A DNA stretch of 64,000 nucleotides from a virus: the IMG/VR virus record IMGVR_UViG_3300046804_003780; one strand, 5' to 3'. A model generated the notes under the pieces. It saw only the letters and a program-made list of their open reading frames with translations, was not told the DNA's origin and ran no database searches. Below, piece after piece: positions 1-64,000 of the stretch (position 1 is its first letter; each line of letters starts with the position of its first letter). Position numbers and translations under genes: made by a program.

Positions 1-1927
1 GTACACGACCTTGTAATGCTACTGCAACAGGAAAGGCGCAATCAATTAAACTATTCATAACATACGCAGGTTCACTTGTAACTATTCCTGCAACCTTTTG
101 GCTCATTGGTAAATCACACACTGTGATTTCAAACATACCACCAAATTCTACGACTGTTCCTGAATCAATAATACTATCAGCGGAGTAATATTCAGCCAAA
201 TCAGCATAAGTTGATTGTAATAGTGAGCCAGCTGTGAGGATCCAATTACCTGTAATATTTCCACTCGTAGTGTTTGCTCCAGTTGTTAATGTTCTACCTG
301 TAAGTGTTCCACTGGATACATTAAGATTTCCTGCAACTACATTTCCTGCTATACTAAGAGCGTTAGCACTTAAGACTTTTGTATTTGAGTTATATGAAAG
401 AAAACTATCTGCAACTAAATTAGCGTTACCACTTGTTGTGTTTACAAACGGAATAAAATTTACTACATTAGCATTTGCAGTCGCAGTGATATTTGCAAAA
501 TAAGCTAGATTTGATACAGGAACTGCTCCTGTGATGTTACTACCATTTAAATTCGTAAGATTAGCACCACTACCAATGAAAAAGTTGGCTGTTACACTGT
601 TGCCTAATAAAGCTGTATTTGCTGTAAGATTGCCGGTAGCACTTATTAAACCTGCTGTGACTAAATTAGCTCCTTGTATATTTCCAACCGCACTTACAAT
701 GGAAGTATTTAAATTACCTGCTGTAATATTACCTGTAACACTTAAAACACCATTTGTTGCTATATTGGATGTAGCAAAAATCATTCCTGTTGCGCTTAAA
801 TTGCCTGTGTTAACCAAAGAAGCGTTTAAATTACCAACTGCACTTATAGCGCCAGATGTTAAAATATTTTGACCAACGATATTACCTGTTGCACTTATGA
901 TGCCTAAACTTAAAATACTTGAACCAGTTATATTGCCTGTGGCACTTAATAAACCAGATGTATTAAAATTTCCACCTGTAACATTACCAGTGGCTGATAT
1001 AGTATTTGCGACAGATAAATTACCTACATTTACAGCTCCTGTTATATTAGCATAACCAATAATGTTAGCACCTGATCCTGTTAATGTCATTACATTAGCA
1101 TTACCAGACGAACTTAAGTTTATATTTCCATTTGCTGTTGGTATACTTATATTTGATGTACCACTTGCCAGTCTACCAACAAAGTTAGTTGCAATTATAT
1201 TGCCTGCAGCACTTATGTTTGAGTTTGACGTAATGTTTGCATTACTTGAAATAATACCATTTGCTGCTATAGTGCCGGTATTAATAAAATTTAAACCTGT
1301 AACATTACCAGTAGCGGATATAGCACCTGTGACTATTAGGGTGTTGCCGTTAAAAGTTAAATTTGATGTTGCATCAACATTACCTAAATTATTAAATAAA
1401 ACTTGATTATTACTACCAGGTGCTGACATGTATGTTGCACTAAAGTTTAAGGTATTAAAATTATTTGCTACTAAACTGTTTGATCTTATTGTTCCAACTA
1501 CTGACAAATTAGCTAAGTTACCAATTGAAGTTATGTTAGGTTGAGAACTTGAATTTGCTCCAAAAACTCCTTGAAGATTGCCTGTTGCAGTTATATTTCC
1601 TGTACTTATTGAATTTGATAGATTTAAAACAAACGGAGTCGTGCCTGAATTTATAGTCGCAACGTTTGTGGTCGCTGTTGTGACACCTATGCGAAAATTA
1701 GCGTCAGTTTGTATAGTAATATTTGCTATTCTGTTTGTAACTGTAACGTTTCCGGTGTTGACATTTAAAGAAATACCCGCACCCTCTAAAACCTGTGACA
1801 CACCAGTTTGGTATTGAACAGAGAATAGTTCATTAAAGTTATTTTGGACTTTCTGAAATGCTACTCGTATAGCATCACTATCAGGATCGTTTGGATATGC
1901 ACCGAAGTCAATTGTTTCTTGAGCCAT
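1..1927 (-). CDS. Tail fibre/baseplate-attached fibre protein with C-terminal intramolecular-chaperone (Peptidase G2-like) domain; 3'-partial
   Basis: Absent from the ORF track because it runs off the window. Hand translation from ATG 1927 gives MAQETIDFGAYPNDPDSDAIRVAFQKVQNNFNELF (T4 gp9/gp10-type N-terminal motif), then a GNIT/ANL beta-repeat shaft, then QSTYADLAEYYSAD...GTVVEFGG..EIT...VAGIVTSEPAYVMN...VALQGRV at the left edge. Confidence 0.8.
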   Translation of the reverse strand, partial: MAQETIDFGAYPNDPDSDAIRVAFQKVQNNFNELFSVQYQTGVSQVLEGAGISLNVNTGNVTVTNRIANITIQTDANFRIGVTTATTNVATINSGTTPFVLNLSNSISTGNITATGNLQGVFGANSSSQPNITSIGNLANLSVVGTIRSNSLVANNFNTLNFSATYMSAPGSNNQVLFNNLGNVDATSNLTFNGNTLIVTGAISATGNVTGLNFINTGTIAANGIISSNANITSNSNISAAGNIIATNFVGRLASGTSNISIPTANGNINLSSSGNANVMTLTGSGANIIGYANITGAVNVGNLSVANTISATGNVTGGNFNTSGLLSATGNITGSSILSLGIISATGNIVGQNILTSGAISAVGNLNASLVNTGNLSATGMIFATSNIATNGVLSVTGNITAGNLNTSIVSAVGNIQGANLVTAGLISATGNLTANTALLGNSVTANFFIGSGANLTNLNGSNITGAVPVSNLAYFANITATANANVVNFIPFVNTTSGNANLVADSFLSYNSNTKVLSANALSIAGNVVAGNLNVSSGTLTGRTLTTGANTTSGNITGNWILTAGSLLQSTYADLAEYYSADSIIDSGTVVEFGGMFEITVCDLPMSQKVAGIVTSEPAYVMNSLIDCAFPVAVALQGRV

Positions 1928-1981
1928 TTTAAATTTCTACCTTTATAGAGTATTTATCGCAAATTAGCAAAGGATATGCCC

Positions 1982-2009
1982 AAAAAAATAGCCCGGCTAA
2001 CCGAGCTAT
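1982..2009 (-). terminator. Rho-independent terminator after the 1737-aa gene
   Basis: Minus strand ATAGCTCGG-TTAG-CCGGGCTAT followed by a T run. Confidence 0.85.
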
Positions 2010-2026
2010 ACTAAAGCGTGGTTTTA

Positions 2027-5000
2027 TTACTTTATACCACTTAATTTTTTCCACTGATTTAACATTTCTTCACTTTCAGTCATTTTAACTGCAGTGTATG
2101 GTAATGTAGTTTGATCACGTTTTTCCTTGTTTAGTCCACCTGCAAGTGTTTTAATCAAGTACTTTATATCTTGCATTGAAGTATCATCTGCACCATTTGC
2201 TAATTCTTCTTCAATAGGACGTGCGCTCTCAAGATTTTCATTTTTTTGATCTTTTTGTCTTTCCTTATCGTTTGAATCAGCTTTTACAAAAGTTGTAGTA
2301 GGATCATCTTTACCTGGAGTAAAGGTTGTTCTTACACGATAGCCAGGAGCTGGTACATATTCCGTTTTTCCGTTTGATGAATAAATATGTCCTTTAGGAT
2401 CAGCGTATGTGCCTTCAGCTTCATTCATTCCATGCCCACATTCTCCTTCATACATACCACATTCTTGACACATTCCTTCAGTCATTTCTTCATTGTATTC
2501 TTTTACAAATCTGATACGACCTTGATCATCAACTGAAGATTGCTGGGACCCTGCTGTTGGGCCTTTGTATTGTAAACGACCCTTATCATCGACAGACGAA
2601 CGTTGTGGTCCGGCTGTATCTCCCTTAAATTGTAAACGACCTTTGTCATCAACTGATGATTGTTGAGGCCTGTCTGTGTCTTTAAACTGTAAACGACCTT
2701 TGTCATCAACGGATGAACGTTGTGGACTAGGATTCTTTGGGTCTCTCATATAGTGAATACGATCTTGATCGTCTACTGAACTTGAGTTAGGTCTATCCGT
2801 ATCTTTAAATTGTAATCTACCTCTATCATCTACCGAAGATTTCTGTGGACTAGGATTCTTTGGATCTCTCATATAATGAATACGATCTTGATCATCAACA
2901 TATGACGATATTTCACGTTCCTCATTTACTTTTTCTTCTTCATGATCTTCATCATTAGAGCCTTCTTCAGCCTCATCCTTCTCCTCGTTTTCATCTTGTT
3001 CCTCTTCTTCGTAATCTTCTGAGTCATGCTCATCATGCTCTGGCTCTACTTCCATGCTATTAGCATGGTCTTCGTCCTCAATATTTAAACCAGTTAGTTT
3101 TTTCATTAATGATAAAATATCGTCTGAGCCTGATCCTTCAGAATCTCCTGATATAGGTGCTCCGTATGCAGACAACATTTGTTCAGGTTCAACAGCCATA
3201 ACAGACGATTCAGGGCTTGAACCAACAGAATCTATTCCTGCATTTTTAAGTAGCGCCATTATTTCTCCTGCATGTTCGCCACTCGCAGTAATGCTTACAC
3301 TGTTTTCTGTATCATTATCACCTTGAGTTGTAGTGACAGTTAAACTTTCATTTATCATTTTTTCTAGTTGATTATCCCATAATGAGAAGTCTAAATTTTC
3401 TTTCATAGATTCTTTTCCTTTAGATGGTTTGTTGATATCGACGGCATTAGGATACACTGGTTCACTTATGCTCAAGCCCTTTGGAGGCGTAACCATCTTA
3501 CCCGTTTTAGGATCTCTGTATGGTTTTTCTCTATCTGTTATGCTTTCTGGTGGTTCTTTGCTCATCGGTGATAAATTTTTTATTTTTTCAACTTTAGGCT
3601 CATCAGTGTCAAATTTAGGTATTTTTGCTGGATTATATCCACTACTACCTGGCTTTCCACCTGAACCATCAGACCATTTGCGAGAATCCCATGCATCTTT
3701 TTTACTTTGTTCGTAATCATTATATGCATCTATTCCTTTGTTGGCAAATTTTTTCAACGTGTTTAATACGCCTGAATCTGATTGTGGTTCATTATCACCG
3801 TACAATCTTGATGCACCTGGTCCGTCTTCATCTACTTTTTTGTCACTATATCTGTTATGTTTGGCTCTAATTCTATCCATTTCTTTTTCGCTAGCACCGT
3901 CTTTTCCCGCCTGAGCTAATTCTTTCATTCCTGGACCATATTTCTTCCATCCTTTAGCATGTTGACTCATGGCTTCGTCAACTTCTTCAGATTCTTTAAC
4001 AGGAAAAGTTTCGCCACCTAATTTAAAGCTTTCATCACCTGATGCTTTAGCCTGTCTCGCAGCATAAGTGAATGGATTTTCTTCTAATGGTTCTTCTACT
4101 ACCGTTTGAGACATCATAGGAGATTCGCCCATTAATTTGTCTTTACCTTTGTAACGATGAATTTCTAAAGCATCACGTAAATTGTCGCCCATATGACCTG
4201 TTGCTTTAAATTCAGCTATTTCCTGCTGTAATCCTTCAAGCATTTCTTCAATGCTCATCTGTGTTTCACGCATCATTTCTGCGAAATTAACACCTTCTTT
4301 TAGTTTACCTGCTTTTTTGGCTGCTGCAATACGACTACCTTGATATTCATCTTTACCTGATTCAATCTTGCCGTCACCATCGTAATCTTTTTTAGCTTTT
4401 TCTGCTTCGCTTACTTTTTTCTTAGCTCTTAGTTTAGCAAAATCCTTCGCATCTAATTTACCTTTTGGTTCTGCAACGTCAAGATTTTTTTGTCCACCCT
4501 TTAATGCTTCTTTTACATTTGCTGAACTAACTGATTTACCTGCTGCTTTCATGTTAGCGTCATATTCACTCTTACTAACAGGTTTTTTATTAACTGTATA
4601 GTTTTCTTCTTTAATCTTCTTAGCGATTTCATGACCCTTCTTAACTACACTCTTTGGAAGATCAGTTGCTGGTTTTGAACCATAGCCAGCTTGCTTTTTA
4701 GCAGCAGCCATTCCAATAGCATATTTGTTTTTAACTTTTTCTTCAAGATTGAATTTTTGCTTTATATCATCTTTTCTAGTTTCAATATCTTGTTTGTGCA
4801 TCTTACCTGCTTTTGTAATTCTTGCTTTGAATTTATGTTTTAAATCATCATAACCGCTATAATCATGACCAGGACGACCAAAGTGCATTTTCTCTTCACC
4901 TGCTTCAACTTGATCAGCAATCTTATCTCCAAATTCAATTCTAATTTGATTTAAAATTTCTGGGGCTTCATCATAGTCATCGTAATCTAAGCTATTTGGA

Positions 5001-7240
5001 TCGGTAGCTGATTCAAAATCGCTAATTAATTCTTTTAATCTAGCTTTTTTTCTTGGATCCATACCTTCAATTATAGATTGCACTTCATATGATTCATTAA
5101 TAGATTGCTCTGTATACTCCACCCAATCTTTTAGCGTATGCTTTTTACTTGGTAAGTTTGATTTACCTTTAGGTGCTTTGCCACCAATGATATGTTTGGC
5201 TGCATCATCTGCACCTTTATATTTACCAGCCTCTACATTACTATCTTTCTTAGGGCGACCGCGGCCTTTTTTCTCTGCTGGCTCGGCTTTGGCTTTAGTT
5301 TTCTCGTCACCTTCTTCGTCAGTGTCGTATTCTTTGCCATACTTACCAGTATGTTTTTTGCCTTTAATATCGGCCATTTTTGCTGCTTCATCTAATAATG
5401 CAAGCATTTGTCTCATGTCTAAGTTCATAGTTGACTCCACAATTTCTTTTTTACTAATATTTGCTAAATTTACGATGCGATTTAATGATTCATTGACTGG
5501 TGCCATTCTTCTTCTATCTTGAAAGTTTGGATCTCTGTCACGATTCATTCTGTCTTGTAATCTATCACGCAATCTAGTTGCCCTATCGTCAGGTTCCGAT
5601 TTTCTTTCTGCTGGAGGAGGTGCATAATTTGTTGTGTCATCCCTTCCACTAGCAGCAGGACCTCTATCTACATCACTGTCAGTTTTTCTTGTCCTAGTGT
5701 CTGTTCCAGTTTTTTCTGTATCTCTAGGTAATTCGTTTCTATCACCCTTATCAAATTTAGGGTAAGCAATTTTTTCATCACCGTAATTAATTAAATCACC
5801 TTTGTCCGAATCAGCTCTTCCTTCTCCATCCTGTGATTTTTTTTCAGGTTCTGGCTTAGGTTCTGCTTTTTTAGCTTCTGGTTCTCTAGCTGGTTCTGGA
5901 TCTGGTTCTTTTGAGGGTTCAGGTTCCTTGGAAGGCTCAGGAGTGGTAAATAAATTTTTCAATAATCTTTTTAATAAATCATCTTCATCTTCTTCTGGTT
6001 CAGGCTCAGGAACTGCTTGCGTAGTTTGTTTAGTTTCTTTATCATCTACCTTGTCTGCTTCTGCTTCCTCTTCCTCATCATCATCTTCAACTTCCCAAGA
6101 ACTAGGTTCATTTGTGGTCATTACTGGTGAATCTTTTTTTGGCTCCTCTGCCTTTTTAGCTGCTTCTTTTTCAACTGGTTGCTTCTTTTCTGGTTTAACC
6201 GGTTCTGGTTTAGCTGTAACTACTACAGGAGGTAATGATTTATCACTATCAACTTCACTGTCATTTGACATTGTTGCAGTCATGGCTTTATTATCAGGAG
6301 TTGTTGCTGCAGCAGCATCAGTTGCCATTAATGATCCAGGATCAATTAAATTTACAGTCATTGGTTTATCTGAATCGCCGCGTTGCGCAAATTGTGATTT
6401 CTCTGCTCCTGATTTTTTCTCATCAGGTTGTATACCTGCTAAAAGCGCAAGTAAGGCTGCATGACCACCTACACTTGTAGCTAATGCTTTTTTATCTTGT
6501 GGTGTTAATGCGCTCTTTATACCACCTGGCACAGCTGCCAAATCTTTTAATGCACTCGGTTCAGGAGGAGGATCATATTTTCCTGTTTTTGAATTCCATT
6601 TGTATCCAGCTGGAATAGGATCACCACTAAGTGTAGTTCTTTGTGTGGGTGCTGAAGGTTCTTGTGATGTTGGTTCTGCTTTAGCTGGTTCTCCCTTATC
6701 TTTTTCAGCTTTTTTTGGTTCAGACTTTCTTGGCTTAAAACCACCACTTACACTTCCTGGTTCTTGTTTAAATCCTTGACCTTTTAAAAGTTGTTCTGCT
6801 TTTTCTTGTGGAGTTAATTGTTTAGGTTGTGTTTTTGTTTTACCTACAATCGGATAATCCGTGTCGAGTTTATAATCTGTTTTTTTGACTGGTTCTTTAT
6901 CTGGGCTAGTTTTTTTATCGGCTTGTGCCTTTCTTTGCACAGCTGGAACACGACTTATTTCTGGGCTTGGTCGTACTAATTCAGGTGGTGTATCAACACG
7001 TTTAATAACTGGTTCTTGTTGTGCCTTAGAAGGTTTTACTTGTGTTGGTGTTTTTAATATTTGTGGAGCTAATTCTCTAGCTGATTGCGGTGTCATTGAA
7101 GGCGCCCTACCCCCACTACCACCTATGTATCCACCAGCACGGCCGCCACCTCCCATTTCAGGACCTGAACGACCACGATTGATCATATCCATCGGATCAG
7201 TCCATTCAGTTATCTTTTTCGTGATATCTTTTGATTTCAT
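2027..7240 (-). CDS. Large charged low-complexity protein, probable capsid-internal polyprotein
   Basis: 1737-aa ORF, K/E/D/P-rich, many [LIVM]xE motifs, internal SSVDDxGR repeats, ends WKKLSGIK; last gene of a late operon, followed by a terminator. Confidence 0.6.
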   Translation of the reverse strand: MKSKDITKKITEWTDPMDMINRGRSGPEMGGGGRAGGYIGGSGGRAPSMTPQSARELAPQILKTPTQVKPSKAQQEPVIKRVDTPPELVRPSPEISRVPAVQRKAQADKKTSPDKEPVKKTDYKLDTDYPIVGKTKTQPKQLTPQEKAEQLLKGQGFKQEPGSVSGGFKPRKSEPKKAEKDKGEPAKAEPTSQEPSAPTQRTTLSGDPIPAGYKWNSKTGKYDPPPEPSALKDLAAVPGGIKSALTPQDKKALATSVGGHAALLALLAGIQPDEKKSGAEKSQFAQRGDSDKPMTVNLIDPGSLMATDAAAATTPDNKAMTATMSNDSEVDSDKSLPPVVVTAKPEPVKPEKKQPVEKEAAKKAEEPKKDSPVMTTNEPSSWEVEDDDEEEEAEADKVDDKETKQTTQAVPEPEPEEDEDDLLKRLLKNLFTTPEPSKEPEPSKEPDPEPAREPEAKKAEPKPEPEKKSQDGEGRADSDKGDLINYGDEKIAYPKFDKGDRNELPRDTEKTGTDTRTRKTDSDVDRGPAASGRDDTTNYAPPPAERKSEPDDRATRLRDRLQDRMNRDRDPNFQDRRRMAPVNESLNRIVNLANISKKEIVESTMNLDMRQMLALLDEAAKMADIKGKKHTGKYGKEYDTDEEGDEKTKAKAEPAEKKGRGRPKKDSNVEAGKYKGADDAAKHIIGGKAPKGKSNLPSKKHTLKDWVEYTEQSINESYEVQSIIEGMDPRKKARLKELISDFESATDPNSLDYDDYDEAPEILNQIRIEFGDKIADQVEAGEEKMHFGRPGHDYSGYDDLKHKFKARITKAGKMHKQDIETRKDDIKQKFNLEEKVKNKYAIGMAAAKKQAGYGSKPATDLPKSVVKKGHEIAKKIKEENYTVNKKPVSKSEYDANMKAAGKSVSSANVKEALKGGQKNLDVAEPKGKLDAKDFAKLRAKKKVSEAEKAKKDYDGDGKIESGKDEYQGSRIAAAKKAGKLKEGVNFAEMMRETQMSIEEMLEGLQQEIAEFKATGHMGDNLRDALEIHRYKGKDKLMGESPMMSQTVVEEPLEENPFTYAARQAKASGDESFKLGGETFPVKESEEVDEAMSQHAKGWKKYGPGMKELAQAGKDGASEKEMDRIRAKHNRYSDKKVDEDGPGASRLYGDNEPQSDSGVLNTLKKFANKGIDAYNDYEQSKKDAWDSRKWSDGSGGKPGSSGYNPAKIPKFDTDEPKVEKIKNLSPMSKEPPESITDREKPYRDPKTGKMVTPPKGLSISEPVYPNAVDINKPSKGKESMKENLDFSLWDNQLEKMINESLTVTTTQGDNDTENSVSITASGEHAGEIMALLKNAGIDSVGSSPESSVMAVEPEQMLSAYGAPISGDSEGSGSDDILSLMKKLTGLNIEDEDHANSMEVEPEHDEHDSEDYEEEEQDENEEKDEAEEGSNDEDHEEEKVNEEREISSYVDDQDRIHYMRDPKNPSPQKSSVDDRGRLQFKDTDRPNSSSVDDQDRIHYMRDPKNPSPQRSSVDDKGRLQFKDTDRPQQSSVDDKGRLQFKGDTAGPQRSSVDDKGRLQYKGPTAGSQQSSVDDQGRIRFVKEYNEEMTEGMCQECGMYEGECGHGMNEAEGTYADPKGHIYSSNGKTEYVPAPGYRVRTTFTPGKDDPTTTFVKADSNDKERQKDQKNENLESARPIEEELANGADDTSMQDIKYLIKTLAGGLNKEKRDQTTLPYTAVKMTESEEMLNQWKKLSGIK
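2505..2910 (-). repeat. Seven coding tandem repeats (19-23 aa) with core S-V-D-D-x-(G/D)-R-(L/I)-x-(F/Y)
   Basis: SSYVDDQDRIHYMRDPKNPSPQK / SSVDDRGRLQFKDTDRPNS / SSVDDQDRIHYMRDPKNPSPQR / SSVDDKGRLQFKDTDRPQQ / SSVDDKGRLQFKGDTAGPQR / SSVDDKGRLQYKGPTAGSQQ / SSVDDQGRIRF. Confidence 0.95.
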
Positions 7241-7452
7241 TTTCTACTCAAATCAATCTTATTTTCTATACGATCTAACTGCTGTTGCAATGAACTTAGC
7301 TTTTCATTCATTGCTTCTGCCCTTGCATTGGATACTTCAATTTTTTTATCTAATTCACCTACAGTAGAAGTCATAGTAAGGTAGCCACCGCCTCCTAAGC
7401 TACATGCTCCAACTACTATCCATGTTAATTGACTTGTGCTAAAATCGATCAT
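7237..7452 (-). CDS. Small membrane-anchored coiled-coil protein
   Basis: N-terminal hydrophobic segment (LTWIVVGACSLGGGGYL) then a heptad-rich tail ending LDRIENKID; 4-nt overlaps with both neighbours. Confidence 0.6.
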   Translation of the reverse strand: MIDFSTSQLTWIVVGACSLGGGGYLTMTSTVGELDKKIEVSNARAEAMNEKLSSLQQQLDRIENKIDLSRK

Positions 7453-8051
7453 TTGTTAAAACTAGCTCCTGTTTTAGGTTTAGGCTGTCTAGTAACATGT
7501 GTCATTGGACTCTTTGTTTGAATGCCCTCTTTAGTTTTGTTAGGAGCAGATGTTGTTTTTCCTGCACTGTATTCATACTCAAATGTTGGTTTCTTAGGTA
7601 CAACTTTGTCAAGATATTGATTAGCATAATCTTTGCTTGCTTGTTTACCATCATCTTCTAATTCTGTGTGCAATAGAAGTGGACTATGGCTTGCTTCATT
7701 AGCGTATTGGTCGACCTCATGGTTAATGCTGTCATTATAGTCAGTGGTAATTAGTCGTACTTGATTAACATTTTTCCCCATTAATTGAATCATTTGCTGA
7801 ATCATTGGTTCTGTAGCTGGATACTTAAACTCACATTTAATTATAGTTACTGGTTCGTTTTCTACATCAGGAAATCCATATGGATTCTTTTGAATAGGCG
7901 TAGTTTTAGGATCCTCAATTTTTACTGGATCAAACTTTTTTAGGTTCATACGTAGTAGGTCTAAAAACTTACTATCTACGTCTCCTGCTATTTTTAGCGT
8001 GTAACGATATGTACGCACACTTTCTACTAAGTATTGGCGAAAGGTTTTCAT
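7449..8051 (-). CDS. Hypothetical virion/head protein with T4 capsid-targeting-like N-terminus
   Basis: Starts MKTFRQYLVE-S (compare T4 internal protein MKTYQEFIAE); late promoter at 8071. Confidence 0.55.
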   Translation of the reverse strand: MKTFRQYLVESVRTYRYTLKIAGDVDSKFLDLLRMNLKKFDPVKIEDPKTTPIQKNPYGFPDVENEPVTIIKCEFKYPATEPMIQQMIQLMGKNVNQVRLITTDYNDSINHEVDQYANEASHSPLLLHTELEDDGKQASKDYANQYLDKVVPKKPTFEYEYSAGKTTSAPNKTKEGIQTKSPMTHVTRQPKPKTGASFNK

Positions 8052-8069
8052 GGTTCAATTCCTATAGTA

Positions 8070-8564
8070 TTATTTATCATTATTTCCGTTTTTGCTAGCA
8101 ATTAAGGATTTGAGTAGTTCATTACGATCTAATAAAGTAGAGCCATTACCTTGGGGAATACTTTCAATTTCCTTAGTTTTTTCATTCAACTTTGCATCAA
8201 GTGCAGCTTTCTTCAACTGCAATTCTATCATTTTTATCTTTTTGTTGACTTTAGCAGTTTTTGCAGTAATAGCATGTCCTAACATAGTTCCAGCTGTGCT
8301 AAAAATTTCCGCTGCAAATCTACTATCTACTTGCATCCCTAATTCCATTAAATCTTCGTAACTATTTTTAGCTAGATTTGCCAATTCATCCATTTCAGTG
8401 TCACTGGCTTCAAGACCACGGACCTGTGGTAATGCATTTTCTATTTTTTCAAGATTGCTATATGTTTGATTTGTTATTTCTTGTGGAACAGGAATTAGGT
8501 GTTCTGCTTCTAATTCATCTGAATCCGTTGGAAGGTCGAATAGTTCGCTTAATTTTTTTGTCAT
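8070..8564 (-). CDS. Probable terminase small subunit (gp16-like)
   Basis: 164 aa, helical, central SRFAAEIFSTAGTML helix followed by a coiled coil and C-terminal LLDRNELLKSL; size and pattern fit gp16-type proteins; late promoter upstream. Confidence 0.5.
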   Translation of the reverse strand: MTKKLSELFDLPTDSDELEAEHLIPVPQEITNQTYSNLEKIENALPQVRGLEASDTEMDELANLAKNSYEDLMELGMQVDSRFAAEIFSTAGTMLGHAITAKTAKVNKKIKMIELQLKKAALDAKLNEKTKEIESIPQGNGSTLLDRNELLKSLIASKNGNNDK

Positions 8565-8592
8565 ACTCTTATATTATAATGATAGTATTTAT

Positions 8593-9030
8593 TTACTTCT
8601 TTTTACCATTATAAAATAGAGCATCCTCATTTATTACTCTAAAAGTCAAGCCCTGACTTTTACAATAAGCGTTAGCAGCAGCCCATTTAGCATGATTGAT
8701 AGCCACTGTTGCCCTGTCTCTTGCGCTTGCTGTTCTGCTTTCTATAAGACTTTGCTTTTTAGGTTTTATCTCTACAACTTCAGCGTGTTTTTGTCCAAAC
8801 TTATTTTCATACAATATGAAAAAGTCAGGTATATAAATTGTTTGTTTACCTGTTAATGGATTACGATATGGTATACGTAATGATTCGCTAGCCCATTTTA
8901 ATACGCTATTGTTATTATCACAAAACATCATAAAAGTAAGTTCCCAACCCGATCTATACTTTGGTTTGTGATTACCTATGTATTTGTCAGGATTTTTGAC
9001 TTCATAAATGCCTTGTGCCCAATTAGCCAT
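8593..9030 (-). CDS. Head completion nuclease (T4 gp4-like, TnsA-type PD-(D/E)XK fold)
   Basis: NPDKYIG..YRSGWE..FM.FCD.N..VLKWASE..IPY..P....YIPDF...VVEIKP...N.AKW.AA...C. Confidence 0.9.
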   Translation of the reverse strand: MANWAQGIYEVKNPDKYIGNHKPKYRSGWELTFMMFCDNNNSVLKWASESLRIPYRNPLTGKQTIYIPDFFILYENKFGQKHAEVVEIKPKKQSLIESRTASARDRATVAINHAKWAAANAYCKSQGLTFRVINEDALFYNGKKK

Positions 9031-9031
9031 T

Positions 9032-9388
9032 TTAAGTCACTATATTTCTTTGAATGTTTTGATTAGGTATTGGTAAGTTTGCAACACCGTATAATGTAGT
9101 TTTTGATTTTAAACTGTTTAGGTAATAAGCCATGGTAGCAGTTAATTGTAGTCCACGTTTGCCTTGTACATACTCAAGCAAGGTCATCACAGGTTCCCCA
9201 GTATAGGACGCCATTCTAAAAATTATTGCAGTAAAATTTTTAGCTGTATTTTCACTTTGGCAAACACTTTTGAAGTAACTATAAACAACATCAAAATCAG
9301 ATGCGGAAATGTTTACGTCTGTTGAGTAAAACCTATCGAAAACTTTAACAGTATTGTCAAGTTGACTTGTTAAATCATTAGTTGGCAT
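9032..9388 (-). CDS. Hypothetical protein in tail operon
   Basis: 118-aa ORF tightly packed between the tube-like gene and gp4. Confidence 0.6.
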   Translation of the reverse strand: MPTNDLTSQLDNTVKVFDRFYSTDVNISASDFDVVYSYFKSVCQSENTAKNFTAIIFRMASYTGEPVMTLLEYVQGKRGLQLTATMAYYLNSLKSKTTLYGVANLPIPNQNIQRNIVT

Positions 9389-9390
9389 AA

Positions 9391-10563
9391 TTATCTATTA
9401 AATGATGGGAAACTAAAAAGTGTATTTCTATTTGGTGTACCTGTGATAGAATTTATAGCTCCAGTTCTAAATTCGCCGCTTGCTAATTTTCCTAAATCAG
9501 CACCCTTAAAAGTATTATAAGAACGCCCTGCTGTTAGTATTGCACCTAAATAATTACCATCACCTATATTACTTAAAACGCCGCCTGCGGCATCAACAAG
9601 GCCACCTTGACCTAATATTGTTTGATTAGCTCCGGGTCTTGCAATAGGACTCATTACAGTGTCATACAAGTGCATACCAAAATCACCAACTACTGGTTTA
9701 GCGTTTGGTGAAGTACCATTGGTCATGATAGCTCTGCCATCGATTGCACCCTCAAAATAGTTTACTGCTTCGTAAGCAATTGACATGGTGTGCTCCATTG
9801 TACCATTGGTTGAAGAGTAATCATATGTATCATGTTTAAATGATGTAATCATTGGATTAACTAATCTATATTGAACAAAATTATGTTGATTAAATCCATA
9901 AATGTTTATTGCTTTAAAGAATGGTGCCTTACTAACACCTAATGTGCTTGACAGGGCTGTTAATTGGTCTTTAGTACTTTGTCCAATATAACCCCATTCG
10001 TCATCTCCATATATAGAATTATCGTAAGTGTTTCTTCTGTTATAATCAAATACATTACTGCTTGTTGCAAATTGATTTACAAAATTAGGAGTTAATGTAT
10101 TATTAGGGGTAATACCCTGTGTTTGTGCAGCATTTTGTGTTGAATCTTTATAATAATAAGTAAAATATCCATACCAAAGATTACGAATTAAATTTGCATT
10201 ATCGTCATGAAATGTCAAATTTATATCATCATATTTTACTTTTGTTTGAACAATACGTTTTCTGTTATATTGATTCATTGTTGTAGTATCAATACTGTAT
10301 GTAGGTAGTTGAACAGTTTTTACTGCTAAACCAAAATGTGTATTTGTACCCTCAGGAAAGAAAGCTTTTGTACCAACTAACTCTGTGTTAATGTCAAAAG
10401 TTACGTGAAATAAAAACTTAAATTTTGGGCTGTAGGCGTAACCGTCGCTGCGAAAAACCCTACTTGCATGTTGAAAATCTCGGAGATATTCTGTGCCGAA
10501 TAAACCGCCTAGAACACCTTGACCGAGATTTTCACCTAATAGATTATCAAAAAATCCTGCCAT
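9391..10563 (-). CDS. Tail-tube-like baseplate/tube initiator (gp54/gp19 family)
   Basis: VKTVQLPTYSIDTTTMNQYNRKRIVQTKVKYDDINLTFHDD tube-fold motif; follows gp19. Confidence 0.7.
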   Translation of the reverse strand: MAGFFDNLLGENLGQGVLGGLFGTEYLRDFQHASRVFRSDGYAYSPKFKFLFHVTFDINTELVGTKAFFPEGTNTHFGLAVKTVQLPTYSIDTTTMNQYNRKRIVQTKVKYDDINLTFHDDNANLIRNLWYGYFTYYYKDSTQNAAQTQGITPNNTLTPNFVNQFATSSNVFDYNRRNTYDNSIYGDDEWGYIGQSTKDQLTALSSTLGVSKAPFFKAINIYGFNQHNFVQYRLVNPMITSFKHDTYDYSSTNGTMEHTMSIAYEAVNYFEGAIDGRAIMTNGTSPNAKPVVGDFGMHLYDTVMSPIARPGANQTILGQGGLVDAAGGVLSNIGDGNYLGAILTAGRSYNTFKGADLGKLASGEFRTGAINSITGTPNRNTLFSFPSFNR

Positions 10564-10570
10564 TTAACTT

Positions 10571-11200
10571 TTATGTACCAATACCTGTTATAGTTGTGCC
10601 GCCTAATGCACGACCAACTGCAACACCAATACCAGAACCAAGTGGGCTTTGAATTGCGTTATCAAATCTTATTGATAATGAAATTGTAACAGGATTGTTT
10701 TCACCATAGTTTAATGTATTGTAGTTTACATTTTGAATAAAACATCCATACATTTCCCAAGTTTCTAATACAGTCGGTGTCGCTGTTCCGTTACCACCAT
10801 CAAGTACTTCATAGTTGATTTGAAACTTATAATCCTGACCTGTAGCAGCACTTGCCTGTTCAACAAAGTCCATTTGCTTTTGGATTTGTTGCCCAACTAA
10901 TCTAGCCACGCTGCCAGTCGCATCGTCACGTAAATTAATTGTGGTCATTTGCCACTCATGCTTACCTGCCAAATATAGTTTTGAGTTATAGATGTCAATT
11001 GGTATTTCTGAAAAACTAACTTGAGGTCTTGCTACATCTATAACCTGTCTAGTTAACTCTTGAGTAGAACCGCCCACACCAAAGTTTAAAAATAAAACTC
11101 TAAATCTGTATTGTAATTTTGGCATCAACAGTGCTGCTGTGCTGGGCGTATTGTCTTGCCCTACAGACATATTGAACAATGATTGTGATGCTGTTGCCAT
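10571..11200 (-). CDS. Tail tube protein (gp19-like)
   Basis: PKLQYRFRV...RPQVSF......YNS..YLAGKHEW...TINLRDD...WEMYGCF...NY..L.Y; directly downstream of sheath. Confidence 0.85.
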   Translation of the reverse strand: MATASQSLFNMSVGQDNTPSTAALLMPKLQYRFRVLFLNFGVGGSTQELTRQVIDVARPQVSFSEIPIDIYNSKLYLAGKHEWQMTTINLRDDATGSVARLVGQQIQKQMDFVEQASAATGQDYKFQINYEVLDGGNGTATPTVLETWEMYGCFIQNVNYNTLNYGENNPVTISLSIRFDNAIQSPLGSGIGVAVGRALGGTTITGIGT

Positions 11201-11243
11201 TTGTGTATCTCCTTAATATATTTATCTTAAAAAATTCTCAAGT

Positions 11244-14200
11244 TTAACCGAATATAGTTGAACCTCTTTCTGCTATTTCACCTGTATTCATAATTCTAAC
11301 AGGTATGTAAATAAACTCAGCCGCCTTAACAGGTTCAATTGCAATATCTATCCATAGTTGATTCGCATCTATACGGGCAGGAGTGTTATTTGTCCCATCA
11401 CACACAACCAAGTAATCGTAAATACCACGCTTAGCTACAAGATCCACAAATAATGTTTGTACAACACTAGTAATTTGACTTCTTGTTAGAGAATCGTTTG
11501 GTTCGAATACGAAAGGACGTGCTAATATAGTTAACTTCTCACGAATATAATTTACCAATCTAGCGACATTAATTCTATCTAATGCTGATTGAGTATTTTT
11601 ACTGTTCTTGTTGCCATAATTTAGTAATCCAATGCTTGTAAAGAAAGCTAACGGATTAATAAAATTACTGTAAAGTACGTCACGTATACCAACACGATTT
11701 TTTATAACTTGGAATTCACCTGTTTGGGCATTTACATAACCAATGCTTGAAGCATTATCGATAGTGCCTCTACGTGTACCTGCAGGTGCTAACCAAGGAT
11801 AAGCAATAGTGTCGTTACGTAAGAATGTACGCAACATCATGTGACTTGGAGGAACTGCTACTGGTGTTCCAGTTAAATCAGTGCTTAGTCCACTTGGATA
11901 AAACAAGCCTAAATATTCATCACGTGTTACACAACCAACTTCACCTGTACTTGTTGCACCAGCACTATTCTTAGCCCATGCTTCAATATCGGTAGCCTGA
12001 TCGCTTAATCTCATTGGTGTGTCACCTAGAATGTAGGCAGTATTTCCACGCTCATTATTTAATGCGACCATTTGTGGCTGTAATTCAGGATAATTAGGAC
12101 ATGCCATTAAATTAAAGAAATTATCTTCTTCACGAATTGTTTGATTTGTTGATATAGCTGCAGTAAGTGCTTGTACTACCATTGCACGTTGTGCTTTTCT
12201 TCCCATATAAGGGCTTCCATCTGATTGCAATCCACTTGTACTTACCCATGCGTTTTTAACTAGTGGTAAAGTTACATCTCCAAATGTTTGTGGATTAAAA
12301 TAATTTGATCTAAATTGTTTTACATTGTATCCTGATCTGCGAGTATTGAATAGTAACATTCCTTGTGGATATTGAGCGGGATTAGGAGCGTCTAAGTCAA
12401 GATAGTTACTTGTTAATAAGCTTACTATAGTTGGAATAGGATCACTGATTGGATCTGTGGTACCATTTCCTGCCCAACGTGCATCTGCAAATAAAATACC
12501 ATCACCTGATGTTTGGTCTGTATTATCAATCAATATCCATTGATCAACACCATCAACCATTTGCCAACGACTTAACACAGGATAATTTTCTAGATCACTA
12601 CTATCTATCCATAAATCGCCGTATACTAATGCAGTGCCATCAGTTTGTGTGGTTGGAGCTGTAGCACTTATAATTGGTCCAGATGGGTCAGTTGCATTAA
12701 CTCCTGTGCTTATAGGGTTACCTGATGAATCATAATTTACATTTCTGTAACCTTTCCAAGCACCCCCTTGTTGAATCATTATGTCTACTTGATCAATGGA
12801 GCTATAGAACCAATTTGTATTATTTACGGGATTAGTAAATGGTGCTCCTTCATTTGCGATATAATCCATTTTACTCCAATTTGATAAAATATTGAAATAA
12901 ATAGGCGCTGCAGTGCCTGAAACATAGGCTACAGATGTCACCACACCTGAACTCACTGACATTACTCTTACTACTAAATTATTTGTGGGGGTTATTCCTC
13001 CTAATGCACTACCTTCTATTGTGATAAAATCCCCTACAGTATATGATGAACCTCCTGTTGCAATACCATATGGTATATAAGAATCACCACTTATAGTAAG
13101 ATTTATACTACATCCTGTGCCTGCTCCAGTTGTACTATATTGTGGTGCATTCAACACAGGTATTCCACTGTTTACAAATGGTTGAACTCTAGCATTAGTG
13201 CTGTAAGATAAACCCGCTAAATCCAATAAGTTTGAGTAACTTGAATTTGGAATTAAAACTAATTCTCCTCCAATTGATTGAGTAATTTGAATTGAGCCAT
13301 CAGTTGTTACTGATGCAGTTGTATTAGGAATATTCGCATTTTGCCATGCAATCACAAATTCTTGTGAGCTAACTGTCCCTGCACCAGGTAAAGTTACGTT
13401 ATAAATTTGAGCAATATTTGAAGGTACGATTACAGAAAAAGTACCACTGTTGGGTAACACAGGATTTTTCACTGTGCCTGTTATTACAGTGCTGCCTGTG
13501 GCAAGTCTTTTGTAAAAATATAAGTTATTACATATATTTGTAGTTACATTACCTAATGAATTAAATACACCAATAACCGTTCCAGCTGGAATATTTTGTC
13601 CGCCAGCTGTCCCAGTAATTGAAAAAGTAGCTTGTGATAAATTAGGATAAATACCTACTGGTCTTTGAACAAATGCAGAAGAGGCAGTCACAAACTCTTG
13701 CATAACAACATTCATGCCGTTTCCTGCTATTGAAGTTTTTAACCAAATACTACCAGTAGGGTGCGGAGTGGTCTGCCCTGATGTCCATAATGGCATTTGT
13801 GATGATGCCCCTGCAATCATTTCAGGTGGATAAAATTTACTTGTATTTGAAATACCTATGTCGTTTAATACAGTGTTAGTTGAACTAAATGTAAGATATG
13901 ATGTATTTTGTTGAGGATATTCTATCTGAGGACTGTAGTAAATGTTTAATCTACCACTAGTAACATTTGCTGTAATATCTCCTAAATTTAATCCATTAAT
14001 TACTTCAGCAACACCAAACACGTTATTGTTAGGAGCTGCAGGCACACCAATTACTAAACTATAATTAACTTTAGCTCCGACCACTGAGATTGTAAAAGTA
14101 GAACCTGCTGCTAAAGTTGGATTAGAAACGGTGCCAGTAACTGCAGGAACAGTTCTAGACCACTCAGGAGTTCCTAATTGGACCCAATTATTAAATTGAC

Positions 14201-14819
14201 TTTTATAAAAAAACATGCTTTGGGCATAAGGGTTAACAGTCGTTGGTTGTATGGCAACAACTGCATAACTTCCTATGTTTCCTATGCTTTGTAGTGGATA
14301 ACCACCAGCTAAATCAACTGAGTTTACGATAACGATTGGAGTTTGTTGTGTAAATTTACCAGTTGATTTGTTAAATTCATAAATGCCCCAACTTGATGTG
14401 GTTGTGTCTAACCAATATGTGCCATCTGCTGGATTACCCTTTGGACGACTTAATGTACCTACCAAACTTGCTAGATCAATATCTGCTCTTAACACCCAAA
14501 TGCCATTTGTCACACCAAGTGTAGAATATGCGGCTAAAAGCCCATATTCATTAAGTTCATATCCCTGAATAGGGGTACCATTTGTTGTTTTATAGAAGAA
14601 AGGGTTTCCATATAAAGAAACTAAATCACGCTGACTTGTTACTTTATAGACTTTATTTGCATTAGCTGCAATTGTTCCTGGTGCAACAGATGTGCCTGCA
14701 GCATTTGACTTGTTTTGTGCTGTTGCTACAAGCACAAACGGTACTGAAGTACTTTGGGCTGGTGCGTAGTTACTTTCATCAATGATTGTTACTTCTACGC
14801 CTGGTGATGTTAGAGCCAT
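11244..14819 (-). CDS. Tail sheath protein (gp18-like), enlarged
   Basis: N-terminal LTSPGVEVTIIDES; C-terminal PWLAPAGTRRG, SALDRINVARL, FVFEPND, YDYLVVCDGTNNTPARID, IEPVKAAEFIYIP. Confidence 0.95.
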   Translation of the reverse strand: MALTSPGVEVTIIDESNYAPAQSTSVPFVLVATAQNKSNAAGTSVAPGTIAANANKVYKVTSQRDLVSLYGNPFFYKTTNGTPIQGYELNEYGLLAAYSTLGVTNGIWVLRADIDLASLVGTLSRPKGNPADGTYWLDTTTSSWGIYEFNKSTGKFTQQTPIVIVNSVDLAGGYPLQSIGNIGSYAVVAIQPTTVNPYAQSMFFYKSQFNNWVQLGTPEWSRTVPAVTGTVSNPTLAAGSTFTISVVGAKVNYSLVIGVPAAPNNNVFGVAEVINGLNLGDITANVTSGRLNIYYSPQIEYPQQNTSYLTFSSTNTVLNDIGISNTSKFYPPEMIAGASSQMPLWTSGQTTPHPTGSIWLKTSIAGNGMNVVMQEFVTASSAFVQRPVGIYPNLSQATFSITGTAGGQNIPAGTVIGVFNSLGNVTTNICNNLYFYKRLATGSTVITGTVKNPVLPNSGTFSVIVPSNIAQIYNVTLPGAGTVSSQEFVIAWQNANIPNTTASVTTDGSIQITQSIGGELVLIPNSSYSNLLDLAGLSYSTNARVQPFVNSGIPVLNAPQYSTTGAGTGCSINLTISGDSYIPYGIATGGSSYTVGDFITIEGSALGGITPTNNLVVRVMSVSSGVVTSVAYVSGTAAPIYFNILSNWSKMDYIANEGAPFTNPVNNTNWFYSSIDQVDIMIQQGGAWKGYRNVNYDSSGNPISTGVNATDPSGPIISATAPTTQTDGTALVYGDLWIDSSDLENYPVLSRWQMVDGVDQWILIDNTDQTSGDGILFADARWAGNGTTDPISDPIPTIVSLLTSNYLDLDAPNPAQYPQGMLLFNTRRSGYNVKQFRSNYFNPQTFGDVTLPLVKNAWVSTSGLQSDGSPYMGRKAQRAMVVQALTAAISTNQTIREEDNFFNLMACPNYPELQPQMVALNNERGNTAYILGDTPMRLSDQATDIEAWAKNSAGATSTGEVGCVTRDEYLGLFYPSGLSTDLTGTPVAVPPSHMMLRTFLRNDTIAYPWLAPAGTRRGTIDNASSIGYVNAQTGEFQVIKNRVGIRDVLYSNFINPLAFFTSIGLLNYGNKNSKNTQSALDRINVARLVNYIREKLTILARPFVFEPNDSLTRSQITSVVQTLFVDLVAKRGIYDYLVVCDGTNNTPARIDANQLWIDIAIEPVKAAEFIYIPVRIMNTGEIAERGSTIFG

Positions 14820-14940
14820 TTTATATTTCCTTTAATGTTATGATTTTGAGGGTTAACTCCCTAGTATAATTATATTTATTAATTTTTAAAGATTTTATGG
14901 TTCTGTAAACTCTTCGGGAAGAGTTGCTATAAATAAATGA

Positions 14941-15285
14941 ATGAAAAGACCCATTTGCAAAGTATGTAACAAGAATCCATGTGCTGCGAACTATTACCGA
15001 GATGGGGTCAGACATTATCGCAGTAAATGTGAGGAATGCCGTAGAAAAAACAAAAAACTTATCCCCCAACAGCCTAAATGGAAACTTGCAGGATACAAGA
15101 AAAAACCCACATGTGATATATGTGGGTTTAAAAAATCATACGATAGTCAATTAGCTGTATTTCACATTGACGGGAATTTGAACAATGTTGATTTGTTCAA
15201 TCTTCGTACCGTATGTTTAAATTGTATTGAAATAGTTAAACGCAGAGAAACTATTTGGAAACGAGGAGACCTTGAGGTTGATTAG
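14941..15285 (+). CDS. Zn-finger/HNH-fold endonuclease-like protein
   Basis: CxxC...CxxC N-terminus; CDICG...VFHIDGNLNN....NL..VCLNC. Confidence 0.75.
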   Translation: MKRPICKVCNKNPCAANYYRDGVRHYRSKCEECRRKNKKLIPQQPKWKLAGYKKKPTCDICGFKKSYDSQLAVFHIDGNLNNVDLFNLRTVCLNCIEIVKRRETIWKRGDLEVD

Positions 15286-15917
15286 CTTAAATTAAGCATG
15301 TGCTTTACACACTCAAACAGGTCATCAATTGTACTGTCATTATGAATTTCATGGTCAAACTCTAAACCAACACTGCTATACTCGCTAGGGTGTATTCCAA
15401 GCTTAGCAAGTCTGTCTTTACTTCGAGACCAACTCATATGTTTAGGGCCCTTGTTAACTGCAATAGCATCTTCGTACCAATCAGGTTTAGGACCACGATG
15501 AACTCTAATTGTAATGCCACCAAGTCTTTTAATTGCGTTCAGTTCGTTTAGAAATCTTGTGTCTGTTATGACAATATCATCTTTACTTTGTCTAAGCTTA
15601 TTTTCTAAACTAGCTATCCAAATATCATTATGGAAGCTTTGACGACCTACTTCTGTGCCCCATTGCTGTAATACCCATCTTGGACTTAATTTAGGCAAGT
15701 TAAGACGTTCACTCCACCATGGGTCTATTTGCTCACGCCACTCTCTACTATATTTTGTTTTCCCTTCGAGTAGCTCACGATCCCAACCGAACACATGTGA
15801 TACAGCGTCCTTGAGACTTCCGGCCCAACTTTCTTTTTTAAATCCATGTTCGGTAATAAGATAATCGGCAATAGTGTCTTTGCCTGATCCGATGAATCCA
15901 GTTACACTTACTAGCAT
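15282..15917 (-). CDS. Deoxynucleoside monophosphate kinase (T4 gp1-like)
   Basis: GFIGSGKDT P-loop, PRWVLQQWGTE, VITDTRF.NE, HPSE; start moved to ATG 15917 (AAGGAG RBS upstream). Confidence 0.92.
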   Translation of the reverse strand: MLVSVTGFIGSGKDTIADYLITEHGFKKESWAGSLKDAVSHVFGWDRELLEGKTKYSREWREQIDPWWSERLNLPKLSPRWVLQQWGTEVGRQSFHNDIWIASLENKLRQSKDDIVITDTRFLNELNAIKRLGGITIRVHRGPKPDWYEDAIAVNKGPKHMSWSRSKDRLAKLGIHPSEYSSVGLEFDHEIHNDSTIDDLFECVKHMLNLS

Positions 15918-15973
15918 TTTATCTCCTTGTAACATATTATATTACAGTAAGAAATAAATTCATAAAGTAAAGG

Positions 15974-16738
15974 TTAACCTTGTATCCAAGTTAACGGTTG
16001 GCTGTAATCAACATATCTGCGTAAATCTTCAAGTAGTTGATCCTGTGATGCCTTGGCTTCTGCTTTAAGTGCTGTACCATTCAATGTAGTTCCACCAGCA
16101 GGTCCAGCAATACTTGCGAACTTTTCACGTGCTTCACCTAAAATACTCTTTAACTGTGCAAGTGTCCAATCGCTAATCCAAACCCCTGCACCTGGATCTT
16201 GTAATAATTCTAATTCAGGTCTTTGTATGTCTGCCCAAATTAGAACTTTCTCACCTGATCCTTTAGGATCACGAACAATACGTAATTCTTTAGTCACAGG
16301 ATTAAATGTAAAAATTACATAGCCACCAAACATACGTGCTGCCAGTTCAATATATCCTGCATAAAAATCATATGTTGCTAAACCACCTGCATAATTGTAG
16401 TTAAGCAAGTAAGTGTTTAAAATCGCACTACTAAATGGATCAAAACTGCTTGAAGATGGACCTGTCTCTAGACCAACTGTTCTCCTAAATAATTGTCTTA
16501 CATTTATAAACTCATCTGGTAAAGTATAAACGTTAGTATTTTTATGAATTTCGAATAATGTATACGATTCTATTGTAGCATTTTGCGCACGTTGGCGATA
16601 CACTTTGATTGCATATTGATAGGCTGCTTCATAGTGTTCAGGGTCTAGTTCTACATCTACTATTCCGTCACCTAGTCGATAACGTAAGTTTTTAAATAAT
16701 TCGTCTTTTAATTGCTGTAAACTTTGTGATGTTGGCAT
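15974..16738 (-). CDS. Neck protein (gp13-like)
   Basis: LGDGIVDVELDPEH, W..DWTLAQLK..LGEAREKF..I.GP.GG.TLNG; late promoter 16759. Confidence 0.85.
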   Translation of the reverse strand: MPTSQSLQQLKDELFKNLRYRLGDGIVDVELDPEHYEAAYQYAIKVYRQRAQNATIESYTLFEIHKNTNVYTLPDEFINVRQLFRRTVGLETGPSSSSFDPFSSAILNTYLLNYNYAGGLATYDFYAGYIELAARMFGGYVIFTFNPVTKELRIVRDPKGSGEKVLIWADIQRPELELLQDPGAGVWISDWTLAQLKSILGEAREKFASIAGPAGGTTLNGTALKAEAKASQDQLLEDLRRYVDYSQPLTWIQG

Positions 16739-16782
16739 AAAAAATTCCCCAGATAGTGTATTTATCTGGAGAACCTATCATA

Positions 16783-17229
16783 TTACAGATCACCCTCTTT
16801 GCGATTTTCGCTGTAATATGGGTCAAAACTACCACCAGGATAGCGTGATTCTAGCTTCTTGACATTCTCAACAATCACATCGTTAGGATCAAGATTTAAT
16901 GCTCTGCAAGCATTAATCCAATACCACATAATATCTCCAAGTTCCCGTTTCATATGAAACACTGCATCGTCAGTAAGTGCTTTACCCTGAAAGATAATCT
17001 TCTTAGGTATCTCAACAAACTCTCCTGACTCTGCCGCTAATCCCATACATGCGGTAATGAGTAATGGGATGTTTGCGTCAGGACCATGTTTCATTTGTCC
17101 GTCATTTAAATCTAACTCATAATTTGCATCTAGTCTGTCAAGTGTTGACATAAAGGTAGTTAAATCATTACTAGGTTGGCTAGTAACTTTTTCTACAAAG
17201 TGTTGGTATTTGTTTAAATCAATATTCAT
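16783..17229 (-). CDS. mazG: MazG-like NTP pyrophosphohydrolase
   Basis: GLAAESGEFVEIPKK...ELGDIMWY...N..KL..RYP. Confidence 0.88.
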   Translation of the reverse strand: MNIDLNKYQHFVEKVTSQPSNDLTTFMSTLDRLDANYELDLNDGQMKHGPDANIPLLITACMGLAAESGEFVEIPKKIIFQGKALTDDAVFHMKRELGDIMWYWINACRALNLDPNDVIVENVKKLESRYPGGSFDPYYSENRKEGDL

Positions 17230-17510
17230 TCTTCAACTCCGAAATGTTTGTTAATCAAATCTACTGCCTGGCCCCGACTAATCATATCACGCAACATAGG
17301 ACTTAATGCTACACCACATTCCCGAACAGTTTCGATTATGCCATCAGACTTGCCTGCAATATAGCCTGCGCTGAAGTGTTTGGCTTCAAACTCTTTCTCC
17401 AGCAACTCGGCGAATTTTTTTGTATCAAAGTGCAGATGCCCGTCAATCAATGCACCGTCAACTCTGTGAGTCCAGCATTGCTTTTCTAATTCTTTAATTC
17501 GTTCGTTCAT
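17226..17510 (-). CDS. Small phage hypothetical protein (MNERI...KFAEL...HFGVEE type)
   Basis: Start moved to ATG 17510 (TAATG overlap with upstream stop); ATGA overlap with mazG. Confidence 0.65.
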   Translation of the reverse strand: MNERIKELEKQCWTHRVDGALIDGHLHFDTKKFAELLEKEFEAKHFSAGYIAGKSDGIIETVRECGVALSPMLRDMISRGQAVDLINKHFGVEE

Positions 17511-18712
17511 TAGAAGCACCTCAGTATGATCATGTTTTCATTAAAACGACCGTTTGGAACAGTCGCAGTTGCTTTGATTCCCTCAAAATATTTACGTGCT
17601 GCGGGCTTACTACCCATAACTTCTTTAAGTTGTTCACCTGGCTTACGCAGTGTTTTAATCTCACTCTTGCCTGTGTCAAAGCCAATAATAGTATTGCCTT
17701 TGACAGTGAAAGTCTGACTATACTGGTCAGCAATGTAGTGATGCAGTTTGCGCTTTGCAGTGTCATACGCCCAACATTCACTTGCACCATGTAATTTAGT
17801 AGGATGCACACTGACTAAATCAAGCTTGAGTGCAGGATCTTTAAACTCTTTAAGATACTTGAGTTTAGATACGATCTTCTCGACAGGAACTGGCTTGCGC
17901 TTGCGAGGTGTCTTGCTTGCTTTTTTGATACTGATATAACTATTGAGGTCATTGATAACTTGTTCAATAGCCTTAATCATGTTTTTCACTTGCACTTTGC
18001 CGAACTGACTATAGCCCTCAACAAGTTGTGGGTCTTTACCTTCTTGTACTTCATACCATTCATTAAGTTCTTTTTTCCAAACATCAAGTATGATAGGGAT
18101 GTGTTGTGGAAGAATGTTATGCTTTGCAAGAATGTCGATGGGCTTGCCTGGCAGATTGCCCTTTAGTCCAGCTTGAATAAAATCATCAAACAACCCAATA
18201 ATTTCACCTGTTGCCTCACGTGCTTTTTCACGCATAATTTCTTGTACATTGGGTCGATTGGTAGATTCTTTTTCTACTTTTTCTTCTTCAACGTCTTGTG
18301 GGGCAAGATTTGATTTAAACACTGTTTCTGGCTTATGCACACAATCCATTAATCTTACAATTTCGTTCTGTAGTGACAATTCTTCATGTTCATTTAATTG
18401 CAAGCCACGCAATGTCATACGTGCTAGCCAACCATAGGTGCTAAGAATTTCACTTTCAGGAACTTTTGCCATTACTTTAGCATCGGACTTACGATCATTA
18501 AGTTCCAAATACTGTATAAGTAATTCTTTAGCCTCTTTGCGACTGTAAAATCTCACATACCAACTGAACGCCCTTGATAGTGCGCTGTTGCGAGAATCAG
18601 GATCAGGTTGTATAGCAAAAAATGGTTCATCTCCTACATACTTTGTGTCCCCGTCCTTAGGGTTCAATGCTTTTATTAGTGCGTGATCTGAATTCTTTGA
18701 CTTACGGGACAT
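17510..18712 (-). CDS. Hypothetical early protein (400 aa)
   Basis: Long ORF with AGGAG RBS, first gene after a strong sigma70 promoter. Confidence 0.7.
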   Translation of the reverse strand: MSRKSKNSDHALIKALNPKDGDTKYVGDEPFFAIQPDPDSRNSALSRAFSWYVRFYSRKEAKELLIQYLELNDRKSDAKVMAKVPESEILSTYGWLARMTLRGLQLNEHEELSLQNEIVRLMDCVHKPETVFKSNLAPQDVEEEKVEKESTNRPNVQEIMREKAREATGEIIGLFDDFIQAGLKGNLPGKPIDILAKHNILPQHIPIILDVWKKELNEWYEVQEGKDPQLVEGYSQFGKVQVKNMIKAIEQVINDLNSYISIKKASKTPRKRKPVPVEKIVSKLKYLKEFKDPALKLDLVSVHPTKLHGASECWAYDTAKRKLHHYIADQYSQTFTVKGNTIIGFDTGKSEIKTLRKPGEQLKEVMGSKPAARKYFEGIKATATVPNGRFNENMIILRCF

Positions 18713-18740
18713 AACTTACTCCTATACTTAATGAAATGCT

Positions 18741-18769
18741 ATTATAGCACACCCTGTATTTACTTGCAA
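18741..18769 (-). promoter_or_regulatory. Sigma70-type early promoter
   Basis: TTGCAA-N17-TATAAT with extended -10 TG. Confidence 0.8.
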
Positions 18770-18833
18770 CCTTTTGGAAGTTGTCATATTAACAACGGAT
18801 TTATGACTAAATACATTATAAACGGAATGACAA

Positions 18834-20597
18834 ATGCCTAGATTATCGCTTTATCGCCCAGAAAAGACCCAAGATTATAAGTTTTTAGATAGAACTATTA
18901 ATGAAATGTTCACTGTTGGCGGCACAGACCTTTACATCCATAAGTATCTTGGTCCAGCGGATCAGGGACCTAGCAAAGACTTTACTCAACCACAATACAA
19001 TAATTTGGATCCTTTAAACATACAGGATTTACTATTTTTAGAAAACCGAGATAGAATTTATGCACCTGATATTTACAGATTGCGCGGACATTACAATGTC
19101 CAAAATTTGGACTTTGATCTAAGCCAATTTGGGTTATTCTTAAACAATGATATTATATTCATAACTGTTCACTACAACACAATGATTGAAATAATAGGTC
19201 GCAAGTTAATGGTTGGGGATGTTTTTGAACTACCTCATTTGACTGACTATCATCCATTGAATGAAAAAATTCCAATTGGACTGCGTAGATACTACCAAAT
19301 TACGGATGCAAATTTTGCAAGTGAAGGATTCAGTCAAACATGGTACCCACATCTCTGGAGAATCAAGTGTGAACCACTTGTTGATAGCCAAGAATTTAGT
19401 AACATACTAGAACAACCTATTAATAAAGAAAATTACTTGGGAGACTGGGATAAAACAAAAACATATGTTCCAGGCTATGTTGTGACTTACGGAGATACAA
19501 ACTGGACACCTGTTAAAGATATTCCTGCTGGAATACCTTGTCAGGGAGTTGCTTGGTCACAAACAAAAGAATATCCAATTGGTACTACAGTGACAAAGGA
19601 CGGCAAAACTTATGTTACCACACAACTAACTCCTGCGGGAACTCCTGTGACAAATACAGATTACTATGAATTATATTGGGAACGTGATGTTGCTGATAAC
19701 TTAAAAGATATTATAAGTCGTTACAATAAAAACTTACAAATCAACGATGCAGCAATTGCTGAAGCAAAACGTATTGTACCTAAAACGGGATATGATAGAT
19801 CACAACTATATATATTACCTACTGAAGCGGATCAACCTGCAGCTCCAGTAAGTTTAATTATTAGAAACGGAGAACCTGAGTTAGCTTTAGGTTCATTAGA
19901 AATTGTTCAACCAGCTGGATTTTCTCCTAGTCCTATTATTCGTATAAGTGCTGCAGCTTTAGCAACTATACAAGAGCAAGTAGGAGATGCTGATGCTATT
20001 AGAGCATTCATACAAATGAGTTTAGAGTTAGCCGAAATAGCACCTGAATTAACTGATACAGGATCTGGTGCTGTTGAACCAGACATTGTGTTAGCCGTTA
20101 AAGCATTTGGACCAGTGACCGTACCATTTGGTACCTCAGATAACACTTATGCCTTTGCTGATGCTGATCCAGAACAACCAGGATTCGATACAACACAACT
20201 AACACCTGATATGGATTTTCGTGCAGACTGTGATCCAAGGTTTAGGTTTATTGTACGTTCAAGTCCAACTGGATTTGGATATTTAGATGGCTATTTAGTT
20301 GGCACAGGTGAGGCACCAAATGGAGAACCTGTTACATCTGCAATAGATTTTCCACCTAATCCAACTGTAGGACAGTATGTTCTACGAATAGATTATTTAC
20401 CACAACAATTATTTAGATATGATGGGGCTATATGGGTTAGAATCAGTGAGAATGTACGTACAGGTGTAGCCTTTGAAGAAGGTGATCAATCATTGCTGTC
20501 ATCATTCATTAATAACAGTAATGTTACTGCAACTACAAGCGGTAGTATACCTCAACAACAACCTCTTTCGAGTATATTAACAATTACACCAGATTAA
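18834..20597 (+). CDS. Neck/head-closure protein (gp14-like) with inserted carbohydrate-binding-like modules
   Basis: IQDLLFLENRDR.Y, FDLSQFGLFL.ND, GRKLMVGDVFELPHL, WYPHLWRIKCEPL; internal W..TK.Y..G..VT..G..(W/Y) repeats. Confidence 0.65.
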   Translation: MPRLSLYRPEKTQDYKFLDRTINEMFTVGGTDLYIHKYLGPADQGPSKDFTQPQYNNLDPLNIQDLLFLENRDRIYAPDIYRLRGHYNVQNLDFDLSQFGLFLNNDIIFITVHYNTMIEIIGRKLMVGDVFELPHLTDYHPLNEKIPIGLRRYYQITDANFASEGFSQTWYPHLWRIKCEPLVDSQEFSNILEQPINKENYLGDWDKTKTYVPGYVVTYGDTNWTPVKDIPAGIPCQGVAWSQTKEYPIGTTVTKDGKTYVTTQLTPAGTPVTNTDYYELYWERDVADNLKDIISRYNKNLQINDAAIAEAKRIVPKTGYDRSQLYILPTEADQPAAPVSLIIRNGEPELALGSLEIVQPAGFSPSPIIRISAAALATIQEQVGDADAIRAFIQMSLELAEIAPELTDTGSGAVEPDIVLAVKAFGPVTVPFGTSDNTYAFADADPEQPGFDTTQLTPDMDFRADCDPRFRFIVRSSPTGFGYLDGYLVGTGEAPNGEPVTSAIDFPPNPTVGQYVLRIDYLPQQLFRYDGAIWVRISENVRTGVAFEEGDQSLLSSFINNSNVTATTSGSIPQQQPLSSILTITPD

Positions 20598-20605
20598 GGA
20601 TATAA

Positions 20606-21982
20606 ATGGCACAGTATTTTTATGATAATCAAATAAGAAGATTTCTAGTTCAATTTGCAAGAATTTTCAGCAATTGGTACGTTACTAAAGGAAAAGATCC
20701 AGCTGGTAATGAAATACTAATTCGTGTTCCCATTCAATATGGTGATCAAAGTAGACAAGCATCAACAGTAATTGCGAACAATAGTCCAAGTAGTTTACCA
20801 AGTGCTCCAATGATTACATACTACATTAGTGGTTTAGAATACGATCAAACCAGAACACAAAGTCCATACTTTGTTGATAAAACAAGCGTTCGAAGAAGAA
20901 CCTACAATGAAGAAACACAAACATTTGAAACAACACAAGGTGATGCATTTAGCGTAGAAAGAATTATGCCTGTGCCGTATACTCTACGTATAACAGTAGA
21001 TTTTTGGACTACTAATTATAACCAAAAATTAGAATTATTAGAGCAACTAGGTGTTTTATTTAATCCATCAATGGAAATACAAAGCACTGACAATTTTATT
21101 GATTGGACAAGTTTAAGTGTTGTATATCAAGACAGATTGACATTTAGTAGCAGAACGATACCTGTTGGTTCAGGAAATCCAATAGACATAATGACATGGA
21201 CTTTTTACATGCCTATATGGATAAGTTCTAGTGCTAAAGTCAAAAAACTTGGTGTCATATACAAAATTATCGCAAGTATATTTCAAGGAAATGCACTTAC
21301 TGATATGCAAGATGATGATTTATTACTTGGAACAAGACAAAAAATTACACCATATGGATATAAATTATTACTGTTAGGAAATAGTTTACAAATACTTCCT
21401 GACGGTCAACCTTTTTATCCTAATAATGAAAGTTTAGACTTACCAACTAATCCTAATACAAATGTATATTGGAAAGCTTTCTTAAATGTGTATGGTACAG
21501 TACGACCTGGCATTAGCCAAATATGGTTAGAAAATCCATATATGGATACAGAAATCGTTGGTACTATTGCATTTAATCCTACTGACGATAGATTGTTGAT
21601 ATTCAATATTGATAGAGACACGCTTCCCCAAAATACATTAGGTGCTGTTGATAGTGTAATAAATCCACAAGTAAAATCACCAAGTAATGGACTACCTAAT
21701 GCAGCAGGCGGTCAAAGATACCTAATTGTTGAAGATATAGGGAGTGAAATTCCCTTTAGCGCCACAGAAGGTTGGGGTAACTTAGTTGCTAAAGCCAATG
21801 ACATTATTGAATATGACGGTGTAATAGGCGAATGGTTTGTAAGTTTTGACAGCACTCTTTTAACAAATGTTCAATATGTCACTAATTTAACCACAGGTTT
21901 ACAATATAGATTTGTAAACAATTCTTGGATGAAATCATGGGAAGGTTGGTATGCCGCAGGAGATTTTAGTGTAGTAATTTAA
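20606..21982 (+). CDS. Tail terminator/sheath stabiliser (gp15-like) with C-terminal extension
   Basis: YFYDNQIRRFLVQF.RIFS, RVPIQYG, MPVPY.L....DFWT.NY.QKLELLEQL..LFNP. Confidence 0.85.
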   Translation: MAQYFYDNQIRRFLVQFARIFSNWYVTKGKDPAGNEILIRVPIQYGDQSRQASTVIANNSPSSLPSAPMITYYISGLEYDQTRTQSPYFVDKTSVRRRTYNEETQTFETTQGDAFSVERIMPVPYTLRITVDFWTTNYNQKLELLEQLGVLFNPSMEIQSTDNFIDWTSLSVVYQDRLTFSSRTIPVGSGNPIDIMTWTFYMPIWISSSAKVKKLGVIYKIIASIFQGNALTDMQDDDLLLGTRQKITPYGYKLLLLGNSLQILPDGQPFYPNNESLDLPTNPNTNVYWKAFLNVYGTVRPGISQIWLENPYMDTEIVGTIAFNPTDDRLLIFNIDRDTLPQNTLGAVDSVINPQVKSPSNGLPNAAGGQRYLIVEDIGSEIPFSATEGWGNLVAKANDIIEYDGVIGEWFVSFDSTLLTNVQYVTNLTTGLQYRFVNNSWMKSWEGWYAAGDFSVVI

Positions 21983-21999
21983 ATCTGATAAATTATTAC

Positions 22000-22419
22000 A
22001 TGAGCAAATCAAATACAAGCGCAGGAATTTTTTTCTATTCGTCTACAACAAACAGATTTTTATTTCTGTTGCGAAATGATAAAGATGCAACATTTTGGGG
22101 GATACCAGGTGGAAAGTTAGAAAAGGATGAAACTATAATTCAAGGTCTAGAACGTGAGTGTCACGAAGAAATACAATATTTTCCAAATAACCCAAAACTA
22201 ATACCAATTCAAAAATTTGTAAATAACACTTTTACATATCATACCTTTTTTTGTCCTATTGAGGGGGAATTTATTCCTATACTTAATGAAGAACACATAG
22301 GATATTGTTGGGTGAATGTTGATAATTATCCTAAACCCTTACATCCGGGGCTTTTTAACACCATCAACTTTGATGTAGTAAAAGATAAATTAGAGCAACT
22401 AACGCAAGTTAAACAATAA
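22000..22419 (+). CDS. NUDIX hydrolase
   Basis: Nudix box WGIPGGKLEKDETIIQGLERECHEEI; LNEEH.GY.W. Confidence 0.9.
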   Translation: MSKSNTSAGIFFYSSTTNRFLFLLRNDKDATFWGIPGGKLEKDETIIQGLERECHEEIQYFPNNPKLIPIQKFVNNTFTYHTFFCPIEGEFIPILNEEHIGYCWVNVDNYPKPLHPGLFNTINFDVVKDKLEQLTQVKQ

Positions 22420-23082
22420 TATTTCAGGTTCTTCTTCGGGGTTCGTTATAATTAATTCTTTTTCATTTTCAAAACTAAATCCAGATCCTGTGTAAGCTTC
22501 TATTCCGTTTATTGTGGCAGATCCTGTAATAATATATATGTAGTATTTGCGTGTATTATCCAATTGTTCTACATAGTCTGATGTGAATATACCAGCACTT
22601 AGTTTTGCATAACTTTGTATAACTACAGGTCCTTCGCTACTTGCAATAAGACAAAAATTATTTAATTTTTCTTCTCTATCAAATATCCATACATCATACT
22701 TAGGTGGGAAATTATGTCTTGCTGCTCTCATCCATAGTTGTAAATAATGTATAGGTTCGTCACTTAGATTACCTTCGCAATGCCAAATACCTGTACCACA
22801 ACTCATTCGTTGTACACCTCCAGTTGGCACTTCTACAGTATTCATTAAATTATCATTATGAAAGCAAGGACCTTTAACTACATAACCAATAATTTCCATA
22901 TCATTATGCTGATGAATAGGAGTAAAACTTTTTGGTTGTACCTTATCGTCATTAACAACTTCTAAATCACTATAGTTTGTATAATTTGGATCATTATAAG
23001 TGTTATTACTAAACGAACGGTAACTATCTATCCAACCAAAGTTGAAATGACCTCTTGTTTCTGGTAGTCTATGTGTAATCAT
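22399..23082 (-). CDS. Pirin-family bicupin (YhhW/quercetinase-like)
   Basis: RGH..FGWIDSY.SFS, VVNDD.V, H-Q-H-N-D-M-E-I, VQRMSCGTGIWHCE, LQLW; metal ligands H,H,H,E present; start placed at ATG 23082. Confidence 0.92.
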   Translation of the reverse strand: MITHRLPETRGHFNFGWIDSYRSFSNNTYNDPNYTNYSDLEVVNDDKVQPKSFTPIHQHNDMEIIGYVVKGPCFHNDNLMNTVEVPTGGVQRMSCGTGIWHCEGNLSDEPIHYLQLWMRAARHNFPPKYDVWIFDREEKLNNFCLIASSEGPVVIQSYAKLSAGIFTSDYVEQLDNTRKYYIYIITGSATINGIEAYTGSGFSFENEKELIITNPEEEPEILLFNLR

Positions 23083-23097
23083 AGACATATTTAATGG

Positions 23098-23122
23098 AAA
23101 AGCGGCTTGCGCCGCTTTTTTT
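23098..23122 (-). terminator. Rho-independent terminator (bidirectional geometry)
   Basis: AAAAGCGGC-GCAA-GCCGCTTTT on the minus strand, with T tracts on both strands. Confidence 0.85.
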
Positions 23123-23138
23123 ATATTGAAAAATCTGT

Positions 23139-24254
23139 TTAACAAGCGTAATCAATATCAATTGTTTGAAGTTGAGTTGCTGGATCAGGAGTTGCAGTTT
23201 TTGCGTCAAATGATGCAATATACTTTGTACCTGAGTTTTGATCATTACCATTGTTCGTAAAATCAAGTGCAAAATGATCAGTTAAACTTTGACAATATGG
23301 ATCACCGCCTGAAGCTTTATCTAATGTAATAGTCATTTGATTTTTTACTAAATTACTACTACTGTCATTTGTAAGTGTGCAAATTGACATTGCCCAAGCT
23401 ACACCATTAGTGGTTACTGATGGATTTGCTTGTGTGCATGTAAATATTTTTCCGTTTGCTGCGTCTGAACCTGCACCAAATAATGACCAATCTGTATTAC
23501 CTACAGATGTAATGTAATAAGCTTGACCAGCTGCTAAAAATTCATCTTGTAAGTTTTGTTGTCTTACAACAAGATATTTTCTCTTACCTTTTTGACGTAA
23601 AATAAATCCACGATCAACTGTTGCGCTTGACCATGCACTGGCTGTAGCACTAGCAGTAGAGACTGCATTTAGCGTAAGTGTTTCGTATCCAGTAACAGCC
23701 ACTGAACCTGTATCATCTGCTAATTGAAATACTGAGGTTAGTGCAGGTGAATCACTAACACGAATTGTCGTTGAAGTAGGCTTATCATAAACATAGTAAA
23801 CGGTACCTGCCACTAAATTACCAATGCTTGATGCTAATTTTACTGCACCACCTATTACAAAGCCTGCTGACGCTGTAATTGTTAAACGATCATTACTTGC
23901 AGTAGTTGCTGTCACTGTGTCACTAGGCGCAGCATTGATACTTGCTACAGTACCTAATGCTGTGTCGTTGCCACTTGCATAAACTTGACTGCCAACTCCG
24001 AAGGTACCGCCGCCAAATTGTGTTTGATTTCCGCTAACTGTATCGTGTGCAGTTGATGCTGTAATAGTACCTTGTTCGATTTGTTCCACACACACATATG
24101 GATAAGCAGCTACCGCTTCATACCCGCCTACTACACCAGGTGCGCTGGTAGTAAATCCATTGTCAGTTGTACCATCGTTTGGATAACCTTGATCAGTAAT
24201 TCCATCTGGACTAACTGCTCCGTTCGTTTTTGCTATTTTTAAAGGGCGTCCCAT
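23139..24254 (-). CDS. Virion structural protein (T/S/A/G-rich, beta-rich)
   Basis: True start MGRPLKIAK at 24254 (AAGGAG RBS); GFILRQKGKRKYLV motif; own late promoter and terminator. Confidence 0.65.
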   Translation of the reverse strand: MGRPLKIAKTNGAVSPDGITDQGYPNDGTTDNGFTTSAPGVVGGYEAVAAYPYVCVEQIEQGTITASTAHDTVSGNQTQFGGGTFGVGSQVYASGNDTALGTVASINAAPSDTVTATTASNDRLTITASAGFVIGGAVKLASSIGNLVAGTVYYVYDKPTSTTIRVSDSPALTSVFQLADDTGSVAVTGYETLTLNAVSTASATASAWSSATVDRGFILRQKGKRKYLVVRQQNLQDEFLAAGQAYYITSVGNTDWSLFGAGSDAANGKIFTCTQANPSVTTNGVAWAMSICTLTNDSSSNLVKNQMTITLDKASGGDPYCQSLTDHFALDFTNNGNDQNSGTKYIASFDAKTATPDPATQLQTIDIDYAC

Positions 24255-24277
24255 TTTGTTTAATCTCCTTAATAGTG

Positions 24278-24337
24278 ACGTTCTAGGTCCTACGCAGTTG
24301 GGGAACTGCATAAGTCTCCCATATAGAGAGAGAACAT
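24278..24337 (-). ncRNA. Candidate structured 5' leader RNA (three-way junction)
   Basis: P1 AUGUUCU/AGAACGU, P2 CUCUC/GGGAG, P3 CUUAUGCAGUU-CCCC-AACUGCGUAGG; lies between late promoter 24341 and RBS 24265-24270. Confidence 0.6.
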
Positions 24338-24362
24338 ATGTATTTATCCCCAACCGGTTGTT

Positions 24363-27300
24363 TTAGGTTATGCCCCAACCATTAATATACCAAGTATTTG
24401 CTGCTACTTTAACTAAGGTAGTATCTGCATAAGCTGCTAGTGTTCTTGTTCCTGTGGTTCCTTGATATCTAAGTGTTACCCCAACAGCAGGTAATACAGT
24501 AACATTTTGGAAAGCATCACCATTTATAAGACGAATTTGTGTTCCAAAAGGAAGCACTGATGTTCCATCACTTTGAATATTTAAATTAGTACCTCCTGGT
24601 TGTCCTGCAAAATAAAGTAATGTATCTGAATCATCTACGGCTAAGGTGTAGCTTGAATTTTTTGTCTGAATAGGTGATATTCTATAACCAATTCGAGCAT
24701 TTCCGCCTGCTGGTATTGCTACGTTGCTAAAAGCACCACTGATGTTTAAGTTACCAGGTACAAGAGTATCACCAACTGAATCAAGTAGGGTAAGAGTTCT
24801 GGTTAATGTACCGAACGGATTGCCACCACTGTTAGTATATTGTCTAACATAGATAGGTTCATTACCATTATCTGCAGTATCAATAGATATGAATCCAGAA
24901 TTAGCACCTGTACCGCCGACTTGTATTCTATAAAAGTCATCCGTTGCTATACCGCCATACAATGCATTAGCAGTGTTTGATCCCGATAGTGTTGGGGTTG
25001 TGATATTAGCAACTACCTGCGGTGCACTTACGGTACCTGATGCACTTACTAGACCACCAACACTCAAACTACCAGGAATTGAAGTGTTACCACCACTATC
25101 TAATAAAGTTAATGAACGTGCTACTGTACCGTATGGATTTCCACCCGACTCAGTATATTGTCTAACAAATATTGGTTCAGTGCCTTCATTTGCTGTATCA
25201 AACGATACAAATCCTGCATTACTGCTTGACCCACCAACTTGAATTCTAAAATAATCATTGTCAGCGATTGTAGTGTTTAAAATATTTGCAGTGTTTGTAC
25301 CCGACAGTGTAATTTGTAGATTACCAGTAAATGTATTAGCTGTAATGTTATTGGCAGTAGATATATTGCCTACAACTGACAAACTGCCTGGTAAATTTGT
25401 ATTTCCAGTACTATCTAAAAGAGTGAGTGTTCTTGGTGTTATTCCATTAAATTGTCTAAAGAAAATTGGTTCATTTCCATTATCACCAGTTTCAAATGAT
25501 ACGAATCCATTATCCGTTGATGTTCCTCCAACAACGACTCTAAAGTAATCACTGTCTGCAATATTTGAAAGAATGATATTAGCGTTAGTTGTTCCTGTTA
25601 GATTTGCTGTTGTTAATAAACCTCTTATATTGCCACCAATAAAGTTATTTGCTGTAAAATTATTTGCGGTTAAATCACCACTTAGTGTTACGTTACCAAA
25701 TAAATTATTTGCAGTGATATTACCAGTTAGAGACATATCACCTGAATATGTTAATGGACCTGTTCCTGCACGACCTAATCTAGCAGAATTGTTGCCATTA
25801 CCGAATACTACATAACCATTAGCGATATTACTTTGACCACTAATCATTAATGTTTCAGTTACACCAATATCACCTATCCAAGTTGTGGTACCAACTCTAA
25901 AGTTATTACCACTTCCAGTAGCACTTGATATGATTATATTACCAGTAACATTACCAGTCACACTTGAACTTGTGCCTGTTGCACTAGTAATCACAGCCGA
26001 AGTAGCAGTTAAGTTACCTACTAGATTTGCAGCAGTTACATTGCCTGTTACAGATACAGCATTTCCTGTAAAATTATTACTTGTTATATTTCCTGAAGGG
26101 TTAGAAATATTACCTACTACACATAAGTTCGCACTAGTCCTCATGTTTCCAAAAGATTCAATGAGACCTGTAGCTGAAATATTAGCTGGAGTTGTTATGT
26201 TACCATTTGCACTTAGTGTACCTGAACTTAAAATAGAACCTGCAGTAATTCCAGAAACAACGCTTAAATTAGATGATCCAATTATATTACCTGTAGCTGA
26301 AATAATTGCAGCAGCAACAATATTACCACTTACACTTAGATTTGGTACGCTTAGTGATCCGCCTGCACTTATTGCTCCTGTTACAGATATACCGCCGCCA
26401 ACTGAAACAGTTCCTGGGAATACAGTGTTACCTGAATTACTTAGAAGAATTACCTCACGATTAAGTGCTGCATATGGGTCAACTTGTGTAGAGATATATT
26501 GTCTAACAAATATAGGTTCATTGCCTTCATTGGCTGTATCAATAGACACATATCCTTGATCAGTACTACCCCCAATTTGAATTCTAAAATAATCACTTCC
26601 GGCTACTGTCGTGTTAATAACATTAGCAACTACACCACCTGCTACTGACATCGACAAATTACCAACAAAGTTATTTGCAATGACATTTGAAGTCGTTGTG
26701 ATATTAGCTGTAACTGATAGATTGTTCGGTAAAATAGTATTACCGTTAGGATCAAGTAGGGTTAATGTGCGAGTAGGTGCAGCTCCAGTAAATTGTCTAA
26801 AGAATATCTGCTCATTGCCGTTATCACCTACGTCAAATGCAGCAAATCCCGCATCAGCAGCAGTTCCACCTACAGTCAGTGCAAAGAAATCACTTGTAGC
26901 TATATTGGCACGAATTAGTTCAGCATTACTTGTTCCTGTTAATGCATTTACTGTTAATCTACCTACAAAATTACCACCGAAGAAATTATTAGAACTAAAG
27001 CTATTTGCATTTACATCCGAGTTTGCAAAAGTAAAGTTACCTACAAAATTATTTGCTGTAATAGTTCCAGTAGCACTCATATTACCAGTGTAAGTGAGTG
27101 CTCCTACACCATTACGGCCAAGTTTAGCAGCATTGTTGCCATTACCAAATACAATAAATCCATTTGCAGGGTTAGCTATTCCAGTAATTCTAACAGTATC
27201 AGCGTCAGTAATATCTCCTAACCAAGCTGCATTGCCAACTCTGTAATTATTTCCTGTTCCTGTACCGTTTGAAATAAACAAGTTACCTGTAACATTTCCT

Positions 27301-30300
27301 GATACGCTTGAAGTTGTACCTGTAACGTTACCTATGTTAGCATTATTAGCAGTTAAATCACCTACTAAGCTTGCAGCAGTTGCGGTGCCAGTGATACTTA
27401 CTGTATTGCCAATGAATCTGTTGCCAGTTAAATTTCCAGTTGCACTTATATTTCCACCAAGATTTATATTTCCACTTGCTGAAATATTAGCTGTCGTATT
27501 AATGTTGTTATTTGTGGTTATAAAACCATTTGCGTATATGTAAACATTACCAGTAGTACCAACTCTTAATTCAGTATTTGCCTGTACATATGTAGCAGAA
27601 GTTACTGTATTCCCTCTAATGTCGTCACCAAAAATTAATCCATTATTAGCAAAAATATTTCCATTATTAATACGTAAAGCACTGCCTACACCAGTTATAT
27701 TGATATTACTGGCTACATTTACATTCCCGCTTGCACTTATACCGCCTGTGGCTGTTATTACACCAGGGAAGAATGAATTACCATTTGCATCAAGTACAAT
27801 AACTTCTCTACTAATACCACCAAAAGGATCACTACCTACAATAGTGTATTGTCTTACATAGATAGGTTCATTTCCATTATCCGCTGTGGCAATCTCTAAA
27901 AAGCCTTGATCACTAGCTGTGCCACCAGCTTGAATACGGAAAGCATCTGTACCAGCCATTGTTCCCTGAACGATATTAGCTGAATTAGTACCACTAACCG
28001 ATGCAGTCAAAGTGCCAAATATTCTATTAGCTATGACGTTTCCTGCTGTGCTTAAATTACCACTTGATGTTAAATTAATATTACCTGGTACAGAAAGATT
28101 TTTATTAAGAATTGTGTTACCAGAACCATCAAGTAACGTCAAATTACTAGTTACAGTTGCGCCTGTGTATTGTCTAAAGTAGATTGGTTCAGTGCCTTCA
28201 TCACCAGTTGAAAATTCTACGAATCCTTGGTTAGTACCTGTTCCACCTACAGTTAATTCAAAATAATCGTTATCAGCAACATTACCTCGTATTAGCACTG
28301 CTGTATTAGAGCCTGTTAAATTATTAGAAATTAACCTACCTATAAAATTGTTTGAGGTAAAACTATTAGCTATTACGTCACCGTTGCTAAAGTTAAAGTT
28401 TCCAACAAAATTATTAGCTGTTACATTGCCACTTAGTGACATATTTCCTGTGTATGTAAGTGGACCTGTTCCAGCACGCCCTAAGCTTTGTGAGGAATTG
28501 CCGTTACCAAATACGATATAACCATTTGCTGCGTTAGCATTACCCGTTAATAATAATGTATCATTAATACCTATATCACCTAACCAAGCTTTGTTAGAAA
28601 TTCTAAAAATATTAGGAGTATTATTTTGTGCTGCAGTAACTATATTACCAACGGATGTTAAAGTATTTGTAATTACATTATTACCATTAATGTTACCTGA
28701 TACAGAAACTACATTACCTAATAGGCTAGCACCAGTTATGTTACCTGATATAGAAACTACATTACCTAATAGACTAGCACCAGTTATATTACCTGATGCA
28801 GAAATGGTTGTACCTGTAACTAATCCAGTTGCAGTAATATTGCCAGTAGATAAAATTCGGGAAGCCTGTACATCTTGTGTAGTAATAATATCATTACTTG
28901 CTCTTATATTGCCTGTAGCAGAAATATTATTTGCAAAAATATTTGCATTTGAAGTAATAGTTGTAGCAGTTAATGATGGAGTAGTTATATTGCTTGTTGC
29001 GCTAACATTTCCAGTCGTAAATGTTCCTGCTACATTTATATTACCAGTTACGCTTAAACTTTTTGCTATACTTACATTTCCAGGAATTGATGTATCACCA
29101 CCTTGATCTAATAAAGTTAGGTTTGACTGAACAGTGGTAAATCCGTTTCCATAAAACTGCCTAAATTGTATTACTGCATTAGCATTACTTGAACCATCTC
29201 CAGTATCGAAAGACACAATACCTCGGTTCGTAGTATTAGCGATAGCACCTAATTGTATTCTAAATGAATCAGTGCCAGCCATTGTACCACTTACAATATC
29301 TACGGCTGTTGTTGAAGTAGCAGGAGAACTAACTAAATTACCTCTAAAACTGTTTGATACAGCATCCTCAAATCTTGAAACACCATTTGCATCTAAAATA
29401 GTAACTTGGTGTTCAATATTTGACCCATTATACTGTCTGAAGTAAATTGGTTCATTGCCTTGATCGCCTGTGTCGAATGAAACAAAACCTTGATCACTGC
29501 CTGTTCCACCAACTATGACTCTAAAATAATCATTATCAGCAATATTGCTACGTATTAATTGGAAGGTACTATTTCCAGTAATTGTATTAGTTGTAAGTGT
29601 ACCAACTAAATTTCCACCAAAGAAATTATTAGATGTAAAGCTATTTGCATTAACATCAACGTTAGCAAATGTAAAATTGCCTATAAAATTGTTTGCTGTA
29701 ATAGTACCGTTCGCACTTATATTGCCAGTATATGTAAGTGGTCCAGTGCCAGCACGACCTAATGTCTGTGAATTATTACCAGTACCAAAAATTATATAAC
29801 CATTTGCAGGGTTATTTTGTCCTTTTATAATTATTGTATCAGCAATATTTGCATCACCTATGAATGCACGGTTACCAACAGCAAAATTGTTACCTGTGCC
29901 AGTGCTTGTAGAAATAAAGTTATTCGCTGTAATATTAGCTGTAAGACTTGCATTATTACCTGTGTAACTTATTACGTTTGCTAAACTTGCTGATAAATTA
30001 CCAGATAAGCTTGCACCTGAAACTGTACCAGTTACGCTGACTGTATTTCCTGAGATTACATTACCACCAATATTAGAAGCCGCATTACCTATAATAGGGG
30101 CCTGTATAAAGGAAGTCGCAAAAAGATTTACTAAATTTGCATTAGTTCCACTGAAATTACCTGTGATGTTACCTGCGTTTATGTTACCTGTCGTGCTAAT
30201 ATTACCAACAAGACTTGTAGCCGTAACTGTTCCAGAAACACTAACACTTGTTCCTAAGAATCCTACAGCAGAAACTTGGTTAGGAAAAACAGCATTTCCT

Positions 30301-33300
30301 TGTGAATTTAAAAGTGTAACTCGTCTTAATTCTGTAGCAAAATTTGCACCTGTAAACTGTCTGAAAAACACTTCTTCAGAACCTTCATCACCAACATCAA
30401 ACGCAACATAACCATTATCAGATGTTGGACCTCCTAGTTGAACTCTAAAATAATCACTACCTGCCATTGTTGCATTTATAATATTAGCAGTTTGTGGCGC
30501 AGGTACAAATGCAGTTAAATTACCAATTAAGTTACTTGCTGCAACATTTCCAGTCGTAGTAATGTTACCAGGGAAAACTGTGTTGCCGCTTGCATCAAGT
30601 AATGTAACCTGTCTTTGTATATTAGGTCCATTATATTGTCTAAAGAATATTGGTTCTGACCCATTGTCGCCGGTGTTAAAGGATACATATCCAGAATCTG
30701 CTCCGGTGCCCCCAACTTCTAGACTAAAATAATCTGCATTTGTAGGACCTGCAACGTTTGCTCTTATAAGTTCAAAAACATTATTACCTGTAACTGTTGT
30801 AATTAATCTACCGCTAAAATTACCACCGTTAAATGTATTTGAAGTGAAGCTATTTGCACTCAAATCAGTATTTGCTACATTTATATTACCTACAAAATTA
30901 TTTGCTGTTATAGTACCACTGACAGATAAGTTACTATTCCAAGTTAGTGCTGCTGTACCACTTCTACCCAATCTAGCAGTTGAATCTGAACCGAATGTTA
31001 TATAACCAACTGTGTCATTTTGTTGGCCTCTTACAGCTAATGTATCGACTACGTTACGATCTCCCAACCATACACTGTTTCCAACTCTAAAGTTATTACC
31101 TGTGCCTACATTATTAGAATGGATTACACCGTTAGCTGTAACATTGCTTGAGACACTTATGTTACCAATATTTAAAACAGGTGATGTAATACTTTGAGCA
31201 TTAACGTTTGTTACTTGAATAGTATTAACGTTGGTTATATTTGCATTTGAGTGGATTCCTAATAATCCACCTAATATTATACTACCATTACTTGAAATTG
31301 CAATTATATTTGCATTGGCGTTACCTGTTGTAATTGTATTAGCAAAAATACTTAAAGTGCTGTTTGATGTGTTTGCTGCATTGCTAGACAATGTGTTCGC
31401 AAATACTGCTGGAGTTGTAACATTACCTGTTATATTTGCAAATGGTGCTGTAACAGTATTGGTCGCAGTTATGTTACCATTATTTGCAATTATATTACCA
31501 TTTACTGTTACATTTGCATTATTAATAGTTTGAATTATAGACCCACCAGCACGTAAAACAATTTCCCCATTGCCAGTATCACCATTTGTAATTACGATGT
31601 TACTTGTGCTACGACCAAAAATATTACCTGTAATTTGAGTAATATTGGCTGCAGGAGAATTAAATGAACCATTTATTGAAAGAGCTCCTGCTATTGTAGC
31701 ATTACCGCCTGAAAAAATATTACCACTTACACCCATACCACCTGTAACAACTAATGCTCCAGTTGTGGTTGATGTCGATACTGTACCTGAACGAACTCTA
31801 AATCCTAAATTAGCTTCGCTTTCAATACTTACAGAAACTATATAATTTGTACCATCACTCCATACATCAAAAATTTGTCCTGTTGCATATGTTATGGTTA
31901 TAGTTCCTGTGCCAGTATATCCAGAACCTTCAAATGTCCCACTAGGTGACACTAAAGATACGAATTGTCCACCAGTTCTTAATCTAAAGACAAAACTAGC
32001 TCCTTGATTTCCTAAAGGATTTGGTAAAGTTATGTTATAATTGCTGCCAGTAATATTTACTAATGCGCCTGACCTTGATAAGGGCAGTGTTGTTGCTGAA
32101 CTTACACTAAGATATGAACCAATTAGTCCACTTGTGTTTATAATACCCGAAGCATTTATATTAGTTACATTGCCTAAATTACCTGTATAATTTGGTAAGA
32201 AATTAGCTACATTTCCATCATTGTAAACATTTGTGTTTACACCTGTGAGGAAAGCGCCATTACCAAATAAGAAGGCACCCGTAATATTGCCTGCTGCACT
32301 TAATACATTTGCTGTTACACGATTTCCAGCAGTTATATTTTCAAATACACTAATATTGCCACCAAATCCAGAATCAATTGCTACGCTAAAGTTACCAGGT
32401 GAGATTGTAGCTACACTTGCACCACCAACCGTAACACTTATATTACCATTTGCTACAGGAATATTAATATTACTAACACCATTTGCAATACGTGCAACGT
32501 TAGCTGTTACGTTTGTAAGTAGTGCTCCATTACCTACAAATTGATTGCCTGTAATAGTACCTACAGCAGATATACTACCACTTGCTAAAATATTGTTACC
32601 TGACGCTATATTTCCAGCAGCACTTACAAGATTGGTAGCATATAAATTACCTACGTTGGCATTTGCAGATGCAGTTATGTTAGCACCATTTATGTTACCT
32701 GTTGTGCTAAGAGCGTTGCCAATAATATTATTTCCGTTAATATTTCCAGTAACTGATATATTACCAGATCCACTTAAAAGATTACCTAAATTAGCAGAGC
32801 CAATATTAAGTTGTCCTGTTATTGTTGTAGTACCAGTTACTGATAAATTTGCACTTGTTGAAATGTTTCCTGTTGCACTAATTGTACCAGCTGTCGTAAT
32901 ATTTTGTCCAGTTACGGTACCTGCTGCGCTTAATGCACCTGCTAAATTAAGGTTTGAATTTGAAGAAATATTTCCTGTTACACTCAAATTACCATTTAAA
33001 TTAGCTAATTGAGGCGATATAACTAACACATTAGGTGTGCCACTTACACCAAAGTTAATATTACCTGCATTAATAGGAATTCTTACATTACTTGATCCAT
33101 TTGCAATTGCTGTCCCTATTGACGGTGTAGTAAAACTTAAATTACCTGCTCCATCAGTAGTTATTACATCTCCTGCATTCCCTCCAAGTATGTTAAGACT
33201 ATCTATATTTGCTAGGTTTGCATTACCTGTAAGCGATAATTCACCTCCAACTCTAACACCTGTCGCTGTTACAGTAAAGACATTTGCAACACTTTGTACA

Positions 33301-36300
33301 CTGATTGTTACATTAGCATTAGGATTAACAACAACATTACTATTGCCACCTACTATTTGATTTGATGCTGGTAATGAACCAAATGTTAAGTTACCATTTG
33401 CGTCAACAACAGTTAGTACTTGATTTGCAATACCACCTGTTACTTTTAATCTAGCTATGTCAGTTAAAATATTACCGTTCGCAGTTAAACTACCACTTAC
33501 ACTCACTCCAGTGTTACTAAATATAGCAGATGTAACACCGGTAGCTACTATGTTAACAGGACCATTAATATTTTGAATGTTTACATTACTTGTACCGTTA
33601 CTGATTTGTGATGTGGGTGGACTTGCTACCCATGTAAGATTACCTTGTCCATCAGTAGAAAGCAATTGATTAGCCGCGCCACCTGTAATAGTTACATTGC
33701 CTATAGGACCTAAGTTTGATCTACCTGAAACAGTGATTCCCGTATTTGCAACTACAAATACGTTCGCATTACCTGCCACACTTGTACGCACATTGCCACT
33801 TAGATCAATAGTTATATTACTTTGTCCATTTGATATTGATGGTGCGATTGGTGCGGGTGCGAATGATATATTTCCAGAACCATCAGTTATAATAATGTTG
33901 TTAGCATTTCCACCTTGAATTTTAACGTTACTAATATTTCCTAAATTAGCAAGGCCAGTATTTACTATACCCGTTGCACTTACTGTGCTTGTAATAATAC
34001 CAGTGTTAGTAAACTGGGTAACATTAGGGGTACCAGCAACACTTACTCTTATATTTGTATTAGCACCAACTACTATATTACTACTACCATTGACGATACT
34101 TTGTGTTGCTGGTGCTGAAGCCCAACCAATTAAACCAGCGTTACCTGTTGTAGTTAATACCTGACCTGTTTGTCCACCTAAAATCCTTAAGTTAGCGATA
34201 GTGCCTAAGTTTACAGGAGCGAAAAAGTTTACTGCTTCATTAAATACTGCGTTTACATTACTAGCAAATGTCGATTGTTCTACTCTAATTCTATTAGCGA
34301 AGCCAGCAACTGTAAATTCTATATTAGCATTTTCTTCAATATTAATAGCACTAAGTCCATTAGCAACTCTATTTGCTGTAGGAGAAAGCCAAGATAAATT
34401 ACCTACCCCGTCTGTTGATAAAATTTGACCTTTAAGGCCTCCTAATATTCTAAGATTTGAAACCTGCCCTAATGCTACATTTGAAGTAAATTCAAAATTA
34501 ACGTTACCAGTAATATTACTTACAGTAAGATTGTTTAAGTTTCCTAAATCAGTGATATTATTTTGACTAGGTGACGTAAGAATTCCAGAAATAAAGTTTG
34601 CAGTTGCTAGATTCCCTAAGTTTGCATTACCTGTTCTAAGATTACCAACCACGCTTAATGACGTTAAATTACCCACTGCAGTAATATTTGCCTGTGATGC
34701 AAATGTAACAGTTGTTGCTACTAATGCATTAGGTACTTGTCCAGTTACATTAGCGCCAGGAATACCAAATAATCTTGAGGCATTTCCAGAAAACGTACCG
34801 CTTGTTACTCCATTACTCTTGTTAAAAGTAAGTGCTGATGAAGCTCCAAACACTCCATTGTCATTAAATTGAATACTTGTATTTGATCCAGCTGCTGGAA
34901 TAACTGCTGTTATGTTCGAGAATGACAAATTACCACTTCCATTTGTCACAAGAACCTCATTGTTGTTACCACCAAAAATTCTTAAGTTTGCTATGCTTCC
35001 TAAATTGGCTAAGTTACCTACTGTTAAATCATTTACAATCCCAGAAGAAATTATAGTATTTGCTGCATTAATAGTTAACTGATTTACGTTAGAGGTAAGT
35101 GATGTTTGACCTATTGCCACACCGACGTTACTTACTGCTAAACTGCGATAACTATTAGCAGGAGTACCTAAATCGTAAGTATTTCCAATATTTGGAATAA
35201 GATTAGATTGAACAAAATTTGCAACTGCTAAGTTATTAACAGTTGCATTAGAATTTATTGTCAGTGTATTAGCATTTAACGCATTGGATTGAATTGTACC
35301 AAATGCGCTAATATTTGAAGTAGATATTAAATTTGCTACATTCGCTAAATTACTAACAGTCAATCTATTAGCAATTGTTATATTATTACTTGAAATGTTT
35401 GCATTTACAGATAGATTGCCGGTTGAATTTAAATTTGCACCTGTAATGTTTCCGTTGGCAGTTACTAATCCGCCAGTTATAAGATTACCAACTGTAGCGT
35501 TTGCAACTATATTAGTAGTATTTGCATTAAGTATGTTAGACTGAATATTTGCGCTAGCAACAATTGAACCATTGGCACTGATATTGCTTAAAAAGGATGC
35601 ACCGTTTACAGTAAGCGTATTTGATATTGTTGTTAAAGGTAAGTTTGCATTTCCTGTAACACTTAGATTACCTGTTTGTATATTAGTGGTTAAAATATTA
35701 CCTGTAACATTAAAAGCTGAAGTAGTTAAAGAAGTTGCATTTAATGATGTTATATTTGCATTATTTGCATTTAAATTACTTACATTTGATGTATCAGCAG
35801 TCAGCAATCCAGTGATTGCAAAAGAGTTTTGACTTATTACTACTACATTTTGTGTATTGTTAACAGTAAAATTAATTGCATTTGTTGAAGGAATAATGAA
35901 AGTGTTTGTACCACTTGCCAAATTACCTCTTAAATTACCTAAAAAGAAATTAGCTACAACAGCATTTCCTAAACTTGCATTTGAACCTGATACTGTACCT
36001 GTTGTACTAATGGCTCCTGTTGCTGATAAACTTGCTACCTGTAAACTACCGCCTATCGTAGCATTACCTGATGCACTTAATCCTGTTGTATTTACATTTG
36101 CTGTTACACTTATATTTCCAGTGGAATTTACATTTGCTCCAACAACATTACCATTAGCAACAATTCCAGTAATACTCAACACACCGGATATATTTGCATT
36201 ACCCAAATTAGCATTATTCGCAACAAAGTTTCCTGCTGCTGTAATATTAGATGTTGATGATATGTTTCCAGTTACACTTAAATTGCCTGCAGCGGTTATA

Positions 36301-39140
36301 TTTAAACCTAGGATGTTACCTGATGCGCTTACAAAGCCTGTTGTCGAAACATTTGCTCCTGTCAAATTACCTGAGGCACTTACTACACCTGTAGTAAATA
36401 AATTAGCTCCTGTTATATTACCGGTTACACTGTGTGTTCCAGTAACTTGAACTCCCTGAGGAGTAATTAACTCTACGTTAGATACGCCACCTACGCTTAC
36501 ACCAACATTCCCGTTAGCCGCAACAGTAACATTACTATTACCATTTATAATTTGAGTGCCAGCACCAATAGTCAAATTAGTCAATAAACTTCCATCGCCT
36601 TGGAAGAAGTTTGCTCTTACTAAATTTCCTAAGTTAGCATTTTGACTAAGGATATTGCCATTTGCTGTTAATTGGCCTGCTATTGAAACACTCGCTGCAG
36701 AAACAGCACCCCCTACGCTTAGTGCTCCTGCTACCCCTAAAGGTCCAACATTAGCATTTCCTGTGACACTTAAATTTCCTGATGTTGCTAGATTAGTTCC
36801 TAAAACATTTCCATTTGCACTAAGTGCCCCAGAAGATAAACTACCTACACTTAGTGTGCCATTAGCAGTTATATTGCCAATTACAGTCAATCCTGTATTA
36901 TTAACTCTTACAACATTGGCAGTTCCTCCAGATCCAATTCGAATCTCTCCGTTAATGCTTGGTATAGAAACATTGCTTGTGCCGTTCGTTAGTTGATTAA
37001 GTGAACTTTGATTTCCTAAATTAATTCCTGTTAAAAATGCACCGTTACCTAAAATATAATTGTCTGATCTTATATTCCCTGTCGTACTAATTTCATTTGT
37101 GACGATTAAATTATTTGTTGTCACATTGCCCGAAACAGAAATATTTCCTGAATTTACCTGTTGTCCAATTAAAGTGCCTACCGCACTCACATTTCCTGAT
37201 GTGAGTAAATTTGCACCTATTACATTACCATTGGCACTAACTCGTCCCGCTGTAGTTATGTTTGCTCCTGATAAAGTACCATTTGCATTGATTGCGCTTG
37301 CTGCATTTAAGTTATTTGCTAAAACATTTCCTAATACACTTACGTTATTTGAATTTACGTTATTAGCAGAAATATTACCTGCTGTACTAATTTGAGTAGT
37401 GGCAATTAAATTTGCACCCTGTATATTTCCATTTGCAGTTACACTACCTGTACTTGATATAGTAGCTCCTCTAATATTAGAGTTAGAAACGATATTATTT
37501 GAAACATTTAAGTTTGCACTATTTAAATTTCCTGTTGCACTAATTGTTGTACTTTGAAGTATGTTAGTTAAAGGATTAAATGTTAAATTTGGACTTGCTG
37601 CCAAACCATCATTAATGTTATATTGAATTTGATTGGTTAATCCTGCAACAATGTCAGGTAACACAACTGGGCTCCAACTTAAATTACCAGTTCCATCTGT
37701 AACCAAAGTATAATCAGGATACCCTCCGGTGATTCTGACGTTTGAAACATCACCTAAATTTGTAATACCGTTTACATCCAGTCCCGTCAATGTGCCAACC
37801 GTAGTTATATTAGGTTGTGATGAAGAATTTGCTATTAATTTTCCAGATAAAAAATTCGCATAAACAGCATTAGCAATATTTGCGTTTTCAGCAGTAATTG
37901 TGTTACTTGCGATGCCGTTTGCATCTGAAGAAATTGACGTATTACCTAAATAAATCGTATTGCCTGATAACCATAGTTCTTTCCAACGTTGTGTTGGGCT
38001 TCCTAAATTTTGTTGTAAATCATCTTGGGGTATAAGATTACCTTTTACTACACCAGTTAATGAAAGATTTCCTATATTTGCATTACCTAGTGTGTTTAAT
38101 CCAGCTGATGTGACAACACCCCCTGCACTTATTTGTCCTGTAGTTCTTAAATTACCACCAGTAACATTACCTGTTGCACTAATACTTGAATTTGCATTTA
38201 CAGTTGTAAAATTAGCAGGCGCTGCGTTACCTGTTCCTAAACCAAGAGATCCTGTCAAGTTCGCTGAAGTAAGAAGCGTGGTTGTTATTCTTGTTATGTT
38301 TGCATTACCAGTTAATGATAAATTACTTGTATCTTTATTAAAGGTAAGATTTGCACTACCACCAAATAATCCAGCTGTATCTTGGAACTGAATTTGTGTG
38401 TTGGCACCACCTGGAGTCCCTGTGCCTGCTTGATAGAATGAACAAATAATATTACCTGTATTGGCAACTGCAGGGGTAAAACCTGTACTGTTGACTGCGT
38501 TAGCTAATCCTGGATCGCTATATATCGAAAAAGTTTTATTTGTTAATTTGACGCCATAATATTTGTTTGTATTGTTTTCACCAGACACCGCAATTTCAGG
38601 CATACCTGCTACACCAATAATAGTTAGTGGAATACCAGTGACAATAGTATTATCATTAATTGTAGTTACAACTGCTGGATTGGCTTTTGTAATGCCTTGT
38701 ATTCTAAATGTGCCAACACCAGTACCTTCCCAGCTCAAGTTACCAGTACCATCTGTGGTTAACACATAACCGTTTAATCCACCTCTTAGTACAACATTGT
38801 TAGCAGTTCCTAAATCTATTTTAATATTGCTTGTGCCACCAGCGTTAACCCATGTATTTGCATTAGCTACTAACACTTGACCTGTGTTGACAGGACTGTT
38901 TAGAGATATTTGTGTGTTAGCAGTACCGCCTATTTTAGACCAGTTGAGTACAGAAACTTCTGTTAAAATCTCTGTTTGAGTGGTTAGTGCATTGCCTGAA
39001 GGGGGAAATAGATTAGGATCATTCCCAATGTATAATCTGCGTTCGTCAGTTGCAAACCCTAATTCGCCCTCAGCTAGTTGGGGCAAGTCAACGTTAGCCC
39101 CTGTGCGGTGTTGAATCTTAGAAATCTGTATAATAGCCAT
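24363..39140 (-). CDS. Giant tail-fibre/adhesin-like virion protein (4925 aa)
   Basis: Mtd-N-like start (IQHRTG...LPQLAEGELGFATDERRLYIG), long N/G/T/A/I-rich beta-repeat shaft, repeated GQVLTTDG.GNLSW and NG.SNV.I motifs, repeated knob modules, C-terminal tip domain ending LVKVAANTWYING. Confidence 0.85.
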   Translation of the reverse strand: MAIIQISKIQHRTGANVDLPQLAEGELGFATDERRLYIGNDPNLFPPSGNALTTQTEILTEVSVLNWSKIGGTANTQISLNSPVNTGQVLVANANTWVNAGGTSNIKIDLGTANNVVLRGGLNGYVLTTDGTGNLSWEGTGVGTFRIQGITKANPAVVTTINDNTIVTGIPLTIIGVAGMPEIAVSGENNTNKYYGVKLTNKTFSIYSDPGLANAVNSTGFTPAVANTGNIICSFYQAGTGTPGGANTQIQFQDTAGLFGGSANLTFNKDTSNLSLTGNANITRITTTLLTSANLTGSLGLGTGNAAPANFTTVNANSSISATGNVTGGNLRTTGQISAGGVVTSAGLNTLGNANIGNLSLTGVVKGNLIPQDDLQQNLGSPTQRWKELWLSGNTIYLGNTSISSDANGIASNTITAENANIANAVYANFLSGKLIANSSSQPNITTVGTLTGLDVNGITNLGDVSNVRITGGYPDYTLVTDGTGNLSWSPVVLPDIVAGLTNQIQYNINDGLAASPNLTFNPLTNILQSTTISATGNLNSANLNVSNNIVSNSNIRGATISSTGSVTANGNIQGANLIATTQISTAGNISANNVNSNNVSVLGNVLANNLNAASAINANGTLSGANITTAGRVSANGNVIGANLLTSGNVSAVGTLIGQQVNSGNISVSGNVTTNNLIVTNEISTTGNIRSDNYILGNGAFLTGINLGNQSSLNQLTNGTSNVSIPSINGEIRIGSGGTANVVRVNNTGLTVIGNITANGTLSVGSLSSGALSANGNVLGTNLATSGNLSVTGNANVGPLGVAGALSVGGAVSAASVSIAGQLTANGNILSQNANLGNLVRANFFQGDGSLLTNLTIGAGTQIINGNSNVTVAANGNVGVSVGGVSNVELITPQGVQVTGTHSVTGNITGANLFTTGVVSASGNLTGANVSTTGFVSASGNILGLNITAAGNLSVTGNISSTSNITAAGNFVANNANLGNANISGVLSITGIVANGNVVGANVNSTGNISVTANVNTTGLSASGNATIGGSLQVASLSATGAISTTGTVSGSNASLGNAVVANFFLGNLRGNLASGTNTFIIPSTNAINFTVNNTQNVVVISQNSFAITGLLTADTSNVSNLNANNANITSLNATSLTTSAFNVTGNILTTNIQTGNLSVTGNANLPLTTISNTLTVNGASFLSNISANGSIVASANIQSNILNANTTNIVANATVGNLITGGLVTANGNITGANLNSTGNLSVNANISSNNITIANRLTVSNLANVANLISTSNISAFGTIQSNALNANTLTINSNATVNNLAVANFVQSNLIPNIGNTYDLGTPANSYRSLAVSNVGVAIGQTSLTSNVNQLTINAANTIISSGIVNDLTVGNLANLGSIANLRIFGGNNNEVLVTNGSGNLSFSNITAVIPAAGSNTSIQFNDNGVFGASSALTFNKSNGVTSGTFSGNASRLFGIPGANVTGQVPNALVATTVTFASQANITAVGNLTSLSVVGNLRTGNANLGNLATANFISGILTSPSQNNITDLGNLNNLTVSNITGNVNFEFTSNVALGQVSNLRILGGLKGQILSTDGVGNLSWLSPTANRVANGLSAINIEENANIEFTVAGFANRIRVEQSTFASNVNAVFNEAVNFFAPVNLGTIANLRILGGQTGQVLTTTGNAGLIGWASAPATQSIVNGSSNIVVGANTNIRVSVAGTPNVTQFTNTGIITSTVSATGIVNTGLANLGNISNVKIQGGNANNIIITDGSGNISFAPAPIAPSISNGQSNITIDLSGNVRTSVAGNANVFVVANTGITVSGRSNLGPIGNVTITGGAANQLLSTDGQGNLTWVASPPTSQISNGTSNVNIQNINGPVNIVATGVTSAIFSNTGVSVSGSLTANGNILTDIARLKVTGGIANQVLTVVDANGNLTFGSLPASNQIVGGNSNVVVNPNANVTISVQSVANVFTVTATGVRVGGELSLTGNANLANIDSLNILGGNAGDVITTDGAGNLSFTTPSIGTAIANGSSNVRIPINAGNINFGVSGTPNVLVISPQLANLNGNLSVTGNISSNSNLNLAGALSAAGTVTGQNITTAGTISATGNISTSANLSVTGTTTITGQLNIGSANLGNLLSGSGNISVTGNINGNNIIGNALSTTGNINGANITASANANVGNLYATNLVSAAGNIASGNNILASGSISAVGTITGNQFVGNGALLTNVTANVARIANGVSNINIPVANGNISVTVGGASVATISPGNFSVAIDSGFGGNISVFENITAGNRVTANVLSAAGNITGAFLFGNGAFLTGVNTNVYNDGNVANFLPNYTGNLGNVTNINASGIINTSGLIGSYLSVSSATTLPLSRSGALVNITGSNYNITLPNPLGNQGASFVFRLRTGGQFVSLVSPSGTFEGSGYTGTGTITITYATGQIFDVWSDGTNYIVSVSIESEANLGFRVRSGTVSTSTTTGALVVTGGMGVSGNIFSGGNATIAGALSINGSFNSPAANITQITGNIFGRSTSNIVITNGDTGNGEIVLRAGGSIIQTINNANVTVNGNIIANNGNITATNTVTAPFANITGNVTTPAVFANTLSSNAANTSNSTLSIFANTITTGNANANIIAISSNGSIILGGLLGIHSNANITNVNTIQVTNVNAQSITSPVLNIGNISVSSNVTANGVIHSNNVGTGNNFRVGNSVWLGDRNVVDTLAVRGQQNDTVGYITFGSDSTARLGRSGTAALTWNSNLSVSGTITANNFVGNINVANTDLSANSFTSNTFNGGNFSGRLITTVTGNNVFELIRANVAGPTNADYFSLEVGGTGADSGYVSFNTGDNGSEPIFFRQYNGPNIQRQVTLLDASGNTVFPGNITTTGNVAASNLIGNLTAFVPAPQTANIINATMAGSDYFRVQLGGPTSDNGYVAFDVGDEGSEEVFFRQFTGANFATELRRVTLLNSQGNAVFPNQVSAVGFLGTSVSVSGTVTATSLVGNISTTGNINAGNITGNFSGTNANLVNLFATSFIQAPIIGNAASNIGGNVISGNTVSVTGTVSGASLSGNLSASLANVISYTGNNASLTANITANNFISTSTGTGNNFAVGNRAFIGDANIADTIIIKGQNNPANGYIIFGTGNNSQTLGRAGTGPLTYTGNISANGTITANNFIGNFTFANVDVNANSFTSNNFFGGNLVGTLTTNTITGNSTFQLIRSNIADNDYFRVIVGGTGSDQGFVSFDTGDQGNEPIYFRQYNGSNIEHQVTILDANGVSRFEDAVSNSFRGNLVSSPATSTTAVDIVSGTMAGTDSFRIQLGAIANTTNRGIVSFDTGDGSSNANAVIQFRQFYGNGFTTVQSNLTLLDQGGDTSIPGNVSIAKSLSVTGNINVAGTFTTGNVSATSNITTPSLTATTITSNANIFANNISATGNIRASNDIITTQDVQASRILSTGNITATGLVTGTTISASGNITGASLLGNVVSISGNITGASLLGNVVSVSGNINGNNVITNTLTSVGNIVTAAQNNTPNIFRISNKAWLGDIGINDTLLLTGNANAANGYIVFGNGNSSQSLGRAGTGPLTYTGNMSLSGNVTANNFVGNFNFSNGDVIANSFTSNNFIGRLISNNLTGSNTAVLIRGNVADNDYFELTVGGTGTNQGFVEFSTGDEGTEPIYFRQYTGATVTSNLTLLDGSGNTILNKNLSVPGNINLTSSGNLSTAGNVIANRIFGTLTASVSGTNSANIVQGTMAGTDAFRIQAGGTASDQGFLEIATADNGNEPIYVRQYTIVGSDPFGGISREVIVLDANGNSFFPGVITATGGISASGNVNVASNINITGVGSALRINNGNIFANNGLIFGDDIRGNTVTSATYVQANTELRVGTTGNVYIYANGFITTNNNINTTANISASGNINLGGNISATGNLTGNRFIGNTVSITGTATAASLVGDLTANNANIGNVTGTTSSVSGNVTGNLFISNGTGTGNNYRVGNAAWLGDITDADTVRITGIANPANGFIVFGNGNNAAKLGRNGVGALTYTGNMSATGTITANNFVGNFTFANSDVNANSFSSNNFFGGNFVGRLTVNALTGTSNAELIRANIATSDFFALTVGGTAADAGFAAFDVGDNGNEQIFFRQFTGAAPTRTLTLLDPNGNTILPNNLSVTANITTTSNVIANNFVGNLSMSVAGGVVANVINTTVAGSDYFRIQIGGSTDQGYVSIDTANEGNEPIFVRQYISTQVDPYAALNREVILLSNSGNTVFPGTVSVGGGISVTGAISAGGSLSVPNLSVSGNIVAAAIISATGNIIGSSNLSVVSGITAGSILSSGTLSANGNITTPANISATGLIESFGNMRTSANLCVVGNISNPSGNITSNNFTGNAVSVTGNVTAANLVGNLTATSAVITSATGTSSSVTGNVTGNIIISSATGSGNNFRVGTTTWIGDIGVTETLMISGQSNIANGYVVFGNGNNSARLGRAGTGPLTYSGDMSLTGNITANNLFGNVTLSGDLTANNFTANNFIGGNIRGLLTTANLTGTTNANIILSNIADSDYFRVVVGGTSTDNGFVSFETGDNGNEPIFFRQFNGITPRTLTLLDSTGNTNLPGSLSVVGNISTANNITANTFTGNLQITLSGTNTANILNTTIADNDYFRIQVGGSSSNAGFVSFDTANEGTEPIFVRQYTESGGNPYGTVARSLTLLDSGGNTSIPGSLSVGGLVSASGTVSAPQVVANITTPTLSGSNTANALYGGIATDDFYRIQVGGTGANSGFISIDTADNGNEPIYVRQYTNSGGNPFGTLTRTLTLLDSVGDTLVPGNLNISGAFSNVAIPAGGNARIGYRISPIQTKNSSYTLAVDDSDTLLYFAGQPGGTNLNIQSDGTSVLPFGTQIRLINGDAFQNVTVLPAVGVTLRYQGTTGTRTLAAYADTTLVKVAANTWYINGWGIT
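24750..31110 (-). repeat. Higher-order coding repeat (A-B-B)x5-B within the giant fibre
   Basis: Five A modules (GNNFRVG..(W/F)(L/I)GD....DT....G......GY(I/V).FG) and eleven B modules (DYFR..VGG...D.G(F/Y)V.FDT.D.G.EPI..RQY...LTLLD..G.T..PG). Confidence 0.9.
28690..28785. repeat. Near-perfect 48-bp tandem duplication
   Basis: atgttacctgata(c/t)agaaactacattacctaatag(g/a)ctagcaccagtt x2, 46/48 identical; encodes SGNITGASLLGNVVS(I/V) twice. Confidence 0.9.
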
Positions 39141-39198
39141 AGTATAATTCTTAAGAAAAGATGATTATACTATTTATCAATCTATTTTAGATTGGAAA

Positions 39199-39885
39199 CT
39201 ATAGGAATTTACTGTAATATTCGTCTAGTTTGCGAAACCAAAGGTCAGAATATTTGTCAAATTCTAATCCTTCAACTACAAATTCTAAGTATTCATTATC
39301 GGCGGTACACATAAAAATAACTCCTTTTCTTATGTTTGTACCATGAACTTCATTATGTGCATTTGCATAGGCTGCTGATTGAATAAAATAATCTTCAATC
39401 CATTCACGCTTTTTAACTTTATTACTTTGTTTGTGATCCATGATTGCCTCAGCACCGTCATGTATGCCACATAAATCGGTAGTACCAGCGTAAATTTTAG
39501 GAAAATAAAGAGGAACTTCAACTCCCCATGCTTCATTTACTTTTGAAAGGCCTTTTGTAATAATACTCTGTGCCATTTTATGACTTTGAATGCTATATGG
39601 ATTGCTTCCTGGCTCTTTAAGAATTCCTTCTTTTATATAATCCTCTATGAACTTATGCATTCTTGTACCACGACCTGCTGCTTCTGTTGTGATTTCTTGC
39701 GCACGTTTGTGACCTACACGATTGCGCCACTCCATTAATGCTTTTTTGCTTTCTTCTGATTTGGTCGCATCTAATATTGTAGTAACACTTGGAAGTTTTT
39801 CTCCATCCGGCGTAGCATACTTTCTTGAACCGTCAATTGTTTCTTTGCTAAACTTAACGTAATTAAATTTGTTTGGATTATACAT
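39199..39885 (-). CDS. PD-(D/E)XK exonuclease (T4-like phage exonuclease A type)
   Basis: R.Y.TPDG.KLPSVTTIL, RGTRMH...E, E..LY....YAG.TD, IMDHKQS, Y..Q..AY. Confidence 0.85.
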   Translation of the reverse strand: MYNPNKFNYVKFSKETIDGSRKYATPDGEKLPSVTTILDATKSEESKKALMEWRNRVGHKRAQEITTEAAGRGTRMHKFIEDYIKEGILKEPGSNPYSIQSHKMAQSIITKGLSKVNEAWGVEVPLYFPKIYAGTTDLCGIHDGAEAIMDHKQSNKVKKREWIEDYFIQSAAYANAHNEVHGTNIRKGVIFMCTADNEYLEFVVEGLEFDKYSDLWFRKLDEYYSKFL

Positions 39886-39891
39886 CAAGTC

Positions 39892-39920
39892 ATTGTATTA
39901 CAGATTTACTAATAATACAA
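39892..39920 (-). promoter_or_regulatory. Sigma70-type promoter within an inverted repeat
   Basis: TTGTAT-N17-TACAAT-N6-ATG; TTGTATTA (39893-39900) and TAATACAA (39913-39920) are inverted repeats. Confidence 0.6.
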
Positions 39921-39921
39921 C

Positions 39922-40248
39922 TTAAATGGTGAAGCTTTCCCCACAACCACAGCGCGCCTTTTCTTTCGGATTTATAAAGTTAAAGCCTTCATTTAATCCC
40001 TCACGCTTCCATTCCATTGTAAGCCCATCTACATAAGGTAAATCTTTATTGTTAACAACTACAATTAAATCAGCTATGTTGTAACTCATGTAACTGCCTT
40101 GTGTAGGAAGGTTATCAACATATTCAAGTTTATATGCTAAACCACTGCATCCAGTAGTTTGGACTCCTATCATTATGCCTAATCCTTTACCACGCTTTTG
40201 AATTTGTTGTTTGACTTTGTTTGCTGCTTTTTCTGTAAGAGTAATCAT
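39922..40248 (-). CDS. iscA: A-type Fe-S cluster carrier IscA/HesB
   Basis: ITLTEKAA, GCSGLAY.LEY, EGLNEGF.F.NP, CGCGESF. Confidence 0.95.
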   Translation of the reverse strand: MITLTEKAANKVKQQIQKRGKGLGIMIGVQTTGCSGLAYKLEYVDNLPTQGSYMSYNIADLIVVVNNKDLPYVDGLTMEWKREGLNEGFNFINPKEKARCGCGESFTI

Positions 40249-40574
40249 CGTTTATCGCTTGCACGTTGAGCCATTTTTGCTACAGTTTTTTCTGCATCAT
40301 CTACGCTCATTGGTTTTTTACCGTCAACCTTTTGACCCTTAAAAATTATTTCATCACCCTTTATATCGTCAATGATGTTGACTAAAGGTTCTTTAGTAAT
40401 CATGTCACGCAAATCGCTTATATCGACACTTATATCATTTGAATTCATAAGTTGAATAAATGCATCTACTGACATCGGTTTATTTGCATGTAGGTATTTG
40501 CCTTTAAGTTGGTCGGCAATAGCGACCAACTTAACACGTAAAGGATCATCACCTACAAATTCAAATAAACGCAT
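40245..40574 (-). CDS. Hypothetical protein (late operon, MRLFE N-terminus)
   Basis: 109-aa ORF coupled to both neighbours. Confidence 0.65.
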   Translation of the reverse strand: MRLFEFVGDDPLRVKLVAIADQLKGKYLHANKPMSVDAFIQLMNSNDISVDISDLRDMITKEPLVNIIDDIKGDEIIFKGQKVDGKKPMSVDDAEKTVAKMAQRASDKR

Positions 40575-40576
40575 TA

Positions 40577-41302
40577 TTATCTTTTACCGCGACCTAATTT
40601 TGGAGAAGGAATTTCTTCACTATCCATTTCATCTTCAGGTTGTGTTGATAATTCTTCTGCATCTTGAGCCATTGCGTCTACTTCTTCACCAGGCATTCCA
40701 CCTGCCATATCTGCACCAGGCATTCCCATACCAGGCATGCCAGCTGCAAATCCAGAACCTTGGCCAGTTACGACATTTAACGCACTCTGTAATCCTGACT
40801 TTGCTTGCGTTAAAGCAGCTTGCAATCCGGTCAATGCTTCAGTAGCCATTGAGTTAAACTGCTCACCTTGATCGCCGCCCATTTCACCGCTTACGCTATC
40901 TACTACGGCTGGAAGTTCTTTAACTAGCATGTCAGAAACATCTTCTATCATTTTCTGAACACTATCCATCATATCTTTGGCTGCAAGAACAACTTGCGCT
41001 TGTTCAATTTCTTCATTTTCTACAACAATTCGACTATTATATTTTGGTTGTGCTTTTAATTCAGAATAGTAGTCTGAAAGGGCTTGCTCCATAAATACAA
41101 GTTTTAGGTATTGAGGATTGTTTTCGCTTGAGTAAACCTTGTCAGTTTCTTTTACTTCGCTAAGTAGATTTTTTACTTTCCCAAGCATATCCCTAGTTTG
41201 CGTAAGACTCAGCTTTTCAACTGGAAGATCCGTGTTAAAGTTCTCTCTTAGAGCCTTTTTGGCCATTGCGTAAGGTTTTTGATTAAATTCTGTAAGTTTC
41301 AT
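40577..41302 (-). CDS. Hypothetical acidic helical protein, possibly scaffold/core-like
   Basis: Start MKLTEF at 41302; helical body, acidic tail, ends LGRGKR; late promoter 41325. Confidence 0.6.
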   Translation of the reverse strand: MKLTEFNQKPYAMAKKALRENFNTDLPVEKLSLTQTRDMLGKVKNLLSEVKETDKVYSSENNPQYLKLVFMEQALSDYYSELKAQPKYNSRIVVENEEIEQAQVVLAAKDMMDSVQKMIEDVSDMLVKELPAVVDSVSGEMGGDQGEQFNSMATEALTGLQAALTQAKSGLQSALNVVTGQGSGFAAGMPGMGMPGADMAGGMPGEEVDAMAQDAEELSTQPEDEMDSEEIPSPKLGRGKR

Positions 41303-41342
41303 AGTAATTCCCAAAGATGTATAGTATTTATCAAGATTCCAA

Positions 41343-41819
41343 TTATTTATAGGAACTTTGATTCAACCAATTTAGTTGATAATTTTTAGCTTTTTGTCCT
41401 AAAACTGATAGTTCTGATATCACTGAGGTTTGTTTCAATTTATTCTCAATTATTTTATTTAGATATATAAACTTTTTGTCTTTTTCTTTAGACTTTTTCA
41501 GATATCTTTCACATAAATTTATAGAAATGTCTAATCCGTTCAATTGATTATCTAGGAACTTAACACGGTCTGCTTCAACAATTTTATTTTTGTTGTCTAA
41601 CGTACACCAAGTCAAAGCGTACTTTAGGGTACAAAAAGCATTTATTTGGTCATTGTACAATTGTATTACTTGATACCCTTTTACCGTTTTCTTAATAATA
41701 TATTTCTCAAAAACTCTATATCCGTCTTTTTCTTGGATTATAACAAATTTTTTGATATTATTTACTGTAGCAGGATCTATTATTTTTTGAATAGATTTTA
41801 AAAATTCTTTATCAGTCAT
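41343..41819 (-). CDS. Hypothetical basic protein
   Basis: Lys-rich ORF; ATG 41819 overlaps the end of the upstream gene. Confidence 0.55.
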   Translation of the reverse strand: MTDKEFLKSIQKIIDPATVNNIKKFVIIQEKDGYRVFEKYIIKKTVKGYQVIQLYNDQINAFCTLKYALTWCTLDNKNKIVEADRVKFLDNQLNGLDISINLCERYLKKSKEKDKKFIYLNKIIENKLKQTSVISELSVLGQKAKNYQLNWLNQSSYK

Positions 41820-42261
41820 AGGATAAAATTTCAAAATATATATTACGTAGTTCGGGACTAATATCTAAACTTGTAGGTATATTATGGGGACTTTTCCCAG
41901 TTTTGATCATAGGTACGTCCTCACAGTCATTGTATAGAGCACCTAAATCATCTTTTCCGTCTGAGAATACGCTAGCATAATTGACTATAAAATCAAAATA
42001 CCAATAATTTTGAGTTTCAGTAAAATCATATAAAAATCCAAATTTATCAATATTCTTGTCATCACTGTTTAGAAAAGGTTCTGTGACGTTTTCAGGCTGA
42101 GCCCTTAATGAAATAACTTGTATTATTGTGTCTAAATTACACTGTGTGCTTCTTTTATTTTGCCACTCTAAAGCTTCCTCAACTGAAGCGTCTAGTAACT
42201 TTTTCTTATTTGTTACATTAGTTTTTGTAATATCAAACAAGCTATAACATCTTATTCTCAT
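41812..42261 (-). CDS. Hypothetical protein
   Basis: 149-aa ORF; TATAAATA-N5-ATG. Confidence 0.65.
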   Translation of the reverse strand: MRIRCYSLFDITKTNVTNKKKLLDASVEEALEWQNKRSTQCNLDTIIQVISLRAQPENVTEPFLNSDDKNIDKFGFLYDFTETQNYWYFDFIVNYASVFSDGKDDLGALYNDCEDVPMIKTGKSPHNIPTSLDISPELRNIYFEILSYD

Positions 42262-42279
42262 AAAGTTATTTATAGAGGT

Positions 42280-42308
42280 AAAAAAACCCGAGAAATTCTC
42301 GGGTTTTT
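42280..42308 (-). terminator. Rho-independent terminator
   Basis: AAAAACCCGAGA-ATT-TCTCGGGTTTTTTT on the minus strand. Confidence 0.88.
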
Positions 42309-42323
42309 AAAACTAAAATTTAT

Positions 42324-42695
42324 TTAGTTTGTGAATGTTGCTGATGAAGCTACAGACACGTTTGCGCTTGACCAAGCATTTGACAATTCATTGTCAAGTG
42401 TTGTGGTTGTCCATGCGCTAACTGGATAAACAGCGATTGCTAATGTATCGTCGGTTGCGTTTGTATATTCATACATATGAATAGTTGCCAATTGCTGTAC
42501 TGTTTGAAAAACAGTTGCAATGTTGTCTAGAACTTGTGATCCGTTACCTGTGATGGTAAAGAACTCAAGCTTTGGACCTTGTGGTTGTACTGTTACTGCT
42601 GAAGTGATTGCGTTCAATGAACCTACAGCATAGTTAGCTGCATCATAATTCATTACTGGTTGAAAATCACCGTGTACTTTTGTAAATTGTGCCAT
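42324..42695 (-). CDS. Small virion protein, possibly capsid decoration
   Basis: 123 aa, A/T/V/N-rich; monocistronic with its own late promoter, AAGGA RBS and terminator. Confidence 0.5.
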   Translation of the reverse strand: MAQFTKVHGDFQPVMNYDAANYAVGSLNAITSAVTVQPQGPKLEFFTITGNGSQVLDNIATVFQTVQQLATIHMYEYTNATDDTLAIAVYPVSAWTTTTLDNELSNAWSSANVSVASSATFTN

Positions 42696-42769
42696 GATAT
42701 CTATTCCTTATAAAATGTGAGCGCAAAGGCTCTACTTTTATTTATTCCATATATTAGAAAATGGATACC

Positions 42770-43534
42770 TTATACTTGTTTTGGTGAGAGTTTTTGAAGA
42801 TAAGCTAATGCTTCCTTCTTTTCTTCTTGGTCCAATTGTTGAAATTTAGCAATTATATTGTTAACTTCGTCACTGATTGGTTCGGGTTCTGCAGCAGGTG
42901 GTTGAGATTTTGCTTTTTGTGCTGCTGCTAGATCGTACAGCATATCTCCTAACTTTCTAAGGGCAGGTACTCCAGCATTTTGCTTGTATGTCATTTCGAC
43001 CATTTTAGCAAGATCCGTGATTTGTTTCATATTACTGGATATATCAACTCCTTGCATATATTGTTGTACTACTTTCACAATATAATCTGCCATAGTAAGT
43101 TTTTTGACTTGGGGAGGCTGTGGAGGAGGGGCAGGAGCTTCACTTAAAATTTCAGCTAGCATTCTATCAAAGTGCCTAGACTCGCTTTGGATAGCTCCTG
43201 GTAAGGGCGTTTGGGCTGCTACTCTTTCAGCTTCTTTAGCTGCAGGATTCGCACCAAATTGAAAATTCTTATTTTTAGCTTGCATTTGTTGTTGAATATA
43301 TTCCGCGTCACGTTGTAGTTCGTTTTGACGTTGTTCAACTTCTGGCCACAATCCCTGTAAAACTCCGATCATTTTTCGAACAAAGATATTTCTAAAATTT
43401 GTTTTTGCTAACACATTTTGCGAATATCTTCTACTACTTTGACTTCCCATATTAGACATGGAGGGTTGGACTTCGCCCTTAACCAAATCTGTGACTGCTT
43501 CACTTAGTGTGTTGTCTACTTCGAGTAATTTCAT
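42770..43534 (-). CDS. Hypothetical protein (MKLLE N-terminus, Q/P-rich)
   Basis: 254-aa ORF in late operon, with internal LSE/IQSE motifs. Confidence 0.6.
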   Translation of the reverse strand: MKLLEVDNTLSEAVTDLVKGEVQPSMSNMGSQSSRRYSQNVLAKTNFRNIFVRKMIGVLQGLWPEVEQRQNELQRDAEYIQQQMQAKNKNFQFGANPAAKEAERVAAQTPLPGAIQSESRHFDRMLAEILSEAPAPPPQPPQVKKLTMADYIVKVVQQYMQGVDISSNMKQITDLAKMVEMTYKQNAGVPALRKLGDMLYDLAAAQKAKSQPPAAEPEPISDEVNNIIAKFQQLDQEEKKEALAYLQKLSPKQV

Positions 43535-43764
43535 TTTCTAATAGATTTTGTGAACCGTTCAGAATCTTTGTTCTTAATCGCTGTAAGCAATTTTTTCTCT
43601 AAAATCGCTGCTTTTTCAGAATCGTAATGTTTATTAATTAGTTCAACTAGATTAATGGCACTAGTAATGATATTATGGGCACGACTCTCAATAATGTGTT
43701 TAGTATCACGATTATTTCCCAATGCTTCTAATTCTTCTAATAAACTGCGGGTTTTGCGTTCCAT
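43531..43764 (-). CDS. Small hypothetical helical protein
   Basis: 77-aa ORF after late promoter 43784. Confidence 0.65.
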   Translation of the reverse strand: MERKTRSLLEELEALGNNRDTKHIIESRAHNIITSAINLVELINKHYDSEKAAILEKKLLTAIKNKDSERFTKSIRK

Positions 43765-43789
43765 AATAGTAAGTTCCTAAATATATTTA

Positions 43790-45214
43790 TCACTTTTTGA
43801 GGCTGTTAAGCATAGCTTTTAATTTAGCACTCTGTATATCTGCGTTTATTTTAGGAATATCTTGCACAGAATCCTGTAATTCGCTGTTATGCGTTGGGGA
43901 CACATTGCTTGAGGGTTTTAGTCTGGACATGATGTCATTAGGACTAGGTTGTGGATTGTTAAACTTTGTACCAGCAGACTGTCCATCTTCTCCCGAATCT
44001 GTGATTCTTAATGTTTCCACATTGAACTCTAAATCTATCTTAGTGCCTACCCCTGAACTGCTACGTGTTTTCATAAGTTGAATTTGATACTGCCCGCGTT
44101 CACGCATACTGCGGCTTGTAAAAATACCAAACACATTATCTGCTGTATTAATCTTACTGATGCCGCCTGAAATGTGACTATGATCAAACTCAATTTCTTC
44201 TACCGCACTGCGATTTAATTGACTAGCTGTAACTAGCAGCACATTCAATTCTTTAGACAAATTACGCAATTCTTCCGACACATACTTGTCCTTAATGAAC
44301 AAGTCTGATGGGCTGACCTTTGCGCTGACAGGCATAAGAAGATCAAGATAGTCGATGCAAAGAAAATCAATCTTTGCTCCAGTCTTAATCTCATATTCCT
44401 TACAATATGCCCGTAAGTCATTTACTGTACTCTGTGCTGGCAAATACTTAATTTGTAATTTACCAGCTTTCTTTGCCAACATCTTGACTTTCATTTCAAT
44501 GTCATCAATGCTTTTAAAAATATCACGGCTGCTAGTTTCTGTCATCATACTGTCTATACGCATTGAACATAAGCCTTCGCTAAGTTCCAATGATACATAG
44601 ATACCAGTTAATCCTGCTTGACTCCAGTTCACTGCAAGATTTTGCATAAACAAACTCTTACCTGAACCTGAACCCCCTGCAAAGATTTGTAATTCACCTC
44701 GATTAAACCCACCATATAGTTTGCTATCGACTGTAGCCCAACCTGTACTAATTTGTCCGTTATTGTTTTTTAATGCCATTAATCTTGAACGTGGATCAGC
44801 GAAATAATCAGTACCCATATCTTTTGTTATGCTGATTTGAACCGCATCCTTTATTAATTTTTCTACAGGATCATATTGACCTTTTTCTAATAAATCTGCT
44901 GATTTAAGTATTGCTCTTTCTAATTCTTGTCTACGTGTGAATTTTTCAAACTCGTCCAGAAACCATTCAAAGTGGCCTTGACTCAATTCGGGTATTGCTT
45001 GAATTTCAATTCCGCAAATAGCTAATACTTGGTCTTGTTCAGGTAATACATTATATTTTTCAGAATGCTCTTGAAAAAATTTAGCGACTGGTCTCAATGA
45101 TTTATCAAAGTTTTCTGCATTCATGATGTTAGATACTCTAGTATATAATTCACCATTCGTAATCATCATGCGCAAAAAAAGTTTTTGTACATCTATATTA
45201 TAATCAGTTACCAA
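43790..45214 (-). CDS. Replicative DnaB-like helicase (gp41-like)
   Basis: STGW..VD..LYGG, GGSGSGKS, SLELSE, IDYLDL, TASQLNR, KTRSS; TTG start. Confidence 0.95.
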   Translation of the reverse strand: MVTDYNIDVQKLFLRMMITNGELYTRVSNIMNAENFDKSLRPVAKFFQEHSEKYNVLPEQDQVLAICGIEIQAIPELSQGHFEWFLDEFEKFTRRQELERAILKSADLLEKGQYDPVEKLIKDAVQISITKDMGTDYFADPRSRLMALKNNNGQISTGWATVDSKLYGGFNRGELQIFAGGSGSGKSLFMQNLAVNWSQAGLTGIYVSLELSEGLCSMRIDSMMTETSSRDIFKSIDDIEMKVKMLAKKAGKLQIKYLPAQSTVNDLRAYCKEYEIKTGAKIDFLCIDYLDLLMPVSAKVSPSDLFIKDKYVSEELRNLSKELNVLLVTASQLNRSAVEEIEFDHSHISGGISKINTADNVFGIFTSRSMRERGQYQIQLMKTRSSSGVGTKIDLEFNVETLRITDSGEDGQSAGTKFNNPQPSPNDIMSRLKPSSNVSPTHNSELQDSVQDIPKINADIQSAKLKAMLNSLKK

Positions 45215-46169
45215 TTCTCTTCCTCATCATTTCTATTTTTATTTTACTTGTTGTTGCACTTTGTATTATACTTAACAGTGTAGCTAATTTGCCATATTTT
45301 ATTACTGCGTCATTAACATCTTTTACGTCCGGGTCCCAATCGGGCAGACTCACTTTAAAGCCTACTTCCAATGCTCTGTCACATGTTTCAAGTCCGGTTT
45401 TATCTCTATCTGGAACAAATATTATTTCTCTGTTTAGTTGTTTTAAAAAACGAACTTGGTCATCATTAATTGTATTATGTGTCAGTGCTAGCCCATTTAT
45501 ACTTAATGCGTCAAAAATGCCTTCCATTAATAATGCTACTTGCCAGTTTGGTTTTTGTTCGTCGTATCCAAAAACATAACCTGGCTGTTGATCATTAATA
45601 TACTTAGGGGCTCTGTCATCTAAAAATCTACTTGTATGTCCCACTATTTCATTATTGTACAGATATGGAATTATAATCCTGTTAGCGTTTCTTCCTTCAT
45701 CATTTGGCGCTACATAAAAGTTATAATGCTTATGATTCACTTTTCTTGTTTGTAAATAATCAATATATTTTTTATGAATTGGATCCGTGTCATCTAAAAG
45801 TACGCAGTCAGGAAGTTTTTTTTGTTTGAAAATTAATGGTTTTTCTTTAACAAACTTTTTACTAAAATCTAAAATATCCTTATTCTGCAGACTTTCAATA
45901 TTCCAACGTTGTATTTGAGTTTCATCAATTCCGCACCAACTTAATAATTCTCTAGTTCGTTTTGTGATACTTCTGCCTAACTCATAATGGCAACTGAATG
46001 AACAATTAAAACAATTATATGTCCAATTATTACCGTCAAATTTGATTCCGCCTCTATGTCGCTTATCGGGCTTATGCCCACGTTTGTCGCAGCATACCGC
46101 ATTAAAACTATACCAGCCGCTTTGGGTTAATTTTTTTTTGTTTGGAATAACAGTTAGGATATCAAACAT
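45204..46169 (-). CDS. DNA primase (gp61-like)
   Basis: N-terminal Zn-binding Cys (CC...YNCFNC), RIIIP, TOPRIM EGIFDA and PDRDKTG, KDVND. Confidence 0.92.
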   Translation of the reverse strand: MFDILTVIPNKKKLTQSGWYSFNAVCCDKRGHKPDKRHRGGIKFDGNNWTYNCFNCSFSCHYELGRSITKRTRELLSWCGIDETQIQRWNIESLQNKDILDFSKKFVKEKPLIFKQKKLPDCVLLDDTDPIHKKYIDYLQTRKVNHKHYNFYVAPNDEGRNANRIIIPYLYNNEIVGHTSRFLDDRAPKYINDQQPGYVFGYDEQKPNWQVALLMEGIFDALSINGLALTHNTINDDQVRFLKQLNREIIFVPDRDKTGLETCDRALEVGFKVSLPDWDPDVKDVNDAVIKYGKLATLLSIIQSATTSKIKIEMMRKRIGN

Positions 46170-46217
46170 ACTAAGATTATAGTATATTATGCATCAAAAA
46201 TATATATAATTGGTATA

Positions 46218-46964
46218 TTATCTTGCCAAAATATGTGCAACAGTTCCGCCAGTTGATGTGAATTGAAGTTGGATATATGGATGAAATCCTGTTACTGTCG
46301 TTCCTAACGTGTTAGTTTCAGCCACAAAATTTCCCAATGATTCAATTGTGTACCAATCTGCATCAACTGTAGTTGATCCTAGTATATTGATATTACCAGA
46401 ATAATTACTTAAAGATGTTTGTAGAGTAATTTTACTCGCACCATTTAATCCTAATACGCTGCTGTAGTATGTAGTTCCTGAATTAGATATTTCCCCATGG
46501 CTTGGTATAGTAACACGTGTGCTAGGCACATGTTTAGGAAGAATGCCGTCCATTATTTGACACACACCCCTTGCATCTGCTTCGCTATTAGTAAAGATGG
46601 GTAAAGTTAAATTACCATCTACTATATCTAAACTGAAGCTTCCTATTTGGGCATCAATTTCCATTAACTCAGCCTGCGTCACTGTTAAGTTTGCAAGACC
46701 CTTAAGGGGTAACGTTGGATTAACTGTTTTTTGTATATCAACACTAGTTCCATCTGAGTTTATAAATCTAAATGTAATTTGTTTTCCTGTCAAATCGATT
46801 GATTTTTGCTCCTGATTTAGGAATTGAAATTGTATTTTATTATCTACCCCTTTATTTAGGGTCAAGTTTTTTGAGTACACGATTTGATATCTCCTAGGTG
46901 AATCACCCTCAAATAGGACGACTTGATATTTTGGTGTATATTGATAAACGTTTGTTGAGTACAC
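46218..46964 (-). CDS. Virion protein with Ig-like (BppU-type) N-terminal domain
   Basis: KGVDNKIQFQFLNQEQKSIDLTG..I.F pattern; GTG start, AAGGA RBS, late promoter 46982. Confidence 0.5.
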   Translation of the reverse strand: MYSTNVYQYTPKYQVVLFEGDSPRRYQIVYSKNLTLNKGVDNKIQFQFLNQEQKSIDLTGKQITFRFINSDGTSVDIQKTVNPTLPLKGLANLTVTQAELMEIDAQIGSFSLDIVDGNLTLPIFTNSEADARGVCQIMDGILPKHVPSTRVTIPSHGEISNSGTTYYSSVLGLNGASKITLQTSLSNYSGNINILGSTTVDADWYTIESLGNFVAETNTLGTTVTGFHPYIQLQFTSTGGTVAHILAR

Positions 46965-47062
46965 TTTTCAGTCCTTTTGTTTATTTATTCAACTAAATAT
47001 GCTATACGTTTAATAAATATTTTGGTCATAATAAACGATAAATAATCCAAGATTGTAAGAAA

Positions 47063-47440
47063 ATGCACAACGACTTTTTTAAAAAATTATCAGAAAATCA
47101 TCCTTTTATAACAGTTTGTTCCTATTCAGGTCAAGACTACGTAGGTATAATACAAAACCGTGATGATATTGTTACAACTATATATGATTACGGTTCCATA
47201 GTACAAAATGAAATGCGTGAGCGTTTTTTAGAACTTGGGGAAATTTGGTGGTGGGAAAGTAACCGACTTATACCAATCAATATGTTTCTTAGAGAAGAAT
47301 GGGCACCATTTAAAGCTTTTTTAAGGACATTTAATAATAAAAGTTTAGATATTATTCATGGCCCAGTTTGTAGTATGAGTGATTTACATAAGAAAAAAAG
47401 CAAACGTAGGAGCATCACTTTAGTCCAACGTATGCCTTAA
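47063..47440 (+). CDS. Hypothetical protein (WWWESNR motif)
   Basis: 125-aa ORF with late promoter 47038; converges on and overlaps the mini-DnaE gene. Confidence 0.7.
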   Translation: MHNDFFKKLSENHPFITVCSYSGQDYVGIIQNRDDIVTTIYDYGSIVQNEMRERFLELGEIWWWESNRLIPINMFLREEWAPFKAFLRTFNNKSLDIIHGPVCSMSDLHKKKSKRRSITLVQRMP

Positions 47441-47998
47441 ACGTTCAAGATAGTTCATATGTACAACCACTAAATGTGCATATGCAACACTATGACTTTT
47501 CTTAAAGCTATATCCATCTTCAGTTTTATCCCATACCGTCTTTGATACTTCACTCCAAGGTTTTCCTAATAAATGTTTTTTTGCTGGACGTATACATGCT
47601 AAAAACATCGCTAGTCTAGGAATACTATCTACAGGTTCTGGCATTTTTTGTAAATTATTATAATGGTTTCCTAAATGAACTAACTGTTCGACAAATTCCT
47701 TATCTTTTAATAAATCCCAATTAGGAATGTTCATTAAGTTTAATAACTCTTGTTCGGTTTTGATTTCATTATATACGTGAACATTTAGTAAATCTAGTTT
47801 TAGATATCCTCTTTCCTCAGCCTCAACGTAGTCAATATTAGCCATATCATGAAGTGCATCATATGGTATTTCTGTCACGTATACTCCCGTATTGTGTTTA
47901 CGCATTGGACTTACATTTCTCATAGCTGCAGGAATGTGTTTAATATGTTGAAGTATCAAATCACGATTACCAAAGTCTATGTCAATATCAAAGTTCAT
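47420..47998 (-). CDS. Miniature DnaE-like (family C) polymerase palm/fingers fragment
   Basis: FDIDIDF..RD, KHNTGVY, GYLKLDLL, LACIRPAK, GYSFKKSHSVAY are colinear with E. coli DnaE PDFDVDF, KHAGGV, GLVKFDFL, VALFRPGP, GYGFNKSHSAAY. Confidence 0.85.
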   Translation of the reverse strand: MNFDIDIDFGNRDLILQHIKHIPAAMRNVSPMRKHNTGVYVTEIPYDALHDMANIDYVEAEERGYLKLDLLNVHVYNEIKTEQELLNLMNIPNWDLLKDKEFVEQLVHLGNHYNNLQKMPEPVDSIPRLAMFLACIRPAKKHLLGKPWSEVSKTVWDKTEDGYSFKKSHSVAYAHLVVVHMNYLERLRHTLD

Positions 47999-48561
47999 TT
48001 AAGTGCAAAACCCTTGTCCATTAATTTTTTATATGCATCTTGTACAACCATTGCTTGGTGTGCTGCATCTTCTACCGCTTTGTGTGTAGTCTTTGTACTA
48101 TATTTTTTATCTTTCAAACTAACACCAGCAATTTCAAATAATGTTCTTGTGTCACGCACTGTATAAAAAGGCCAAGGAATGGGATTAGGTCTTTCAGTCA
48201 ATGTTTGACGCATAGCCGTTTCCATTACTACTACATCAAATGGTGCACCATGACTCCATACTGCTTGTCGATTCCAACAAAATTTATAAAGTTTCTCCAT
48301 ACAATCTTTCAATGGCTCTCTATCATTGTCACCCATAGCCTCTTCTAGTGCTGCAGGATTTTGTGTACTCCACCAACGGATGGTATCATCATTGATAACA
48401 CGATTGTAAATTTCTGTTTGATCTTCAAGAGTAGGTCTTAGTTCTAATTTTTCAACAATACCATCGCCTCTTGGATCAAATCTTACTGCACCAATTGTAA
48501 GTATAACACAGTAAGGGCTTGTGTCAAGGCTTTCAATATCAATCATGATATGATTAGCCAT
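47995..48561 (-). CDS. DEDDh 3'-5' exonuclease (Rv2179c/ExoVIII-N-like)
   Basis: HIMIDIESL, TIGAV.F, VWSHGAPFD, RDTRT, HKAVEDA..Q. Confidence 0.88.
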   Translation of the reverse strand: MANHIMIDIESLDTSPYCVILTIGAVRFDPRGDGIVEKLELRPTLEDQTEIYNRVINDDTIRWWSTQNPAALEEAMGDNDREPLKDCMEKLYKFCWNRQAVWSHGAPFDVVVMETAMRQTLTERPNPIPWPFYTVRDTRTLFEIAGVSLKDKKYSTKTTHKAVEDAAHQAMVVQDAYKKLMDKGFALK

Positions 48562-48838
48562 AAAAATCTTTCTTCAATATATTAACAACATCTGCATATT
48601 CTGAATCTTTCTTTTGTTTTTGCCAACGATGCAACCAAGGCGTGTTATCACATTCAATGATATGTTTAATTACTTCAGTGCGGCTACTAGATTCAATTGC
48701 TTCATGCAATGAAAAACACATTACAGGATTACCCCAATGATATACTACAATAGCCATTGGGTCGGTTGGATGCATGTTCCAAAGAAATTCTTGATTATGA
48801 TGATCGTCTAATTTCGATAAATCTTTTAAATAACTCAT
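48554..48838 (-). CDS. Hypothetical protein
   Basis: 94-aa ORF overlapping both neighbours. Confidence 0.55.
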   Translation of the reverse strand: MSYLKDLSKLDDHHNQEFLWNMHPTDPMAIVVYHWGNPVMCFSLHEAIESSSRTEVIKHIIECDNTPWLHRWQKQKKDSEYADVVNILKKDFYG

Positions 48839-49023
48839 TTATTTGCAGGTTTCGTTTTGATAAGACAAAGTACAGTATGATCTTTTTGCTTTAACCATTC
48901 TTCTCTTGCTTTCATACATTCTTCAAGTGTTGGATATTCTTTATTGTAAACAAATTGAATTTTGGGTGGCGGGTCTGCCCATAATTGAACACTTAAAATC
49001 CAAGTTACGATAATTTCATTCAT
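48835..49023 (-). CDS. Small putative exported two-Cys protein
   Basis: Hydrophobic N-terminus, then DPP.K....KEYPTLEEC...C. Confidence 0.55.
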   Translation of the reverse strand: MNEIIVTWILSVQLWADPPPKIQFVYNKEYPTLEECMKAREEWLKQKDHTVLCLIKTKPANK

Positions 49024-49181
49024 TGCATCACCTTATATCTAGTGCATTTTGGGGCGAAAGGATATTCTCTATAAAAATCTGCCCAACGTTGACACTCACT
49101 CATTGTATCGTATTCTTGTTTATGATACAACTTGGGAGGGTCACTAGAAAGAAGCATTACTGTTAAAACATATATATACAT
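49020..49181 (-). CDS. Small putative exported two-Cys protein, paralogue of 48835..49023
   Basis: Start moved to ATG 49181: MYIYVLTVMLLSSDPPKLYHKQEYDTMSEC...C (53 aa). Confidence 0.55.
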   Translation of the reverse strand: MYIYVLTVMLLSSDPPKLYHKQEYDTMSECQRWADFYREYPFAPKCTRYKVMQ

Positions 49182-49182
49182 A

Positions 49183-49461
49183 TCATCCCCATACCAAAAG
49201 AAAAGCAGTAATTTCTTTTCTATCTTTAAATTTAAACATATCAAATGATATTCTTTTTCCGCATTTAGCCATTTCACACCATTCCTGCACAGGAAGTAAA
49301 TCTTCTTCTCTTAATCCAGTTGGTGTAATAGCTCCATGTGCATATACGAGGTTGGCTCGTAACACTAGACCCTTAACTTTATCCTCTTCCCAAACTAATT
49401 TTTTAGTACGCAGCATCTCTGTCAACTTTTCAATTAATTCATTAGTATCGTCTTGTTTCAT
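49183..49461 (-). CDS. Small protein, F-x-L-x-W C-terminal family
   Basis: Start ATG 49461 (ATGA overlap); ends FKFKDRKEITAFLLVWG. Confidence 0.6.
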   Translation of the reverse strand: MKQDDTNELIEKLTEMLRTKKLVWEEDKVKGLVLRANLVYAHGAITPTGLREEDLLPVQEWCEMAKCGKRISFDMFKFKDRKEITAFLLVWG

Positions 49462-49682
49462 GCCCACTTTAATGTAAACCAAGTTGCATGTGCTTCCTCA
49501 TAAAATATAAACACAGTATGTTCAGGTGCGACATAATCACCACTCCAATCTTGATATTTGGCTTGGTTATATTGAAAATCAAAATCCTTATGTTGAATCA
49601 TTCCAGCCTCACGCATTTCTTTGACTATATCAATAATCTCAGAGGGTTTTTTAAATTTGAGAACAATCTCTATCAACTCCAC
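49458..49682 (-). CDS. Small protein, F-x-L-x-W C-terminal family
   Basis: Ends FIFYEEAHATWFTLKWA. Confidence 0.6.
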   Translation of the reverse strand: MELIEIVLKFKKPSEIIDIVKEMREAGMIQHKDFDFQYNQAKYQDWSGDYVAPEHTVFIFYEEAHATWFTLKWA

Positions 49683-49882
49683 CTCAGCGTAAACAAAATC
49701 AATTCTTCTTCACTTGTAAACTCAATCACTGCTCCTTTAAAAGCAAATTCACCTTTAGATAAATGTTTTGTGCACCAATCTTTTAAGTCATTTTCGTAAT
49801 GCATCCAGTACAAAAAATCTGTTAGGATAATATAGCCGCTTCCATCTTTAAGTGCACCTTTACTTACAATATATGTTTCCAT
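49673..49882 (-). CDS. Small protein, F-x-L-x-W C-terminal family
   Basis: Ends IEFTSEEELILFTLRWS. Confidence 0.6.
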   Translation of the reverse strand: METYIVSKGALKDGSGYIILTDFLYWMHYENDLKDWCTKHLSKGEFAFKGAVIEFTSEEELILFTLRWS

Positions 49883-50575
49883 TTACCATTTTAATTCTTG
49901 TAACAAGGTTTTTACCTCTGTTACTTCGTTTTCTAGTTTTGAAAATTTAATCGCCCACTGTACAGGATTGATATAGTCGTATATCATTTTAATTAAATCT
50001 TCGGATAACTCATCTAAGAACTTTTTTCCACTTTCACTTTGATACAGCACCCATGGACTAATTTTCCCGCTAGTTATTGCATAACATATTTTACTTTTGC
50101 TGCCATAGCGCAAATAATCGTTTGGTTGTATATTTTCAACTTGTGCCAAATCTAAGCACGTTTCAATACTACGATGAACTGCGTCTAGTGGATTTTCTGT
50201 TTTGCAATAGTCAATTAGGTATTCTGTGTATTGTCTATCACTTGTCCAGTTGTCAATTTTTACGTTTTCTCTAAGGTAGTAATCCACTAATCTTGATACG
50301 TTAAGTGCATTTATGTCTACGCAATAGTTTCCAAACTTTACAAATGCTGTATAGTATGCTGATTTTATAAATTCTTCATATTTTTTTTCTTTTTTTGCCG
50401 TGCTGTGTTTTTTATAAAACTGCACGAAACTTTGATATCCAATTTGATTACCTCTTCTGTCACGTTCTAACCAACGATGTTTGTATTCGCAGATGTGTTT
50501 TAACATCGTACTTTCTCTTACAAAAGTACGTTTACAAAATTCACATCCATAATTAATATCCAAGATTTTTTTCAT
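49883..50575 (-). CDS. Hypothetical protein with N-terminal C2HC zinc finger
   Basis: YGCEFCKRTF......KHIC; GKISPW motif. Confidence 0.7.
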   Translation of the reverse strand: MKKILDINYGCEFCKRTFVRESTMLKHICEYKHRWLERDRRGNQIGYQSFVQFYKKHSTAKKEKKYEEFIKSAYYTAFVKFGNYCVDINALNVSRLVDYYLRENVKIDNWTSDRQYTEYLIDYCKTENPLDAVHRSIETCLDLAQVENIQPNDYLRYGSKSKICYAITSGKISPWVLYQSESGKKFLDELSEDLIKMIYDYINPVQWAIKFSKLENEVTEVKTLLQELKW

Positions 50576-51140
50576 ATTCGCTTATTTGTGCATCGGATAT
50601 AATTTCATTCAATGTTTCAATGTCAGAAATTTTCAAATCAGGAAAAAGTTTTGCCAATTTATATTTTCTGTTTTGTATTCTAACAAACTCGCTGCTTATT
50701 TCAGTCAACAAATCGGATTCTGTTTTAGGATATATTTTAGTAAAGTAATCCTGAATTTCTTTTTGTTTTGCCTGTTCAAGTAGCAAAGTATAGTTTCGTT
50801 TAATGTGAGGTATCCATTTATGATATTGCTTACCCATATTTGGACTTACAGTGCATAACATTAACCATTGTAATTTGTTATGTTTAATTATATTCTCGTT
50901 AAACATATGTCTATTGGCAGAGTAATCTGTGTTTTGCAAATAGTATCTTTGTAAATCTGCAACACCTGATACAGTGCTTAACCAATTTAATAACATGAAG
51001 GGGCTAAATCCTTTTTGTTGTTCTACAGTAAGTCTATCAAAAAACCCATAGTCTTTTTTGTCTAATGCAGCTAATGCATCAAACAAAGGAAAGTCTATAT
51101 TTGTAAACTTTTCGTCGGTTGCTAGTTTTTGTTTGGTCAT
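50553..51140 (-). CDS. Probable clamp-loader small subunit (gp62-like)
   Basis: FSPFMLLNWLS (compare the gp62 family Y.PF...R.LS), LQW.ML, H.WI, terminal helices; in the replication cluster. Confidence 0.55.
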   Translation of the reverse strand: MTKQKLATDEKFTNIDFPLFDALAALDKKDYGFFDRLTVEQQKGFSPFMLLNWLSTVSGVADLQRYYLQNTDYSANRHMFNENIIKHNKLQWLMLCTVSPNMGKQYHKWIPHIKRNYTLLLEQAKQKEIQDYFTKIYPKTESDLLTEISSEFVRIQNRKYKLAKLFPDLKISDIETLNEIISDAQISEYEKNLGY

Positions 51141-51640
51141 TAAAATGCTTGTTTGTAGTCAACAATTTCACAATTTCTGCTTACTTCTTTTACAAAATAT
51201 ACACATCTAGGTTTTTCATTATCCTCAATAGGCACACATAAGAATTGACCATTTTTTAATCTAGGTGCATACCAAACTACATCATGATATATATCCATTA
51301 CTTCTATGTCACAGAATGTGGGTTTAAAACTACTCAATGGATTAAATTCAAATGCCTTAAATCCTCTATCATTTATACTTGTAAGAGGTAACGTTTCTAA
51401 ATCACCAAGTTCAGGTTCTCCTATTAGGATTTGCCATTCTACAGGCATCTTTATAATTTTATTGTCAATTCGTAAAACAAGTGCTGGACTATTAAAGCTT
51501 TCTAAAAAAATTAAAGGTATATAGTGATAATCAACATTTGCAGGATTACTGTTGTCCAATATTGCAAAACGTAAATCATCAATTTCATCTGGTAATGTTT
51601 CTAAATTATATACTAAATTGTCTAAGGTTAATATTTTCAT
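51140..51640 (-). CDS. Hypothetical beta-rich protein, possibly inactive Hint fold
   Basis: 166-aa ORF downstream of uvsW; strand pattern parallels Hint blocks but lacks the catalytic residues. Confidence 0.55.
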   Translation of the reverse strand: MKILTLDNLVYNLETLPDEIDDLRFAILDNSNPANVDYHYIPLIFLESFNSPALVLRIDNKIIKMPVEWQILIGEPELGDLETLPLTSINDRGFKAFEFNPLSSFKPTFCDIEVMDIYHDVVWYAPRLKNGQFLCVPIEDNEKPRCVYFVKEVSRNCEIVDYKQAF

Positions 51641-51652
51641 GTTGTTATTATA

Positions 51653-53110
51653 TCACTTATAGTCTAACTTTTCTATACTAAACGGATAGTTAGCCTCACG
51701 ATAAAATTCTTTACGTTTAGTTAGATGCCTTTTCGCAAATTTACAGGAACTTGTTATGTCCCATATTTGGACGAAATCTTTATCTTCAGCCTTTCTGATA
51801 CCTCTACCAATCGATTGTATAACCCGAACGAAGCTTTTTCCAGGTTCAACAAGAACAAGGTTAAAGATACGGGGTATATTAATACCCACAGCAGCAACAC
51901 CGTAAGTCGCAACAGCGACCTTATCATCACTCGTTGCAAAGTCATCATATTCTTCCTTCCTTTCTGTAAGTTTTGTTTCACCTGAGACAAATACACTACC
52001 GGGTAGTCTTTCGACTAATTCTTTTCCTGCATTCACTCTATCAACAAGTACAAGTGTATTACCAGTTTCTTTTACATTTAGTACTAGTTGAGCAATAGTA
52101 TCTAGTCTTTTTTTATCCTCAAGTAAATGCTTTAACTCACTTTGATAATTACTAAATTCTACATGATCCTGTAGTTGAACAATGTTAACGTGACAATTAG
52201 CAAGTACTCCACGATCTTGTAACTCGCTAGCAGCAAGTTTATTAATAACAGGACCAATGCTTACAAACAATGATTGACTGCTAAACAATTCTTTTGGTAT
52301 AGTACCTGTAAGTCCCCAACGTATTGGAACATTGGCAAACAAACCTGTAAGCATTGTTTTGAGTACATCTGCTTTAGCTTGATGCACTTCATCAATGATT
52401 ACACAAATTAAATCTTCCATAAATGTTTGTAATTTTTCTACATTGTTTATGTCATCTTTGTTTTTAATTAGGTAGTTTAGGCTTTGCCAAGTACAGATTG
52501 TATGTGTACGTCCTAATTCTTTTCTATCTCCAAAGTATACGCCCACATCTAACCCAAGATTAATATAATCTGTTTCTGTTTGTACAACAAGACTTTTATT
52601 TGGTACAATAACTATGCTTCTACCATACTGTTCTACACTGTGGCTAAGTGCGGCGGTCATTATTGTTTTACCTGCACCAGTTGCTACTTCTTGTAAGCAT
52701 TGCGGGTTCGATAGGAAACTGTTAATTATTTCAATTTGATAGTCACGCAACAATATTGGTTGACCCTCCATTATATGACCTTTAGGCCATACTTTATTAG
52801 AAAAGGTATCTTCGGACACTTGCGCAAAGTTAAATGAATATGATATTGTACGCAAATCATTTAATTCAATGTCATATCCCATTTTATCAACATAGGGTAT
52901 GATTTGATCAAGTAAATTTATAAAAGTGCTACCACCTAAACTAAAGTAACTTACTTTCCCGTTCCAACGGCCTAATCTAACCGCTGGAAGATATCTAGCT
53001 CCAGGTACCTCATACTCAAACATCTTCATTAGTGACTTACGTTCTACCAACTCAAGTCCTTCTAATTTGCAGTTTACCTCATCTTTTATAATTATTTTAC
53101 ATGGTTTCAT
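51653..53110 (-). CDS. uvsW: UvsW SF2 DNA helicase
   Basis: LRDYQ, ATGAGKT, DEVH, GLTGT, ATYG...VGINIP, QSIGRGIR; W.GK N-terminal motif. Confidence 0.93.
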   Translation of the reverse strand: MKPCKIIIKDEVNCKLEGLELVERKSLMKMFEYEVPGARYLPAVRLGRWNGKVSYFSLGGSTFINLLDQIIPYVDKMGYDIELNDLRTISYSFNFAQVSEDTFSNKVWPKGHIMEGQPILLRDYQIEIINSFLSNPQCLQEVATGAGKTIMTAALSHSVEQYGRSIVIVPNKSLVVQTETDYINLGLDVGVYFGDRKELGRTHTICTWQSLNYLIKNKDDINNVEKLQTFMEDLICVIIDEVHQAKADVLKTMLTGLFANVPIRWGLTGTIPKELFSSQSLFVSIGPVINKLAASELQDRGVLANCHVNIVQLQDHVEFSNYQSELKHLLEDKKRLDTIAQLVLNVKETGNTLVLVDRVNAGKELVERLPGSVFVSGETKLTERKEEYDDFATSDDKVAVATYGVAAVGINIPRIFNLVLVEPGKSFVRVIQSIGRGIRKAEDKDFVQIWDITSSCKFAKRHLTKRKEFYREANYPFSIEKLDYK

Positions 53111-54144
53111 TTTAATTCTATAGGGTTAGAGTTTACTAAATTTATAATTTTAGCAGCATGATAACTTGCTGGGCCTGCAAAAGTATATGATGACATTGAC
53201 TTTATAAGCACAGGCATTTTATATTTTTTATTTGTCATAGAAATTCTGTGTTTATTCGTTGTTTCAATGGGAAAATTTACAAATTCAGAAAGAATTTTAT
53301 CGTATTGGTAATTATCTTTTGTTGCGTACATAGTAGATGAATGAAGTGCGTAGTCACAATTTATTCGATTCAATTTTGATGCTAGTCCCTCTACATCAGT
53401 AACCTCATGTAACGAATCCCGATAGATAGCAAAGTTTAAATCTTCCAAGGAATACACTTTTAATAATTCGTGTTTTAAACTTTCACTTACACTAATACCA
53501 AATGAACATATCAAAGCCAGTGTACTTAATTCTGTATTTAATTCTATGTCTTGAATTGCTTTTTCTAATTGTTCATTTAAATTAAAAATGTAAAGCCTGC
53601 CATTGCAACTTGTTAAAGTTGGTTCCCAGCATTTGTTTTCATCAAATGAATAAATTTGCGTAATTATGTCATGCACGGCAGGACAAAATTGAATATCATT
53701 GTAGTGTTTTATAACACATTGAAATGCTATTTTAAGTTTATATAAACCAAATTCTGTATTGTAGTACCTTTCATCTCTATTCCAAACCATTATAGAATGA
53801 TCTCTAAATTCTTGAACAAATGCTTGTTTAAACGGACACCGTAGTATTAATTGATCGCCCTCTATACTAAAGTGTGCGTGAGTAAATTCAGGACTTGTAG
53901 GTATAACTTTAAGTGTCCAAGGCAATTCGGCAAGTTGATTTGCGTCAAGTTTATGCAGTGCTAATTGTTTGTTATATTTCTTAACTACTTTTGTGAATAG
54001 TGCAGCCTGATTACTTGTAATTGGCTTTCTTGTTAAAACATTAAGCAGTTGTAAATTGTAAAAAAACTTTTGGTCATAGCGAGATAGACTACAATGATTT
54101 AACATTAAGTCCAAAACTTCTTCCGCATTCAATAGTTTATACAT
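53107..54144 (-). CDS. Hypothetical protein
   Basis: Start moved to ATG 54144; ATGA overlap with uvsW. Confidence 0.65.
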   Translation of the reverse strand: MYKLLNAEEVLDLMLNHCSLSRYDQKFFYNLQLLNVLTRKPITSNQAALFTKVVKKYNKQLALHKLDANQLAELPWTLKVIPTSPEFTHAHFSIEGDQLILRCPFKQAFVQEFRDHSIMVWNRDERYYNTEFGLYKLKIAFQCVIKHYNDIQFCPAVHDIITQIYSFDENKCWEPTLTSCNGRLYIFNLNEQLEKAIQDIELNTELSTLALICSFGISVSESLKHELLKVYSLEDLNFAIYRDSLHEVTDVEGLASKLNRINCDYALHSSTMYATKDNYQYDKILSEFVNFPIETTNKHRISMTNKKYKMPVLIKSMSSYTFAGPASYHAAKIINLVNSNPIELK

Positions 54145-54150
54145 ACCAAT

Positions 54151-54179
54151 ATTATAACTTAAAGCAAAACTTAATACAA
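54151..54179 (-). promoter_or_regulatory. Sigma70-type promoter, predicted leaderless
   Basis: TTGTAT-N17-TATAAT-N6-ATG. Confidence 0.7.
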
Positions 54180-54190
54180 TTAAAATGGCT

Positions 54191-54213
54191 AATGGGAGCA
54201 AAATGCTCCCATT
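54191..54213 (-). terminator. Hairpin/putative terminator after the AAA ATPase gene
   Basis: AATGGGAGCA-TTT-TGCTCCCATT, 10-bp stem; U tract is weak. Confidence 0.55.
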
Positions 54214-54229
54214 GCCTAGTTGAAAAATC

Positions 54230-55261
54230 TTAACTACGTTTCATACATGTAGTGCTTGCAAGTGTTTTCCAGTTCGGGCTGATCTTTACCAAATCAGCAA
54301 TTTTCAAGCACATACGCAGACTAAGTTCATGTAACTTGTTTTTGTTGTCTTGCATAAAACTAAAAATTTCTTCTGCAATACCCTCTTCAAAATTGTAATC
54401 ACGAAACAGACCACCATCACTATCACGGTGCACCTGCTTGATACGCAACATCTTATCACGCTCAGTGTCAATAGTCAAATCAAGAAAGTGACAGCGACTT
54501 TGCAATGCCTCGAGGTGATCTTGCAATTTTTTAGACTTCACATTCTCAAATTTCAAGTTTGTGATGAAGATAGCAGAACCCTCAAAGTTAAACTGATCAG
54601 GGATGCCCTCACGGCGCAGCATAGAACTATCACTGTTCCAACAGATACGGCGACGTTTGCCCGAATCAAGTGCTGCCTTAAGAATGTTTAGTGAGAGTTC
54701 ATCTTGAAATACACTATCGCAGTCATCGAACACCAATACATTTTTCTTGTCAGAGTATTTGTACAATTGTGCGTACAAGCCCAGTGCAGTCATTGCACCT
54801 TTTACAACTTCATAACGAACACGCTTGCCAGCAAGTTTGTCAAACATACTAGCCTTTTCCAGTTGAGTTTCAACTCCGAAACTCTTACCTACACCTGGAG
54901 GACCTGATACAATCATAGCCCGAATATCACTATTAATTGCAGCCTTTGTCATTTCATCAAGAACTGCAAAACGGGTAGCAATGCGATCCATTGCTTCTTC
55001 ATCAGTTTCAGTTTGTTTAACTTCTTTTGCTTTAAATGCTACAGAATTTGTCACGTTAGGTTCTCCATCAATAAATGTAATATCGTTAATAGAATTAATT
55101 TTTACTTTGACAACATCAATTGCAATGTCAAATTGACCATCATTTTTTACAGTAATATAGTTACCTTTTTTACCTGTCTGAAAATCTTTGACAAGTGTAA
55201 ATTCTTGATTGATCACAGGCTTGTTGCGATATTCGCCGAATTTGACAAGTACTGTAGTCAT
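54230..55261 (-). CDS. AAA+ ATPase
   Basis: Walker A GPPGVGKS, Walker B VLVFDDCD, LKAALD, IFITN, ALQSR arginine finger. Confidence 0.88.
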   Translation of the reverse strand: MTTVLVKFGEYRNKPVINQEFTLVKDFQTGKKGNYITVKNDGQFDIAIDVVKVKINSINDITFIDGEPNVTNSVAFKAKEVKQTETDEEAMDRIATRFAVLDEMTKAAINSDIRAMIVSGPPGVGKSFGVETQLEKASMFDKLAGKRVRYEVVKGAMTALGLYAQLYKYSDKKNVLVFDDCDSVFQDELSLNILKAALDSGKRRRICWNSDSSMLRREGIPDQFNFEGSAIFITNLKFENVKSKKLQDHLEALQSRCHFLDLTIDTERDKMLRIKQVHRDSDGGLFRDYNFEEGIAEEIFSFMQDNKNKLHELSLRMCLKIADLVKISPNWKTLASTTCMKRS

Positions 55262-55291
55262 ATAAGCTCCTAATTATCAATTTATGTGATG

Positions 55292-55320
55292 ATTATACAG
55301 AATAACAGATTATTTGTCAA
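55292..55320 (-). promoter_or_regulatory. Consensus sigma70 early promoter
   Basis: TTGACA-N17-TATAAT. Confidence 0.88.
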
Positions 55321-55606
55321 GTGTTGCAATTGCTCTAATGTAAGTATTTCCACCTGAACGGTGATAAAAATTTGTTTCGCTTGTTGTCAATTTAACAGGA
55401 CTATCATATCCTAAATCTTGATAGATTTGTTTAAGTGTTGCTAAAATTGCAACAGCTTTTAAATCGGATATCATAAATGAAACACTACGACGATTCTTGT
55501 CAAATTTAGAAGTCTTGTCAGTCCAGCAACCTGAATATCTTGCATTATTGACATCTAGTGCAATTTTGATAAGTTTTCTTGCTGTTTTTGTATTGGGGGT
55601 ATTCAT
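55310..55606 (-). CDS. Small early hypothetical protein
   Basis: Start ATG 55606 with AAGGAG RBS, after a sigma70 promoter. Confidence 0.65.
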   Translation of the reverse strand: MNTPNTKTARKLIKIALDVNNARYSGCWTDKTSKFDKNRRSVSFMISDLKAVAILATLKQIYQDLGYDSPVKLTTSETNFYHRSGGNTYIRAIATLDK

Positions 55607-55636
55607 ATGTAGCTCCTTGTTATTCACTATAACCAT

Positions 55637-55665
55637 AGTATATACCCAAAAACATTTATTGTCAA
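55637..55665 (-). promoter_or_regulatory. Sigma70 early promoter
   Basis: TTGACA-N17-TATACT. Confidence 0.82.
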
Positions 55666-56324
55666 TGTTTCAAAAATAGCAATCTAGGGTTGCAAATTTT
55701 ACAATAATTTAAATCATCTTTTGTTACACTGAGAAATTTACCACTTAGTGTAACAGTACCAAATTCACAAATAGAATTGAACAACTCCAATAAATCGTTT
55801 TCTTTATAAATTTGGATGTTGTATAAGTTTCTGTTTTCATCATGAAACCAAAAAGTATATGAGGCTGTTGACTTTGCACTTCTATACAGTTTAGTTAAGA
55901 AGTTTAATTTTTTAACTCCAATACTTGTTTCGACTTTTTCATTATTGGAATCTAGCCGCAGTTTGTCTATTTCCAAATCATAGAAATAAAACTCAGGCAA
56001 TTTATAAATCATACCCATATAATTTTCTGGATAGGTGTCTGTGTAGCCTTTGCTTATATAATCTGACAAATCCTGCCTAAACTTACTTAATGGTTTTCCC
56101 TTTAATGATCTTACCATTAATTTTTTACTGTAATACTCACGAATAAGATTAGCCAAATCATAGTCTGCTTGGATAACAGCAGATCCAGTACCGAACTCTC
56201 TAGCTTTATAGTTGGAACAACTGATAGCAAGGCTATCTACAGGATCCCTACGCATGGTATTTTTTTCATTAAACTCAATTTCTTTAAAAATATCGTCTAA
56301 AGATGATATAGTGTATCCACTCAT
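55662..56324 (-). CDS. Hypothetical protein
   Basis: 220-aa ORF, ATGA overlap with uvsY. Confidence 0.65.
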   Translation of the reverse strand: MSGYTISSLDDIFKEIEFNEKNTMRRDPVDSLAISCSNYKAREFGTGSAVIQADYDLANLIREYYSKKLMVRSLKGKPLSKFRQDLSDYISKGYTDTYPENYMGMIYKLPEFYFYDLEIDKLRLDSNNEKVETSIGVKKLNFLTKLYRSAKSTASYTFWFHDENRNLYNIQIYKENDLLELFNSICEFGTVTLSGKFLSVTKDDLNYCKICNPRLLFLKH

Positions 56325-56776
56325 AATGATATATCTTCCATTCCAGCAGTGCGTAGTTTAACAACATGTCCCATTTGCCATTGTTTAGCATCAAGACCCT
56401 TTAATATTCCTAACCAGCGGTTGCGCAGTAATGCAACTTCATTTATGATTGTTTCAAAATCAATTACTTCTTCTTCTCCATCAACATACTTTTCAGCATC
56501 GCGGCTTGTTAGTACTCTATTGTATGATTCTAAATATTTTTGAAAATGTTTACGACGAATTTTGCGTAATTGGATATTTAAATAATTTAACACAGCCTCA
56601 ATCTCTTGAAGCTGGTTAAATCGTTGCTCAGTAATACCAGGCAATGCTGCAATGTTTTTTTCTAAGTTACCAAAAATTCTAACATCATTTTTAGCCTTAA
56701 GTAATTCATCTTCATAATGCAATATAAAGTCTGGTATTACAGATAAATCAGTTGAAATTTTGGTATACCAAGTCAT
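56321..56776 (-). CDS. uvsY: UvsY recombination mediator
   Basis: All-helical ~150 aa, RDAEKYVDGE, LKGLDAKQWQ...VKLR.AG; two genes downstream of uvsX. Confidence 0.8.
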   Translation of the reverse strand: MTWYTKISTDLSVIPDFILHYEDELLKAKNDVRIFGNLEKNIAALPGITEQRFNQLQEIEAVLNYLNIQLRKIRRKHFQKYLESYNRVLTSRDAEKYVDGEEEVIDFETIINEVALLRNRWLGILKGLDAKQWQMGHVVKLRTAGMEDISL

Positions 56777-56787
56777 AATGTTCCTAT

Positions 56788-57045
56788 TTAATAACGTTCG
56801 TAATCGTCATCGTAATCATCATACTCATCCTCATCATCGTCATGCAGTGTTTGATCATCGTAAAATAAAAGTGCTTTAGCAATATCTTTATCGCCTCTAA
56901 ACTCTGTTTTAATATCTGTTGCCTCGTAATTATTTTCCATTAAATAGTTTACAAGTGTTTCGGCTGCTTCTTTACGTTCGTTTAAATCTATATGCAATCG
57001 TAATGCTTCCCAAACTTCTGCAATGGTATCTAATTGACTTGTCAT
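56788..57045 (-). CDS. Small protein with acidic tail
   Basis: 85 aa ending DDDEDEYDDYDDDYERY; lies between uvsX and uvsY. Confidence 0.65.
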   Translation of the reverse strand: MTSQLDTIAEVWEALRLHIDLNERKEAAETLVNYLMENNYEATDIKTEFRGDKDIAKALLFYDDQTLHDDDEDEYDDYDDDYERY

Positions 57046-58109
57046 GTTGCTTCCTCCTCAATATCAGCAACAGTACTTAGCTTATTTGTTTGTTTTTTGC
57101 TAAACTCTACCATTACTTTATCGAGGCATCCGTTTTCATTCGTTTCCCAACCTTTACGGAAAAACTTTAATACTTCGCCATCATTTGTTGTATAAGCAAG
57201 ACGATTACCTTCTTTATTAAGTAATCCTACCTTTTCAAACAAATCAAGTAATCCACTGTATGGATTCATACCTGTTGAATATGGAATCTTTACTTGTACG
57301 CTTTCAAATGGTTTTGCATAGCGAGTTTTCATTACCTTACATGCGCTGCGGATACCTAATACATCAGTGACCTTATTACCATCTTCATCTTCTTTTAATT
57401 TCAATTTACGCATTGCAACAACAATCGAGCTTGCATAGATAAAGCCTTGACCACCTGAAATTTTATCATCTGGATCGAACATATCCTGACTTGCATATGT
57501 ATGATTAGTTGCAACTAAACCAACATTATGACTACCGAACATGTTTACACAATTTCTTACTAAAGCAGTCAGTGCTTTAGGCTTACGTCCCATATCGCCT
57601 TTCATGTCGCCTGCATCAAACTGATTTACATCAGTAGGGGTTAACAACATACCAAGACTGTCTATAACAAACATCACCTTTGGTCTATCTTCCATTGGTT
57701 GTGTTTTATAATCAGCCATAAATTTACTGATAGTTTTTGCCACATCATCAATCATGGCCATATTTAATTTTAACAATTTATCTTCGCTTGTGTCAACACC
57801 TAAGGCTCTTAACCAATCTTCGTCGAGAGCATTTTCCGAATCAACAAGTACCACAAAGATACCTTGTTGCTGAGCATGGCGTACCAAGTTGCCAGAACAG
57901 ATGTAACTCTTTCCGGAACCAGATTCGCCAGCAAATACAGTGACTTTGCCAAGAGGAACGCCTTTGCTAAAATCACCGCTAATAAGATAATTGAGTGCAT
58001 AATTTCCTGTACTAACCCAGTCAGTTGGGTCATTAAATCCTATACTAAGCCCATCAATAGACTTAGTAATTTCTTTTCTAAATTTACTTACATCAAATGG
58101 TTTAACCAA
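57042..58109 (-). CDS. uvsX: UvsX/RecA-like recombinase
   Basis: STG.YALN..ISG, GESGSGKS, DSENA, VIDSLG, NHTY, SGG.G..YASS, KTRY.KPF; TTG start with AGGAG RBS. Confidence 0.95.
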   Translation of the reverse strand: MVKPFDVSKFRKEITKSIDGLSIGFNDPTDWVSTGNYALNYLISGDFSKGVPLGKVTVFAGESGSGKSYICSGNLVRHAQQQGIFVVLVDSENALDEDWLRALGVDTSEDKLLKLNMAMIDDVAKTISKFMADYKTQPMEDRPKVMFVIDSLGMLLTPTDVNQFDAGDMKGDMGRKPKALTALVRNCVNMFGSHNVGLVATNHTYASQDMFDPDDKISGGQGFIYASSIVVAMRKLKLKEDEDGNKVTDVLGIRSACKVMKTRYAKPFESVQVKIPYSTGMNPYSGLLDLFEKVGLLNKEGNRLAYTTNDGEVLKFFRKGWETNENGCLDKVMVEFSKKQTNKLSTVADIEEEAT

Positions 58110-58121
58110 AATAGTCTCCTA

Positions 58122-58346
58122 TCATTTTGTCATACGATACACGCCATTAGTCTTTTTGTCAATAATTTCAGGGCAACGTTCAGCCATTAAATCAATATCC
58201 CAATCATTAGGAAAATGTCTTAATGCTGCTCTTGCTCTATCTCTAACAATGCTAGGAACTCTGGGCGTTTTACCAGGATCACAAAGTTCCTCAAGCAATT
58301 TTTTTCCTTGCTTCATGGCTAGGTATCTTTCATCAGGTAGTGTCAT
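58122..58346 (-). CDS. Small conserved protein (BPSL0761-like)
   Basis: MTLPDERY.A......L..L....TPRVP...R..A...LRHFP; start 58346 with AAGGAG RBS. Confidence 0.6.
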   Translation of the reverse strand: MTLPDERYLAMKQGKKLLEELCDPGKTPRVPSIVRDRARAALRHFPNDWDIDLMAERCPEIIDKKTNGVYRMTK

Positions 58347-58360
58347 AATTATTCTCCTTA

Positions 58361-58386
58361 GGTAGGGAACGGTAGTGTTCCCTACC
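58361..58386 (-). other. Intercistronic 10-bp hairpin after gp32
   Basis: GGTAGGGAAC-N6-GTTCCCTACC; abuts the next RBS; no U tract. Confidence 0.7.
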
Positions 58387-58397
58387 AATACCTTTAT

Positions 58398-59390
58398 TTA
58401 GGCAGTTTTACTTTGCCTTGCACGAATCATTGCTAGAATGTCCTGTGCTTTGTCGCTTGTTGGTGCTGTTGGAACTTTGACAGGTTGTGAAGCTGTTTCT
58501 GGCTCGTCATCCCAAGGTGCTGATTCTGCTATGGGTGCGGTTGTGGCAGCAGTAGCTTGAACTGCTGTTCCCTGTTCTTCCACCTTTGCACCTGCTGGTA
58601 TATCAACTCCGTAAGGGCGATAATATGCACCCCAACGATCTGGATCATATGGACGACCATCTACACTTGCTTCAAACATTTCTTTAATGATGCGTAATTC
58701 TGCTTCGCTAGGTTTCTTAGGAAGAAAATCTGCAAGATTAAAAAGACCATGTGCTTCAATGGCTGCTTGTTCTTGTTCGGTTAGTGCTGATTCTCTGCGA
58801 CTCCATGTGCTTGTGCTATAATCAGCATACCCACCTTTACTTGTTTTAGTAACACGGAAATCTAAACCACGTACATAGTCTGTAGGTAGTTCTAAAATTT
58901 CTGGATCCATCAAACTTGATTTGATAATCGTAAAAATTTGTGGGCTGATAATAAATCTGCGAATTGGGTTAGCAGGAGTTTTATCGTCACCTATTGGATT
59001 TTGACGTACAAAACCTTGAAAGATGTAACTGCGTTTCTTCCAATATTTGTTAGCCATTTCTTTTAAACTTTCATCTTTGTACCAAGGACGAACCTCTGCT
59101 AGTACAGGACAACTGTCTCCATACATTTCTACACATGGAACTTGTACTTGTACTTGTTTAACAGCACTGTCACCCTTAACACCATTAAATGGAAGTTTAA
59201 TAATTTGACGTTCTACCCAAAAAAATGTATTAGATGAATTACCGTCTGGTAAAAAGCGCAATGTTGCACTCGTACCTTCATCCATATTCCAGTGGGGATA
59301 GATTGCGTTATCTGATTGAGTATTTGAAGTACTACTTGATTTGTTTTCTTGCGCAGCGATACGTGCGCGGATTTCTGCTAGACTTGCCAT
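58398..59390 (-). CDS. Single-stranded DNA-binding protein (gp32-like)
   Basis: LRFLPD, PC.E.YG..CPV, YWKKRSY, G.DF...K..KGGYADY..S.W, low-complexity C-terminal tail. Confidence 0.9.
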   Translation of the reverse strand: MASLAEIRARIAAQENKSSSTSNTQSDNAIYPHWNMDEGTSATLRFLPDGNSSNTFFWVERQIIKLPFNGVKGDSAVKQVQVQVPCVEMYGDSCPVLAEVRPWYKDESLKEMANKYWKKRSYIFQGFVRQNPIGDDKTPANPIRRFIISPQIFTIIKSSLMDPEILELPTDYVRGLDFRVTKTSKGGYADYSTSTWSRRESALTEQEQAAIEAHGLFNLADFLPKKPSEAELRIIKEMFEASVDGRPYDPDRWGAYYRPYGVDIPAGAKVEEQGTAVQATAATTAPIAESAPWDDEPETASQPVKVPTAPTSDKAQDILAMIRARQSKTA

Positions 59391-59432
59391 AATGTTTTCC
59401 TTTGCCTTAAGATGGTCTTTATTTGAGTATTC

Positions 59433-59500
59433 GCCACTCCCTATGAGTGACTGATAACATGATTATACATTAATATAATCATGTTAACAATAGTATTTAT
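59433..59500 (-). promoter_or_regulatory. gp32 control region: late promoter, sigma70 promoter inside a 13-bp palindrome, leader hairpin
   Basis: ATAAATA at 59494-59500; TTGTTA-N17-TATAAT; perfect inverted repeat TAACATGATTATA-N6-TATAATCATGTTA at 59455-59486; GUCACUC-AUAGG-GAGUGGC at 59433-59451. Confidence 0.65.
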
Positions 59501-59523
59501 CCCAGTTACGGGAAAATAATTTT

Positions 59524-61236
59524 TTAATTTATTCCAGAAAGTTTCTTAATTCTAGCTAGCAATGGATCTACACTTTCAAATCCAACTGCGTAACCCTTAA
59601 AGGGATGTTGTTTTGGTTCTTTACCAAGTACTGGGCTGATGCCTTTTGCCTTTTTCGTTGGTCCTAATTGTTTTGCTTTTGTTTGTTGTTTGTTTAATGA
59701 TTCATCAACATTTTGGTCTATACCAGCTTCGATTTCCTCTAAGTAGGCGTCAAGTATTTGTTGAACATCTTGCAAATCTATATTAACCGCTTTTGCAATT
59801 TCAGGATCACGATATCCTTTAATTGCAAGTTCAACTATTTTACCAATTAATTCTTCATCTAATTCTCTATCATTTTCCATTACAGGGGCTGCAGGTTGTT
59901 GAGGCATTTGTGGCGCAGGTTGAGGAGCAGGCGCTGGCGGGACTTGGGCTGCCGGTGATGGTACCTGTATATCACCTTTCATAATACTTTTAATTTCATT
60001 GGCTAAATCATGCAAGTCATGGTCGTCTGTGCGTTGCGCCCAACTTAAAATAACCTCACGTGCATCTGCATCCACATCAGTTGATGCTAATTCATCTAGT
60101 TCACCAAATAAATCTTCATTTTCTAGGTTATATTTTGATAAAATATTTTTTGCATTTATTGCATCGTCACCAACTGGTATTTCTTCCGTAAACTGTGCTG
60201 CTAAATCTTTTATTTGTAAATTATTATGTGGCTTAAGTTTTTCATTAATTATATTGTTCGTCCATTCTTCTAATTCGGTAACCTCATCAATTTTACCTGA
60301 CACTTTATGAATGCGTACTAATACCGGCATCGCTCTTTCAATACGTGGATCTATACTAGAACTCATAAACATTTCTGCAAGATCAGGTTGACCGATTCCC
60401 ATATCTTCATTAAGTGTAGGAGTCCAATTTTCAAAGTAGGTATTATACCCACGTTTACCTGCTAATTTTTGTAATGACTCACGCAACTTAAGATAATGTT
60501 CTACCCCTTCATTTACTAATACTTGCGTACTTTCGTTAAACTGTCCGTTACGTGTGGCGCGTACAAATCCTGCCATACTAGTATATTCTTCAACTAAATT
60601 GTGAATATGATTCCAACGGTCATCATTTACTTTTCCACCTTCTGCAATATGTCTTGCATAGATTCTTGCTATTCCTGGTTTTTTAGTATCTAACAGAAAT
60701 CTTTCTCCGTTAACGTTTTCTAAATAAATTTTTTCAACGTTTCTAAAACGCTGCATTCCCTCTTCCATATTCTTACTGTGTTGAATTTTTATCTTTACGT
60801 TTGGTACACTATCATTTAAACTTATTCGTCTTCCTAATGGATGATATCCTTCACTGATATTTTTACTATCTTCTCTCTTAGCCATTTCATCCTCTAAATT
60901 TCCAATATCATCACGCTCATATCCAAGTTGGTGATCATGTGCCCAATTTTTAATATAATTTGAAACTTCATTGAAAGACATTCCATCTTTATCTTTGCTA
61001 TGATTAGGGCTATTCAATACCTCATCCTCAGGCCAAACCACTACGTTTTTGCCTATAACTGCGGTATACACTTGTCCATAGTCTACGTCATCCATTTTGA
61101 AATCAAACTTAAAAACATCAGTCATCTTACTTAAAGGAACTGGTTTACCTGCGGAGTTTAATCTAATTGGCCTAAATCCTTGGGTTTTTAAAAAGTTATA
61201 AAGTTGATCTTGTAATGATTCTTCTTTAATTGGCAT
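59524..61236 (-). CDS. Hypothetical late/head-associated protein
   Basis: 570 aa, R.(V/I)EKIYLEN..GERFL motif, multiple [LIVM]xE motifs, ends RIKKLSGIN; late promoter 61260. Confidence 0.65.
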   Translation of the reverse strand: MPIKEESLQDQLYNFLKTQGFRPIRLNSAGKPVPLSKMTDVFKFDFKMDDVDYGQVYTAVIGKNVVVWPEDEVLNSPNHSKDKDGMSFNEVSNYIKNWAHDHQLGYERDDIGNLEDEMAKREDSKNISEGYHPLGRRISLNDSVPNVKIKIQHSKNMEEGMQRFRNVEKIYLENVNGERFLLDTKKPGIARIYARHIAEGGKVNDDRWNHIHNLVEEYTSMAGFVRATRNGQFNESTQVLVNEGVEHYLKLRESLQKLAGKRGYNTYFENWTPTLNEDMGIGQPDLAEMFMSSSIDPRIERAMPVLVRIHKVSGKIDEVTELEEWTNNIINEKLKPHNNLQIKDLAAQFTEEIPVGDDAINAKNILSKYNLENEDLFGELDELASTDVDADAREVILSWAQRTDDHDLHDLANEIKSIMKGDIQVPSPAAQVPPAPAPQPAPQMPQQPAAPVMENDRELDEELIGKIVELAIKGYRDPEIAKAVNIDLQDVQQILDAYLEEIEAGIDQNVDESLNKQQTKAKQLGPTKKAKGISPVLGKEPKQHPFKGYAVGFESVDPLLARIKKLSGIN

Positions 61237-61265
61237 GTTGGAATTCTCTCAATAAACAGTATTTA

Positions 61266-62813
61266 TCAGCCAAGCACCGCATAGAAGGGCAATGGGGCCA
61301 AAAATTCATCATAATCACGAATTTGAGACTCAAGTTCACTAACATAATTACCAAGGTCCTGTAACATTCTGGTTACTAATAATGTAGCCATAACTAAATC
61401 ATCGGTTTCTCCTACTTTTGCTTTGTACGACCCTGAGTTTGCAACAAAATTCTTCATCTCTGTCACCAAAGATTTACTATGTATTTTCATGCGTTTTGAT
61501 TCTACAAGATGCTTAAATTTTGCACATGCCGCCAATTTAGATTTTTGTGTTGTATTGTAACCCTTACGTTTTTTTACTCCTGACTCAGTTAAAAAAGTAC
61601 CAGGAATATTATGTTCTCCGTATTCTTGTAAAGACATTAGTGCAGCTTCACCAATAGAATTATTTTCAATACTATAGTAAATATTATTTGGTTCTTTGGT
61701 TAGATCAACTATATAATCTGTTATCTGTTTCATTAAACGTATTTGTTCAGGTATTACAGTTTGATTATGTTTCCATTCACCAACTTGAGTTGTTGTGTTT
61801 GCCTCAAATATTTGTATTGCTGCTGGGTCGCTACCTGTACCTAAACTAGGATCAAGAGCTAGGACGTAAATATTACCGGAAGTTGGTTTTTTATACCAAC
61901 GTACCTGACCTTGTTTATATATAGGTTCTATACCTTCTAGTTCAAATAAAGCACTTGGACTAATTAATGTTTCATCAGCAATAATAAATTCACAATCCAT
62001 CTCACGACGGAATCTATCAGAACCTAATTGAGCTTTCATTTCTATTGCCCATCGTTCATCTCGTTCAGGATGCTCATGCCAATAAGCACGATAGGCTTTA
62101 AACCCATTTACTCCCACTTCAGTTTGATTTCCGAACTCATCTTCAGTTTTGTTAGCCATCTTCCAAATAAGTGCGAACTGATCTTCGTCACTGTTTGGTG
62201 TACTTGTGATAATTGCTTTACCACCAGTTGATAGTGTTGGTGTAATAGAAGTCCAAAACTCTTGTGCTATGGTAGGTCTTACGAAAGCAAATTCGTCAAG
62301 ATATAATAATGAAATAGAAAGACCACGACCTGTATTTTCAGTGGTTGTTGCACTAATTATACGACTACCGTTATCAAAGTCTAATGATCCTTTGTTGTAT
62401 GTTACAACACCTGCTTTAATATGTAATGGACAATTTTCATATGCATATCGAATACGTTGCATAATCTCTTGTGCACCTGCATACTTGTGTGCGGCAATTA
62501 ATATTGTACTGTCAGGTACAAACATAGCATACCAAAGTAAATAACCAGCTGCACTTGTTGATTTACCAGTTTGTCGTGGCATTAGTGAAATTGAAAAACG
62601 ATACTTATGATATGTTTCGATTAATCGTTCTTGATAGTCCCACGGATGATACTGCATTGCTCCCTTAGTTGGATGCTGAATCATAAAGAAGTTATCCATA
62701 AAGTAAAGATAACCAGTTGCAGGATCACTACATTTGATAAAATCTTCTAGTTGTTTATCATCCGCAAATACTGTTTTTGCGTAAGGGGTTTTAATTAAGG
62801 TAGGAATACTCAT
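61266..62813 (-). CDS. Terminase large subunit (gp17-like)
   Basis: PRQTGKS Walker A, LLYLDEFAF Walker B, IITSTPN, LDPS.G, IENN..G, DDLVMA nuclease motifs. Confidence 0.96.
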   Translation of the reverse strand: MSIPTLIKTPYAKTVFADDKQLEDFIKCSDPATGYLYFMDNFFMIQHPTKGAMQYHPWDYQERLIETYHKYRFSISLMPRQTGKSTSAAGYLLWYAMFVPDSTILIAAHKYAGAQEIMQRIRYAYENCPLHIKAGVVTYNKGSLDFDNGSRIISATTTENTGRGLSISLLYLDEFAFVRPTIAQEFWTSITPTLSTGGKAIITSTPNSDEDQFALIWKMANKTEDEFGNQTEVGVNGFKAYRAYWHEHPERDERWAIEMKAQLGSDRFRREMDCEFIIADETLISPSALFELEGIEPIYKQGQVRWYKKPTSGNIYVLALDPSLGTGSDPAAIQIFEANTTTQVGEWKHNQTVIPEQIRLMKQITDYIVDLTKEPNNIYYSIENNSIGEAALMSLQEYGEHNIPGTFLTESGVKKRKGYNTTQKSKLAACAKFKHLVESKRMKIHSKSLVTEMKNFVANSGSYKAKVGETDDLVMATLLVTRMLQDLGNYVSELESQIRDYDEFLAPLPFYAVLG

Positions 62814-62831
62814 GCCAGTATTTAGTAACTA

Positions 62832-64000
62832 TTATGTTACTTCTTCCCAATTTACTGCACCGTATACGTTAACGTTGTTACCATTAGTTGTCAAACATAT
62901 TGTTAGCTCCATGGGAGTACTAGTAAATGTGTTTCTTTCTAATTGATATGCGAAAGGATCAGCAACGTCAGCAACACCTGCAAATTGATTACTACCAATA
63001 ATTTGTTTCCATTCGGCTATTCTACCACCAGTAATACTAGTTGCAGTTAAATTATATTCTACTGAACTACTTGTACCTGCGTCTACCCAAGTGCCACCTG
63101 CTGTTGTTCCACCTATTATAATCATAAATCTAAAATTATTATTACCGGTTAGCCCAACACTATAATTTTTAGGTAATACAATAGCACCCATTCTAGTAGA
63201 TTTTAATCTCATACTAAAGATTGGGTATACAGTATTTGGATTTGACAGTACATAAGGGGCATTTAATCCATGACCAATACTCAACGGTCTGCCTGTTAAT
63301 GCGTATCCACCTTCAGAAATAACTGTGCTACAAATTTGTTTATATGTGCTACTGCTTGTAGTTATTCCGGTGTTTTCTATTTCCATTCGCACTGGTAAAC
63401 ATGCGGTAGTCATATATGTTGATGAAATAATATTTGCATGTTGGAACACATGTGCCAATATAAATTGACCGTTGATTACAAATCCACATCTAACACTACC
63501 TACTCCTAACCACTCTATATCAAAAAATAAAATTTGTGCTTTAGTCATATCAAGCACGACACCTGATTCACCTGTTCCGTCTAATGGATCTACATTCCAA
63601 TCAGCTTGATTTGCAGTTTCATATACTATTGATCCGGTAACATACGAACGAATTCTAAATTTTAACGCAGTTCCATCTTGCTCTAAAAATACCCCATTGT
63701 TGGTATCAAAATATCCTATTCGTTGGCGAAGATTTGTCTTTGCGGGCGACATAACAAATGTAGTTAATATTTGTAAACTTTTTCCAGGCTGATATGCAAA
63801 TACACGATTACTTTCTCTATACACTGCATCACCGCTTGCAGTGCCAACCGTGCAATTAATTAATCCTGCGTTATCATCGAACGTTGCGGTAGCATCTCCA
63901 TTGGTGTAAGTGCTAATTTTACCGTTATCATTATAACGATGAAAACTATCAAATAAAGTTAATGGATTGCTTACACGTAATCTACCGAATGCATCGTTCG
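62832..64000 (-). CDS. Virion structural protein, 5'-partial
   Basis: Frame stays open to the right edge: NDAFGRLRVSNPLTLFDS...YQPGKS...DIEWLGVGSVRCGF...TACLPVR.EI.N...CSTVISEGG...NWEE. Confidence 0.7.
   Translation of the reverse strand, partial: NDAFGRLRVSNPLTLFDSFHRYNDNGKISTYTNGDATATFDDNAGLINCTVGTASGDAVYRESNRVFAYQPGKSLQILTTFVMSPAKTNLRQRIGYFDTNNGVFLEQDGTALKFRIRSYVTGSIVYETANQADWNVDPLDGTGESGVVLDMTKAQILFFDIEWLGVGSVRCGFVINGQFILAHVFQHANIISSTYMTTACLPVRMEIENTGITTSSSTYKQICSTVISEGGYALTGRPLSIGHGLNAPYVLSNPNTVYPIFSMRLKSTRMGAIVLPKNYSVGLTGNNNFRFMIIIGGTTAGGTWVDAGTSSSVEYNLTATSITGGRIAEWKQIIGSNQFAGVADVADPFAYQLERNTFTSTPMELTICLTTNGNNVNVYGAVNWEEVT

Follow-up and report, generated by a model that had tools for sequence, protein, structure and literature searches.

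P0001, a late protein of 1737 residues from an uncultured freshwater jumbo phage, carries at residues ~245 to 345 a conserved module that, judged by its sequence, appears to follow the plan of domain I and the start of domain II of TonB and TolA. The gene lies on the minus strand at positions 2027-7240 of the window, the 64,000-nucleotide stretch of IMG/VR record IMGVR_UViG_3300046804_003780 that was analyzed here. The module consists, in order, of a marginally hydrophobic helix with a Ser-x3-His-x6-Leu face, a short charged linker, a strand in the format of the D-box or motor box, and a Pro/Glu/Lys spacer. We tentatively suggest, at somewhat short of an even chance, that it arose by convergence as an anchor that docks to motors in the manner of TonB and TolA, and that the protein carrying it is probably packaged in the capsid and ejected.

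P0001 is mostly disordered. The mean AF2 pLDDT was 39.6 for residues 577-1737, in which no confident domain was predicted, and 50.6 for residues 225-470. The whole ORF had no match among the INPHARED phages by nucleotide and protein searches, and the whole protein matched nothing meaningful in Pfam and PHROGs. The N-terminal peptide, MKSKDITKKITE (residues 1-12; 7205-7240, minus strand, like all features described here), has Ile-Thr-Glu at residues 10-12, and MKSKDI at the protein start is kept in all homologues. The peptide may be a T4-type capsid-targeting or propeptide signal, and we take it to be similar to the T4 targeting peptide. It is followed by a basic, Gly/Pro/Lys-rich disordered region (residues 13-251; 6488-7204) with a net charge of ~+16. 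Across the family, the region N-terminal of the helix carries a net charge of +14 to +23 in 10 of the 10 members analyzed, and in all 10 the charge asymmetry predicts the N-in orientation found in TonB and TolA. By the positive-inside rule, residues 13-251 would lie on the cytoplasmic side.

The Ala/Gly-rich hydrophobic helix, ALATSVGGHAALLALLAGI, occupies residues 252-270 (6431-6487) and is the only hydrophobic 19-mer of P0001, with a Kyte-Doolittle mean of 1.72 against 0.76 for the runner-up. AF2 likewise predicted a helix, at low confidence, at residues 247-267. The earlier note had called this the only long hydrophobic stretch of the protein, with a Ser, a His at +4, and a Leu at +11, and S256, H260, and L267 bear that out, as on TonB and TolA helices along one face. 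All the strings that it quoted were also found in the ORF where it had placed them. In hydrophobicity the window copy equals the helix of E. coli TonB (Kyte-Doolittle, 1.72 versus 1.84; Hessa sum, +2.6 versus +2.5), but the homologues are less hydrophobic (1.08-1.56 and +3.5 to +7.2) and most fall under the usual transmembrane threshold, which leaves a transmembrane helix a borderline prediction. The helix is preceded by 251 residues in the window protein and by 250 to 340 across the family (with the His at residue 260 to 343), whereas in TonB and TolA it follows after only ~10 to 15. A SAR-endolysin or signal-anchor reading was rejected, as the helix lies at least 250 residues from the N terminus.

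Conservation of the Ser and His had been named beforehand as a test, and both residues are conserved. Among the 12 members of the family, assembled from viral and metagenome data, the His is kept in 12 and the Ser in 11, and seven residues after the His every member has a Leu or an Ile. The His is the sole invariant polar residue of the helix, with the Ser four residues earlier on the same face. Only ~4 members also have the fourth residue of the SHLS pattern of TonB and TolA, as Ser or Thr. In the module alignment, the invariant columns are HAAL in the helix core, DPG at the strand end, and P.V..T. These rank with the best-conserved sites of the disordered residues 1-585 (0.80 to 0.88, against a mean of 0.55), which speaks for more than a chance likeness. 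The same region also carries several other short motifs that are equally conserved, and thus a chance look-alike is possible. Finally, P0009, which is only distantly related, carries the module too, then a spacer and an SLT lytic transglycosylase domain (PF01464; E, 7e-15). The position of the SLT domain downstream of the module argues that the C-terminal side is periplasmic. A search for further SLT-bearing relatives of P0009 gave P0009 alone.

Between the helix and the first strand lies a conserved, charged juxtamembrane linker, (Q)PDEKKSGAEKSQFAQRGDSDK (residues 271-292; 6365-6430), that is helical by prediction. The strand itself, P-M-T-V-N-L-I-D-P (residues 293-301; 6338-6364; with the preceding Lys, residues 292-301 at 6338-6367), is delimited by Pro and alternates in the format of the D-box or motor box. 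The ExbD-binding D-box or motor box, QPISVTMVTPAD, has been defined experimentally (PMC10907165, PMC12204202) as a Pro-flanked strand that buries its alternate hydrophobic residues in the ExbD dimer (PMC10907165). P-MTVNLID-P and P44-ISVTMVT-P52 of TonB have the same Pro-x7-Pro frame with hydrophobic residues at positions 1, 3, and 5, a likeness at motif level only. All members keep the alternation of hydrophobic and polar residues, and most keep flanking or upstream Pro residues. From His to strand the distance is 27 to 34 residues in the family, compared with 25 for TonB and 28 for TolA.

A linker rich in Ala, Thr, and Ser, variable in length and poorly conserved (residues 302-335; 6236-6337), leads to a second Pro-delimited strand, LPPVVVTAKP (residues 336-345; 6206-6235; LPPVVVTAK alone, 336-344 at 6209-6235), which resembles a Ton-box core. 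No other 9-mer in the N-terminal 585 residues is as conserved as PPVVVTAKP (0.88), and VVVTA occurs only twice in 918k residues of E. coli ORFs. As in the disordered translocation domains of group B colicins and in the Ton boxes that TonB-dependent transporters carry, a conserved strand epitope of the xxVVVTA type sits in a long Gly/Pro-rich disordered region, and the strand could be captured by β-augmentation. Unlike Ton boxes, which usually start with an acidic residue and Thr (D/E-T), this motif starts with Pro-Pro, and it lies 336 residues from the N terminus. Pro/Glu/Lys-rich and acidic spacers follow (residues 346-470; 5831-6205). The Pro/Glu/Lys-rich segments span residues 344-470, including KPEPVKPEKK (344-353), VPEPEPEE (410-417), and PEPSKEPEPSKEPDPEP (434-450; 5891-5941), and are predicted to be coil save for a short helix at residues 419-431.

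Homology of the module to TonB or TolA is not demonstrable by sequence comparison. A module profile searched against 1.84 billion (1.84e9) representative proteins found no TonB or TolA; besides the family itself, it returned one relative with an SLT domain and two repeat artefacts. Nor did it detect either protein in the E. coli chromosome, where the prefilter passed no candidates. phmmer searches of shorter proteins gave nothing at an E value of ≤10, the PDB and Pfam gave no TonB or TolA match, and nothing usable came from a feature search of the ESM Atlas. When all 18,950 NCBIfam models were scanned without preselection, the sole match was the TolA N terminus (profile positions 1-66), in one member and below threshold (TIGR02794; E, 0.0032; 16.8 bits against a cutoff of 59). 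Alignment to E. coli TonB and TolA by hhalign gave P values of 0.0095 and 0.017 and probabilities of 3 to 4%, and both weak alignments held both motifs in exact functional register. On E. coli ORFs, plain HMMER did not place TonB above background and ranked the TolA N terminus only 9 to 12 among ~4000 domain hits. We also searched a six-frame E. coli decoy set (1.52 Mb, 5176 ORFs, 918k residues) with a composite pattern that required SxxxHx6[LIVM] inside a hydrophobic 19-mer and, no more than 54 residues away, a D-box-like strand. TolA and TonB were the only matches, with regexes that were written once the sequences were already known.

The earlier note had proposed a captured or mimicked N-terminal half of TonB lacking a recognizable C-terminal domain, and indeed no TonB_C or TolA_C domain was found in P0001 with Pfam and NCBIfam. 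The ordered, conserved resemblance stands, and it is stronger than the note knew because PMTVNLIDP matches the D-box/motor-box format, but "captured" finds no support in the profile, phmmer, Pfam, or PDB searches. We infer that the module is a functional mimic by convergence or very old divergence rather than a recent gene capture. Jamming, energized entry, and exclusion, as the note had suggested, may be among the functions of such a mimic.

Presence of P0001 in the virion, packaged in the capsid, is probable by synteny with phage PA5oct. P0001 adjoins a 200-residue protein (7449-8051) that is a homologue of PA5oct gp282 (E, 3e-15), and it occupies the gp281 site. Both gp281 and gp282 have been detected in virions by mass spectrometry, and the similarity of P0001 to its positional counterpart gp281 is only faint and C-terminal. 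Between the two genes is a 71-residue ORF (7237-7452) with an N-terminal transmembrane segment and a coiled coil, connected by ATGA overlaps to the 200-residue gene upstream and P0001 downstream. Its product is ~90% conserved in 7 of 7 related loci and is a possible partner of P0001. It weakly matches phrog_739, an Rz-like spanin (E, 2.3e-4). The spanin-like neighbor raised the idea of a lysis cassette, to which we give little weight given so weak a match and a setting of structural genes. No exbBD or tolQR genes were found near P0001.

How might the anchor act if it docks to a motor? P0001 would be packaged in the capsid and then ejected via the tail at infection or, less likely, inserted late in infection as a type II membrane protein. 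The basic N-terminal 250 residues would come to lie on the cytoplasmic side, with the helix in the inner membrane, and the Ser/His face would dock on the outer side of a host ExbB5 or TolQ5 ring, like the helices of TonB and TolA. In such helices, the Ser and His are structurally conserved contacts to ExbB S34/W38 and TolQ S28/W32 (PMC12215075). The first strand would be captured by the periplasmic dimer of ExbD or TolR via β-augmentation, and PPVVVTAKP may be a further β-augmentation motif with the TonB C-terminal domain as its candidate partner. As a result, either the proton-motive force would be coupled to the phage protein, energizing for example genome or protein delivery, or the host TonB or TolA would be blocked. 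That the mimicking helix and D-box actually enter the ExbB5D2 or TolQ5R2 stator, hijacking the motor for passage of protein or DNA or switching Ton or Tol off, we consider possible but doubtful.

We favor the motor-docking reading because the Ser and His, the strand, its spacing, and the N-in charge asymmetry are conserved and because the window helix is as hydrophobic as that of TonB. It is also favored by the register of the hhalign alignments, the NCBIfam match to TolA alone, the composite pattern that picks out only TolA and TonB, and the periplasmic placement of the SLT domain in P0009. Against it, similarity to TonB and TolA is insignificant, with poor HMMER ranks and low hhalign probabilities; the helix is below threshold in most homologues and deep within the protein; other motifs are equally conserved; the regexes were post hoc; and the virion location comes from synteny only.

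Comparison with known systems cuts both ways. Like TonB and TolA, P0001 combines the one-faced helix pattern and the N-in asymmetry with a disordered linker, a Pro-flanked alternating strand after the His, and an extended Pro/Glu/Lys-rich region. Unlike them, it lacks their C-terminal domains and significant sequence similarity, its helix is less hydrophobic in most members, and its module sits inside a huge disordered late protein away from motor genes. An SHLS helix and a motor box are also known from transducers whose C-terminal domain is not that of TonB (PMC12204202), which shows that the anchor module is portable. These proteins share the helix, motor box, and linker, with a C-terminal part unrelated to TonB or TolA, but they are bacterial, start with the helix at the N terminus, and are encoded beside motor genes, whereas here the protein is from a phage and motor genes are not adjacent. 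The core protein gp16 of T7 and the tape-measure protein Pb2 of T5 are likewise large, encoded among structural genes, and equipped with a hydrophobic segment and a part that acts in the periplasm, and T7 gp16 has an SLT domain, as does P0009. Unlike either, P0001 is without a recognizable enzyme domain and is almost wholly disordered by prediction. To our knowledge, no TonB-like motifs have been described for T7 gp16 or T5 Pb2. A tape-measure role for P0001 itself was judged less likely, as AF2 predicts disorder and not a long helix.

Nearly as likely as the motor-docking anchor, though rather unlikely taken by itself, is a generic membrane anchor that tethers an ejected virion protein in the periplasm and resembles TonB and TolA by coincidence. 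The Ala/Gly-rich helix would enter or perturb the inner membrane at genome delivery, the Pro/Glu/Lys region would span the periplasm, and the Ser/His pair and strands would serve oligomerization or phage partners, such as the 71-residue transmembrane protein, rather than host motors. A single hydrophobic segment within a disordered protein is consistent with such a tether, as is marginal hydrophobicity, which is typical where solubility is needed before insertion. T7 gp16 and the T5 tape-measure protein have domains that cleave peptidoglycan (PMC6116005), to which the SLT domain of P0009 is comparable. The structural-gene neighborhood also fits, a conserved small transmembrane protein is translationally coupled to P0001, and similarity to TonB and TolA was not significant in any search. 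A simple tether, however, leaves two features unexplained: the sole invariant polar residue of the helix, a His with a same-face Ser at -4, and an alternating strand at TonB/TolA-like spacing in every member.

It is less probable still that the motifs make no membrane contact and instead function inside the capsid, as assembly motifs of a T4-style internal-head polyprotein that dock to scaffold, portal, or DNA or guide the prohead protease. The earlier note had put the module within a segment that lacks cleavage motifs, and residues 1-585 are indeed poor in [LIVM]-x-E (3 observed against 7.5 expected), while residues 586-1737 are enriched (33 against 20; P, ~0.0005), a pattern that favors processing in the head. 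So do the ITE that ends the N-terminal peptide, the T4-CTS-like N terminus of the 200-residue neighbor (MKTFRQYLVE), and a C-terminal KKLSGI motif that P0001 has in common with another virion protein. The many further conserved short motifs of the disordered region and the subthreshold helix of most homologues also point toward the capsid. The positive-inside charge asymmetry and the P0009 SLT domain, however, indicate a membrane or periplasmic setting, and head packaging and later action at the envelope are compatible with each other. Finally, true homology, in which a host tonB or tolA fragment was captured and fused into a structural gene, is very improbable: the feature order (helix, motor box, Pro-rich region), the subthreshold TolA match, and the in-register alignments speak for it, but the search of 1.84e9 proteins yielded only the family, the SLT relative, and two artefacts, no shorter protein matched at an E value of ≤10, no TonB_C or TolA_C remnant is present, and any capture would lie too far back to be recognized.

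Ton and Tol are parasitized from the outer-membrane end. Colicins and the g3p of filamentous phages attach to TonB or TolA at the C-terminal domain, and TonB is required by phages T1 and phi80. If the motor-docking reading is true, P0001 would be the first example of viral mimicry of the end by which a force transducer binds its motor, in contrast to colicins and filamentous phages, which bind the C-terminal domain. The SHLS helix and D-box would then offer a new route to tap or sabotage the proton-motive force, and the recently defined D-box/motor-box module would be portable beyond bacteria. According to an old observation made with T4, T4-type phages depend on a membrane potential for genome entry, and the module would provide a testable handle on that need. 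Even without a motor role, the module would mark a conserved element of membrane and periplasm that is shared by an unannotated family of giant disordered phage proteins.

The 1737-aa ORF P0001 (window 2027-7240, minus strand) matched no domain or family in Pfam or PHROG, and AF2 predicted nearly no stable fold (pLDDT 50.6 over aa 225-470, 39.6 over aa 577-1737), with helices at aa 247-267 and aa 272-286. An earlier note had proposed that this late protein carries the N-terminal half of TonB, captured or mimicked, and every string it quoted was found in its place. The helix ALATSVGGHAALLALLAGI (aa 252-270, window 6431-6487, minus strand) is the single hydrophobic 19-mer, with a Kyte-Doolittle mean of 1.72 vs 0.76 for the runner-up. 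As a transmembrane segment, the helix is borderline: the window copy equals E. coli TonB in hydrophobicity, but its homologues are weaker. On the same strand follow a first strand, KPMTVNLIDP (aa 292-301), a second, LPPVVVTAK (aa 336-344), and Pro/Glu/Lys runs between aa 344 and 450. Tandem peptide repeats (SSVDDQDRIHYMRDPKNPSPQ... / SSVDDKGRLQFK...; window about 2510-2920, minus strand; aa about 1440-1575) are found only here and in the homologue of locus L003, and the remaining homologues carry a brief stretch of unrelated sequence at that site.

In the SHLS motif of TonB and TolA, Ser and His touch ExbB Ser34/Trp38 and TolQ Ser28/Trp32 in a structurally conserved manner, whereas conservation is lower at Leu and the second Ser (PMC12215075). 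The D-box of TonB (residues 43-54, QPISVTMVTPAD), whose TolA counterpart is the "motor box," is a proline-flanked strand with alternate hydrophobic side chains buried in the ExbD dimer (PMC10907165, PMC12204202). The phage P-MTVNLID-P is identical to the D-box in its Pro-x7-Pro frame and pattern. PPVVVTAKP lacks a counterpart in TonB/TolA, resembles a Ton-box core and may be a second beta-augmentation epitope. Bacterial proteins are known in which SHLS helix, motor box and linker precede a C-terminal domain of unrelated (vWA) type (PMC12204202), and thus the anchor is a portable module.

Twelve family members of 1076-1737 aa, all uncultured, came from IMG/VR, protein collections and metagenome contigs, and those with available context have a common gene neighbourhood. 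The Ser and His singled out in the earlier note are conserved: His in all 12 members and Ser at -4 in 11, with Asp in the L007 protein. Every member has Leu or Ile at His +7, with Ile in L003 and in L008, which is nearly identical to it. HAAL, DPG and P.V..T are invariant columns, and the first strand alternates hydrophobic-polar-hydrophobic-polar-hydrophobic in all members, with flanking Pro in most. His lies 27-34 residues from that strand, vs 25 in TonB and 28 in TolA. Within the disordered first 585 residues (mean conservation 0.55), the highest peaks include PPVVVTAKP (0.88), TVNLIDPGS (0.85) and SVGGHAALL (0.80), and several further short motifs are equally conserved. The family is a mosaic of inserted or deleted modules, such as a DUF3008-like module in P0004 and its relatives.

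Net charge is 0 to +5 in the 30 residues before the helix, -3 to 0 in the 30 after, and +14 to +23 for the whole region N-terminal of it; by the positive-inside rule, the module is predicted to be N-in, C-out, as in TonB/TolA. Moreover, orientation is fixed independently by P0009, a 1076-aa metagenome protein on a 4.6-kb contig and the most distant member (E 2.5e-4, exhaustive profile search), because its SLT domain must act in the periplasm. P0009 has the same helix and strand, VLPPVVVTAEP and a Pro/Glu/Lys spacer, then the SLT lytic transglycosylase domain (PF01464, E 7e-15, aa 511-611); its N-terminal peptide is duplicated. Domains that cleave peptidoglycan are likewise present in ejected or tail proteins, T7 gp16 and the tape-measure protein of T5 among them (PMC6116005). 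That architecture would suit an ejected protein with a generic anchor or tether, a reading that we consider nearly as probable as motor docking.

The window comes from an uncultured jumbo myovirus of the Atu_ph07/PA5oct/Rak2 supergroup, and encodes sheath, two tube-fold proteins, a head-closure protein, large terminase, DnaB-like helicase, UvsX and a gp32-like protein; one open frame of 4925 aa (24363-39140, minus strand) encodes a giant fibre-like protein. Gene order from sheath to P0001 is that of PA5oct. Shortly upstream, a 200-aa protein (7449-8051, minus strand) is homologous to PA5oct gp282 (E 3e-15), found in virions by mass spectrometry, and P0001 occupies the position of gp281, likewise virion-detected, with faint, C-terminal-only similarity. 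The 200-aa protein begins MKTFRQYLVE, ending in an L-x-E cleavage-type motif, and this start is closely akin to the T4 internal-protein capsid-targeting peptide MKTYQEFIAE. Between the two genes, an unlisted 71-aa ORF (MIDFSTSQLTWIVVGACSLGGGGYLTM... then coiled coil; 7237-7452, minus strand) has ATGA overlaps with both. It is ~90% identical across all related loci, far above P0001, weakly matches Rz-like i-spanins in PHROG (E 2.3e-4), and could serve the P0001 helix as membrane partner or chaperone. After P0001 comes a ~700-aa protein (2-1927, minus strand; counterpart L003:13121-15220) whose first residues, MAQEIIDFGSYPNDPDSDAIRVAFQK, are of a kind typical for proteins of tail fibres or attached to the baseplate, with more fibre-like genes beyond; thus, P0001 lies between neck/head-completion and fibre genes.

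Motifs of the T4 prohead-protease type, [LIVM]-x-E, are depleted in P0001 aa 1-585 (3 observed vs 7.5 expected) and over-represented in aa 586-1737 (window 2027-5485, minus strand; 33 vs 20, P about 0.0005), and the conserved N-terminal peptide MKSKDITKKITE terminates in one. The distribution is consistent with T4-type processing that spares an N-terminal fragment of about 570 aa, which would stay intact and be ejected upon infection. Synteny, AF2 disorder and these motifs together suggest, but do not prove, that P0001 is packaged in the capsid. The helix and strands might then be capsid-internal motifs without a membrane role, as the equally conserved short motifs nearby would allow; given the charge asymmetry and the SLT domain of P0009, we think this improbable. 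P0001 ends in WKKLSGIK (2027-2050, minus strand) and a 570-aa virion structural protein in RIKKLSGIN (59524-59560, minus strand), and (I/L)xxL(A/S/T)(G/N)(I/L)-like motifs also occur inside P0001 and in gp281 (ILRLAGV, SKLAGIS). The KKLSGI type may be a common docking or processing signal.

Membership of the TonB/TolA family is unsupported: similarity is not significant, the helix is not N-terminal, and the TonB C-terminal domain is absent, as the earlier note had said (Pfam gave neither TonB_C nor a TolA domain). With hhalign, the module alignment set both motifs in functional register with E. coli TonB/TolA, but weakly (P 0.017 / 0.0095, probabilities 3-4%). Neither a Pfam scan of the module, phmmer against shorter proteins nor a profile search of the PDB matched TonB/TolA, and an unfiltered profile search across 1.84 billion proteins returned family members and repeat artefacts only. 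When six module segments were compared with all NCBIfam models, the TolA N-terminus (profile positions 1-66) was the L005 segment's only match (E 0.0032, far under the cut-off). Among 5176 six-frame ORFs from 1.52 Mb of E. coli K-12, plain HMMER did not raise TonB above background and ranked the TolA N-terminus only 9-12 of about 4000 domain hits. A composite motif (SxxxHx6[LIVM] inside a hydrophobic 19-mer, with a D-box-like strand no more than 54 residues away) retrieved exactly TolA and TonB from that set, and the strict Pro-x7-Pro strand occurred once, in TonB; these patterns gauge specificity, not significance, because they were written after the sequences were seen. Old gene capture, for which the shared register in hhalign would speak, is very improbable given the insignificant similarity.

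None of the literature searched describes a phage protein mimicking the TonB/TolA anchor. That the module acts in the manner of the motor-binding end of TonB/TolA is a sequence-based reading that has survived every test run: five ordered features (Ser/His face, orientation, D-box format, spacing and extended spacer) are all selected in a divergent family. Real docking to ExbBD/TolQR is the leading, though tentative, possibility, by which an ejected phage protein may engage the motors of its host.
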